Below are positions 1 to 64,000 of a DNA stretch of 64,000 nt, in pieces. The notes beneath the pieces are model-generated. The model ran no database searches. It worked only from the letters and a program-made list of their open reading frames with translations, and had not been told where the DNA came from. The DNA lies in the NCBI GenBank assembly GCA_030704615.1, contig CM060733.1, forward strand, positions 45,136,001 to 45,200,000. The letters are read 5' to 3'. The position numbers and the translations under genes were made by a program. The number at the start of each line of letters is the position of its first letter. Within the stretch, counting starts at the first letter, position 1. The DNA is from Takakia lepidozioides. Lineage: Eukaryota > Plantae > Bryophyta.

Positions 1-119
1 TCTTGGAAAGGCAGTCCATCCACCTAACTGAGTAGAAAGATTTCCATTGCAATATACTATGTGGTGACTGGCCTATTGACAAAGAAGGTCACTGAAGTAA
101 GAAGCCTGTGCTCTCTTAC

Positions 120-2129
120 AGGAGGTATCAGTAGACTTGAAATTGACCCTGAAGAGGAGAGAATGGGAGTTTCCCAGATAAGTGCGCCATCTGGCAAATG
201 CCAAGCTCTTACAGTGCATCCTCCTGACACAGTGATCACATCTGTAAACATAGATACAGTTGGATTACAGCCAGATCCAAAAAATGCAGACTCAAACTGT
301 GTATTGCGAGCACGTCAACCCTAATGATCAGCTGAAGGATCAGGGTCTGACTAGATATACTCCTATTTACAACCCACCAAATATGTAATAACTGTAGGAT
401 TGTGAACTAGCACAATAGGATCTGCAGGCTTCCTTTACTGAGGGAAATTTCCAAGAGTTCAATACTGAAATGTGTGTCACACTGATGTCTGGTAATATTC
501 CCCAGTAATTGCTCATCACATCATGAAAAAGCAAGGGCTCTTCGAAGCCAGCCATGTGAATGACATGTTGATGAATCCTTACAAAATGTTGTTGAAGTAC
601 ACATTTCTTACCAGAGGATTGATGGGAACAATGGCACTCATTAGGTGGATAGATCATCAATACATAGGAAATCCATGCACCTTAACAATTTTCTGAGATA
701 TGGCATCACCGACCAGGGCTCAGGAAACAAACTCACATTTTCCTAATGCAAGCCCAAGTGCATCAATTGTGTCGGACTCCCCCAGTATGTGCCTCCAGTC
801 TGTACCCCACTCCAGCAGAGCAGCCCCCATTTGTGAGAACCTTTCTGTTGAGGGTAAACTGGACAAATAGAGGATAAGGTAGACAGACGACAATGAACCA
901 AAGACATGAGCAGAAAAACATACAGATCTCGCCAGTGCGCAGATTCAGAGATGCGATGGCATTTTCCTCAGTAGCTACAACCACACGCTTCCTTCCACTC
1001 CCTTGTGTCTGGAATACTGCATGCTTCACCCTCCCAATGTATTGCTGGTGCCTGCATTTAGTCCTCCCTTCCACCATCATGAGCAACATAGAAAGATGGA
1101 AGGAGTATGCCTCAAAACATGGTCACTGTCTCCGGCTATTAAATAAGACACTAAAGTAATCTTCTGCCTGATCTCAAATTCCTGCATGTACCCAGAACGA
1201 GAGGAGGTTTGCAGAATTCTTAGCACTCACAATGAGTTGGAAGAGTCTAAGCTCTTTACTTAATCATGATTAGGGTTTCTCTTTCTGTTGCCAAGTTTGT
1301 GTCACCTTGAGATCGATTAATACTTTCCCACCTCTTTGCAACTACAGTACACCAAGACATTCAGTTCTAAACTGTGTTGAATAATTTGGCATAATCGACC
1401 CAGCTGTCACAAATATTTCCACGTACACTACTTGTCCAAACCATGAGCTCTTAACTTGTGGAGCTTCCTGACTCTGACAAACTTCATAAAAATGACTGTA
1501 AACGGTACTAGATACATGAAAACCTAATTTGTGCTTTGTGATCCAGGAGCTCTTCATGCACAGTTCAAGCCTATATTCAAAGCCAGAAATTCCAGGACTG
1601 AGCCTGCCGACTTTGCTTATGAGATTGGCATCGTTACATTACAATCATAATGTGCACGTCACAAAGTCTGCACTTGCATGGTCTCTTCAATTGAATTTCA
1701 GAGTTTCAAGAGATCTTCCTATTTTGCCAAGTCATACCTCTCTGGCTCTTGAAACCGAGCCAGATGGAATTTACAAGTCACATCCTAGGAGGTTTGCAGC
1801 AAGCCTCGTATGTAAAGTTCACTTCGTCGTTAGCTGGCAATCACATAAGCAAGGTTTAATCCAGTAGCCGTGCAAACTCTTGTGCTTAACTTGCAACTTT
1901 ACAGGGTTTTAAGAAATCTCTGAAAGATCTACATACTAAGTCGGATTCCAATGAGGATACTAGACAAAGACAAGAGAACATACCAGTCCCAGACTCCGAC
2001 TTGATCCTCGTACAGAGCTTCACTTGAGGACATAAGAGACCCCAACAACACAACAGACAGCACCACAAGTAGTAGGGCTGGCGGACGCCATGGCCGCCTG
2101 GTGGTGCGCCCTCCCCCTCCTGCCTCCAT
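120..2129 (-). CDS. EMC1: ER membrane protein complex subunit 1, 5' portion (gene continues beyond the left edge)
   Basis: GT-AG exons 2129-1984, 1051-924, 799-737 and 241-120 splice in frame. The product is a signal peptide followed by [60 protein letters not shown]...VRAWHLPDGALIWE, matching the plant EMC1 N-terminus. Confidence 0.92.
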
Positions 2130-2785
2130 CTCTCTGTCCGCTCTGCGCTCAGTGGGGAGATGCCATCGCTGAGCTCACAAGGGGAGTTTCGCACGTCCGA
2201 CGGATAATCAGCTCGTCCCGCCTTCATTCGTCCATATCTCGCCAGAGTGGAGTCGTTCTTAATAGCATGTGTTACTTTGTATCTCTGTCTTTTCTTTTTT
2301 CTTTTTTAAATAAAAGGCGTTGGCCATTTCTCTGTCTCCTTTTCAAAAAATGAAAAATGAAATAAAATACAATAAAATTCTGGCTATTCCATGGTTAGAG
2401 ATGTTTGACATGGCATGAGTGGAAGTTTAGTTAAACAAGTGATCTAGGGCCAGTGACCATTGTCAACAATCATACAACAATAACTTTGTGGGGGGAAGAA
2501 AACTCAGTCCATGACTCAGCCTTGATTTATTTAAATGAAATGGCCGACATACAAGACAAAAAAAGACTTTCGATGTTTTCGGCTAGCTACACTTCTGTGA
2601 CTAGGCAATCTTGCAGCCTTGAAGGGTCTGTTATGCAGTCCATCCTAGTCCTTCGACTGGAAATCATGGATAACCATGACCACTTGCCTATGCCATAGTT
2701 TCTAACCGAGGAGAATGGTACTATGGATATTTAGTAACGGGCAATAAACCTCATTACCATAACCAGTACTTGCACGCGTCACAAC

Positions 2786-5194
2786 TTATGGAGGAGGCAC
2801 ACCGGGAAATCCTAGACTGCCACCACTAGGAAAACCGGCACCGGGAAATCCTAGACTCCCACCACTAGGAAAACCGGCACCGGGAAATCCTAGACTCCCA
2901 CCACTGGGAAAACCGGCACCTGGAAATCCTGGATTGCCACCACTAGGGAAACCGACACCTGGAAATCCTGGACTACCACCACTAGGGAAACCGGCACCTG
3001 GAAATCCTGGACTGCCACCGCCGGGAAACAAACCGGGACCACCTCCTGTAGCGGGTCCGAAAGGTCCAAAACTTCCAAACGGAGAAGGATGGAATGGATG
3101 TTTAGCATCAAAATACTTCAGATTACCATACCCACTTGCCGATGCCCCAGCTTGTGGAGGAGGTACACCGGGAAATCCTAGACTGCCACCACTGGGAAAA
3201 CCGGCACCTGGAAATCCTGGACTGCCACCACTAGGGAAACCGGCACCTGGAAATCCTGGACTGCCACCCCCGGGAAACAAACCGGGACCACCTCCTGCAG
3301 CGGGTCCGAAAGGTCCAAAACTTCCAAACGGAGAAGGATGGAATGGATGTTTAGCATCGAAGTACTTCAGATTACCATACCCACTTGTCGATGCCACAAC
3401 TTGTAGAGGAGGTACACCGGGAAATCCTAGACTGCCACCACTCGGAAAACCGGCACCGGGAAATCCTAGACTGCCACCACTGGGAAAACTGGCACCTGGA
3501 AATCCTGGACTGCCACCGCCGGGAAACAAACCGGGACCACCTCCTGCAGCGGGTCCAAAACTTCCAAACGGAGAAGGATGGAATGGATGTTTAGCATCGA
3601 AGTACTTCAGATTACCATACCCACTTGCCGATGCCACAGCTTCTGGAGGAGGTACACCGGGAAATCCTAGACTGCCACCACTGGGAAAACCGGCACCGGG
3701 AAATCCTAGACTGCCACCACTGGGAAAACCGGCACCTGGAAATCCTGGACTGCCACCACTAGGGAAACCGGCACCTGGAAATCCTGGACTGCCACCCCCG
3801 GGAAACAAACCGGGACCACCTCCTGCAGCGGGTCCGAAAGGTCCAAAACTTCCAAACGGAGAAGGATGGAATGGATGTTTAGCATCGAAGTACTTCAGAT
3901 TACCATACCCACTTGTCGATGCCACAACTTGTAGAGGAGGTACACCGGGAAATCCTAGACTGCCACCACTGGGAAAACCGGCACCGGGAAATCCTAGACT
4001 CCCACCACTGGGAAAACCGGCACCTGGAAATCCTGGACTGCCACCACTGGGAAAACCGGCACCTGGAAATCCTGGACTGCCACCACTGAGAAAACCACCG
4101 GGAAATCCTGGATTGCCACCGCCGGGAAACAAACCGGGACCACCTCCTGCAGCGGGTCCGAAAGGTCCAAAACTTCCAAACGGAGAAGGATGGAATGGAT
4201 GTTTAGCATTGAAGTACTTCAGATTACCATACCCACTTGCCGATGCCACAGCTTCTGGAGGAGGTACACCGGGAAATCCTAGACTGCCACCACTGGGAAA
4301 ACCGGCACCTGGAAATCCTGGACTGCCACCACTGGGAAAACCACCGGGAAATCCTGGACTGCCACTGCCGGGAAACAAACCGGGACCACCTCCTGCAGCG
4401 GGTCCAAAAGGTCCAAAACTTCCAAACGGAGAAGGATGGAATGGATGTTTAGCGTCAAAGTACTTCAGATTACCATAACCACTTGCCCATGCCACAGCTT
4501 CTGGAGGAGGAGGAGGCCCACCAGGAAATCCTGGACCGCCACCACCGGGAAATGAAAAGGGATCACCTCTTGGACCGCCGGGTCCAAACGGTCCAAAACC
4601 TTTAAACGGAGGAGGACGGTCCGGACGTTTTTCACTACTATTGAGATCATTCCCACTAGGTAGTTCCATTGAATGACCTTGCTTGTGTCCTCCGATATCA
4701 TCTCCATTTGGAAGGTTTCCTCCGACATAAGGATGTAGAGCCGCATCCATTTCTCCACCTCCATCAGGAATGCCTTCATCGCTTGGATTTCTACTCTGAG
4801 ACCCATCACCATCGGGCCCTAGAGGACTTGCTAGGGCTCCAAGATCATGACCAGCAGGAGGCTTAAAACTACTCAAAGGACTAGGATCACTAGGTTTGTT
4901 GTCGAGGTCCAAATTACCAAGCACTACACCCTGTGAATCATGCTTGTTCCCAACACCTTCACTTTCACTCTCCAAATCGAAAGGACGAGCTTTACTACTA
5001 GTGTCACCCACCACTACACTCCCAGAATCATGCTTGTTCCCAATCCCTACACTTCCACTCTCCAAATCGTAAGGACGAGCTTTACTATCAACAATACCAG
5101 TACCAACTCTACGATAATCAGCTTGCACACTCCCTACTAGAAAAAACACAAACAAGAGGGAAGGCACCATACGAATCTGTTGCATAGTCTTCAT
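2786..5194 (-). CDS. Secreted Gly/Pro/Phe-rich repetitive protein (~802 aa, intronless), function unknown
   Basis: Uninterrupted ORF with ATG at 5194 (the track start at 5203 is TTG). Hydrophobic signal peptide (SLLFVFFLVGSVQA), six copies of SGYGNLKYF[D/N]AKHPFHPSPFGSFGP separated by GFPG/GGS repeats, and TATATAAA about 55 bp upstream. Confidence 0.8.
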   Translation of the reverse strand: MKTMQQIRMVPSLLFVFFLVGSVQADYRRVGTGIVDSKARPYDLESGSVGIGNKHDSGSVVVGDTSSKARPFDLESESEGVGNKHDSQGVVLGNLDLDNKPSDPSPLSSFKPPAGHDLGALASPLGPDGDGSQSRNPSDEGIPDGGGEMDAALHPYVGGNLPNGDDIGGHKQGHSMELPSGNDLNSSEKRPDRPPPFKGFGPFGPGGPRGDPFSFPGGGGPGFPGGPPPPPEAVAWASGYGNLKYFDAKHPFHPSPFGSFGPFGPAAGGGPGLFPGSGSPGFPGGFPSGGSPGFPGAGFPSGGSLGFPGVPPPEAVASASGYGNLKYFNAKHPFHPSPFGSFGPFGPAAGGGPGLFPGGGNPGFPGGFLSGGSPGFPGAGFPSGGSPGFPGAGFPSGGSLGFPGAGFPSGGSLGFPGVPPLQVVASTSGYGNLKYFDAKHPFHPSPFGSFGPFGPAAGGGPGLFPGGGSPGFPGAGFPSGGSPGFPGAGFPSGGSLGFPGAGFPSGGSLGFPGVPPPEAVASASGYGNLKYFDAKHPFHPSPFGSFGPAAGGGPGLFPGGGSPGFPGASFPSGGSLGFPGAGFPSGGSLGFPGVPPLQVVASTSGYGNLKYFDAKHPFHPSPFGSFGPFGPAAGGGPGLFPGGGSPGFPGAGFPSGGSPGFPGAGFPSGGSLGFPGVPPPQAGASASGYGNLKYFDAKHPFHPSPFGSFGPFGPATGGGPGLFPGGGSPGFPGAGFPSGGSPGFPGVGFPSGGNPGFPGAGFPSGGSLGFPGAGFPSGGSLGFPGAGFPSGGSLGFPGVPPP
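2790..4545. repeat. Hierarchical coding tandem repeat (39-bp subunits inside six ~240-325-bp units)
   Basis: ttcagattaccata recurs at about 3117, 3367, 3607, 3895, 4219 and 4465; ggaaatcct(g/a)gactgccacc subunits occur throughout. Confidence 0.95.
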
Positions 5195-5237
5195 TGCAAG
5201 CAATCAACACGCACACACAAGTTGTTGGTAAGCCATT

Positions 5238-6832
5238 CCAAGACTTCATTTATATAGTGACTCAAGGCCAACACCTCAAACAACATACTGATAAACATAG
5301 CGGCTGTTGTGCACTATAGTAGTGTCCATAGATTCAGTGAATATATTGGGTTTCAAGAAAGCCTAATAATTACCTATCCTGTCGTCATTAGTCAAACTTG
5401 ATGTTGAAGAAATTGAAATTAGGTCACAAATCAATTGTAAACAAGCTTCAACTACAAGAGATTCAATCAACTCACTGGTTCAAACTAACTCGCTCCTTCG
5501 TGCTTGAAATAGTTGTCCAATTTTCCAGAAAAACAAAAAAAAGCTAGGATGTCTTAAAAATGAACTCACCTAAATAGAAATCAAAAACAGAAAAAAGAAA
5601 GGAAAAAAAAGAGCCCTAAATATCAGTGGATGCCTAGGTCAATGAATGAATGGTCTACTTTGAAGCCTTTAAAATCTAAACATAACTGATCTCCATCCAT
5701 TTATCATCCATACTTTCGTCATTCAAAGACTTACAGCGAGTCATCCATCCATCTCTAGTTCGGCCGCCGAACCCAAGCGCGGTTAGGGTTTGAAAATAAT
5801 GATGATTGCCGTTACTGCCACCTTTTTATATTCCGTCAGTACCCCCACGGCCGACAGTTACTTACTCAACCGTAAAGAAACTTTATCTTTTTTTTACTCA
5901 ATGGTAATCCCACTATTTACTATTTACTAATCAGCGAAGTTAACTAGTTATTTACTATCAACTAATCACCCCTTAGTAATTAATAATTCCCGGGCACCCA
6001 AACATTCCTCACCCACTGAATTTAATATCAAAATTATTCCATAATTAATACCAAATTCTTCACTGCGCCGGATATGGATGGATGTAAGAATATTTTTGAG
6101 ATGAAATCTGGTGGGCTGTTGACTAGTATGTAAGGAGGGTGGCAGTGTTGGTTGGGAATAATCTCACGCACTAATGAGCTTCACTCCATTAACATTGTAA
6201 ACTGTGTTGTCTTTTTGTACCAAGACTTCCATTATATAGTGACTCAAGGCCAAGGCATACTGATAAACATAGCGGCTGTTGTGCACTATAGTAGTGTCCA
6301 CAGATTTTTCTTTTTTTCTTTTTTTCTTTTTTAAAGAAAGGGAAAGAAGAAAAAGAAGAAAAGAAAAAGTGTCCAACAGATTCAGTGAATATATTGGGTT
6401 TCAAGAAAGCCAAAAAAAAAAGCCTAATTATTACCTATCCTGTCGTTATTATTAGTCAAACTTGATGTTGAAGAAATTGAAATTAGGTCACAGATCAATT
6501 GTAAACAAGCTTCAACTACAAGAGATTCAATCAAATCAGTGGTTCAGACTAAATCACTCCTTCGTGCTTGAAATAGTTGTCCAATTTTTCAGAAAAACAA
6601 AAAAGGGGCTAGGATGTCTTCTTTTTCTTTTCTTTTTAATTTTAAAACAGGGGTCTGGCCCTGGAAGCTTTATTTGGAATTATTGAAGATGTCTTAAAAA
6701 TGAACTCACCTAAATAGAAAACAGAAACAGAAAGAAAAAAGAAAAAAGAATGAGCCCTAAATATCAGTGGATGCCTAGTTCAATGAATGAATAGTTTACT
6801 TTGAAGCCTTTAAAATCTATATATAACTGATC
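5238..6832. repeat. Direct duplication of the promoter region (about 5238-5692 vs 6220-6832)
   Basis: The block ccaagacttc..tatatagtgactcaaggccaa through atctanatataactgatct is shared in the same orientation; the second copy has A/T-rich insertions. Confidence 0.9.
5248..5255 (-). promoter_or_regulatory. TATA box of the Gly/Pro-rich protein gene
   Basis: Minus-strand TATATAAA about 55 bp upstream of ATG 5194. Confidence 0.55.
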
Positions 6833-9442
6833 TGAGTGACCCACAGAAAGGACACTGGGTGGATTGGGAACTTGGGCCTCCAGAAAGCAAGCACCATTGA
6901 AGCTGCAACAGGGATCCACATGGTGATGGTGCAGTGATGGTGACAAACTCCAAATGCACTGGTTTTGTGTTGCAGGTACACACAAAGTCTTAATGCCAAT
7001 GTGTGCCTCTCCCCATCAATGTACTTCTCTCTCACAACAACCCAATCAAATCTTCACCCTGCCCCCACAGTGGTTAGAGCACTGCAGCTCTGTTGCCTGT
7101 AATCATCCCTTCAAAGTTCAAAACTTCAAATCCATTTGCATCCTGTGGGAACTTCTGTGGTCCAGACGGTGACTCCTGCCCAAGCAAGTGACTCCCTCGT
7201 CCATATGAATTTCTGGGATGTGAGAAATAGATAGAGAGAGAGTGATGCATGTGCTCATATTCTTTCTACAGAAGAGGCTCAGACATCTCTCCTTGTATCG
7301 ATTGAAACGTAGTTGATGGCGCTGGGCAATACAGGTTTGGATGATGCTCATAGGAGGAGGCCCCCCATCATTTTGGCTGGTATGTTAGGCCAACCTTGCT
7401 TGCTGGAAACCTTCCTTTCTGTCACTGCCAATCATCAGCCCAAAAGTTGAAGGTCCAATCTATCTACCTCTAGGAACTGTGGCCAGCATACTAGGAACAA
7501 CCACCACCCTTGTGTGGCATTCTAACATTTTGGCCTCAAATTGGGAAATGAGTTGCTATGGACTAAATTGGCTTTTCAAAAAGTAGCTTTGTGTATATCT
7601 TACCCTGGAGGATACTGCATGCATCGTCACAAGGTAATCTAATGCTCCTTCTTCCCAAGAATATTTTGTTTAAAGGGGAGAAGAGGGAGCGCCACTGATT
7701 AGTATGAGGGATGAAGCAAGGGGTGTACTTGTTGATGATTCCCTATGTTTTGATATCAGCAAGTGTTTGGTAAAAATATTGGCAACCTATTGACTGGGCT
7801 CAGGAGTGCGGAAGAATGAAGCATTCCTGCCTCACCTTCAACCTGCAAGAGATTGAGAAGTCAGTTCCACTTCTCAGAAGGTCTTACCTTCTTATACTGG
7901 CAATTAATGAAAATAGTCGCATAGACCACGAACAAGGAGCCACTTTATCCACAGGGCTTGTAATTTGGTCCTGATTATTTGAAGTTGGGGCAGCCTGGAG
8001 ATGCCCTGGGCAACTTGACCATGGCATTGCAAAAGCTCAAGTTGGGCTGAGTGGTGCCATGTTTGTTCTGGTAATTAATTACTACTTTGCTCTCCTGTGC
8101 TCACCATCTTAGTAAGGGAACAATCACATCACCTCTTTCCAAAATTGGGGCAGCATGTGCTTCACTTTTCGGACAGGGAAAGTCTACTCCAGAACAAAGG
8201 GGCTGCCCCCTCCTATCTAACTCTTAACTCTCCACTGTTGGAGACAATCTATCCTGCCCACATATTGGCACCATAATGCTTCCCTGAGTTCTTGCACATG
8301 CAGGAAATTCAATGTCATTCTTGGTAGATTGGTGAGCACAAACCATCGCATGAAACCATAATCTTGTTTTGGATACACGTCTTTTAAAATACTTCCCGGT
8401 GTTGGATTTGATATTATGCATATGTGAGAGTATGGGACTCTTGAATATCAAAGAGGGATGTTGCAAACCCAGTGTTGGTTTCATAATTTCGGTGAATCAG
8501 GTGTCTGTTTTGTGTGAGGTTGCTTCAAATTCTCTTGCTCACCACAAAGGTACAACACCTGGATCTTTAGCTGCTACCAACGATTGATGTAGTCATCAAC
8601 ATAACCAGTGCACAACTACTCATACTGTCTCTCGAACTGCAGTCAAATTCTTCCAAGAAGGATTCTGATGCACATGAAGACCTGACCAATCAAGAAATTT
8701 ATCATTCCGCAATCTCTACCTAGAAATGTTTCTCCATGATCCCGACACTGCCTCAATCAAAGTTTCACTGCATTCTTCATGAAGGTGGAATTTTGTGAGT
8801 TACATGAGAGGCAGGAGAGAGGCCACAAAGGTAATGGTGGAGTGGACACTGAATGCACTGAGTTGGAGCTCAAATGATAAAAGAAACATCTTGACACAAT
8901 TTATCTACCTAGCATTTCGTCATACCCTTTCAATGTCCTTTCACTAACAGTCAAGAGGGAGAGGGCCCAGATATAACACATGCACATGGTCGCTTTACTG
9001 CAATTAGACGCACAATGTTAGTTAAATGAGACAGGATGACACAGATAAGAAGGATTAGCCCCCCATCCTAATAAACATTACCCCTTACCTCAAAGTCTCC
9101 TCAAAGGAGAGGGTATTGCTATGACACCTTTGGCCGTGGCAGAAGCTCAACAGTCTCTAGCACAAAGGGCTATCATAGACAAAAACTCTGTAGAGAGATT
9201 AAGGGCCACAATATGCAGATGATTTCTCCACATAGTTGGCCCAAACCCCCAATTTTAAAGCTATGTACAAAATGGACGTATTTTTTTCTGTGTTCTAAGA
9301 TCCCAACATGATCAGGATGAAGACTTCCCCCAACTCACAGCCCACTGAGGACATGTTTTTCTGGATAACCTAGAAACTGAGGTTTCTGATATAGAGATCT
9401 CTTTTAGAGGGGAAGAGCAAGACTACTGCTTCAAGTCACCAG

Positions 9443-12400
9443 CTAGTTTGGCTTCTCCACCTCTGGCCCAACGTTGTAAGCAGGCTTCTCGTCAATGTCA
9501 GTCGGCGGAATGATCTGTTTCCAAAACCAGTGTTCGCGCCACACGTAGACCATCTCCTCAATTGGCACACCCTTAGTCTCAGGGAGGAACAAATAAATGA
9601 ATATGGTCATTATCACAACAAACCCAGAAAAGAAAAAGAAAATCCCATACTTGAAGTGACATAGTATGGTCAGAAAGGCCTGGGCAACAACGAATGTGAA
9701 GAAAAGGTTTACTGCCACATTGATAGTCTGGCCAGCCGACCGTGTCTCCAAGGGGAAAATCTCACTGGGGACCAACCATCCTAGAGGACCCCACGACCAG
9801 GCAAAGGCTGCCACATAGATGCAGACGAGTGCTACCACTGCAGAAGATTCCCCCTTAGTCAATGTCTTGGTCCCTCCAAATTTGAGTGCCAGGATAACTC
9901 CAATAATGACCTGCATGCATGCATAGGCCACGGTTGCTGTTACTTCTCTCGCTCCCTTCTCTCTCTCGCTCAATCTCGGTTTCTCTACTTTGTCCCATGA
10001 GTCAATTCCTTCTTCTCTCCCGCCTCGAGTCTGCAGTTGCTATTTTGACGAGTGCTCCACCATCAGCAGTAACAGTGCTGATCACACTTGGCTTGCAAGC
10101 TTACAGATGGCCCTGCCAATCCGTCTTATGACTAAATGGCACATCCATCCGTTCTACATAGGATGTTCTCGTGACTAATCCAACAATGCACGAAAGCTCT
10201 ACGCAGTGTGCCATTCTACACTATCCGCTATGAAATTGCAGGACCACCAACACTGTGACCAGATTACCCATCAGGAGAAGCTCTTCAGCTCCCTTACACT
10301 AACCACAGCCTTTCCAGAACAGTGACAACCAAACTCATTCCCAAAACAGAAAGCAATGTATTAAGAGCTGACCTGACAAATGAACATCTGGACTCCACCC
10401 TCCAAAAACAATTTCCTGCGTCCCCACCGATCCGCTGTGGCAAGAGAAACAAAAGTGGAAACACAAAACACCGCACCCGTAATGACTGATGAGTAGAGAG
10501 AGGCATTGGATCCAAATCCAATGGTGCTGAAGAGGACAGGAGCGTAGAAATTGATAGCATTGATTCCTGTCATCTGCTGGAAGAATGGGATTGCTATAGC
10601 CATCACCAGTTGCGGACGGTTTCGTTTCTGAAGTATGTTGCGGAAAGGGTGTTTTACCTGCAGACCGATTAATTCCTGAAAGGGTCAGATACGTCATAGA
10701 GAAGAATCTGCAGAAGGATAAGGTTTACCTCATTTTGTATCCTTTTTACTGAAATCAATGGCACAGCATAGGGATCTTATGTGCCTCCTTCTCATTGACC
10801 TGTTCATGGTACTTCTGCTCAAGGGAAGTTGAGAGAGAAAGAAATTTCTGATTATCTATATTTTCAGGTAGTTCTCTACCAAGTCCTCGGCCCAGAGGTA
10901 GCATACTGGGAGGGTGCAACCAGGGTTTCTGCCTTACTACTGGCTGACTGGAGTACAAATTGCACATCCATTCAGAAATAGTTGAAGCCCTTGTTCAATG
11001 TTGCCTTCTAGCTATCGAACTAAGAGTCCTCGTACAGTGGCAGAGGTATTATCACTTATGGTGCAATGAATTGTGTAATTCCGACACACAGGTGACCATG
11101 GGCATGGGCCTGGCCTTGGGATTCAAAACTTGATGTGTATCAAACAACCAGATCTGACACTGGCATTGACATCAGCCTGCAAACCACTTTCAGGGCATCT
11201 TCACTCAAAGGTGAAAATCCAGCAAGCTACAGATATCCATTGACAAACCACTTCAGCAACCAAAATCACAGCATGCTCACCTGGTTTGCAGTTGCACTAG
11301 CCTCCTGCATGTCCTCAAATTCTGCGGTCACATTGTCGACACCACGAATCTTAACAAGAGTAGCACGCCCTTTCTCCATATGCCCCCGCTCAATCAGGCT
11401 GTTGGGCGTCTCCGGACAGAAAAGACCCCCAAGTGTAAGACAGATGGCAGGTACAGCAGCCCCTCCAAGAGAGAGACGCCAACCCCATGGTTGCAGCTTG
11501 CTAGTGCCATAGTTGATAATATTAGCACAAAGAATGCCAAAAGTTGTGGCAAGCTGAAACATGATGTTGAGCCTTCCTCGCATATTTGCAGGGGCCATCT
11601 CAGACAAGTAGAGAGGCACAGCCTGCCCCACAAACATCAAATGCCCATCACACACCTAATATGGTATTGAGATCTCTCTGCTGCTTTAAAGATTTTCGAA
11701 TATGCCAAATTTCACATCATACATTGGTGCTCGGCATGGACAAAGAACTCCAAGAATCAAACCAAGATGGAGAGTCATCTAGAAAGCTGCCAGACCAAAG
11801 AATGCCAAAGTTGATGGCGGTGTTCAATGCAACCAGGGAAGAGGATTGGGAAATAATGCCGAAAGCAGAACAACTCTAAAATGCATGGAATTCAACTCCG
11901 GTCAATCCCTTTCACAACATAATGAACCAGTTTAGGGAGACAAAGCACGTGCAGAAGGCTCCCGAGAGCTTGTGTTCTTAAAGTCAGCAACACAGTGATC
12001 GGGAAGGAAGAGTTCGTTTCAGAAAATATCAGACCTGGTTGCCGAACCCAATTCCAAAACCAAGCAGGATTCGGCCTATGATGAGCATAGCCAAGTCTTG
12101 GGCAGCCGCATTCAGAATCGCACCACAAAGGAAGCTCAGGCCCCCACAAAGCATAGTGATCTTGCGGCCCAGAATGCGTGTCGTGTAGGAGGCCCCAAAG
12201 CTGGCCACCATACCCGCAAGATAGAGAGAAGACGTGAAGAGTTGCAGGGCTTGGTTGTCATACTTGCAGTAGTCAGTCTCTTTTGCGGCCTCCTTCTTGC
12301 GGTATACAGTCGGAAAAAACTTTTGCAGGAAGTCACTCATAGACGTCACCCCACCTTCCAATCCGTCGGTTAGAGCTCAGCACAAGAAGCAGCAGACTGT

Positions 12401-13157
12401 CTATATACATTTATGCTCAAACTGAACTGTCTCAAACGCTCGCATGAAGACAAATTGGTCTTCTGAGCACTGGGAGCTGGCAAGCCGGCATGCATCGGCT
12501 GAGCAAGCGAGACAAACCTGTGCGAAGGCACAAAAGAAACTACATTCAAACATCTCGTCAGTCGTGTTGCGAAAGGCTTCTTTCGCCCAAATCCCCCAGA
12601 CAATGCTCACATGGAAGTCCACCAAGATAGGTGCACGCACACACTCTCGGATGTGCAACACTTCGCCCTTTGACTATGTGAGCAGATATGTCCACTCACC
12701 CAGCTAGCTGTTCGCTGTTACGCCTACTTTGGGATGACTAACAATCCTCGGCCACCCCACCCGATATCTCTCCGTCCCCGATCCACGAAAGGGAAATTTC
12801 CCACGAAGATATGACAAGCAACCGATCTCTCTCTATGCCCAAAATGCTCTGAGATTGGTGTGCCTCAGTGGAACAATTTCCCAAAACGTCCTTTGCCGTG
12901 ATGGCTAGCAACTCCTGAGCTAAAACTAGCTTCCTTAGAAAACTCTACAAACCTTTCACCTCCTCAGTCTACTCAGAAAAGAGAAGGAAACACGGCGAAA
13001 GTGAGGAATGGGGTGGTGCCATACCGGAAATACCAATATCATAGCCAAAGAGGAGACCGCCACTGGCGGCCACAACGCAGGCCAGGGCCACATACATTGT
13101 CATGCGTCCTTCATACTGCCGCTTCGGCCCCACTGCTATTATATGGCCCCCAGCCAT
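9443..13157 (-). CDS. STP: Sugar transport protein (STP/MST family hexose:H+ symporter), copy A, 515 aa
   Basis: Exons 13157-13025, 12354-12035, 11622-11281, 10657-10373 and 9910-9443 (1548 nt, GT-AG, in frame). Motifs [70 protein letters not shown]. Confidence 0.95.
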
Positions 13158-14402
13158 CTCTTCCCCTTTCTGCCCCTCCCTCTCTACGGGATCTAAGCCT
13201 CTCCGTCAGAAATGTTTTAGAAATCTCTGTCCATGAATCTCTCTTTCTCGGTGATCAGGACCTCCTTCCCGCTGTCGATGTGTTGTCTTCCTTACAATAA
13301 TGTACATGCCAACAAGTTCTCTCTCTCTTCCCCAAGAACTGCCTCCACAAGACTTCTCTCTCCCCGATGAACGGCCTCCGCAGTCTCTCAGCCTGAGGAA
13401 TTGCACTCCACCAAAATCCACCAACTGGTCTCTAGACACAGCAATTCCAAGTGATAGGCTTCTCTGACACTGAAACGGATCTCAAATTCCACCAAACAGG
13501 CAACAAACAACCCGAAGGCCTCTCAGTCCTTCGCCTCAAGTCAGAGGGACGAGGGGGGAAGGTGCTGTAAGCTTGTTACAGAAGCACGGTTCACCAAAGC
13601 TTTCCCATCCCAACACACAGAAGCGCAGAGAGAAAGAGAGCAGAGCGACTTGGATGTCCGAATAACCGTAATAGCGCAACCTCCCAGCTGAGCTCCTCTC
13701 CCTCAGCTCAGGACAACTCTGAGTTGCGAGGGCCGCAGGTTAGATAGTAAAGAGAGAGAGAGAGACTCGGGCAGGCAGCCGACGAAGTGCTGTCATGTAC
13801 GAGTCTAAACGCGCACGAGAGGGAGAGAGAGACAGCGCGGTACCTGCCTCTCACGCTCAGCAAGCCACAATATTTACCACCGCCCCCCCCCACTCCTTAT
13901 ATTTTCTCCACCTTGTTTTTTCCTTAATACGAAAGGGGACAGCGGCCCTTTGACCACCTTTTTGTGCTGCCCGAGTGGACCTACTTCTCTGCCCCAACAT
14001 ACTCCAATGGCCCCCCGCCCCTCCTCGTCAGGGAGAGGGCCCACTAATGCGCACGTGTGTTTTGTTTTGGTCCATCCTTGTTGACGACCGGAAGTGGACT
14101 TTGACCGTCAACCAAAGGCATGCAGATAGCCTTCGTACCTGTGTTGTACACATACAGCACTGTAAATACGTAAATACACAGGGGTTCACATGTGCACGGT
14201 TGGGAGAATAACAAGGTGGCAGGGTAAGAAAAGTGGCTATATAGCAGGTGGCTCTTTAGAACAGGTCTACGTAGGCTATGGCAGGCGCCTGATATTTAAC
14301 TACTGGCGTTTTCTGGCTAATTTTTCGATTTTTACCCCCATAATTTCTTTGTACAAGTAGCTGACCCATTTTCCAGGCGGCGATCTTTTACCAGGAAAAA
14401 AC

Positions 14403-16167
14403 CAGTGTATGGGGCGGGTATATTGATTTCAATATACCCCTTAGGGTATAAGTAAATTATTTTTGTCAAATCATTTACCCTCTGGTTATGGATAAATTGA
14501 GATCTCAAAAAATTATTTACCCTCAGGGTAAATTAACTTTTCAGATTTCTATATAACCCCCCCTTAAGGATATGTACATCCCAAAATATACCCTGAGGGT
14601 ATGGATAGTTTCCGGGTATGGATAATTATTTAAATCCCTTCAGGACAGAGACTTTGCATCATGTTGAAGTCAATGGAGAAAATGTGGTCAACGGACTTTA
14701 CAATGTGTCAAGAGTGTGATTGGTCTAGCTTCAATGGACAGAGCCCGCGGTTTGCGGCTTGTTAAAATTGTGATGCTTTTCCAATACAAAACAAAAGAAA
14801 CAATCTATGGTAAAAGAGAAAATTGATGAGATATTGCATAATATTTTGGCTTTAATTCCCAATGCAAGAGGAAGGAGGCTTGAGATTCAAAAAATATATG
14901 CAGGATCTGAAGAAGTTTTCTTTGGGTTCTGGGGGGGGGGCACTTCCAAATATTCCGAAACTACGGGCAAAAAAATATAGGGTACAATATATTCGTTGCA
15001 GATAAAATTAAAAAAATAATTACAAATAAAAACATGTATGTGGTTTTGGAATTTAAATGAATATAGGGTATGGAATAAAGACTATTTTTTTTATTTATAA
15101 CTACCAAAGATTTGGGATACTGGTTTATCAAGTCGGTTAGATTTGGATTTGGGGACTGAACTATGGATGACACTTAGTTCACAGTGGAGTTTGAATTTAG
15201 GGTGGAGGATATTTCTGCATCCAATAGATCTTTTCGATAAACCAACGACAACAGTAATGGTCATCTTAATATATTTCTCAAAATCTAGAAGGCACCTTAA
15301 ATTCAAGTATGATATAACAAAATAGTGAATGGATAGACATAGATTCAATCATTAGTTCAGTTACTATGACTTCTGACAAAGTTCAGAATGCTTACAACTT
15401 GAATGCTACTGATGCCCAAGCTTTGGATGAGTTTGTTTCGACCAAGTAATAAACTATTTTTTACTGTAATTGTTTTTGAATTGTATTGTTATTATAGCGT
15501 GCCTGAAATTTGCTAACAGTAGTAAAATAATTAATATAGCATGTCAAAAAATCCAGCATTTTATAAAACTATGTAAGTATAGGGTGGCCGATAAAGACCA
15601 AAATAAAAATAATACCCCCATACATAATATCCTTTTTTCACACGTAATATATAAAAGATATAGGGAGTGGCCCCCCAAGTTTGGGTTATATGGCATTTTA
15701 GGAATGATAGATATGTAATATTTTTTTTAGATGTGATTGGAACTTTCTTACAGCTGAAGGCTTCCTAACAACACAACAAATAGAGAGAAGACCTAACACA
15801 TAACGGGACCGTAGGGCACTAGTCTTACATCCCAAGAAAATCTCTCCCCATAGAAAAAAAAACTACTAGATTTTGCTAGGGTGAGATTCCCTAAAAGTAC
15901 CTCGACGCTAAATGTCACCTTGAATGCTACGACGTTGCTATGCTACCACCGTCGAATGCTACCGTCGTGGCTATGTTACCTTATACACCCTTATTAGATA
16001 TACCCTTCATTTTAACATATATGGTATATTGAACTTTGTAAATATAAGGATAAGGGTATATCATAAAAATATACCCTAATATAAGGGTATACATCCAAGT
16101 AGCTGCCACACCAAGGTATATATATATCAATATACCCTGATATATCCGCTATACCCACGCAATACTG
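14403..16167. mobile_element. Non-autonomous hAT-type DNA transposon
   Basis: Imperfect TIRs (CAGTGTATGGGGCGGGTATA vs reverse complement CAGTATTGCGTGGGTATA), 8-bp TSD gaaaaaac at 14395-14402 and 16168-16175, and subterminal ataccc/gggtat repeats. Absent from the paralogous promoter. Confidence 0.8.
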
Positions 16168-16699
16168 GAAAAAACACACAAAGCCTTACACAGCGGAATT
16201 TTGAGGAGCTTCTCGCAATGTTACATCAACAAAAAAGATGGGGGGAGAGGGAGAGCATATCTAAGTAGACGTCACATTGACCGAGTGGAAAGCTAGTGGC
16301 TTGTCGTGGGTATGTGGGACGAACAAACTATCCTCCTCAAAGAGTACAGATGTATGACTTTTTCTTTAAATATATATTTTGGGTTGGAAGCGTAAATTTA
16401 TTGCCAGGCGAGGGAAAAATAACCTCACATTGTATGCCATAGAGGTTGAGAGAGGGGACATTGCCCTGTGAGAGGGGAGAGCTATAATGAAAATGAGGGG
16501 AGGGGACGAGAAGGAGGGGACCAGGAATGAATTAGCATATTAAGGGGAAAAGTGATAAAACACTGTCTCATTTCTTTTTAGAGGGCTCAAAGGACAACTG
16601 GGCCTTGGAAATTTTTCCCTAAAGCTACTTCTGAGTCTCAATTTCCATCAGATTCGTTCCCGTCTGCTAAAGAGAGACGAGCACTAACCGAGCTCCCAA

Positions 16700-18500
16700 C
16701 ACGTCAAGAGGCTGTCGTTGCAAGTAATTGTTGATTATGAGGTTCTGGTATAGAGGATACCACCCTTGCCCTAGGAGTTGTCAAAACCAGGGAGAAGCTA
16801 CATAATTCTTCGACTCTCTGCACACCTAAGAAAAGCTGCACATAATACCACCCATGCTTTATGAGACGCAGACAGAATGTCTAAAGTGAACCGGCTTGTA
16901 CATAAGGACTATAACACAGGGCGAAAGACCCCCGTAGACCCTGCACGAGCACCTAGCTTTCCAGATGTTCCATAAAATATATTGTGCATGCACGATGCCC
17001 AAACAGGGCAACTACTCCATACATTGTCTTCCCGATAATTCAACAGCTGGATAGAAAAAAGAAAGCAGAGACCATATCTCCAAGAAGAATAAAATTGAGC
17101 CACCAAACGTCAAGCAGTAGATGGATTAGTGTAGAAAAGTAGGCAGTGTTCAATTGTCTTCGAAATTTTGATGGAAGCAACATGGACGGAGAGCAGCATT
17201 CTTGGAAATAAAACATGAGACCAAGAGGATTTGATTAACTAACTTCCACATAAATCCACTGATCTTAGCTGCACTGTTTTTCCTCCATATGTCATTTCAA
17301 ATGATCTTCCAACGGGGAGGGGAAACGAGGATATGTCTGCATTTCTCGTTCCCTTTGTGTTTCATCGTAATAGGAAGATGAAACAAGGAGTTGTGGTGTG
17401 AAAAGACGGGCCTACACAAAAGCCCAAGCTACTAACCCTTACCCTCTCACATTCATATCCCCACATCTGCTGCCCCGCAGCAGAAAAGAAAAAGAAACAT
17501 GCGCGGACTAATTGTAATTACAAGTGGTTCTCAGTTCTTGATGATAATTGCGTTTGGAAGCATGACACATTCGCAAAGAGTTCCTAGTCCCCAAATTAAT
17601 GATTACCGTAACCTAATGTGGTGCATCGATTTCTACATGTTGCTGCATGAATACACCAGACGAATCAATCCACGAACAATGATCCTTCAACCCCTAATAT
17701 GTACATGTAACGGTTAACCATCTACATCCCAACTGACCCTTCTACCAGGCTGGGCTAAATGAGACAGAAGATCGAGCTTAGATAGTGACGGACTAACACT
17801 CTGGAGAAACGAATATCAACAGCTGCTATGAACTACCAGCAGTCATGACCCAAATGTAAAACATGCTACCAGGGATGCATCTACATTCTCTTGTGCGAAT
17901 TTGATGATCCAGCCACTATCACACTACATGTCACAAAATGAAGACCCCAGGAATCCCTAGACTAAGAATGCAAAGTAACTTCCACTAGCATCTAACCTAA
18001 AGAGTGATGTTACACCTAAGGAACTATATAAGTGCCCCAAGAAAACACGAAGCATCAGCTGCAACGTTGCAGCCTTCATTCCAGATACCACATCCCCCCC
18101 AAAATCCCCCAATAAGGCTGATTGCCTCAACTTCTATTAGAATCTTCACCTCCATATCACCATCCGCCATCGTATCAAAATGAGTCATCCCTTACTTTAT
18201 CTCCATCCAGCTCTCTCTCTCCTCACAAGCTTCTCGAGTCTACATTGTGTCCCGTCTCTCTCAAGAAACAGAGGTCTCATCCCCAGTCTCTCTCTCTCCT
18301 CTCCATTCTACTAGCCACCATTAGGAAAAAGGTGCTGAATCGCCTGAAGCCTAGGCTTAAATCCCTGCGTTTGTCTACCTTCTTGCCCATGCTAGCCTCC
18401 CGCCATGACAACAATCGTTGCCTCCATTCTGAACCAACAATCTATAAAGCTAAAGAGAATCTAGCCTACCTCATAACTCAGCCGAAACTAACATAAACTC
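16700..18500 (-). mobile_element. Possible highly degenerate LINE remnant
   Basis: Only faint, frame-broken resemblances to LINE ORF2 motifs on the minus strand (SKLD near 17775, VAQFYSSW near 17100); no ORF. Confidence 0.3.
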
Positions 18501-19309
18501 TACCCGGCCGCCATCGCTGCAGATCACATTGCTCATATCCAGCCTTGATGTTGCCGTATGTCAGTAGAGTGATCAGTTTCCATACTCCACTCGTAATGCA
18601 AAACTAAAACCTGTTGCGCAAGATCGCCCTAGATTCCAGGGCCTCCATGATGAATGTATCACGACATTCATTAAGGAATGAAAACAAGATTCATCACAGG
18701 ACTTCGACAAAAACACACCCGGGCCGTATAGCTTAAGTGCATCAAAAGGAAAAATAAAAGTAGGGCACAAGAATTTGCACCACAGAGTACCCGAGTTTCA
18801 CAGAATAAACAAAGAAAGAATCGTGATTCTTGGTTCTTCATAATATTCAACAGTATGACGCTTGTTGTTTTGAATTACATCATTTGCATTTGCGCGAATG
18901 TGCAATTTGTATAAGGAACTATGACAAACTTTATTCGCTTTTGGGTTTGTCCCTTGGCCGTTTACAAGCCACAAACCTGGAGGTGCTTTCCAATACGAAC
19001 TACAAACTTGTATAAATAATACTTTGATATTAAATAAACTTTTCCAGAAAAATAAAATATTCCACGTCTGTCTAACCAAACTATGGAAATGTATATATAC
19101 ATGTCATGGACAATCCAAATTGGGCGTTACATAGAATAATAATATATGTGATTTGTTGTTACATGTGTACTAGTGATGGTGTCATTTATTTGCTTATCTT
19201 CTCTGTATCTGCATTGTAGAATCGGCCCACACCATTAGTTCTGACAGATGAAGTTATGAGCTGTAGAGGGTCTGATACAACTCATATACAAGTCGAGGAG
19301 GAGGGAGCA

Positions 19310-19605
19310 GTCTCGTGGCTATTGCGTGGGGGGGCTACGTGGGCATGTATGACGATTGCATGGTTGCCCACCTTGGCATTCCATGCCCCATGGAGGAGCG
19401 CCAAGTATGCAATGACAGGAAGGTGGCTACTACTCAGAGGAGCACATGGCAGCTATTGCCCATAGTGGGTGTCGTTGTAGTCTCGTGGTTATTGCATGGG
19501 GGGGCCATGTGGGCATATATGGCGATTGCATGGGTACCGAGAGAGGTGCGACAAGCATGCAGTGGCAGAAAGTTGGCTATTGCTCAGACAAGTACATGGC
19601 TATCG
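19310..19605. repeat. Degenerate direct duplication (~170-bp period)
   Basis: gtctcgtgg(c/t)tattgc(g/a)tggggggg...cgattgcatgg at about 19310 and 19480. Confidence 0.7.
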
Positions 19606-19729
19606 AAATTTTCTAGATTCTTCATTGGAAAACGACTGTAAGATGATCGCGTCATATAAACATGAGTGTCTCTGCATCACATCGTGTTTACTTGAGTGTC
19701 TGTGTATTAAGTAAGAGAGGAGGGAAGGA

Positions 19730-19935
19730 TGTTAACGGAGAATGTTGTGTCGTGCGCATACATATCGCTACACAACTATATCGCTGTCCAAAACCACACA
19801 ACACATGTACACACCACACACTAGTATACCACTAGTCCACCACTAGTCCAGCCACTAGTCCAACCACTAGGCTACAACTAGTCAGTCACTAGGCTGCCAC
19901 TATGCTGCCCACTATGGCAGTCACTAGTCCACACA
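19730..19935 (-). repeat. Putative 3' LTR (TG...ACA) with internal ccactag repeats; PPT at 19936-19946
   Basis: Minus strand reads AGGGGGGCGAT|TGTGTGGACTAG...CCGTTAACA. No matching second copy seen in the window. Confidence 0.5.
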
Positions 19936-20204
19936 ATCGCCCCCCTAGCTGGTGCTTAGGTCCCTCTAAGTCCAGGTAGCCACAAGATGTGATAGTGACC
20001 ATAGTCTCACTAAGTCCTCCACCACTATCCCTACTACACTCAAACTCGATAGATCAAGAGGCCGGGTGCAAGAGTTGCCCCATCGTTAGTCGCCATCTTG
20101 CAACCTATGAACTTGAGCTTGGGATCTCATGTATTGACTCCTATGAGCTTGGCCTCCCATGTCTTGTTAGCTGCCTCCAGTCATATCCACTGCCACTATC
20201 CCAA

Positions 20205-20339
20205 GCAGTGTGGACATAACCAATCTCCGTCAGGAACCTTCTCAAGAGGTGGTGTCAAGCATCCCATATGCCAACCCCTTGAGCATCGATCACACACCAG
20301 CATGGTGGCTGCCCCTTTGGCAGACCCACAGAGCATGCA
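20205..20339 (-). pseudogene. PHD finger (C4HC3) at the integrase C-terminus of the Gypsy pol
   Basis: CMLC...MLVCDRCSRGWHMGCLTPPLEKVPDGDWLCPHC, all eight Zn ligands present. Confidence 0.93.
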
Positions 20340-20549
20340 CATCAAACCTGCAGGTACCACTGCCAAGTTTGGGTCAACTCTGCCATCGACATTGGGAAGG
20401 TGACATGGCGCACAATTACGCACATGGTCCTTCCAAGTCATGCCATCCCGACCCTCCAAGATCAGGACCCCTGAGGGCAACACCTCTCGAACCCTCAGAA
20501 TAACACGCCCTGCAGTAACATCTAGAGTCGTAGGAGCAGTCTGCTGCAA

Positions 20550-21474
20550 ATAAACATAGTCACTAGGGCTAAACCTCCGAACCCCAGGACGATATCATCC
20601 ACCACGTATAGTGGCATACCTCAACGTATCACGGTGCAATGGCAAGGTTCTCAAAAGCCATGGGCATGACTTTCTTGAACAACTCTGCACGCTGATCACA
20701 TGCACGTACCCACACGTCCGGATCGTCAAGGTTAAGGACTTGAGCAGTGTCCCTACGAACGGCTGCAGGCAAATCCGGCTCTCGGTCAAAGAGAAGGAAA
20801 TATGGTGAGAAGGAGGCAAATGATGCTTGTTTGCTGAACCTGTAGCCCCTGGCTAACCAAGGAACCTGAAGATCCCAATCTCCTAGGTGTCCCTTCTGCA
20901 AGCCATACTTGCGCAAACCCCTCTTCACCGTCTGAACAACTCTCTCTGCTAAGCCATCGGCCTCAGCATGATCCCGAGAAGTGGTGCGGTGGTCTATCAA
21001 GGCTTTATCACACAAAGCCTGAAACTCCCCCAAGAACTCTCTCCCTTGGTCCGTGAGTACCTCAGCTGGAGCACAAATCGGCTAAGCACACGATCCAAGA
21101 ATGCATACGCAGCCCCCTCACTAGCTTTGTCAGGCAATGGAACCAACTCAATCCACTTGGAGAAAGTGCTCCACCATCACCAACACATATCTGTGGTGGT
21201 GCATAGTCAGTGGCAACGGTCCTGCGAAGTCAAGACTCCACCTGTAGCCCAATCCCATGATTGGTAAATGATGCAACTGTGGTGTAGGGGTGTTGAATGA
21301 AGCACGCACCCTGTCACACACCATGTACCTAGCCACGAATTGTTGCACCTCTGTATGCATACCACGCCACCAATACTGCCCTTGCAGTAATCTGTGAGTG
21401 CGTCGCACTCCAAAATGCCCCAACTCCTCATGGGCATGCCGCACTAACCGCACGCTGTGTGGGGTGAGGCACAA
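20550..21474 (-). pseudogene. Integrase (HHCC and DDE core), frameshifted
   Basis: HEELGHFG...WW...VC, WSLDFAGP, TDQGREF and DGLAERVVQT spread over several frames. Confidence 0.9.
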
Positions 21475-23164
21475 TCCTCACCCGACCATCCTCCCACACT
21501 CGAAGTAGGTGTATCCCCTCCCACTTGAACCTCTTGGCTCGTTGCAGGATCCGATCCCTCTCCCTGGCAGTCACAGTGGCTGTCGTGTCTCCCGTGCGGA
21601 GGTAGTCCAACACAGCCGAATCCTCATGTATATCTCTGGCACCACCTGGCTCATCACTAGCCTCAGGGTCCTCAGACACTCCGTCTACAGTCATCCTTGT
21701 TGTAGGTCCAACCTGACCTCCCGATGCCAAGATACACAAAAATGCAGATGCGTGCCATCCCGGCACCATCTCCTCGTCCGTCTCACCATGCCACCGAGCT
21801 CCAATGTCATCATGCTGGCTCATGCATGGATTGCGACTCAATCCATCCGCATCCCAATTGACCAAACCCGGTCGATGCACAACCTGAAAGTCATACTCCT
21901 GGAGTATGAGTGCCCACCGTACAAGCTTCCCCGTAAGCTTGTCTGACTCCATCAACCACTTGAGTGGCTGGTGATCCGTGACAATGGTGAAAAGATTGCC
22001 GTATAGATAGCACCTGAAGTGTGCCTCGGCCCACACTGCAGCTAAGCACTCTCCCTCATATGAGCTGTACTTAGCCTCTGCAGCATTGTTCGAGCGGCTA
22101 GCATAAGCCATTACGAACTCTCTTCCCTCATCATCCACCTGTGTGAGCACCGCTCCAAGCCCCAGCATGCTCCAATCCGTATGCAGTTGAAAGGGACGCC
22201 CCCTGATAGGTCGTCTCAGGATAGGCGCCGAGGTCAACCTCGCCTTGAGCTCTTGAAAAGCTTGTTCCTGCTCATCTTCCCACTGCCACTCCTGGTCCAC
22301 CTTGGTCAACTTGGTTAGAGCCTTTGCAATGGTACTAAATCCCTTGACAAACCGTCTATAATAGTTTGCCAACCCCATGAAAGCTCGAACTCGGCTCACA
22401 TCCGTGGGGCGTGGAATTTGTGCAATGGCCTCTGCCTTAGTCTGTTGTACCCCCAATCCTCCAGGATATATCATGTGACCCAGATACTCAATCTGGGTGT
22501 GGAAAAACTTGCACTTCCCCGGATGCAACTTCAATCCGTGCGCTCTCAAGCGCTCCAATACCACCTGAAGGTGTCTCTCATGCTCCTCCATCGTAACACT
22601 AAAGATGATGATGTCATCTATGTAGCACCGAGCAAAGTCCACCCCTGCTAGAATCCTATCCATGACTCTCTGAAACTTTGCAGGAGCATTCTTAAGCCCA
22701 AATGGTAAGAACCGCCACTGATATAGGCAATCCTTGCCGTGCTTATTGATCCCCCAGAATGTCGTCTTTTGCTTGTCCGCCTCCTTGATTGGCAACTGGT
22801 GATATCCGGATCGTAAATCCAAAGTGCTAAAGGCTTTAGCATGCCCGATGGCATCAAAGATCTCCTCTGGTGTTGGCATGGCATACTTATCGGACTTGGT
22901 CTGACGATTTACAGGCCGGTAATCACCGCACATACGTCTCTCCGTCCAATTGCCATAGACATCCTTCTTGGCTGGCATCACTGTGGCTGAAGCATACTCT
23001 CCACCAGAGAGCTCCACCAAACCTGCCTCCCAGAGATCTTGAGTCCTCATCTGAATCAAAGACCTCTCCATGTCACTGTATCTATAGGGTCTCCAAAAGA
23101 TTGGCATGTCAGTGGCCAACTCAATACGGATCTCTTGACCCTTCAGTGCTCCCAAGTCCTTCAA
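21428..23164 (-). pseudogene. Reverse transcriptase and RNase H of the Gypsy pol
   Basis: RMCGDYR, LDLRSGYHQ, LPFGLKNAP, CYIDDII, FQLHTDWS, EGECLA, VTDHQPL, DADGLSR. Confidence 0.97.
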
Positions 23165-23629
23165 ACTGAAGGCAAAGCAATTCCTGTAAGCCCTCAGGAA
23201 CCGCCGTATACGTCGTCTCTCTCCTCCGGTGACAATGGGTCCAATGTCAGGCTCCCAATTGTCCTCCGTAACTGCAACCTTAAGTCCAGTGGGCTTAGAG
23301 GTAGAGGACGCGTCCAGTGGTTGCTATGTTGCATCCTCTTGAGCAGTACTCCCTGCCTGCTCAGTCAATGACAAGGCCTCATCCTGCCCCATCATCTCAT
23401 CCTTGAGGACCTCCTCAACCCGAGAAGAATCCCCAACCTCATCCATCACAGCCGCCTTGGCTGCCAACTCCCTCTGAACCTCGAGCACCTCCCACGTGTG
23501 CCATGGATGCATGCACCCCGTGGTCCTCACATGCTCGCCCCCACTCACTGCCTGTACCGTCTCGGTAGGCAGAGAGACCATTGAGGGAAGTGTACTCCGC
23601 ACTCTGCGTTGCTCAGCCAGAGCCAAGCT

Positions 23630-24575
23630 GATAATCCAGGTCAAGCAATTAAGTTCCATTGCTTGCCCCAACACTTGACGACGTGATGCCTCAGAAAGAG
23701 ATGACACCGCCGTGGTACCAGTGGTAAAACCCATTGCCCGCTCACGCTCGTCAGCATTAGGCTCCACTAACTGCTGCAACTGAGCATCCCACAGGAGGCC
23801 AGGTCCACTATCCCGGAAAGCATGCGATCCTGGGAAGCTGAGCAGTGTAGGTAATGCTGCTCGTGGTTGACCCACCTTGTTGACCACTGCCAAAGGCGAA
23901 CGGTCATCGTGTCTCACACGTTGAGACTGCCTCCCTGTGTCCAAAATGTTATCCACTGTGAGATGTGCTGGCCGTTACACCCCATCAAATGCACGCTTGA
24001 GCAGTGCGGGTGGCATCAAGTTAGTCCACCATAGCCGTGGACGATGAGCCCATGACCCCACTGTAGCTGCATCTAGCAACACTGCTGACCCAAACCACGA
24101 CCGGACTTGATGCACACTGGCCATCACCTTGGCCCGAGAATCGCCCATCAGTGGCACATTCTCCAAGATGTATGCTAGAGATACAGCTTGATGAAGCTGC
24201 AAGTGGCGCAAAACCCGCACCATCTCCCAAAACAGACCCGACCTCGAGTCTCGCAATCCATTGCCATGCCCGCTGATGAATGCCCTTGGCAGGGCCAACC
24301 TGCCACTACTAGATCAATGGAGCCAACCCGCTCCAAATCCTGCGCCCCCAGCAACGAAATGTCTGCTGGCAAGGCCTGCTGATATCCACGAATTGCAGAC
24401 ACCGACAACAACTCAGGGTACCGCTGCACCAACTGAGCAACATGGCGAAGTGAAACGCGTCGTGCAGTCTCATCCCTCTCCACATACAGGTAACGCCGAA
24501 CTCGTACACCTGCTTGTAACACAGCAGCCAATCCGGTGCTGATCCCGCCAAACAAGTCCAGAAGACAAATGTCTT
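23630..24575 (-). pseudogene. C5-cytosine DNA methyltransferase domain (DNMT3-like) inside retrotransposon pol
   Basis: Motif I LDLFGGISTG, II YVERD, IV DLVVAGWPCQG, VI YILENV, VIII AHRPRLWWTNL, IX ERERAMGF, X RRQVLGQAM. One frameshift near 24270 and one in-frame TAA at 23975-23977. Confidence 0.93.
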
Positions 24576-24949
24576 CATCCGGATACTGCCACACAATAGG
24601 TGTGGTGTCCAATGGAGACAATTGAGGTGGTCCTGGTGCAATCCCCACACTCTCCTCCTCTCCTGACGGTACAAAAGCCTCCACCCAGGCTTGTTGCACC
24701 CGTCGATCAGCATCCCGCTGCAAATCCTTGCTCGTGCCCCACAATGGAGTCTGAGCAACCATGGTAGGCAACTCCGCCATACCATACATGTCATCCTGCT
24801 CTCCCGGAGGTGGTACATCCTCTGAATGAGCATTGCCCTCAAGCAACTCTCTAGGCCAACTCACTGCCGCTATGAATGCTGCTAGTGTCGGCATCTTGCC
24901 TCGCTGGGCAACCGCAACTCCTCCTATGAACGTCACAGGGAGCTGCACA

Positions 24950-25330
24950 CGCCGGCCCACCCCTGACTGCCATGCAGGCCTATAAGAAGCTGACTCCTCC
25001 CAAAAATCCAGGGTGAAGCCCATGGGGTACAACACTGCCCCACCAACCAGGACATCGTATGAGACTGCGTCTGTCACAATGGCCTTGGCTCGCATCACTG
25101 AGCCATCTGTAGGGTGATCCGGCCGTAGTCTGATAGCCAACTCACGCCGTGTCATGCCCCGAGCCTGCTCCGATCCTCCCAGAGACGTCTGTATCTGGAA
25201 AGACAAGGCTCCATATCCGCCTCCGTGAGGCCCAAGCCTGCAATAGCAGCTCTGCCCAGCATCAATGGCTGAGCCCCGAGTCCAACAAGACCCGCAGTGG
25301 CCGGTACCTCTTGCCTGCCGGTCCACTCAA
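24950..25330 (-). pseudogene. Aspartic protease of the Gypsy pol (frameshifted)
   Basis: RVLLDSG(A) active-site motif near 25290 and YDVLVGG near 25050. Confidence 0.8.
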
Positions 25331-26049
25331 ACAGAAAATGCCATCCTGGTTGTCTAACATGACAACTCCAGGTGTCACCATGGCGCGCTCAATGGCTGGC
25401 CTAGCTGGCAGCTCCATCAACCTGGCAGCTGCAGCTTGCCATGGCGCCGCCGTGGCAGTCTTGACCCTCAAATCCGAGGATCCCTCCGGCACTACACCTC
25501 CACTATCTCCGCAGAAGATGAAGTAACCTCCCCACTCTCACAGAGTGTAGCTGCCAGCCTGAACACCTCAGCTGGTTTACCCCCGGCGTCGCAATCATGG
25601 TAGCCGAGAACAATGGAGCCTGGCACACAGATGTGGCCGCTCCTAGCAGCACACTAGCTGTCGTAGCCTTGGCAACACTAGGTAGTGGTGCTACCCGTGT
25701 AGCTCTCCCCAATGGCATAGTAACCTCCGCCTCGGTAACAGTCGGGCGAGAACTAGGTGCCATGGATGGCGTCGACACTGTCTCGCCAATGTGAATGACT
25801 GAGGAAGCCTAGCCTGACGGCTTGCCTCCCCACGCTGTGGATCCAACTCCACCTCTGCACCTCGTGGCTCAGGAACTCGTGCTGCTCCTCGAGTCACGGC
25901 TGCAGCAGACTCCACCTGCACTAGTGGTAGTGCTGCTCCACACATGAATCCCATGCCTCCCATATCTCCTCCCTCAGGAGCAGGAGGTGGACCATCCGGC
26001 CTTAGAGCCGGTACCACCTGAGCTGTAGCCATGGCAGCGAGCCTCTGCT

Positions 26050-27487
26050 CTAGCTGCTGAAGCCGGTTGGCCATGCCTTGGTCAACCCCTGACCTCCGCG
26101 TCCTTGGCCATGTTGAGCTTGCCCTTGGCCTGCACCTCGTGGCTGGCCACCTCGTCCTCTCTGGGCTGCTCCACCTCGCCCCCGGCCACCATTGTTCCCT
26201 TGGAACTGGCCTGGGCGCAACTCAGGATGCAAACCATAACACTGGGCCTCTCCATGCCCGTGCTTGCCACAATGCCCACACTGCAACTGTGCAGGCTGTG
26301 CATGTGCCGGCCCTTTGCCTCCCTCTGGGCAATCCTTCTTGACATGGGGTCCTCCACATGTCCAGCACACCACATCCGCCCGTTGTTGGCCAGCAAATGA
26401 AGGGAGAGACTGAGGTCCTCTCTGCCCTTCCCTGAGCTTCACCTGAGCCCCTTGTTGCCTTGAGCACGTTGAGGTAGTGGTTGGCTAGGAGCACCACTAC
26501 CCCGTGGTGTCTCCTTAGCAAATCCCACCATGACCACTGTTCCTCCACCATGTTGAGCTCTATCCGCTCTGCCAGCAAAAACACATTTGCTAAGGTGGGT
26601 TGGGCCGCTTGTAGGAGAGTTGCATCCCGCACCCTTCTCCTCAGCTCCTTGTCCAATATCCCATACCAGAATTGGACTGCCTGAGCTTCCGTAACCCCTT
26701 GGGTTACATTTATCAAGCGCCTCATGCGAGTGAAAGCCTCCCTCAAGCTCTCGGTCGGCTTCCGTTGGAACTCTTGCAAGCTCCGCAACTTCTCTGTCCT
26801 CACCCCTTGGTAGTTCCCTCTCAACTCTTCGAAGAACTCCACAACAGGGTTGAAGGCAGGCACGGGTGCTAGTGCTGGTGCGGTAGTGGCTTGGGTGGAC
26901 GTCGTAGCTACTGTACCACCAGTCCCACTAGTTCCACTGCTACTTGCTGAAGCTGCCGGTGCAGCGGCAGGTGTAGCCACTGCCCTCGTGGCTCTAGTGC
27001 CCCTAGTGATGGAGACATAGTCGGGTGACCAGTACATCCTCCACTCCTCGATCTCAACCTCATGCCCCCGCCTGAACTCATGGTAATCATCCATAGGCGG
27101 CCCCTCAAGGTGCTGAAACAGCCCTTTCCATGCCATGAACGGCGTAAATAGTTGTGGATTGCGCATTTGCTGCAAATCACACCAACTATCAAACTCTTGG
27201 ATAAAATCATCCAACTCGATGGTGCCCACCGCCCCAGAGTACCTTCGTGGCCCCTTGGTAGCTCCATACATCTCCTCCATTGTGTCCCACAACAATGGCA
27301 AAGAAACAACTTGCACCGCCGGTATGAGTCCTCCTGATTCACAATCCGAATCAGAACCTTCCGTGGAAGACACAGGAGGTGAAGGTGGCCTAAACCGCAC
27401 ACCTCGTCTCGTGTACCCACTAGTATCGCTAGTGCTCGAACCGGCACTGTCCCCAGCAACTAGTGGCACCTCCGTGTTGACACTCAA
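26050..27487 (-). pseudogene. Gag with two CCHC zinc knuckles (frameshift near 26540)
   Basis: Retrotrans_gag-like FQRKPTESLREAFTRM...FWYGILDKELRRRV; knuckles CWTCGGPHVKKDC and CGHCGKHGHGEAQC; RGG-rich tail. Confidence 0.88.
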
Positions 27488-28219
27488 CCGGTCATGAACA
27501 TGTCCCTAACCCCCTCTCCACAAGGTAACCGGGTAGAGAACCTGTTGCGGCTTATGGTTTGGAATACTAAGTTCCTAACATAGCCTACACCTGTACCTGC
27601 ATCCACCGCAAGCACTCCTATGGTTGGCTGGTCATCACCTCCAACCTCACACAGGAGAAACAATGATGGTCTGGCTGGTCATCACCCCAGCCTCACCATC
27701 GACAGCATGCTCTAGGACTGGCCGGTGATCAAATCCGGACCAATCACCTATAAAAACAAGCGCCCACACAAAACTAGCATGGCGCACAGTCAAGCATGCA
27801 GTATGGAGGGGATCCAAACACAAGAAATCAGAACGACAACTCCCCCACACCAAAAACAACTCCACGGTGTTGCTCCTGCAAGGACACCCAGCCCAAACCC
27901 GGACTGACTCTTGCCTCCACCTACGGAAAGGTCTTGGCCTAATGAGAGGGTGGAAACTACGAGGAAGAGAAGCTAAAGCAATGCCTAACCCCAGCATGCC
28001 CTCATCCCAACACTCTTCCTCTCCTCTCTTCCCTCACTTGCATGACCATGGGAATATCATGAAGATACTCCTCAAACCGCCCTCCACGAGCTTCAAAATT
28101 CGGCCTTCCAGACCACATGCCAGTCCTTAGGCAGTCCACCAGTGCCTCCACGAGTCAGCACAGGCCGTCCACAGGTCAACACGGGCCACCACAGACCAGC
28201 ACAGGCCCACACAGCTCAC

Positions 28220-28995
28220 TGGTCACAGCCGTCACAGTCCCACATGCCACTGGGCACAGCCTGTCACAGCCCGTCACAGCCCCAAAGGCCTCAGGCACGG
28301 CCCATCACAGCCCGTCACAGCCCCAAAGGCCTCAGGCACGGCCTGTCACAGCCCCTCACAGCCCATCACAGCCCCAAAGGCCATGGGCATAGCCTGTCAC
28401 AGCCCCTCACAGCCCGTCACAGCCCCACAGGCCACTGGGCACAGCCTGTCACAGCCCTGCACAGCCCGTCACAGCCCCACAGGCCACTGGGCACAGCCTG
28501 TCACAGCCCCGCACAGCCCGTCACAGCCCCACACGCCACCGGGCACAGCCTGTCACAGCCCCACACAGCCCGTCACAGCCCCATAGGCCATTGGGCACAG
28601 CCTGTCACAGCCCCGCACAGCCCGTCACAGCTCGCCACAGCCTGTCACAGCCCGTCACAGCCCCACACGCCACAGGGCACAACCCGCCACAGCCCGTCAC
28701 AGCCCCAAAGGCCTCAGGCACGGCCTGTCACAGCCCCTCACAGCCCGTCACAGCCCCAAAGGCCTCAGGCACGGCCTGTCACAGCCCCTCACAGCCCATC
28801 ACAGCCTCAAAGGCCTCAGGCACGGCCTGTCACAGCCCCTCACAGCCCGTCACAGCCTCAAAGGCCTCAAGCACGGCCTGTCACAGCCCCAAAGGCCATG
28901 GGCACAGCCTGTCACAGCCCCTCACAGCCCGTCACGGCCCCACAGGCCACTGGGCACAGCCTGTCACAGCCTTGCACAGCCCGTCACAGCCCCAT
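28220..28995. repeat. Tandem array of GTCACAGCCC-based 10-mers in higher-order ~46-57-bp units
   Basis: Dozens of (c/g)tcacagcc(c) copies interspersed with aaaggcctcaggcacggc and ggccactgggcac spacers. Confidence 0.95.
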
Positions 28996-29469
28996 CCATG
29001 GCCGCTCTGGCAGTTTAGCCATTTCTCCAAGGGGTTTAGCCACGCCAAGCTAGGGTTTGTGTCTCTTGGACTCTAGGCTTCTTTCCACCGAGCTATGGCG
29101 GCTGTGAGGAAATCAACAAGGTATTCTTGCTCTTTCGGCTCCCACACACCACCATAGTAGCCCTAAGCCATGAGGTGGTTGCAACAAACCAAGTCTTTTT
29201 TCTCACTTAGCCTCCCCAAACACGCCACTAAACTCAATGGCAAACAACCAAGCCCTGCTGGTTCCCAGCCCTTGTGAGCATTCATTCAAGCACTCTCCTT
29301 GGCCATAGCATCTGTCTTAGAGCCTATTCCAGCCCCCTACACCTGCTGCTTCAGAGTTGCGCTCCCTTCAAGCTTGAAGTTGAAACCCCAACTCACATAG
29401 GCCCTACAAGTGCTTTTCTTTCACTCCAAGTGGAAACCAGCCCTAGACCTTCCATTCTAGCTCTCTAAA

Positions 29470-29880
29470 GCTTGAAAACAAGAGCCTCAATGGGCTGAAG
29501 GCATGCTCCACACATGCCCCACTCTCACCATAAGAGAATCAGCTCCTTTGCTTCATTTCTTGCACCCACAAACCCGAAAATACAAGCTTTAGCAGGCTGA
29601 AAGCATGCTCCACATGCCCTACAGGGAAACCAGCCCCTTCCTTCCTTTCTTGCACTCCCACACCTGAAAGTGCAAGCCTTCACCAGGCTGATAGCATGCT
29701 CCACACATGCATTGCCCTCACATAAGGGAAGTCAGCCCTTCCCTCTTCCTTGCTTGCCCTCCAAGCTTGAAGATGGAAGCTTCAATGAGCTGAATACATG
29801 CTCCACACATGCAACCTCTTCACACAAGAGATATCAGCCCCCTATCTTGGCTCCTTGGCTCCTTGATGCTCTCTAAGACA
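29470..29880. repeat. Four degenerate ~100-bp direct repeats
   Basis: gctga..(g/a)catgctccaca at about 29492, 29595, 29686 and 29788. Confidence 0.75.
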
Positions 29881-30399
29881 AGACTAAGCACTCCACAGCC
29901 TTTGCCAAGCTCCTGAAACCCTAAGGCTTACATTTCCAGCCACAAAACACTTCTCTTGTGGTGCAAGAGCTCTTCTTCCAAGCTCTGAAACCCTAGGTGC
30001 ACATTCCATGGCCTTGCCGCACCTCTTAGCTCCTGTTCCAGCCCTGCTCTTGCCATGACAAGAGCCCTCTCAATGCTGAAGCTCGAGATTGAAACCCAAT
30101 CTCACCATACTCCACAAAGTGCACTGATTTGCCCCAAGCCAAATCAGCCCTTTCGCTTGGTCTTGCAATCCTTCATACAATGAAAGCTCGCATTCCCAAG
30201 TCTAGTTCTCAGCTTTGCCACCAAAGCCACTATAACCTGCTCTTGACTGGTCCTCTTCCCAATCGTGCTTGCTCATGCATGTACACAATCTGAAACCATC
30301 AAGGTGCTCTGGAATTACCTGCAGCATGGTGCTTTCATCTCTGAAGCTGAAGATCGAATGCCAAGGTCTACCACCTCGTAACCCACATCGCCTCCGCTT

Positions 30400-30832
30400 C
30401 TAACAACCAAGAGCTCCACGGTGCTCCTTGCATAACAACTTGGTTTCTCTCATTCTAAAGAAAAAACCACAAGTGCTACAACTAACTCGAATCTGGCACT
30501 CACAGATACGAGCTGATCTTTCTCGAGTGATAAAGAAGAAGAATACAAGCACAAGCTCATGCGAGCTCACAAAGCTGAAGCATAAACTCATGCATATATA
30601 ACCTCATCACTCAAATACAAGTCAAGCCAAGTGCACCCCACGCCATGGGGAATCCACACTACGGCGCCATAGCTAGGCGCGGTGAGGCTCAACTCGAGAA
30701 AGATGAGCCTTCCGCGCTTGCCGTGAAGATAACCACTCCAGGGCCTAAATCTGCCTTGACCCCTGGATTGACACTTGGGCCAATCCCAAATGTCAATATA
30801 TAAAAGCTAGCTATTTCCTAGCTAGTTTCACA
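30400..30832 (-). repeat. LTR-like segment homologous (inverted) to about 63590-63950
   Basis: Shared blocks in the same order: aggctcatctt..gagttgagcctc, ggtgcNcttggcttgactt and aagatca..tgtgagtg..ttagtt..gcacttgt. Begins with TGTGA at 30832 on the minus strand. Confidence 0.55.
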
Positions 30833-32061
30833 CTAGTGGTAAAATAACTTGACAGGGATCCTTTGAGCAATCTCTTCCGCATGCAGTTCCTGCAGCAACT
30901 TCCCAAGCCCAAGCCTCTTGCAACGCCTCATCTACTTTACGCTTTTGCTCGCGCTTTTGAGCTGCAGTGGTTACTACTTTTACAGCCTCCTCAGCGGCCT
31001 CCTCCTCGAACTTGACAATCCAATAATCAGAGGAGGTGTCAAGTACGATTTCTTCACGTGTCCATGGTTCTTTGGCATCAAAAGGAGCGTAATTGCAGAT
31101 GTCTTTGCTCAGACGGACTCGCAATTCATGTAAAAATGTAAGCTCAACGGGAGTGATTTCATAAAACAGTGGCTTCAGAGTGGGAGAAAGACGCCATTGT
31201 GCGCAATAGATAGAATCAACACAAGTTTGCACAAATCAAAAACAAAAACGAAGAAACAAGGAGCAAAAGACGCCGCCATTGTGCCTGCTAACGGTTGTAC
31301 CTTATGCACAACACCAACATCTGAAAATGATTAGATCATACATCCATATTGACACTTTCAGTTGCCCCCATCTCCACCAAGATTCCGGGGCCGAGGATAT
31401 ATTCCCCCTTTTTGTCCGGTATTACCAATATGAGGGTTGTAGCGCAATAGGGCAGTGACCCACTTGATAGGATGGAATCTATTACAAAGTTAAACCTCAC
31501 CAACTCACATTCATCCAAGCACTCATGCATCCAGTCACAATAGAGGTACACTCTACACCACTATGATCAAATCCACCACCCCATTCTCTTGAGTGTGTTG
31601 ATTTATATAGTACTCAAGCACATAATCTAATCTAGGCCAAACGGCTGCCTACCATTGGCCAGCCAGATAAGCCACACAACCATGCCACATCACCTAATCT
31701 AATCCTGATATAACTTTTAACAAAAGACAATTCTAACTTAATACAGTCGGCTGTGCCGATGCTTAGTACGTAACGGCTACCCTATCTTCATCCATCCAGA
31801 ACTAACTCATGAAGTACATCGTGCTACACCCACGCGTCATCCGTTATGCTTAACGAACATAACCATCCCGCTTTATCCAACATTGTCATTCATCCATGCC
31901 CAAAAACAAACAGTGGGAATCTAGCCGAGAATCTAGCCTCCACATGCTTCTCCCCTTTTCCCAAAAAAATACAAAAAAAATAAAATAAAAAATTCTATAG
32001 GCCACATGCCTGCTCCAAGTGGCATGTTCACAACACCTAGCTTGGGTATGAAAATCTGGCT

Positions 32062-32358
32062 ACCAACAGTCAGTAGCTCAGTTGGTTAGTGCACTGAGTG
32101 CCACCCCAATGATTCTGGGGTCAAATCTTGCTACTTGACAGGTGTGGTATACTCTTCTCCCCCTTCCCTGGGCGGTGTCCCATTTCTCAGCCTCCATGGC
32201 ACGGTTATTGTGAAAGAGGTTATTTTCTCCTCTCACTATCATGGGGCCTGATGTGAGCTGTTGCCTCTTGGAATACCTTCTCTCATGGACGAGGTAGTAC
32301 AAGAAGCGATCAAAAAGCTCCTTGAGCCTCCCAGGTGTTTCCCCTTAAAAAAAAAAAA
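32062..32358 (+). mobile_element. tRNA-derived SINE, copy 1
   Basis: A box TAGCTCAGTTGG (32074), B-box-like GGGTCAAATCT (32118), poly(A) tail 32347-32358, and TSD aaaatctgg (32051-59 and 32355-63). Second copy at 52222. Confidence 0.85.
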
Positions 32359-32570
32359 TCTGGTTCGGAATATTATGTTCGGGAGGCTGCTTATGTGGTC
32401 GCAGAGAGACCACACAGATTCCTATCCCAATTATGTAAAACCCACTGGAATGGGAATACTTAACTATTCCTTTCAGTCGATAAGTATTGCTGACATCTGC
32501 TAGAGTCCGAGTCGGAGGGGTGTAAAGCGAAGCGGGCGTAAGAACGAGGATCTGGAGGAGGGAGGAAGCT

Positions 32571-34761
32571 ATGGCGGGTGCATTGGCAGTCCAATCCGTA
32601 GGAGCTGTAGGAATTCCAAGCCTTCAGAGACACGGGAGAGACACGCGGAAAGGAGAGAGTGTTGTGGTCAAGCAGTTGTGCTCTGGGGGTCTTCATCTCG
32701 TGGGTGACAGGAAGGCACTGAAGAGTGCTTTCTACAATGCTGGATCCTCCTTGGTCGCCGATGCTTCCGCCCCGTCAAGGATCTCAATGAAAGTTGCATC
32801 CAAAGGCGCTTATGTTTGCAGAGACTGTGGGTGAGCGAATGACCCCTTTCCTGTTTCTCTCCTTTCCTTTTGCCAAGTTTTGCTACAGATGTGTCTGTCA
32901 TCTATGCACTTCGTTGGTTGAACCAACCTTGGTCACATTCGCAATTTTCTCAGGGTTCCATACTGTGAAAATTTTGCAACCAGCCTTATCAGGTGCGAAG
33001 GAATGTCAAGCACTCATTTTGCCTGAAATGTATGCACCACAATCTACAGAATGTGCCTAATACTCAGTGAACAATTGTAGCTGAATTTGCATGGGAAAAT
33101 TGGCTAAAAGTTATATTCTGCTTCAGCTTAATCTCTCTCTCTCTCTCCGCCGATTGAAGGAGGATTATAGTTATCGCAGAGCTCAAATAGCGGAATTCTT
33201 ACGAGGGAACGTACAGCTTTACTTTTCTTGCAGCATTACTTTGTAATTGTGGGCACATATCCTTTAACGTCAGGGTCAAATCCAGTCTACACAATCTTTG
33301 AAAATGGAATCCGTGTTAGAAAGCTTGGCTTAATTCTTCGCACCCACCCCATTTGAGTTTCTGTATCTGTGAGATCCCACATGAGAAGGTAGCTTGAAGA
33401 GATCAATCTGAAGAATGCCAAGCGTACAGAATTAAACAGTATCTGCATCTCAAATGGATCTTCTTTTTGTAAGTTCTTGATGGTGCATCTTACAGGTACA
33501 TATACAATGATCGGAAACCGTTTGAGCAGCTGTCCATTGATTACTCCTGTCCAGGTCTTCTCTCTGTTTCTCTCACATGATCTTGGTATTTAGACACACC
33601 TACCCATGCATGGAAGGGCTGAACTTTGCCTCAACATATTTTGAAGGCTTCAGTGTGGGGGAGTTGGAAAGACACAGGGCTCCCTGGGTTTATATTGCAA
33701 AGTTGAATTTACTTCACTGCTGACTGTGTCCAGAGACATCAGGACCACCCTATAGATTGACGTCATCTCTTACACGACCCATCTGCGAATGGTCAAAAGT
33801 ACCATTGGCAATTGGACACTAAAATGCATTGGTAATTCTTACAAACTCGAAAAGTACCAGCTAGGATCAAGCTCATCTTTGTGATGAATGATGAGTGCTG
33901 GCTGTGATTGGGCTTGTCAAGCAATCACAAAATGTGAACGGTAAGGCTTTTCATGGGGTTCTCAACAGGAGACACAGATAGAGAAAGAAAACTATGATTT
34001 TAACAGAGAGAGGAACTGAGAGGGACATAGGATTTAGGTTTGAAGGGTTTTGATTGTCCCATTTCGTGCTTGGGGTAGTGTGTGCGGCTCCCAAGAGGAG
34101 GTTCAAGCCCTATGATATGCCTGTGGCCAAGAATTCCAACGATTTAGCTGTTCGGAAGGCTCGCAAGGAAGATCTTAAGAAAAGTACTGATTCAGCACTT
34201 GGGTGTGTTGCTTTCTCCTCCATGTCCTTTCTATCACTTGATGATGTATTGCTTTGTCCAATGTGACCAGTAGTAAGTGCCCAGAATTGCAACAATGAGC
34301 TGGATTGTTTGCATTGCTGAATTACACTTGAAATTATCAATATTTAGAGAGCAACAAACCCTTACCCACTTTTCCCTAGATAAATTTCTCCAGGGTAGCT
34401 TCAACTTTATTCATCATCTTGCTGGAGCTCTGAAAGATGCCGGGTACCACTTTTGGGGCCCCGATGCCTTAAAAATCTAACGCATGGAGGCAACGGTATC
34501 TATGTCAAGGACAGCTTGTTATTGAGCAACACGTTACGGATTCTCTCCTACTCATAGATTTGCAGCTGCCATGAACATGCAAAAACTTAGAGATGCATTT
34601 GCAAGAGTGTTTCTTCAAAGAGTAAATGCTTTGGAAATTGGGTGTCTGATCTAATCCATTTGTATTGATTCGGGCGTGTGCACAGCAGTCTTCCTGTGGC
34701 CATTCTGGTTGGGGCTGTTGGCCTGGTTGGAACCTTCCTCTATCTGAACAGCACTCTGTAG
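32571..34761 (+). CDS. Plastid-targeted rubredoxin-like protein (172 aa; resembles Arabidopsis At5g51010)
   Basis: Exons 32571-32830, 33496-33554, 34079-34202 and 34686-34761 splice in frame. Product: transit peptide, YVCRDCGYIYNDRKPF...YSCPVCAAPKRRF, then a C-terminal TM segment LPVAILVGAVGLVGTFLYLN. Confidence 0.92.
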
Positions 34762-35005
34762 CCCGTGACAGCACTGGCACCGACCATTTTGTCTGAGGAT
34801 AGTAATTTCGGGTAAATGCAACTTTCCCTTCAGCTGCATGCAGAATATCGTAGGATCCCACTGATTGCCATCTCCACTCTCCCTCATACTGTCCCACTGT
34901 AGTTGTGTGTGTGTGTGCGTGTGTGTGGTACGATCTCTGGCGTAGACATCCCAATAGTCCTCCATTGCTCACCGGCAACAAGAGCTGGAGAAGGCCCTCC
35001 GGGCT

Positions 35006-38000
35006 TTCTCCACAGTTGGCGACAATCTGTCCTGCCCACATATGGGCACCATAATGCTTCCCTGAGTTTTTGCACATGCAGGAAAATGTCATCATTGGTA
35101 GATTGGTGAGCACAAACCATCGCATGAAACCATAATCTTGTTTCCGATACGTCTTTTAATATACTTCCCGGTGTCAGATTTGTGAGATTAGGCTTATGGG
35201 ACTATTGAAGTTCAAGGAGGGATGTTGCAAACCCAGTGTTGGTTTCATAACTTTGGTGAATCATCAGGTCTCTGTTTTGTGTGAGGTTGCTTCAAATTCT
35301 CTTGCTCACCTCAAAGGTACAACAAAGGCACAACATTCCAACCCACATGGGTGAAATGAATTGAAAGTTGGGGCATAACGGAAGGATTGATTAATACAGC
35401 TGGGGTTTATCATGCAGATTTTACCACCGCGGAGATTGAACTATTGGTTGGTGCAGGGGCGGTGCCTGTTGGTCTTGGCATCTGTTGCAAAACATATGGA
35501 GTAGAAGAAATCCAATAGAAACCCATTATCTTGTAATTTGGACTCACTACTAATTCATCCTTTCCTCGCTCATTGCTTATTACATCTCTCTTCCATCCAG
35601 AGTGGGTGAATTTTCGTGATGACCATTGGCGCTCTCTTGGGTTACTTCGGCTTACATCAGATTGCTTATCATTGGTGCATATTGGGGTATAGTAGGGATG
35701 TGTAGTATTATACTTCATTTACTCCCATAACTGACTCTCTGCAACTAACTTTCACGCAGTACTGTGATATTTAGCCAATGGAAAATGGGAAGAAGAAATA
35801 AACGAAGGACCTTTGTGATCCTATGGATGTGGCACTGCATTGGAAATGCGCATGTTTAGCAGTGATGGGGGCCAAAGATGACGAAGCCACATGACCCAAC
35901 CATTCCGTTTGTACCAGCCAATGGAGGTTCTAGGCCTGGAGTCTTTAGCTGCTACCTACGATTGATGTAGTCATTAACATAACCAGTGCACACCTACTCA
36001 TAATGTCTCTCAAACTTGGAAGACTTTTACTGCAGACTTCTGCAAGAAGGGTTTTGATGCACATGAAGACTTGGACAAGCAACAAATCTATCATTCCCTG
36101 TTGAGATGTTTCTCCATGATCCCAAAAATGCCTGAATCAAAGTGTCACCGCATTCTTCATGGATCTGCATTTTTGTGAGTTACTTGATAGGCAGGATGGA
36201 GACCAAAAAGGTAAGTGTGGAGTGGACACTTCATGCACCGGATTGGAGCTCAAATGTTAAAAGAAACATCTTGATACCATTCATCTATTTTACATTTCGC
36301 CATATCCTTTCAATGTCCTTTCACTAACAGTCAAGAGGGAGAGGGCCCAGATAGGTGTATAACACACTCAGAGAGTTGGCTTTACTGCAATTAGGTGCAC
36401 AAAGAGTGCAACAATGTATACGATAGTTAAATGAGACAGGATGACGCAGATAAGAAGGATTGGCCCCCCATCGTATAAACCTCACCCCTTACCTCAAAGT
36501 CTCGTCAGAGGCGAGAGGGTGTTTTGCTATGACAACTTTGGCCGTGGCAGAAGCTTAATAGTCCCTAGCACAAAGGGCCATCACAGACAAAAGGAACTCT
36601 ATAAAGAGATAAAAGGGCCACAATATGCAGATGTTTTCTCCACATGGTTGGCCCATCCCACCAATTTTGAAGATATGTACAAAATGACCGCAGGTTTTTG
36701 TGTTCTAAGTTCCCAACATGATCAGGAAGAAGACTTTCCTCAACTCTGAAGCTTCACAGCCCACTGAGGACATGTTTTCTAGATAACCTAAAAACTGAGG
36801 TTTTTGATGTAGCCTGAATCTCTTTTAAAGGGGAAGAGCAAGACTACTGCTTCAAGTCAACGGCTATTTTGGCTTCTCCACATCTGGCCCAACGCTGTAA
36901 GCAGGCTTCTCGTCAATGTCAGTCGGAGGAATGATCCGTTTCCAAAACCAGTGTGCGCGCCACACATAGACCATCTCCTCAATTGGCACACCCTTGGTCT
37001 CAGGGAGGAACAAATAAATGAATATGGTCATTATCACAACAAACCCAGAAAAGAAAAGGAAAATCCCATACTTGAAGTGACATAGTATGGTCAGAAAGGC
37101 CTGGGCAATAATAAATGTGAACAAAAGGTTTACAGCCACCGTTATAGCCTGGCCAGCCGACCGTGTCTCCAAGGGGAAAATCTCACTGGGGACCAACCAT
37201 CCTAGAGGACCCCACGACCATGCAAAGGCTGCCACATAGATGCAGATGAGTGCTAACACTGCAGAAGATTCCCCCTTTGTAAGTGTCTTGTTCCCTCCAA
37301 ATTTGAGTGCCAGGATAATTGCAACAATAATCTGCATGCAGGCATAGGCCACGGTTGCTGTTACTTCTCTCGCTTCCTCCTCTCTCTTGCTCAATCTTGG
37401 TTTTCTACTTTGTCCCAATCACTCGAGCAATAGTTTCTATTCTTGGCTCTGGTTTTGTCTCCTCTCTCATGTTTATTCCATTTTGTCCCATAAGCTCTAT
37501 GAGTTTTCTGCGGACGTTATAAAGCACCAATTCATTTCTCTCCCGCCTCGAGTCCCCATCTGCAGACTTTGACAGGAGTTGCTATTTTGACGAGTGCTCC
37601 ACCATTAGCAGTAACACTGCTGGTCACACTTGGCTTGCAAGCTTACAGATGGCCCTGCCAATCCGTCCTATCACTAAATGGCACATCCATCCGTTTCACA
37701 TGGGATGTTCTCGTGACAAATCCAACAATGCCCAAAGCTCTACGCAGTGTGCCATTCTACACTAGCCACTATGAGATTGCAGGACCACCAACTTGAAATG
37801 AAACAGTACGACCAGATTACCCATCAAGAGAAGCTCTTTCAGCTCCCTCAACACTAACCAAAGCCTTCCAGAAACAACTCAGTCCCAAAACAGAAAGCAA
37901 TGTATTAAAAGCTGACCTGACAGATAAACATCTGGACTCCACCCTGCAAAAACAATTTCCTGCGTCCCCACCGATCCACTGTGGCAAGAGAAACAGTAGT

Positions 38001-41000
38001 GGCAACACAATTCACCGCACCCGTAATGACTGATGAGTAGAGAGAGGCATTGGATCCAAATCCAATGGTGTTGAAGAGCACAGGGGCGTAGAACATGATA
38101 GCATTGATTCCTGTCATCTGCTGGAAGAATGGGATTGCTATAGCCATCACCAGTTGTGGACGGTTTCGTTTCTGAAGTATGTTGCGAAAAGGGTGTTCTA
38201 CCTGCAGACCAATTAATTCCTGAGAGGGTCAGATACATCATAGAGAAGAATCTGCAGAAGGATAAGATTTACCTCATTTTACTGAAATCAATGGCACAGC
38301 ATAGGAGTCCTATGTGCCTGCTTCTCATTGACCTGTTCATGGTACTTCTGCTCAAAGAAAGTTGAGAGAGATAGAAATTTCCAATGATCAATTAAATTTT
38401 CAGATAGTTCTCTGCCAAGTCTTTGGTCCAGAGGCAGCATACTGGGAGGGTGCAACCAGGGTTTCTGCCTTACTACAGGCTGACTGGAGTACAAATTACA
38501 CACCCATTAGTTGAAGCCCTTGTTCAATGTTGCCTTCTAGCTATCAAACTAAGAGTCCTCGTACAGTGGCAGAGGTATTATCACTTACGGTGCAACAAAT
38601 TGTGTGATACCGAGACACAGGTGACCATGGGCATGGGCCTGGCCTTGGGATTCAAAACTTGAGGTGTATCAAACAACCAAATCTGACATTGGCATTGACA
38701 TTAGCCTGCAAACCACTACCCTGGGCATCTTCACTCAAAGGTAAAAAATCCAGCAAGCTACAGATATCCATTGACAAACCACTTCAGCATTAGAAAATCA
38801 GTAGCATCCTCACCTGGTTTGCAGCTGCACTAGCCTCTTGCATGTCCTCAAATTCTGCGGTCACATTGTCGACACCACGAATCTTCACAAGAGTAGCACG
38901 CCCTTTCTCCAGATGCCCCCGTTCAATCAGGCTGTTGGGCGTCTCCGGACAGAAAAGACCCCCAAGTGTAAGACAGATGGCAGGTACAGCAGCCCCTCCA
39001 AGAGAGAGACGCCAACCCCATGGTTGAAGCTTACTAGTGCCATAGTTGATAATATTAGCACAAAGAATGCCAATAGTTGTGGCAAGCTGAAACATGATGT
39101 TGAGCCCTCCACGCATGTTTGCAGGGGCCATCTCCGACAAGTAGAGAGGCACAGCCTGCCCCACAGACATCAATTACCCATCAAACACCTAATATGATAT
39201 TGAGATCTCCCTGCTGCTTTACAGATTTTTGAGTATGCCAAATTTCACATCGTACTTTGGTGCTCAGCATGGACAAACAACTCCAAGAATGAAACCAAGA
39301 TGGAGAGTCATACAGAAAGCTGGCAGACCACAGAAAGCCAAAATTGATGGTGGTGTTTGATGCAACCAGGGAAGAGGATTGGGAAATAATGCCAAAAGCA
39401 GAACAACTCTAAAATGCATGGAATTCAACTTTTCAATCCATTTCACAGCATAAATTATCAGACCTGGTTGCCACACCCAACTCCGACACCAAGCAGGATT
39501 CGGCCTATGATGAGCATAGCCAAGTCTTGGGCGGCCGCATTCAGAATAGCACCACAAAGGAAGCTCAGGCCCCCAATAAGCATAGTGATCTTGCGGCCCA
39601 GAATGCGTGTCGTGTAGGAGGCACCAAAGCTGGCCACCAAACCCGCAAGATAGAGAGAAGACGTGAAGAGTTGCAGGCCTTGGTTGTCATACTTGCAGTA
39701 GTCAGTCTCAGTTGCCCTCAGCTTCTTGCGGTATACAGCAGGAAAAAACTTTTGCAGGAAGTCACTCATAGACGTCACCCCCCCTGACAGCACATTCCAA
39801 TCCACCGGTTAGTGCGCAGCACAAGACGCAGCAGACTGTCTATACACATTCATGCTCAAACTGAATTGTCTCGAACGAACGGAGTGGCGGATTGCTCAGA
39901 CGCTCGCATGAAGACAAATTGGTCTTCTGAGCACTGGGAGGTGGCAAGCCATGCATCGGCTGCCCCAGCTGAGTAAGGGAGACAAACCTCTGCGAAGGCA
40001 GAAAAGAAACTATAGATGTAAAGCTGCCAAGCCAACCACACTCATATTCGCACTCAAGCAACATAAGCTAGAGCCATTTTCAGATTATGAGTCAGTCGTG
40101 TTGCGAAAGGCTTCTTTAGCCCAAATCCCCCAGACAATGCTCACATGAAAGTGCCCCCTCCCCCGGCTCCGTATCTCTCCGTCGCCAATCCACGAAAGGG
40201 AAGGTATTGCCCCCCAAGATATGACAAGTAACGGATCTCTCTCTATGCCCAAAATCCTCTGAGAGTGGTGTGCTCAGTGGAACAATTTCCCAAAACGCCC
40301 TTTGCCGTGATGGCTAACAACTCCTGAGCTAAAACTAGCTTCCTGTAGAAAACTCTACCAACCTTTGGTCTCCTCAGTCTACCCAGAAAAGAGAAGGAAA
40401 CATGGCGATGGTGAGGAATGGAGTAGTGACATACCCGAAATACCAATATCATAGCCAAAGATGAGACCGCCACTGGCGGCCACAACACAGGCCAGGGCCA
40501 CATACACTGTCATGCGTCCTTCATACTGCCGCTTCGGTCCCACTGCTATTATATGACCCCCCGCCATCTCTTCCCCTTCCTGCCCCTCTCTCTCGAGTCT
40601 CTACGCGACCTAAGCCTCTCCGTCAGAATTTTCTTAGGAATCTCTGTCCATGATCTCTCTTTCTCAGTGATCAAGACCGCCCTCCCGCTGTCAATGTACT
40701 GTCTTCCTTAAATAATGTACATGCCAACAAGTTCTCTCTCTCTTCCCGAAGAACGGCCTCCACAAGTCTCTCTCCCCGAGGAACGGTCTCCGCAGTCTCT
40801 CAGCCCGAGGAATAGCAACCTCCCAGTTGAGCTCCTCTCCCTTCAGCTGACGACAACTCTGAGTTGGGAGGGCCGGAGGTTAGATAGTGAAGAGAGAGAC
40901 TCGGGCAGCCAGGCGACAAAGTGGTGTGATCTGCGATCTAACTTGAACAGACGCGCACGAGAGGGAGACAGACAGCGCAGTACATGCTCAGCAAAGCCCA

Positions 41001-41370
41001 AATAAGTAATACTCACCACCCCACTGCCCCCTTACTTATATTTTCTCCACCTTTATCTGCTGCCCAATGGACCCACGTCTCTGCCCCAAAAATACTCCAA
41101 TTTCTCTTCAGGGAGAGAGGGCCACTCATGAGGACCGGAAGTCCACTGACCCTCCACCGAGGCCTGCCATAGATAGCGTTGCGTATTCCCTACCGGACTT
41201 TTGTGCACCTTATCTCAATGTTACATCATCATTCATCAACAAACGTGGGCGGAGGGAGAGCACATCTACAAGTCAGTTTGACTGAGTGGAAAGGCAGTGG
41301 CTTGTGATGGGTAAGGCCGGACAAACACTAGATCCGAAGTTAGTCAAAGAGTGAGACTGTAGGACTCTAC
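35006..41370. repeat. Segmental duplication unit B
   Basis: Collinear with about 8228-16360. Confidence 0.9.
36864..40567 (-). CDS. STP: Sugar transport protein (STP/MST family), copy B, 515 aa
   Basis: Exons 40567-40435, 39783-39464, 39155-38814, 38201-37917 and 37331-36864, the same sizes as copy A, with canonical motifs intact. Confidence 0.96.
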
Positions 41371-41623
41371 TTGTTGTGAGTTACATCATTTGTGCGCACC
41401 AATGTGAAATTTGTATCACTCTAAGTATCACCATCCCTTCATTTCATTCCTTAATACACGTGGCCTTATTAGATTAGTCTCCCTTTTTAATTTCCTGGAC
41501 CACTCTATAAACAGGGCCCACCCAAACTTGGGGGGCTTATTTTACGCATTTGTACAGTCACCCCACTTGGGGTTTTTATAAAGCTTTGCGGCGGTTTGAT
41601 GTGGAAATTTGTAAAAGGAACTA

Positions 41624-42163
41624 CCGTCCCTGGACAACTGTTTAGGCATTTTTGTGCCTAATAATAAATTCAATCGATCAGCAAATTAGGCACGTTTTGA
41701 AAACCATTTCTCACATTAGGCATCTTCGTGCTATAATGTTTTAGAATTAGGCACATGAGAAGAGAAAACATTTATTTTCTTAAGAATAAAATTACAAATA
41801 GTCCATGGGCCCTTCCAGGTTCCAGCTACCTTTCATTTCCTTTGAAACCCTAATATGATGACATTGTGGAGTCCATGCAAGGGCCTTTCGAAGTTACATG
41901 AAGCTCTCGCAAATAGATTGCGATTTGTAAGGAAGTTATTTTCGCACGTATATATTTGTATTGATTTTTGTTCAATGAAATTTTGATTTTATTGCAAACA
42001 ACATGAGAAGAGGCTTGCAAGTTTTTTGCTGGGAATTTTTGGGCATTAGGCACTTTGGTCCCATAGTTTTCGAACAATTAAGCTAAAATCTGAAAATTTC
42101 ACAGAATTGGTTAGGCACTTTCATTTTGAATTAAATATCGCCTGAATGGTTGTCCAGGGATGG
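41624..42163. mobile_element. Tc1/mariner-type MITE, copy 1
   Basis: ~24-bp TIR CCGTCCCTGGACAACTGTTTAGGC vs reverse complement CCATCCCTGGACAACCATTCAGGC, flanked by TA on both sides; homologous to 49836-50553. Confidence 0.85.
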
Positions 42164-42509
42164 TATGACAAACTTGTGGGCCGACATATCTAACATATTT
42201 ACATGTAAGAACTTAATGGACGCGTACGATTTGACAGTACTTTCACCAGATTCTCGCAACCTGGGCTCCTGGGCCCAGTCAAATCCTCCCCACCCTCTCT
42301 TACCTCGGTATCATTATTAGAGAGAGAGAGAGAGAAGACTCCGGCCAAAGCCAGGTAACTAAGAGCCACTTCGCCTTACGTATCACTATTAAATACTTCA
42401 GAATCCAAATGGGTTGCAAGCTGCGGTGGGTGTGATAGCATTGCAGGGGGCGAGTTTGTGGGTTTGATTCTCAATGGGAGGTTCTTATTTCAAGATCAAA
42501 GTGTGGATT

Positions 42510-42635
42510 ACACCGAGTGGAGTTACACTCTATTTTGTGTAACCCCGAGTGGAGTTACACACCTCGTCCTGTAACCAGTAACCCCAAGTGGAGTTACCCT
42601 TTTAACCCAGTATAACCCCGACTAGAGTTTACTCT
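42510..42635. repeat. Short tandem repeats of accccgagtggagttac (4 copies)
   Basis: Copies at about 42511, 42542, 42581 and 42614. Confidence 0.7.
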
Positions 42636-42909
42636 CCTTCAGTTCCATGTCACTTTGAAGGGAGGGCGGGGAAGATTTGACATGCCGGATGCTGGCGTAC
42701 TATCATGTCAGAGTTTGCACGTGTGCATACATGATTTCTATTATTTTCCATTTACATGTCACATTGACAATGTGCAAAGCTCAATAATTTTTTTTAAAAA
42801 AAAACAAGTAGGTATAGGGAACTATGAGAAATTTGTGGGCCGACATATATGGCATATTTAGACTTCACATTGACAATGTGGAAAGCTCAATAAATTTATT
42901 TGAATAAGA

Positions 42910-44035
42910 AAAAAAAAAAAAAAAAAAAAACAAGCGGCTTGTCATTCAGCCCTGTTTTTTTCATTTCCTGCCTTGGCATGTATGTGTGGCGAAATAAATT
43001 TATTTGAAGAAGAAAAAGAAAAAAACAAGCGGCTTGTCATTCAGCCCTTATTTTTTTCATTTCTGCCTTGGCATGTATGTGGCGAAATAAATTTATTTGA
43101 AAAAGAAAAAGAAAAAAACAAGCAGCTTGTCATCAGCCTTGTTTTTCATTTCTGCCTTGGCATATATGTGGCGAAATGAATATATTTTAAAAATAAAAAA
43201 AAATCAAGCGGCTTGTCATCAGCCCTCATTTCTGCCTTGGCATGTATGTGGCGAAATAAATTTATTTGAAAAAGAAAAAGAAAAAAACAAGCAGCTTGTC
43301 ATCAGCCTTGTTTTTCATTTCTGCCTTGGCATGTATGTGGCGAAATGAATATATTTTAAAAATTAAAAAAATCAAGCGGCTTGTCATCAGCCCTTTTTTT
43401 TTCATTAAAGATGGCCAGAGCTCTAAACAGATGCACTGAAGGGTCCCCTCTACAATCCAGGCTCCCCCATTTGGAAGGCGAGGAAAGATTTGGATCATGC
43501 AAAAAGAAATTGAACACTCTTCCAGGGTCAGATGGAGATTCCCATCGGCCAGACAGGGTCAATTTCTCTGTGCCAAAGGTGTCTCCACTGCAGACTGAGT
43601 CGTGTGCCCTCCCCTTCCCAGGTGGGTCCTCCTCCAGTGGAGCAGGTGTAGAACATACAAGCACAGCAGCGGGAATCCCATTGGAGGAGGTGGTGGCCAT
43701 GGTGCAAGAATCCGATTGCATTGATAGTGAGTGGCATATAGAACGCACCCCTGCCTTGGCATGTATGTGGCGAAATAAATTTATTTGAAAAAGAAAAAGA
43801 AAAAAACAAGCAGCTTGTCATCAGCCTTGTTTTTCATTTCTGCCTTGGCATGTATGTGGCGAAATGAATATATTTTAAAAATTAAAAAAAAATCAAGCGG
43901 CTTGTCATCAGACCTTTTTTTTTCATTTCTGCCTTGGCATGTATGTGGCGAAATAAATTTATTTGAAAAAGAAAAAGAAAAAAACAAGCAGCTTGTCATC
44001 AGCCTTTTTTTTCATTTCTGCCTTGGCATGTATGC
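42910..44035. repeat. AT-rich tandem array (~65-76-bp monomers, alternating variants) interrupted by a unique insert
   Basis: tgccttggcatgtatgtggcgaaat recurs about 9 times; unrelated insert at about 43410-43750. Confidence 0.92.
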
Positions 44036-46721
44036 GGTTTGCAGGCGGAAAGGGTGGGTTCCCCATGTGCTTTCTGGCACCAGCTCGCCGGGCCCCACCC
44101 CGTTTGGGCGATATTTTTTTATTTTTGCCCCTTTTTTTTGTATAGGGGTGTCATGGGTCCACATTTTTTTTGAGATTTAGGCCTTTTTCCACCTAAAAAG
44201 GAGGGGCTGCTTGTCATGGGGTATCAGGAACTACAATACATGGGCCATGGCAAACTTGTCGGCCGACATATGTAGCATATTTAGATGTCACATTGACAAT
44301 ATGGCAAGCAATCAGCTTGTCATGTGATAAGGAATCAATATATTCAGTGAGACGTTTGTTTTGTTTTGTCACGTTGAGTTGTCCCAAACCGGGAGGCCCC
44401 ACCCTTGGTGCTTGGTATTATTGGAAAGCCCTCGACGAGGAGGGGTGCACGGGCTTGGTCTCAGAATTTTTGGACCTGCGGTGGAATTTCAAGTACTTTT
44501 GGTCGCTGGAAATTCACAAAAAATATCAAAGTGACTTTCCTGGGACAATGATTGGAGCCTCAACAAGAGAGATATCAAGGAAAAGGTCTCTCGTTCAAAT
44601 CTGTTCATAGGCTTTGTGGAAAAAAAAAGATTAGATGTGGCTTGCTTATTGATGCACTTGGACTTAGATGACGACGAGGAGGGGTGCACAGGGAGGGGTG
44701 CACGGCTTGGTTCTTAGATAACATTGGACACTTCGGCCAACGGCATATGCTACCCTAGTAAGGAACTAAGGAACTAAGGAACTATTGACAAACTTGTGGG
44801 CCGACATGTCTAGCATATTTAGACGTCACATTGACAATGTGGAAAGTTCAATAATCTATTTTATTTTTTAAAGAAAGCAAGCGGCTTGTCACCTTTAAAA
44901 AGAAAAAGGGGGACAGTGGCCCTTTCATTTTTTATTAAAGCTAGGAAAAAATAACCTTGCGAAAGCCATGAAGGTTGAAGAGGGAGAGACAGCTCCGTGA
45001 CCGAGTTTAGAATATAAGGAATGAAGCTAAAAAAGACCTAGTATCTCCGTCTCTTGCGTTTTGGTGGATCAAAAGAGAGCTGAGCTTTAGACTTCCTTTT
45101 CTAAGGCTACGGCGATGCCGCCAACTTACTTCAGATTCGTCACCCTCAGCAGGGGAGCATCTGGCACCGAGAGATCTCCCAGCATGTAGGGATGGAGTCG
45201 TGTCATTCCACTCTTGAATCTGGAAGGCGCCTGCATAAGACGTTTCCTTTTTCCCATGAGTTGAGCCTGCCTCCTATTTCCACATCTTTGAAGAGCTGCA
45301 CGGATTACACACCACGATTTTCTTGCTTTAGACATTAACCCCTAAGCGTCAAAACGACCCAACTTGGGTCGGTAGGGTTTAGAAAACAGGCTGGTTATCC
45401 CTGAGGTTAAGCCTGATGTGGGCCCACATAGGCTCATGTGGCATTTCCCAATTGGACATATGTCCTGGAAATTGCCACGTGGAGAGCGTAGAGTCCGCCA
45501 CACTCGTGATTTTGAGGCCACTTTTAACCTGCCCCTGGGGATGACGTGACAACTAGGGTCAGGTTAGGGTGAAATTCCATGCACCCCCCCAATGGCGGGG
45601 TGGCACGTCTCCCAACACCCTTTATTGCGCCACTTACCCCCTAAATGGCACCAGCAGCCGACCTGCCTCGGAGATCTCCATGCCTAATCCCTAAGCTGGA
45701 ATTAATGGCGATGGTAGCTCCGGGCGTGGTTTGGTGTAAAACCTGTTGTTGTTTGGGGGAGGAGACTCAATTGATGCGCAGCTCGAGAGAGCTGCCTGGA
45801 GATGCTTCTTCCACATTTCTTATTATCGCATTGATGCCCGAACCTGGGTGGGGGCGGACATGCCTTGGAGGGGTGGAGGCCTAATCAATTTAGGGACGGG
45901 TAGGATGAGGCACCCCCTAAAACCCTCCACAAGAGAGGGCTACTGGCCAAAAATTATAGGCCCACATAGGTGCAATTGCAAGTCTCTTGGGCAGGGGGTA
46001 AAAAGACCTAGTAAGAGACTCAGATTGGCCCGAAATGTTTTTTGGGGCAAAGCCATACCCACCCACAACATTTCCACCGGAGCGATTGCCAAATGAACGG
46101 CTCAAAAGTTTTCCTCAATTTTCTGAACAAACATTTTTTTCCTGCCCGAAGGAAAACCCCAAATTTGACCCCCCATTTTTAGCAAACAAAGCAGCCCACC
46201 TGAGATTATGTCAGAAAAAGATGAAATTTGCAGGGAAGGTGTCTTATATGACAGGGGACCAGATTCTGGAGAGTGTCATGTCAGACCAGTTCGCAGATGG
46301 GAAATTCGATAGAAAAAGCACTTTTTTCCCTATTTACTTTATGTTTGTTTGTTTTTTGCACCACTTTAGACATTATATTCTTTGGATCTGCTGGTTGGAT
46401 TTAGACAGGGATTTTCGTGGTCGTAGGTGGGGTAGTTGAGAGTATATTCCAACGGTTAGTTTTACAGAGCCTTAGTAAATCTCAAGATATAAATGTTTTA
46501 GAGGGCCAGGGTCCAGTTTTTGAGGTCTTGGCAAAAATTGGCCCTTGTCCTTTAGGGGTTAAGTCTGAGTGAACCTTAAAAATCATCCTTGTAACATCTG
46601 GCCTTCCATATTTGCCAAAGGGCGTGCCCGGAGAAGAGTATCCCAAGGGCATGTAATACTTTGATTTAAAAAAACCTTCTCCAGAGGAACAAGGCGTGAG
46701 GTCGGAGGCCCTTTATTGATT

Positions 46722-46998
46722 TAACATGTGCCCAACTGGGAACTAAAAACTTTCATGTTCCCATCAAGTCTCATGGAACAACTCATGATATAAGGTTAAG
46801 GGCACTTTGGCCAACTTGATGCGTCGTCCCTACCCTGTCTGGCAGGGCCAATAAAGAAATGAGTGTAACATGTGCCCAACTGGGAACTAAAAACTTTCGT
46901 GTTCCCATTAAGTCTCATGGGAACAACCCATGATATAAGCTTAAGGGCAATTTGGCCAACTTGATGCGTAGTCCCGACCCTGTCGGGCAGGGACAACA
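46722..46998. repeat. Tandem duplication (~144-bp period)
   Basis: taacatgtgcccaactgggaactaaaaacttt... at 46722 and 46866. Confidence 0.9.
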
Positions 46999-49817
46999 AA
47001 ATGCATGTCTGGTGAACTAAACCACAGAAATATACATGTATATGCTGCTAGTGCGGCATGTACTCAACAATAAAAGAGGCCTTCAGCTATTTTCCATGAA
47101 TTTCCAGTGACAAAAAAACTTATGGTGTTGATCGGGGTTGTGCTTCTTGGATAGGTTAATGATGTATTCTGATAGTGTAATCAGTACCACTAGTTCTTTC
47201 TCTCCATCTGAGAGGTGGGGTTCCTGGCATCACTGATTACACTGCCTCATGGTGTATAGGGGTTTTAATTTTTTTCCCCACAATTTATAATAAAGTTAAT
47301 CAGGGCCACTGTCCCCTGTTCTTTAATAATTAAAAATAAATAAAGAAAAAAACTTGAGATTCAATATCTGTCTCACATTGCAGGTTCGAAAATTTTGAAA
47401 CCGTCTATGCACCCGTACTTACTGAGGGCTTTCCGGCGGTATCAAGAACCCGGGCAGAGGCCTTGCGATTTGGGAGATCTCAACCAGTACTGATCTCAAC
47501 CTACATACTTATTACAAAATTAAAAAGACACTACCTTGCTTAATGTGTTGATAGGCAAATCCAAAAAAACAAAAAAAACAAAAAAAAACCAGTTGAGCAT
47601 TAAATAGAATTTGCTGTCGCATGTGTAGTACCAGCCATGGCGTCATTCCTTTGCTTCTCTTCTCTACCCTATGTAGAGAAGGATCATGATAGAAAAAATT
47701 GTATAGATAAGCTTTGAACACAGGGGTTCAGGAGGTACTCTCACCCTCTTTTTTCTTCCTTCAAAGAAAGGGAAACAAGGCCCTTTTCATCAAATTAACA
47801 TGGAAAAATATCTGGCTTCATGGCCGCGTAAGGGTGGTTTTATTTTTATTTTTTATTTTTTACTGAACAGGGGGATTGTAGCCCTGATTAACTTTTTCTT
47901 TCTTTCTTAAGAGTGTCCCTTAAGGCCAATTGCTGGGAGTAAATAAAATAAACCCCTACTGAAGGCGTTGATGGCCTATACAGAGGATTTCATCCCTTCA
48001 TTGCTGCCCATGTAGGTATCCTTTGCATGAATACCTATACATTTACACATTTATACATTTACCTGGGCAGAATATACACGGGATATACAGGTCGCCAACC
48101 ACTCACGCTACTTTTATAAAATGGTTAAAAAAAACAGTGCAGTGTAACAATAAGGGCACAGTGTTCAAGTCTGTGGGGAAGTTTTTGTCAACACTTGTCA
48201 GTTCGCCGGAAAACATTCGTCGGTGTGCGAGAATCATTCGTCGGTGTGTGTTGTGCTGAATCACTGTGCCAGTTCAGAACTATCGCACGCTACAAATACG
48301 GTGGGCAGCCGGAAATGGCAAGTGTCGGCGCGAAATTTCAACAGTGACTGCGGCGGGCAGGTCACGCGCTGCCCGCAAGGCACGCCACCAAAACTCCACG
48401 TCCCCCACCGCCGGCCCTGTTCACACGGAGGGATCTTGGGGGTGTCTGGGAAGGCTGTCTGAACGTCTCAACTCGCCATGCGGCCCGCCCCCCGCCTTTG
48501 ACGAGCGGATACGAGTCTAACTTAGTCTCTGTGACGGCGGAGCAGAGCGATAAGGATCACCCAAGCTTTGCTTGCTATACTCATCGTGGAATGAATGGAC
48601 TTTTGCTGCCTACATGTGGGTCCGCTGTTAGTCACTGTAACTGGTTGTTGGGATCAGACCTCTTGCAGAACAAGAGTACTACTTAGCAGTTGAAGATGGA
48701 AAAGATCAGGTGGTGGCGGCCGGTTTCAGCTGTGTGTGCACTGTGCGCATGTTGACGTGGGGGATGTGGCATTGTCTCGATAGAATTTGAGCTCCGGCGA
48801 TTGTGGTCCCTTAGGATCTGTGTTTTGTCCCAATGAGACAGCAGCAGTATCGTAGGGCAGAGAGGTTGTGTAAGTAGTAGGTTCGCTTGAGCTTGTATAA
48901 TTGGTTGTGGATAATCATGTGAATGAGCCATTTAGCGTGTACGGGAATCCCGTTGACCGACTCGGGCACACTACAATTCTACACGTTTCACGGGCGTTTC
49001 ATGAATTCGCCAGGAGAAGGGCCCACTCCCTGCGCTTTACATAGACTTTGCAATCAGAGTGTGTAAAGGTGGCATAAGCAAACAAATAACCAAATGCTCT
49101 ATGTTATTAGCCATCCACTCAACTCTCACACGGTGTCAGAATTCCACGGCTGGGCCCCACTGTTTCCCCACAGTCTCGCAGTGTGATTAGGCAAGTGGTA
49201 GGAATCCTATTTGCGTTGTCAATAGGGCAACGTCGGGAATGCAATCCAGGATGTTGTGAAGCGTCGACAACATTAAGTTGGAAAGCAGGTCCGTTCCGTG
49301 CAATTCTTTGCTGCTACATTTCGAAAGGCTGTCGGCAAACCCATCCTGGCATCCTGCGAGAAACGCTAAAGATGGACAATCACAACTTACAAGGAGAAAA
49401 ATGATCTTCAAATAAGCAATGCATACCTGTGCCGATTCATTGTCTGAGTGTTTGATTGGCCAGAGAACACTTGCCAAGAGAGGTTAACGCACCATGAAAA
49501 CAGTAGATCCGCTGGAGTCTCAGCCTGTTCCAGGCTTGCCCACCGTAGGACTGGATACCCACCTAGCATGGCCAGCCAATGAGAAAATAAAACGCTCAAT
49601 ATCCACCATTGCATCTCCCGGACGGAACACACTAGACATAGAATGCGAGTTGAATGCGGTAGGTTCGCCGGGGGTTGCCGGAGCTGGGACGCCCTCGGCG
49701 GGTCCCGCAGTCAAATCCCCACCCCCGCGCCGTTATTGCCTGTATTATAGTACAAAAGATCTGAGGGCTTGGTGGCTGGATGCTTTACTATTAACGTGGG
49801 GGGTGCCGGGTTGAAAC

Positions 49818-51117
49818 CAGTGTTGGGCGGATATACCGTCCCTGGATAACCGTTTAGGCATTTTTGCGCCTAATAATAAAATCAATCAATCAGAAAATTA
49901 GGCATGTTTTGAAAATAATTTCTCAAATTAGGCATCTTCATGCTATAATTTTTTAGAATTAGGCACATGCGAAGAGAAAACGTTTATTTTCTTAAGAATA
50001 AAATTACAAAAAAGACACCCAATGCCCATGGGCCCTTCGGGGCTCTAGCTACCTTTCATTTCATATGAAACCCTAAAAATGCCCTTCTTTGTTGTACGCG
50101 GTGCTCCAAGGCCTCCAAGGCTCAAGCTGGTACTTAGAGCTCTCCCTTCGCTCTCACACTTTAGGTGAGTTCAATACTGATAGTCCACACTAGTGTAGGC
50201 ACGCTGGTGCAGGGCTTTGGTACATTGGTCATTGGGTACACTGGTTTTCATATTGGTATGTTGGTGGATGCTGAAACCTCTTACATAATGGTACTCTTGA
50301 GTTGTGGTAGGCAAGTAGGCTAGTTATTTCCGCACGTATATATTTGTATTGAGTTTTGTTCAAAGAAATTTTGTTATTATTAATATAAATAACTTGAGAA
50401 GAGGCTTGCAAGTTTTCTGGTGGACTTTTTGGGCATTAGGCACTTTGGTCGCATAATTTCCCAACAATTAGGCCAAAATCTGATAAATTCCCAGAATTGA
50501 TTAGGCACTTTCATTTTGAATTAATTATTGCCTAAACGGTTGTCTAGGGACGGTAGAGTCATCAGGATATCAATAGTAGCATATCAACCCGGATATCAAT
50601 GTATCCGGATCCGGACCCGACAACTATTTGATATCCGGCGGATACATAAAACGGAGGATCCGGATAGGATCCTACCCGCCGGATATAAAAAGGTTTAATA
50701 ACCAGATTGTATCCGGATATGTAGCCAAAATACCGGATCTCAACCGGATACAAGAAAATAAAATAAAAAAAATTAATATTATTAAATTTTTAATAATTTA
50801 AATTGATTAAAAATTTATAAAAAAAATTGTGAGTAAATCTCAATAAAGTTAAATCAGGGTTACAATCCCCCTGTTTTAATAAATAAATAAATAAAATTGC
50901 ATGATTATTTGTATCCGGATTACTCTATAACTTGGATTACTCTATCCGGACTTATTTATATCCGGCAGATATTTAAAAACTTCCACTATGCATAACCGGT
51001 GGATATTAGAAATGCAAATTATTCTAATATTTGGATCCGCAGGATATATCATTCTCTAATTTGTCAAGTATCAGGACCCGGCGGATATTAAAAAAAACTA
51101 GGAACCGCCCAACACTA
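49818..51117. mobile_element. Non-autonomous hAT-type element carrying a nested MITE
   Basis: TIR (C/T)AGTGTTGGGCGG, 8-bp TSD gttgaaac at 49810-17 and 51118-25, and many subterminal atccgg/ccggat repeats. Confidence 0.88.
49836..50553. mobile_element. Tc1/mariner-type MITE, copy 2 (nested)
   Basis: TIR CCGTCCCT(G/A)GA(T/C)AACCGTTTAGGCA with TA on both sides. Confidence 0.87.
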
Positions 51118-51239
51118 GTTGAAACCTCGCCCATGGCGCGATGGAAATCGGATGTTTAAGGATTTGATTGAGGTACCATTTGATTTTTGCATCTCCAAAA
51201 CTTCCAAGTCCCTCAAGCGGATCTCTGCTCCTTGTTCCC

Positions 51240-51525
51240 AATCATTGCTCCCATGTTCCCACATACATACCGTTCCTTTGTTCTCCTTGCTCCCCCGTGT
51301 CCGCCGCTCCTACTCCCGGCTCCTTTGTGCTATAGCTCCCATGTTTTACTACTTCACCGCCTCAGTAACAGGGGAGCGGAGGAGCGGGGAGCAATAACAG
51401 GGAGCGGGGCTATTGCTCCCATGTTTCCATGTTTTACTGCTTCGCCGCTCCAATAACAGGGTAGCGGAGGAGCGGGGAGCAATAACAAGGGAGTGGGGAG
51501 CCGCAGGTGGGAACATGGAGCATGG
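51240..51525. repeat. GC-rich direct and inverted repeat cluster
   Basis: gctcccatgtt x3; gcggaggagcggggagcaataaca x2; complementary ttgctcccc..ccgctcc blocks. Confidence 0.6.
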
Positions 51526-52221
51526 GACCCTCGGATAGGCGTGAAGTATACACGAGGGAAGGAAAGGGGGGGTGGGGATTTGACCGCGGGCCAATGGGGG
51601 CCCTCCGGTTAGCTCGTATCGGCAAGCCTCGCATGTGCGCATTAAACTCACATCCTATGTCTAGTGTAAACCCTCCCTAGACTATGATGTTTGATCAGAA
51701 ATCCTGCCAAGCAACCTCTCCTTCCAATGGCTCCAAATTTTCGGGGCAAACCATGCCTTGCTATTTAATTTCAAATCACATGGAAATTGATCGATGGATT
51801 GCCATGCACAATGTTGTGAGTTGGGAGTTTGCTCCTTGCCTTTACATCACATGTTGATCTAGGGTTTAAACTGTCAACTTTCCAAAGAATGACTAGTAGC
51901 CTCTGTCTCTGTCCCTGGGATGAAGCCACTCATAATTTATGCTTCCTTGGGGAGGCGTCATCCTTCTTGTGCTTCTCTTCAGATCAAAATGCTCATTTGT
52001 AAGTGACTCAAAAATGGTCTGAATGGCCCTAGTTGGAAGCAGCGTTTTTCTTGTGTTCATTTATTCCAAAATCGCCGAGCGCCCATGTGGCAAGAATGCG
52101 AGGTGGCAGGGTTAGAAAAGTGGCTATATCATAGGTGGCACATGTAAGGGACGTAGGCAAAATCAGGATAAATTCAAAGAAATCCGACCAAATCCAACGA
52201 TTTTGCACCATTGAAACTCTA

Positions 52222-52460
52222 ACCAACAGTCAGTAGGTGAGTTGGTTAGTGCACCGAGTGCCACCCAGATGATTCTAGGGTCAAATCCTGCTACTTGATG
52301 GGTGTGGTATACTCTTCTCCCCCTTCCGTTGGGTTGTGTCCCATTTCTACCCCTTCATGGCGAGGTTATTGTGAAAGAGGTTATTTTTCTCCTCTCACTA
52401 TAAATGGGCTTGAGTTGTGAGCTATCGCTCGAGGTGTTTCCCTATTTTATTTTATTTTTT
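52222..52460 (+). mobile_element. tRNA-derived SINE, copy 2 (internal deletion, T-rich tail)
   Basis: Collinear with 32062-32346; TSD aaactcta(acc) at 52214 and 52461. Confidence 0.85.
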
Positions 52461-55400
52461 AAACTCTAACCTATTTTGGGGCTCCTCGAAAAAAAATTAA
52501 TTTCTAGCTAGTTTTTGTTTTATTTTATTTTATTTTTATTTTTTCAGTGATGGGTTCAAATCCTTTTTCCATGAAACTTTTCCCTTGTTATGAACATTGA
52601 GATGCAACATCTGCCAAACTAAACATGAGCTGATTTGGATGTGGCACGTGGTCAACATACCTAGCATCACACAAACACCACTCAAGAAGAGAGTGGGAAA
52701 ACTAAATAACAACCTTCAAGGGAGGCAATTCACAAGCACGCCCCTACGCCACTATCCTCTTTTGTGGAACCCCAAAATAATTGAGAGATGGGTGTGCGGA
52801 GCCTATGCTGGGAGGTGGCTAGTATGAGCATACTCAAAAGGCAGATCTGTGCCATCAGATCTGCGAGAGATATTTAAAAACCCAATATAAAAAGCCCAAA
52901 ACAGGCCTGGTGAGGCGGCTTTCTAAGGGATTAAAAACCTCCCCTTCATTCCCTTCAACTAGTGACTTCCTAACTTGGGAAAAACTCAAAATCTTTGAAA
53001 AGTTGTTAAATTATGCCTTCAATCTAACATCTACAAATAACTATACCCAAACGATTGAAACTTGTCCTCAATCTCCATATCATAATGTATTTCATCATGT
53101 AGATCATATGTTGGGGGACTTGTGGTCCTAATGGACCATCATCTGGATTTCTATGCTATTTTTCATAGTTCATTATTGAATGAATCACTGGATAAGGAAA
53201 AAAATCATATATATATATATATATAAGACGTCAACCGAAGTTAGCGTAAATAAAAGGCTCTTCCCCATGAGGATACTATCCCCTTTCGGGGGTGGGCTCT
53301 ATAAAGAAAAGACTGAATGACGTGTTCGCCACCTTCAATTTTGAATTGTCAAGAATACAACAATCCTTGTCATTTCATACTTGAGTGACAATAAATAACT
53401 CAACAAAATAGATGTATGCTTCATGACGTAAGGCCCAATGAGAGTGCATATGCAATTAAAAAACCCAGACCAAATGGTTTAACAAACCCTAATAAGAATG
53501 ATGATACATGAATGAGAAAGGAAGAACCATGTGAAGTATGCCAATCCCAATCGCAATGGTAGAAGTACATATGTGGGAACCCAAACCTTGATTGTCATTT
53601 GGCAGAAAGATCAAGCAATGTTCAATGGTTTCCAATGAGCCAACAATATGTGATGTTCCTTATACAACAAAATCTGCTGATACTATTACTATTTGTACTG
53701 AAAATCACATAAACGTTGCACTTAGTTCTATTTGGTTTCAACGTTGTATGGCTATGGAGCGATTTTCAGCAGGGTCTGAATTGGACATTCATTCTTGATA
53801 AAACAAAATTCCGAAGTTTGTCGGGTGAAACCAACTATCACATTGAAATCTCAAATAAATCAGCTTTGTGTTTGACTGGTTAAAAGCTCTTAATGCTAAC
53901 TCATATGATAGACATATATACCTTCAAACTAACTCATATGACATATAACGTACCATATATTTAATTTGTTTGAAAATGAATAGTCTAAAAACCTAAATTG
54001 TTTGCTGATGATTGAAACTTCAAAAAGATTGGGGTCATGCTACGTATATAGAAAAGATTTTTGAATGAAATGAATCATTGCAATTTATACACATGAAACA
54101 ACAATACAAAGCGACTATCAACTAAAAATTCTTTACATTAACTAATAGACAAGAATTACCAATCTTGAAAAAATAATTGAATGTTTATTGCTTGAAGATG
54201 AATTCAAATCTCTTAAATGTTGTTGTTTCATATATAGTGACCAAAATTATATCCACAACTTGATTAGATTAGTGAGTGTAAAGCTGATTCCAAATAATGA
54301 CTCTCAAAATGAGATGAAGATTTTGTATGAAATTTAATGTAGCCAAAGTTTTTGCTGATTGTTTGGAGGAACGGGGCAGAATATCCAATTGAAAGAGCTA
54401 TGTTTGGTGCTACAAATATCTCATGTCTATTGATGGCACATGTCATTCACACTTATAACCATATACATTAAAGTAATGTCAATTTGCATTTGCGTCATAT
54501 GACAAAAATGATATTTTTAATTTTTTCTGCAGAAATCATTATCTAATCTCATGGCTTTAGTAAGTTTTGCAAATTGCATTATAATATCAGTCGGTATATA
54601 ATGTGTTTCTTTTTGGTAAATAATTTTGAGTTCTCAAACATGTTCTTTACTACTCCCATACATAGGCAATAAACAATCATTCATTATCAATCATGACAAT
54701 TATTTCAGCCAATGTTGTCATGACCAAATATGACACCATTGTAAATTTGTTTGCAGCGGGAACCACTTCTTCCCCATCACACGAGTGTAAATGTGAAAAA
54801 AACACTGCTCATGCAATTGAAACTGGCAGGTGCCGCACATGTGCATTGTGTATTAACAAAATTGGTGATATACAAAATTGGCGGAATGCTATCACTGTAT
54901 TTTCCAACAATACTTAAGGTACAACAAGAATGCACATTGTCTATGTACTACGCTGTCAGTCATTAAAAGCCTAGTCGTCACTGTCCGAGGACAAGGGATG
55001 TGATGTTGTGGCATGATTTGCAATGCCAATACGGAGAGCTTGCAACCGCGATCTCGTGGTCAATGAGGGGCCCAATGGCATGTGATCAATTCTGGTCTGC
55101 ATTCGCCTATCCGCGGCGAAAGTTGACTTTCTTCTTCACTCTCACGACGTGGCGGAGGTGGATCGACAACAAGTGCTCAAGCTATGCAAATCGACAATGA
55201 GGCCGTCCACATTCGGCAATAGAGCCCCTGAAACACGATGATAACAATTTGTCCATAGTCGCCTCTATTGCTCTACAACTGCCTTGATGGTACTTTTGAA
55301 ACTTTCCAACTGCCTCTCGCGGGCCCTGTCCATAATCATTGTGGCGTTTCGACGATAAGCCGCCTCGTACACCTCATTCATTTGGCGTTGACATATTATA

Positions 55401-58400
55401 GCATCTTCCAGTTCGGACAGCAATAAATGTCTCCCAATCAGTTCTCAGTCATACAATTCGTTCTCCTCCGGCACCCATAGAACCTATGGGAGCCAGATAA
55501 ACCTGGACCTTCTCTGACTCCAATGCCCTCCCAAATTGCGGCAAAACTACTCTCTCCCCCACGAATCGGGAATGCCTCCCGCACGTATGGTTATCTGTCA
55601 GTCAAATGTGACCCAGAAATACTGGGGATCTTTGACGTATGCCGGATTTCCAGCATGTATGTCCAACTACATGACTACAACTCGCCAATCAACTTTTGAC
55701 ATGTGGAGTGGTGAAGTCATGACTACTACTACCACACCAAAATGGTTTCAAAATTCATCTCTCTGTCTGCATCTCATACCAAATTTTTGCCCCAATGCAA
55801 ACAATTCAGAAATATAAATGGATGCGGAGATCATTATACATTTGCATGTTGGCATAAATGTTATCCACACTACGGTTCGACATGCGTACGACACGTTGCA
55901 AGGCTGTCAATGCCCGCTCTACCCGTGCTTATCTGGAGGCCAAATGGGTCGTGTACCCAATTATCCCAATCGTCATTCAATGGGACCCATGCCTGAATCT
56001 CCAATGTTTTGGACAAGTGTCATGCAGTTGTGATGACAATGTCTCGCTCCTTTGTAACGCGGTCGACATCAGATATCGGATTCATCTCGGATTGAATGGC
56101 GACCCTCGAGCATTCCCCAGTTTCCAGTACCGGTTCTTTTCCTTTCCTCCTTCTCTCATCCGTAATTCGTTGTTCCTCAACCATGGTTTCATCGGCCGCA
56201 GGGTCAAAGATATCCGCAATTTCGTGAATGATGAGGTCAATACTGTGATCGGGCATTGCAAACTTCGCGTCCATGTCCACGACATTTGTTCGATCATCAT
56301 TGTGGACGACAGTGTCTTCATTGTTTGGAGGCATATCTTGTAATTTAGCTTCCAACTCGGTTGTGCGCAGTGTTTGTCAGTCCAGTCGGTCATACAGGGT
56401 CCTGATTCGCTGGACTCTTTTCGCCAGTTATTCCTCTAACGTTACAGCCGGTTGTATTCCAAACGTGTCGGGGATGTACCCCAGATCGTATAGCATCATT
56501 GCGTTCCTCCTACTAGCAGTTTGCTAATTCACTGGATGCAACAGTATGACCTCCACGTATAACATGGCTGCCAAGGTGTACGGGATTTGGCCTTTTAAGA
56601 GAGGTTAACCCCACAATGTGCAATGCACCTCATTCGCCCTATGCTGAAAATGCAAGTTCGTGCAAGACTTGGACTCTGCGTAACTGTTTCGGGTTTGCAC
56701 GTCATGCCTATCTAAATGCCACAATCGATTGATGTGGTACCACTTCACGAATTTTTTGCATCTCGCCATCGGCCATCTGAACTCTTCCGGAACATCCTCC
56801 CAGCCCTCTCCTGCTAGTATGCTAAGGTCACCATATATTTCCCAATTCAAGTATTGCCTTGACCCTTTGATTTTCTTAGGGGAGCGGTCCATGTTTATTA
56901 GGGTCATCTCCTCCATGACGCTTATCGTTCTGGTCTTCTGCCATTTTGCAGTAATCGGAGCAACACTAAATGAGATTTACTAATAAGACGTAACTCTAAA
57001 CCCTTCACCCTAAATGAGTTTGAGTAGGTGTCAGAATAGTTCCTAAAAGCTAATTTTGTAAAATAAAATGATCCTGGAAGCCAGAGGAGGGCCTATGGGT
57101 GCATTCTGCAACAATCTCACAGAAATCGCGGCAAAAAATACCTCACACCCAACCAATGGCTTCATTCGCCACGTGACTACGTGTCGTGGAATAATGAAAT
57201 GTCACGCATACAGAAGTTGTGTGGAGAGGAAGTGAGGGGAGAATGAGCCTCCCTTGGCTTATATCCCCCCCTCATTCCTCGGGCCACGCGCAGGGAAAAT
57301 GAGAATAGAGAGATCGCAATCCGGGACTGGAACAGTCGCCATGTATTGTTTCAAACAGGTGCATGTTGTCGTTACTGGTACCGAATTGGCAACCTAACTC
57401 GCTGTCGATGCAGCTCCCTACAGTCATTTTGACGCTAGAGCTCCTCCATGGTCGTCTCAAACATAATCTAAATTCCTACGTGCTTTACCAGCGATTCCCA
57501 GATAACTCGCAAACTGCCATGCTTTGGCAGTACAATGCCTCAACTATCTGCCTTAAGATAAAAAACGATCTGAAAAGAAATTTGTACCAATATATGCATC
57601 TACACCCCCTGCCAAGCTCTGCTAACAGTGCCCGTCTCCCACCCTGCACATGGCGTAAGCCTCATAATCGCTTCCACCAGGCCAATCCATTCGTCACCAG
57701 GCAGTAAACTACTAGAGGCCATACTTACTCTCCTCCACCGCTCAAGCTGGCCCTACAACAAAAGCCACCCTCCCAACACCACTAACTATCCACTAATGCT
57801 AATCGTCTGTCTACATGACACCCACATCAACACTCGTCCTATAAAATGCAACACGGACAGTCCCAAACACCTCTCTTCTGCTTGCGCCGCTGCCATCACC
57901 CGCTATATAGCTATTCTTTCCCCTCCCCCCCCCTTTGTGGGCGTGGTCACGCATATCTTTGTCAAGTTCTAAGTTTGGTAGCATACAAAAAAGAGCAGGT
58001 TGCATCCGCAAACAGAGTCGATCCATAGACAAGTCGTCGCTTAGCAAGAGGCCTGCTACCATCTCCCTCTTAGTTCAAAAACTTTATCATGTCAAAATGA
58101 ATCACCACCAAGTTGGTGCAATCTCGACGGCTCTCGCTGAGGAAGACGCCGACATCAGTTACATGCATTTATCTGACGAGGAGTTCTTTGCGACTGACAA
58201 GCATACCAAACTCGCTCTACACAGCATAAGGAAGCCACCCCCAACGGTCATACACCATCTCACCAAGGCTCGAAGCTACCTGGGCCTACAGAACCCACCA
58301 ATCCCCAGCGGACTCTCAAGCCAGCACAACTCACATCTACAGTGGGGCTGGAGGCAGCTAGCCCGGGCCTCAAACGCTCCTCTAGTGCATTCAACAGTGC

Positions 58401-58719
58401 GGCAGGGAGCTAGCATTCCGATTCCAAAAAGTAAAGGGGCCACGACTTGCACGATTCATCCCCTCAACTGGCAATCTCTAGTGCCCCGACTTCTCCACAG
58501 CTTTGGATGGGATACCTTGCGCTCGAGAAGCATGCACTTGACAGTGGACTGCCATACGTTGAGGAGATGCGCCCAATGACAGACCTCCGTAAGCTTGGCC
58601 TTCAAGACTCAGAAATTCACGACTTAAGGTACTGCTACAAAGCATTCCCCCATGTTCCCCAGCTCTACTTTCCTGGTGACTAGATCGGACGGGAAGGAGG
58701 GACAACTCTACCCACTCAC

Positions 58720-60800
58720 TCAGTTACCAAAGGGCACCCCGGTTGACCCAGATTCTGGATTATGACAGGAAGAGGTAATCCAAGAGGGAATTACCAAGGC
58801 AATCCCTGAGGCAATTATCAGGGTAATCCAAGGGGGAATTACCAGCCAGGGAATCAGGATTATAGAAATAATTCCAGAATAGACCAAGGGCAAGGACCCA
58901 ATGGTGAAGAACTGTATTACTATTGTAACCAGGCAGGACATCGCAAGGCAGCTTGTCCATTCTGGATCAAACACTAGAATGAGATGAGAGCTCCTGTGAA
59001 TGAGGGCCCGGTAGTGGCAGCTCACATGGTTATGCCATGTTTTGTACCAGAAGCAAGGCTAAACTATTACCTCTAGTGGATGAGGAGGAAGATGTTAATG
59101 AAGATGGCAGTGATGTGCCTGAAGATGTTGAGGCATGGAGGGATGAGAAGGAACTGCACAAGGAGGTGGCAAAAGCTATAAGGGAAATGCAGAAGGAGAC
59201 AGATATCCCTATAGCGGAATCAACAGACTCTGAAGAAGAAAATGATGAAGGTGAAGATGAAATGAAGCAAGATGTTTCACAGGTTCAAGATAACGAAGGG
59301 ACTTTGGCTGAAGTAATATGCTAGTCCAAAGCTGAGATTACAATTGGGCAGCTATTGGCTATGGCACCCCATTGTAGACACAGGCTGTATCAAGCAATCA
59401 ATCAGATTGCTCATGTGGAAGAGAACACAGACCTGAACAGCAAGGTGACAAGTTATAATGTGAAACCTGAAGGGCAAGAAACTGTCATGGACTTTGTTGT
59501 TTCCATGCCAGTCATCCAATTTAGAATTGGAAACACAGACTTTGATAGATGGAGGTTCGGGAGTGAATATCATGACAGACCAATTAAGGCAGAAGCTTAG
59601 TCTGAATAATATGAAACCAGCCCCATTCACAGTAACAATGGCAGATCAAAGGAGTGTACAGCCATTGGGCTTGATAAGGGGAGTAAGAATACAGTTCAGA
59701 AGTTGGTCTTTAAGATCACTATGACTGTATTGAAAATGGATGATGTCATGGAAGCTTATTCCTTACTGTTGGAACGGCCATGGTTGAAACAGGCCAAGGT
59801 ATTTCATGACTGGAATACTCAGATTATAACTGTGCGCAAGGATAAGCACAAGATACAAATTTCAACTAAGAAATCAGGTAGACTACCTGCTACCAGAAGA
59901 CCTCGTGGAGTCAGGGAATATGACTGGAGGGGAGGACTTGATGAAGAGCAGGAGGCTACTCTGTTTGCTGCACAAATGCAACTGGGAGGACTAAGTTGTT
60001 TCAAGGGTATATGTTGTGGTGCAGTATCAGCAACACCAATTGAGGGGGAAACAAGCAGTTACCCACCACATTTATATGAAGAAAGAGAGGGAGAAATAGA
60101 AATCCTAGAGGAACCAGCCACTGTGAGTTTGCAAGATGAAGTAGTGGCTGGATGGACTATCATAGCTGAAGAGCAAGTGAGAGAAGTCAATGTGGGAACT
60201 GAGGAGGAACCAAGAATGGTGAAAGTTGGGGCTGTCTTGGAGCCAGAATTCTTTGAAGACGCTAAGAGCCTATTTATCAAATACAAGGATGTATTTTCAT
60301 GGAGTTATGAAGATCTGAAGGGGACACCCCCTGAAATATGCCAGCACAGAATTGAGTTGGAACCAGGTTCTGTACCAATCAAACAGACAAGATACAAGAT
60401 GAATCCCAACTATGTATAGAAGGTTGGGGAGGAGATAAAAAAGCCAGTTGAGGCTAAGTTTATATACTCAAGAGAGTATATGACTTGGCTATCACCCATC
60501 GTGACAGTTCCCAAGAAGAATGGAAAACTGAGAGTTTGTGTGACCTATGAGAAGTTGAATGATTGTACAAAGAAAGATCCATTTCCTTTGCCATTTACAG
60601 AAGTTGTACTGGACACTATGGCAGGCCATGAGATGTACTCATTTATGGATGGCTTCAGTGGGTATAACCAAGTACAAGTAGCTAAAGAGGATCAGGGGAA
60701 GACAACTTTCATTACTGACTGGGGTGCTTATGCATACAAAGTCATGCCTCTTGGACTTTGTAATGCACCAGCAACTTTTCAGAGAGTGATAAGTGAATCT
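58720..60800 (+). mobile_element. Ty3/Gypsy fragment: gag C-terminus, protease and N-terminal half of RT (decayed)
   Basis: GNYQG repeats and YYYCNQAGHRKAAC knuckle remnant; LIDGGSGVNIM protease; WLSPIVTVPKKNGKLRVC, DPFPLP, MDGFSGYNQ and MPLGLCNAPATFQR, truncated before YxDD. Confidence 0.92.
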
Positions 60801-62540
60801 TTCCCTATATCCACTAGGCCTACCATAGTGGTCCTGGTCATTATTTCTTCTTGGCTGGGGCTGCACCTGATGCACCATCACTTGCCTAGGTTCTTTTGTA
60901 GTTGTTTTCTTGTTGTAATGACAATTCTCAGTGGGATGGGTATCCATCTTACAGGGCACAGTGCTTCTCTTTCATATGGCACTCAGCTGTGGTATGGTCT
61001 TCATTTTGGCATTTTTGAACATCAGGCTCCTTCCTCTAATGGATTGCAGCCTCGGTTGCATATTCTTCAAGATTTCTTCCGATCTCTTTTCATAGTTGTC
61101 ATTTTTCAACTTTTCCTTCTTCTTGTTCTTCCTCTTGAGCTCTTGCTCTTCTTTCTCATCTGACTCATCTTCAGAGTCATCATCATCCCTCTTATCTTTC
61201 CTGAGCATTCCTAATTGCTCAATCTTGTTGGCTGTTTTGAATGCTTCCTCCACTGTACGATGGGGTAGCATATCCACTTTCTTTTGTAATTCTGGTCTTA
61301 GTCCATTCACAAACCAAGTCTTCCGTAATCATGCTGCTGGTTATAGCAACCAACTTTCTTATCATTAACTCCTTCTTCTCCATGTATTCCTCAACAATTT
61401 CATGTTTCTTATGTCTCAACTGTTGTAGGCTATTGTACACCTTGTCCTCAGTTTTACTTGTCCTGAATCTGTTCCGGAATGCTATGCTAAGGTCATCCTA
61501 GGTTTGAAAATGGTCATCAGGAAATTGAGCATACCACTCACTTGCTCTTTTGATAAGTGAACAAGGAAATAGTCTTAACTTTGAATCATCATCATTCTCA
61601 TTGTTCACTATGCACATTTTCTCAAACTGATTGATATGTATATCAGGATTCCCTTTCCCTCCATAGATTGGGAAAGGTGCCTTCGCTCGAGTTGGGGCTA
61701 CTGCCGCCATCTGTGGCCCAACTCCCTGCCCTGTGGCAGGTGCTGGCCCTCCTGTAGGTGTTGGTCCTTGAGGACCTGCTGTGGTTGTGGTACTCCCACC
61801 AGGTGCTGGCTCTTGAGCACTTCCTGCTATTGGCCCCCCTTTATTTGCAGTACCCCCAACACCAGTTGAACTACTTCCCACACTCCTTGTCCGCCCAAAG
61901 CCAAATCCAAGTTGCCCGCCTGATCCCCCTGAGCCGACACCTGTGTTGGCCTGTGATCCAAGTGCTCTACTTGGTCCAGGTCCAACAGGTTGGGATGTCC
62001 AGGTTGTAGTTTCAACCTCAACTGTGGGGTCTACGTCTTCATACCCCTCGTCTTCCAAGTTTATCTGTCTGTTTTCATCTTCCAAGTTCTTATCTTGGAT
62101 TTCTTCTTCCTCACTCATATAACTCAATTGAAGTGGTGTTGGAATGTCTGAACTTTCCGATGGCCCTTCTTCATCCTCCTCCCTGTCGTTAGCTGGTGTA
62201 TCAGAAACTAGTGTTCCTGCTCTGGGTGTACCGTGCCAACTTTGATCAAAGATTTCTGTCAAATCTTTAATCCAGGGATTCCCTTCAGTTCTTTCCCCTC
62301 GTACTTCATCTTCTTCTTCCACCAGATCTTTTAATCTCTTTTGTAAAGAATAACTAGGTGTAATATCTAAATTAGAGTCTTCAAGTATAGGTGATGGACT
62401 TTCTGGTCTTAGTGGTGTGAGAGGCCCATATGATTCTCCTATATCTATACCCTTCTGCCAAAGATACGGATAATTAGCTTTTAAATAGCTTTCCCTTTTC
62501 GCTGAATATCTGTGGAGTCTAGCTTCCCTTTCATCACTCA

Positions 62541-63056
62541 TCACCCATATCTTTCACGTATTTGATGAGGTAATAACCACAACTCTGTCCTGTAGTATCT
62601 CTCGTATATGCCTGGATTTCTTTCAAGCTTTAATGTACCCTTGGCTAGACTAGAAGGCTCCGTTACCATATAACCATATGGCAAACAGATCTGGAAAGCT
62701 GTTCTTTGTGTAAGTTTGATCCACAAGATATAATTGGGAATCCAATTCTTTACCAGTACAAGCTCTTCATGCATATGAGTAAAGACATTCACTTTCCGTT
62801 CCTCCCAGCCTTCAAACTCCACTCGTTTAATGGATAACAACGCTATCACATAAACCAGTGTTGGTAACCAACTTGCTCTCCCTCTACAGGCCACTTGATT
62901 AATCTGTATCACTCCTTTCTCTAATCCCCACTCTGGATCAGCATCATGCATTCTCTTAAGAATGTTTTTCTTACAACCGTCTAGCAACTCCAAGAACCTT
63001 TGAAAGAATTGCTTGGCCAATCTTTCCTTCTCTGTTTCACACGGAATTTGATTCAC
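62541..63056 (-). CDS. Retrotransposon extra ORF upstream of gag (171 aa, unknown function)
   Basis: Open frame between the PBS and gag. Its TGA overlaps the gag ATG (TGATG, 62543-62539). The listed start is GTG. Confidence 0.5.
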   Translation of the reverse strand: MNQIPCETEKERLAKQFFQRFLELLDGCKKNILKRMHDADPEWGLEKGVIQINQVACRGRASWLPTLVYVIALLSIKRVEFEGWEERKVNVFTHMHEELVLVKNWIPNYILWIKLTQRTAFQICLPYGYMVTEPSSLAKGTLKLERNPGIYERYYRTELWLLPHQIRERYG

Positions 63057-63104
63057 ATCAAATTCTTTGATTCTCCAACCTCCAACCTCCTTCTAGACTC
63101 AGCT

Positions 63105-63121
63105 CCCCAGTATGATCGCCA
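63105..63121 (-). other. Primer-binding site (tRNA-Arg-like)
   Basis: Minus strand CA-TT-TGGCGATCATACTGGGG; the tRNA assignment is by resemblance only. Confidence 0.6.
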
Positions 63122-63123
63122 AA

Positions 63124-64000
63124 TGTCGAGCGGCTTTTACTTACCCATCCCTTCGCTATCCGAGGTGGAAACTCCAAGATAGAAGAGTTGGATATCTCTA
63201 AGTACTCCTCTTGGTGCTCTTCCGCGGAAATACACCATGCTTCTTACTTGGCGCGCGTTGACGTGGCGTTTAAGCTCGATGATGTGGAGTGAGCCCGGTG
63301 ACGTGGCGTTCGCTCAAGGACGTGGCGTGAGCACTGCTGCGCTCACGCCGAGGCATCCCTGATGCTCGTAGAAGAGTGCTAAGTTTGCACCTAGATTCTT
63401 GATAATAGAATGTCATGGTTTTAGTCATGGTTATCTAGAATTACCTACTTCTAGTTAACTAGGACATTTTAGATATTTATATTTATATTTATATTTTGTG
63501 TGTTGGGACTTCATTTGGTCTCACATGCCAAGTGAGGTGTCGAGCCTCACTTGAGACATGGAGATAGGTTTTCCCATTGTGAGTGTTGAGGAGGCTCATC
63601 TTCTTGGAGTTGAGCCTCCATGAGCTTCTCTCACCTCCATAGCTCTAGGTATTGAGAGGGAGTGTGTTGAGGGCTTTGTAGGGTGGATTCCTTTAGCAAA
63701 GGTGCCCTTGGCTTGACTTAGTTTATGTGATAGAGTGGATTTCACTTGGAAGGACTAGGGCTTGTTCTTCATGTGATTGCTTCATGCTTTAGAGCTTTCA
63801 TTGTCTTCTACTTCTCTCATTTCTCATCTCTTATACTACAAGAAGATCACCTTATGCTTGTGAGTGTGGAGTGTAAGGGATTAGTTTTGCACTTGTATTT
63901 TAAAGAGGTTGAGAGCTAGGAGAATTTAGCTCTTGTATCACAAGGCTTGCAAGGGTTGCAAGGAAAGGTGCTCGAGTATTGCATGCACCAAGGAGTTGGA
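63124..64000. repeat. LTR sequence (5' LTR of the minus-strand Gypsy and adjacent LTR-like DNA; right boundary unclear)
   Basis: Starts with tgtcgagc next to the PBS; contains gacgtggcgt repeats; partly homologous to 30400-30832. Confidence 0.6.

Follow-up and report, generated by a model that had tools for sequence, protein, structure and literature searches.

We found that a decayed Ty3/Gypsy retrotransposon in Takakia lepidozioides carries a PHD finger at the C-terminus of its integrase and a DNMT3-like cytosine methyltransferase ahead of an in-frame amber stop codon, and that this stop codon is conserved in related elements. The element, which belongs to the streptophyte Gypsy-DNMT3 kind, lies in a stretch of 64,000 nucleotides (the window). 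Our reading, to which we give a probability of about 60%, is that the window holds a dead copy of an element in which the PHD finger likely tethers the integrase to the free N-terminus of histone H3, and in which the methyltransferase is encoded upstream of a stop codon that is likely read through in part. The new point is the conserved amber stop between the DNA-methylation writer and the putative histone reader. The pairing of the two domains is ordinary within the family, and both PHD-bearing retrotransposons and reader-plus-writer elements are already known.

According to profiles built from relatives, the domains lie on the minus strand in the order Gag, protease, DNMT3-like domain, reverse transcriptase (RT), RNase H, integrase, barrel, and PHD finger, which contains the Ty3/Gypsy order Gag-PR-RT-RH-IN. 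The features are as follows.

28144..28994, no strand: tandem array with periods of 10, 41, and 52 bp, upstream of Gag
27709..27745, minus: non-coding motif upstream of Gag, common to the related locus L082
26200..27280, minus: Gag, frameshifted, with the capsid region (27280-26537) and two CCHC knuckles
24970..25348, minus: aspartic protease region (LLDSG), frameshifted
23624..24570, minus: DNMT3-like C5 methyltransferase with LDLFGG, GWPCQ, ENV, HRPR, and C-terminal motifs
23318..23326, minus: in-frame TAG (23326-23324) followed by CAA CCA (CAR-YYA), a candidate programmed readthrough site
21809..23215, minus: RT and RNase H, within the open frame 23323-21431
20635..21460, minus: HHCC finger and D,D-E core of the integrase, interrupted by frameshifts and stops
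20403..20558, minus: SH3/Tudor-like beta barrel, predicted fold of the integrase C-terminal domain (AlphaFold model, fold match)
20339-20205, minus: PHD finger (C4HC3) at the integrase C-terminus (Pfam PF00628, sequence matches, conservation)
20060..20084, minus: non-coding motif 3' of the PHD finger, conserved in loci L003, L082, and L083
19938..19949, minus: polypurine-tract-like run GCTAGGGGGGCG, conserved in L003, L082, and L083
19748..19937, minus: short terminal segment ending with CACGACA (at 19748), common to relatives, likely the right end

Several frameshifts and stops interrupt the stretch from Gag to the methyltransferase and also the integrase; thus, the copy in the window is dead. 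The DNMT3-like domain itself is interrupted by a single frameshift (near 24270) and a single stop (at 23977). Copies of the family are very numerous in the host, as 7,663 contigs of sequencing run X1 match 601 bases. The tandem array is probably inside the 5' region of the element, and a weak match to a terminal segment of L082 (segment B) was obtained at 30641-30531 (score 44, compared with a best score of 35 among 30 shuffles). In the 64-kb window, which has the polypurine tract and one A-like terminal segment, neither a further copy of the 3' terminal segment nor a target-site duplication or a left end was found. L083 ends with polypurine tract-A-B-A, and L082 has A-GC-B. In L082 (positions 7046-7063 of that locus), the right end CACGACA and a segment starting with TGTCACG are two bases apart; L083 also has this junction, plus another right end. 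These end structures agree with the split (DIRS-like) terminal repeats reported in a figure legend for the Klebsormidium element KnitGypsy-Dnmt3 (PMC5890265).

Other repeats were also seen in the window. A 5.7-kb direct repeat (8229-13914 and 35007-41053) was considered as a possible LTR pair and rejected, since both copies encode sugar transporters; it is a tandem gene pair (PF00083), 77-91% alike in blocks, with the retroelement between the two genes. Two copies (32062-32259 and 52222-52423, 87% alike) of an element of about 200 bases that starts with a tRNA-like A box probably represent a SINE. An unrelated second RT fragment (PF00078; 59610-63092, plus strand), with long frames on both strands nearby, belongs to another decayed retroelement. 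A complex tandem array at 2710-4552, with periods of 39 and about 249 bases, is open on both strands (571 and 805 codons) and gave no Pfam match. No tRNA gene was found in the window.

The methyltransferase domain is intronless and unpermuted and contains the catalytic motifs, as expected for a Gypsy-DNMT3 element. When the family profile was compared with solved or known enzymes, DNMT3A (E 3e-19) scored better than DRM (3e-10) and HaeIII (4e-9); the best solved relatives were DNMT3A, DNMT3C, and DNMT3B, ahead of DRM and HaeIII. The Cys pattern of motif IV is present in 33 of the 40 family domains and an ENV-type motif in 37. The catalytic Cys, ENV, and RxR are conserved in the family, and GWPCQ is conserved in the subclade of the window, whereas in a distant clade another residue, mostly Glu, stands in place of the Pro that precedes the catalytic Cys.

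The PHD finger, CMLCGSAKGAATMLVCDRCSRGWHMGCLTPPLEKVPDGDWLCPHC (20339-20205), closes the minus-strand frame 20594-20199, which is followed by the stop codon TAG at 20198-20196. All eight C4HC3 ligands are present, and PF00628 scored 44.1 bits (E 2e-11; cut-off 24), so that the intact finger noticed in the first-pass annotation is real. The interval that it had given to the finger was too wide, as 20549-20340 is mostly barrel and linker. Intactness is likewise limited to the PHD codons, since the integrase upstream is broken and the methyltransferase contains a frameshift and a stop. The PHD finger does occupy the position at which chromoviruses carry a chromodomain, as had been claimed; no chromodomain is present at the integrase C-terminus, the frame ends two codons after the finger, and the RT did not group with the one chromodomain-bearing row in our tree (P0215). 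Searches with the barrel-PHD frame gave 45 protein matches, 27 of which are annotated with an integrase core and a PHD finger. The best solved sequence matches of the finger (among 84 sequences with E up to 0.001) were CHD4, PHD1 of KDM5B and KDM5A, PHF12, and ATXR5. In an AlphaFold model of the frame (16-row alignment, mean pLDDT 73), a predicted five-strand SH3/Tudor-like barrel (residues 13-64) precedes the finger. This barrel resembles Tudor, KOW, and SH3 folds and matched the C-terminal domain of foamy-virus integrase (Z 6.6, rmsd 3.0, 66 aligned residues). The best fold match of the PHD part was the ATXR5 PHD in complex with H3 (Z 7.6, rmsd 1.8, 52 aligned residues), and the ORC1b PHD solved with H3 gave Z 6.4; Z values of 6.4-7.6 are middling.

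To consider what the finger could read, we aligned it and the PHD fingers of 30 relatives with a complete terminal PHD to KDM5A PHD1, for which the roles of residues (A1 pocket, R2-binding Asp, and K4 contacts) are described in the available text of bioRxiv 10.1101/715474. The residue two positions before the His is Gly in the window and in all 30 relatives; thus, there is no aromatic cage for H3K4me3, whose readers have Trp at this position. This Gly and the absence of an acidic residue ahead of the first Cys had both been noticed before and were found again here. The A1-pocket equivalents of L309, P331, G333, and W335 are kept, as in PHD fingers of the unmodified-H3 class (Pro, Gly, and Trp in 29, 26, and 28 of the 30 relatives, respectively), and the R2-binding Asp equivalent to D312 is kept in 29. 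The acidic K4 contacts of KDM5A (N-terminal Asp, acidic wall, and second R2 Asp) are missing: at the positions of D292, E305, D306, and D315, the window has Ala, Ala, Ala, and Ser, respectively, and an acidic residue occurs there in at most 3, 2, 1, and 1 of the 30 relatives. In 26 of the 30, Arg or Lys immediately precedes the first Cys; among distant long-tailed relatives, six of nine have Asp three residues before it. The loss of acidic residues is not decay, because it is family-wide and because dN/dS of the PHD finger (about 0.10 between L082 and L083, and about 0.22 between the window and L003) indicates purifying selection.

The substitutions D292A and E305A each weaken H3 binding of KDM5A about six-fold (bioRxiv 10.1101/715474), and neutralisation of the acidic wall abolishes binding by BAZ2A (PMC5415848). 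The ATXR5 PHD also has no acidic wall in the aligned segment, yet it was solved with H3; thus, binding of the element's finger to H3 stays likely. Since the acidic K4 contacts are missing family-wide, selectivity for unmethylated K4 cannot be read from the sequence. The earlier placement in the KDM5-PHD1/BAZ class therefore holds for the unmodified-H3 type, with A1 and R2 contacts kept; discrimination of K4me0 is uncertain, as the equivalents of E305, D306, and D315 are missing in addition to the N-terminal Asp. The finger shares the C4HC3 fold, the A1 pocket, the R2-binding Asp, and the absence of a cage Trp with ATXR5, ORC1b, KDM5A/B PHD1, BAZ2A, and UHRF1, and differs from this set in having neither an acidic wall nor an N-terminal Asp and in being attached to an integrase. 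Together, the alignments support a conserved finger of the unmodified-H3 type that likely grips histone H3 tails.

Relatives were selected by RT alone to avoid bias. Pfam was scanned on 40 of the 150 RT matches (single-stretch, about 42% identity or more), and the family profiles were run on all of them. The RT tree was a quick search without bootstrap on 60 rows (61 were given; P0057 was dropped because of its short RT match), in which 49 rows formed one clade with SH-aLRT 100. This clade contains 36 RT-selected rows, of which 19 are uninformative, without a full integrase. Ten of the 17 with a full integrase have both the methyltransferase and the PHD finger in one open frame, in two different positions, and in another four the PHD finger is present and the protein starts at RT. 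P0205, which is open from Gag to its end, has the PHD finger and no DNMT3-like domain; P0098 and P0126 have the methyltransferase without a PHD finger, and P0282, the longer member of the P0126 cluster, has the methyltransferase and the barrel followed by a non-PHD tail. The two domains co-occur in 10 of the 12 informative RT-selected relatives (P0282 standing for the P0126 cluster), and the pairing is old and usual, not obligatory.

The relatives occur in liverworts, moss, and streptophyte algae; the nearest named ones are from Marchantia, Calypogeia, and Sphagnum, followed by Coleochaete and Closterium; none of the proteins obtained carried the label Klebsormidium. Some subclades have the methyltransferase ahead of RT, a subclade of 25 rows has it between RNase H and integrase, and the tree of the methyltransferase separates the same groups as the RT tree. 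In the subclade of the window, the methyltransferase is in the same phase as RT with an in-frame stop between them; in the sister subclades the two are in one frame. Since these sister subclades (P0029/P0276, P0126/P0282, P0204, and the clade with the methyltransferase between RNase H and integrase) are fully fused, a methyltransferase at the Gag level is not general. In a metagenome scan, three of 80 loci were close, and the other 77, distant Ty3/Gypsy loci many of which are on short contigs, gave no methyltransferase or PHD match; viral collections yielded nothing useful. L082 (G001:C201) and L083 are plant-type retrotransposon contigs in an assembly titled uncultured cyanobacterium, likely contamination, and they are the source of a 'cyanobacterial' reverse transcriptase record.

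Other arrangements were observed among more distant elements. In P0209 and P0218, outside the clade, the PHD finger lies between RNase H and integrase, and P0218 has in addition a Dam domain before RT. In distant relatives (P0036, P0038-P0040, P0135, P0174, P0177, P0205, P0207, and others), the C-terminal 210 residues behind the PHD finger form a conserved domain with the motifs DPFxGxG and V(I/V)TSPP, whose profile matches 17 of the collected proteins and not the window. It gave weak matches to the Pfam D12 adenine-methyltransferase family (E 0.015-0.35) and no sequence match in PDB, and its nearest Atlas clusters consist of phage proteins; in some of these clusters, a minority of the proteins carry MTS or N6_Mtase. 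These distant relatives may be elements with two methyltransferases and a PHD finger.

The TAG at 23326-23324 is in phase with both the methyltransferase and RT. Its origin by decay was considered and rejected, because the codon is conserved at the same place in related loci. The junction is TAG CAA CCA in the window, TAG CAA CCC in L002 and L003, and TAG CAA TCA in L082; thus, TAG with the CAA-YC context occurs in three of four related loci, or in four of five junctions when the window is included. As L002 and L003 count as one lineage, the signal is present in three lineages. L001 has no TAG-CAA junction, and its 250 bases upstream are unrelated. In L082, whose RT region is about 67% identical to that of the window, the 6.6-kb frame that runs from Gag to the PHD finger contains no stop other than this TAG. 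The window and L082 match the TMV-type signal, an in-frame UAG followed by CAR-YYA, perfectly; L002 and L003 match five of its six bases (the last base is off). The flanking peptides are unrelated (EDAT*QPL, KVFA*QPM, and SATK*QSP), and CARYY follows only four of the other 914 stops in the compared stretches.

Proteins of the relatives also break at this place. Of 40 with a complete upstream methyltransferase, 26 end without RT, 19 of these at 55-84 residues past the methyltransferase; the 14 that continue into RT comprise nine proteins from sister subclades and five plant gene models in which the junction is skipped. Conversely, 38 of the 42 proteins with RT, integrase, and PHD start no more than 81 residues from RT. 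Contigs of sequencing runs showed 62 differences, and none of the 40 with the best support falls on the stop; in a spanning contig of run X12, for which 25 of 27 differences were listed, none was at the stop. No common RNA fold was found 3' of the stop in three sequences. An RT-integrase-PHD protein from a Coleochaete transcriptome (P0015) starts within the linker between the methyltransferase and RT and has no stop at the usual place, so that the boundary differs in that branch.

UAG-CAR-YYA is the TMV-type readthrough signal in plants, with readthrough of 32 and 11% in the TMV and BNYVV contexts, respectively (PMC2754532), and in-frame stops are known in SIRE1, Tca2, and MuLV (PMC2754532, PMC2194720). 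The junction shares with these systems a single in-frame stop between coding blocks and with the TMV type the CAR-YYA context. It differs from SIRE1, Tca2, and MuLV in that the stop follows the protease and the methyltransferase instead of separating gag from pol or pol from env. Judging from its sequence context, the amber stop likely allows occasional readthrough.

We then compared the element with known systems, using the accessible text of each source. Gypsy-DNMT3 elements were described in 2018 by de Mendoza et al. as KnitGypsy-Dnmt3 (PMC5890265), with which the element shares its Ty3/Gypsy nature, the streptophyte lineage, and an intronless DNMT3-like domain in the polyprotein region. 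In the window, a conserved stop follows this domain, which is outside the Pol frame. The main and supplementary text of that article mentions no PHD finger, land-plant members, or readthrough, and its Fig. 4c may show a PHD finger; our literature searches on Gypsy-DNMT3, which covered the text of openly available papers, found no report of a PHD finger or readthrough stop. PHD fingers in retrotransposons have been called widespread (PMC6673714, PMC8557442, bioRxiv 2021.11.30.470311). PHD-bearing Gypsy integrases in non-seed plants, mentioned in the first-pass annotation, were not found in print: the accessible text of a plant LTR survey (PMC6317226) does not contain 'PHD', and neither this text nor that of PMC12344493 describes a finger of the present type. 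The printed precedent is in Chlamydomonas, where Gypsy-7a_cRei and REM1 (PMC9940879) share with the element a Gypsy polyprotein with a PHD finger that has been proposed to bias the choice of insertion sites; insertions of Gypsy-7a show a 2.6-fold enrichment in intergenic DNA. No methyltransferase is listed for these elements in that text, and their PHD finger is named before the integrase, as in P0209 and P0218. The EpiLTRs of Cymbomonas and Euglena (bioRxiv 10.64898/2026.05.21.726589) likewise combine a chromatin reader and a DNA methyltransferase in one LTR element; they have a chromodomain, Dam, and a DNMT4-sister enzyme, and are stated to be distinct from Gypsy-DNMT3.

Several other explanations were weighed. 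The stop might be the true end of ORF1, with RT, integrase, and PHD expressed from a separate transcript, by re-initiation, or by splicing; in that case the separation of methyltransferase and PHD finger stands and readthrough falls. L002 and L003 do have an ATG two codons past the stop, in Candida Tca2 an internal promoter lies at the gag-pol stop and a reporter showed no readthrough of this similar stop (PMC2194720), and plant gene models splice across the junction. However, neither the window nor L082 has an ATG at that place, the frames are in phase at all four junctions, the CAA-YC context is held while the flanking peptides diverge, and the splices of the gene models differ from each other and look like artefacts of the predictor; we thus consider this explanation unlikely. 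We judge equally unlikely that the finger, in the subclade of the window, is no H3 reader but a structural or a protein- or nucleic-acid-binding appendage of the integrase barrel. The scarcity of acidic residues at the four K4-contact positions, the basic residue before the first Cys, and the Asp retained in the long-tailed relatives would fit such an appendage, whereas the near-invariant A1 pocket and R2-binding Asp, and the H3-bound structure of the similarly wall-less plant ATXR5 PHD, speak against it.

The two remaining alternatives concern the methyltransferase. A role of the DNMT3-like domain in binding DNA, RNA, or SAM, with no methylation of the element's DNA, is quite improbable: the Klebsormidium domain showed no activity in yeast, a result its authors call inconclusive (PMC5890265), and the Pro ahead of the catalytic Cys is replaced in the distant clade, but the catalytic residues are conserved in the family, as is GWPCQ in the subclade of the window. 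Somewhat more improbable still is the proposal of the first-pass annotation, in which the PHD finger and the methyltransferase form a functional unit like the ADD and methyltransferase domains of DNMT3, the finger selecting H3K4me0 chromatin and the methyltransferase marking the new copy there. The element does carry both domains (at 20339-20205 and 24570-23624), they share one open frame in the ten relatives mentioned above, in either position of the methyltransferase, the nearest neighbours of the finger by sequence and fold are of the K4me0 class, and a readthrough product would carry both before processing. The ADD of DNMT3, however, adjoins its catalytic domain in one chain, whereas here about 1,100 codons and a conserved stop lie between the domains, relatives have either domain alone, and the K4-contacting acidic residues are absent in the subclade of the window; the analogy, which requires the finger to act on the methyltransferase, is therefore weak. 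Co-occurrence across related elements, which had been proposed as a test of this coupling, turned out to be usual, and independence was seen as well (PHD only in P0205, methyltransferase only in P0282 and P0098). The reader and the writer probably represent separate adaptations that are inherited jointly, as opposed to a single coupled module.

With an H3-tethered integrase and a methyltransferase upstream of a leaky stop, which is the reading that we prefer, the cycle of an intact element may be pictured as follows. Most ribosomes would stop after Gag, protease, and methyltransferase, and a minority would read through TAG-CAR-YYN and add RT, RNase H, integrase, and PHD. Proteolysis of polyproteins is established for Ty3/Gypsy elements, and the protease of the element would release the methyltransferase and the integrase-PHD as separate proteins. 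The methyltransferase would be packaged at the level of Gag and most likely methylate cDNA inside the particle or close to it. The integrase-PHD, made in small amounts, would bind A1 and R2 of H3, probably with low affinity and an uncertain dependence on K4 methylation, and the finger on the integrase tail would tether the integration complex to H3 tails, as proposed for Chlamydomonas Gypsy-7a.

Why retrotransposons encode their own cytosine methyltransferases has been called an open question, and de Mendoza et al. proposed methylation of cDNA for DIRS elements (discussion and text of PMC5890265). The position of the stop would make the methyltransferase abundant and packaged, which favours cDNA methylation over chromatin-guided marking after insertion. 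A wider scheme, which we put forward tentatively as a possibility, is that this green-lineage clade tunes its epigenetic toolkit by translation: in land plants, the leaky amber would load DNMT3 at capsid stoichiometry so that cDNA is pre-methylated, and the rare readthrough PHD would dock the integrase on H3, while algal branches would have moved the methyltransferase into Pol and added an amino-methyltransferase-like domain behind the PHD finger. As the pairing of PHD and methyltransferase is common in the family, it is less surprising than it appeared from one window. The position of the stop also explains why many gene models of liverworts and moss are mis-annotated as 'DNMT' and end past the methyltransferase, and, besides the chromodomain, the PHD finger would represent a second way in which chromatin could guide integration in plants.
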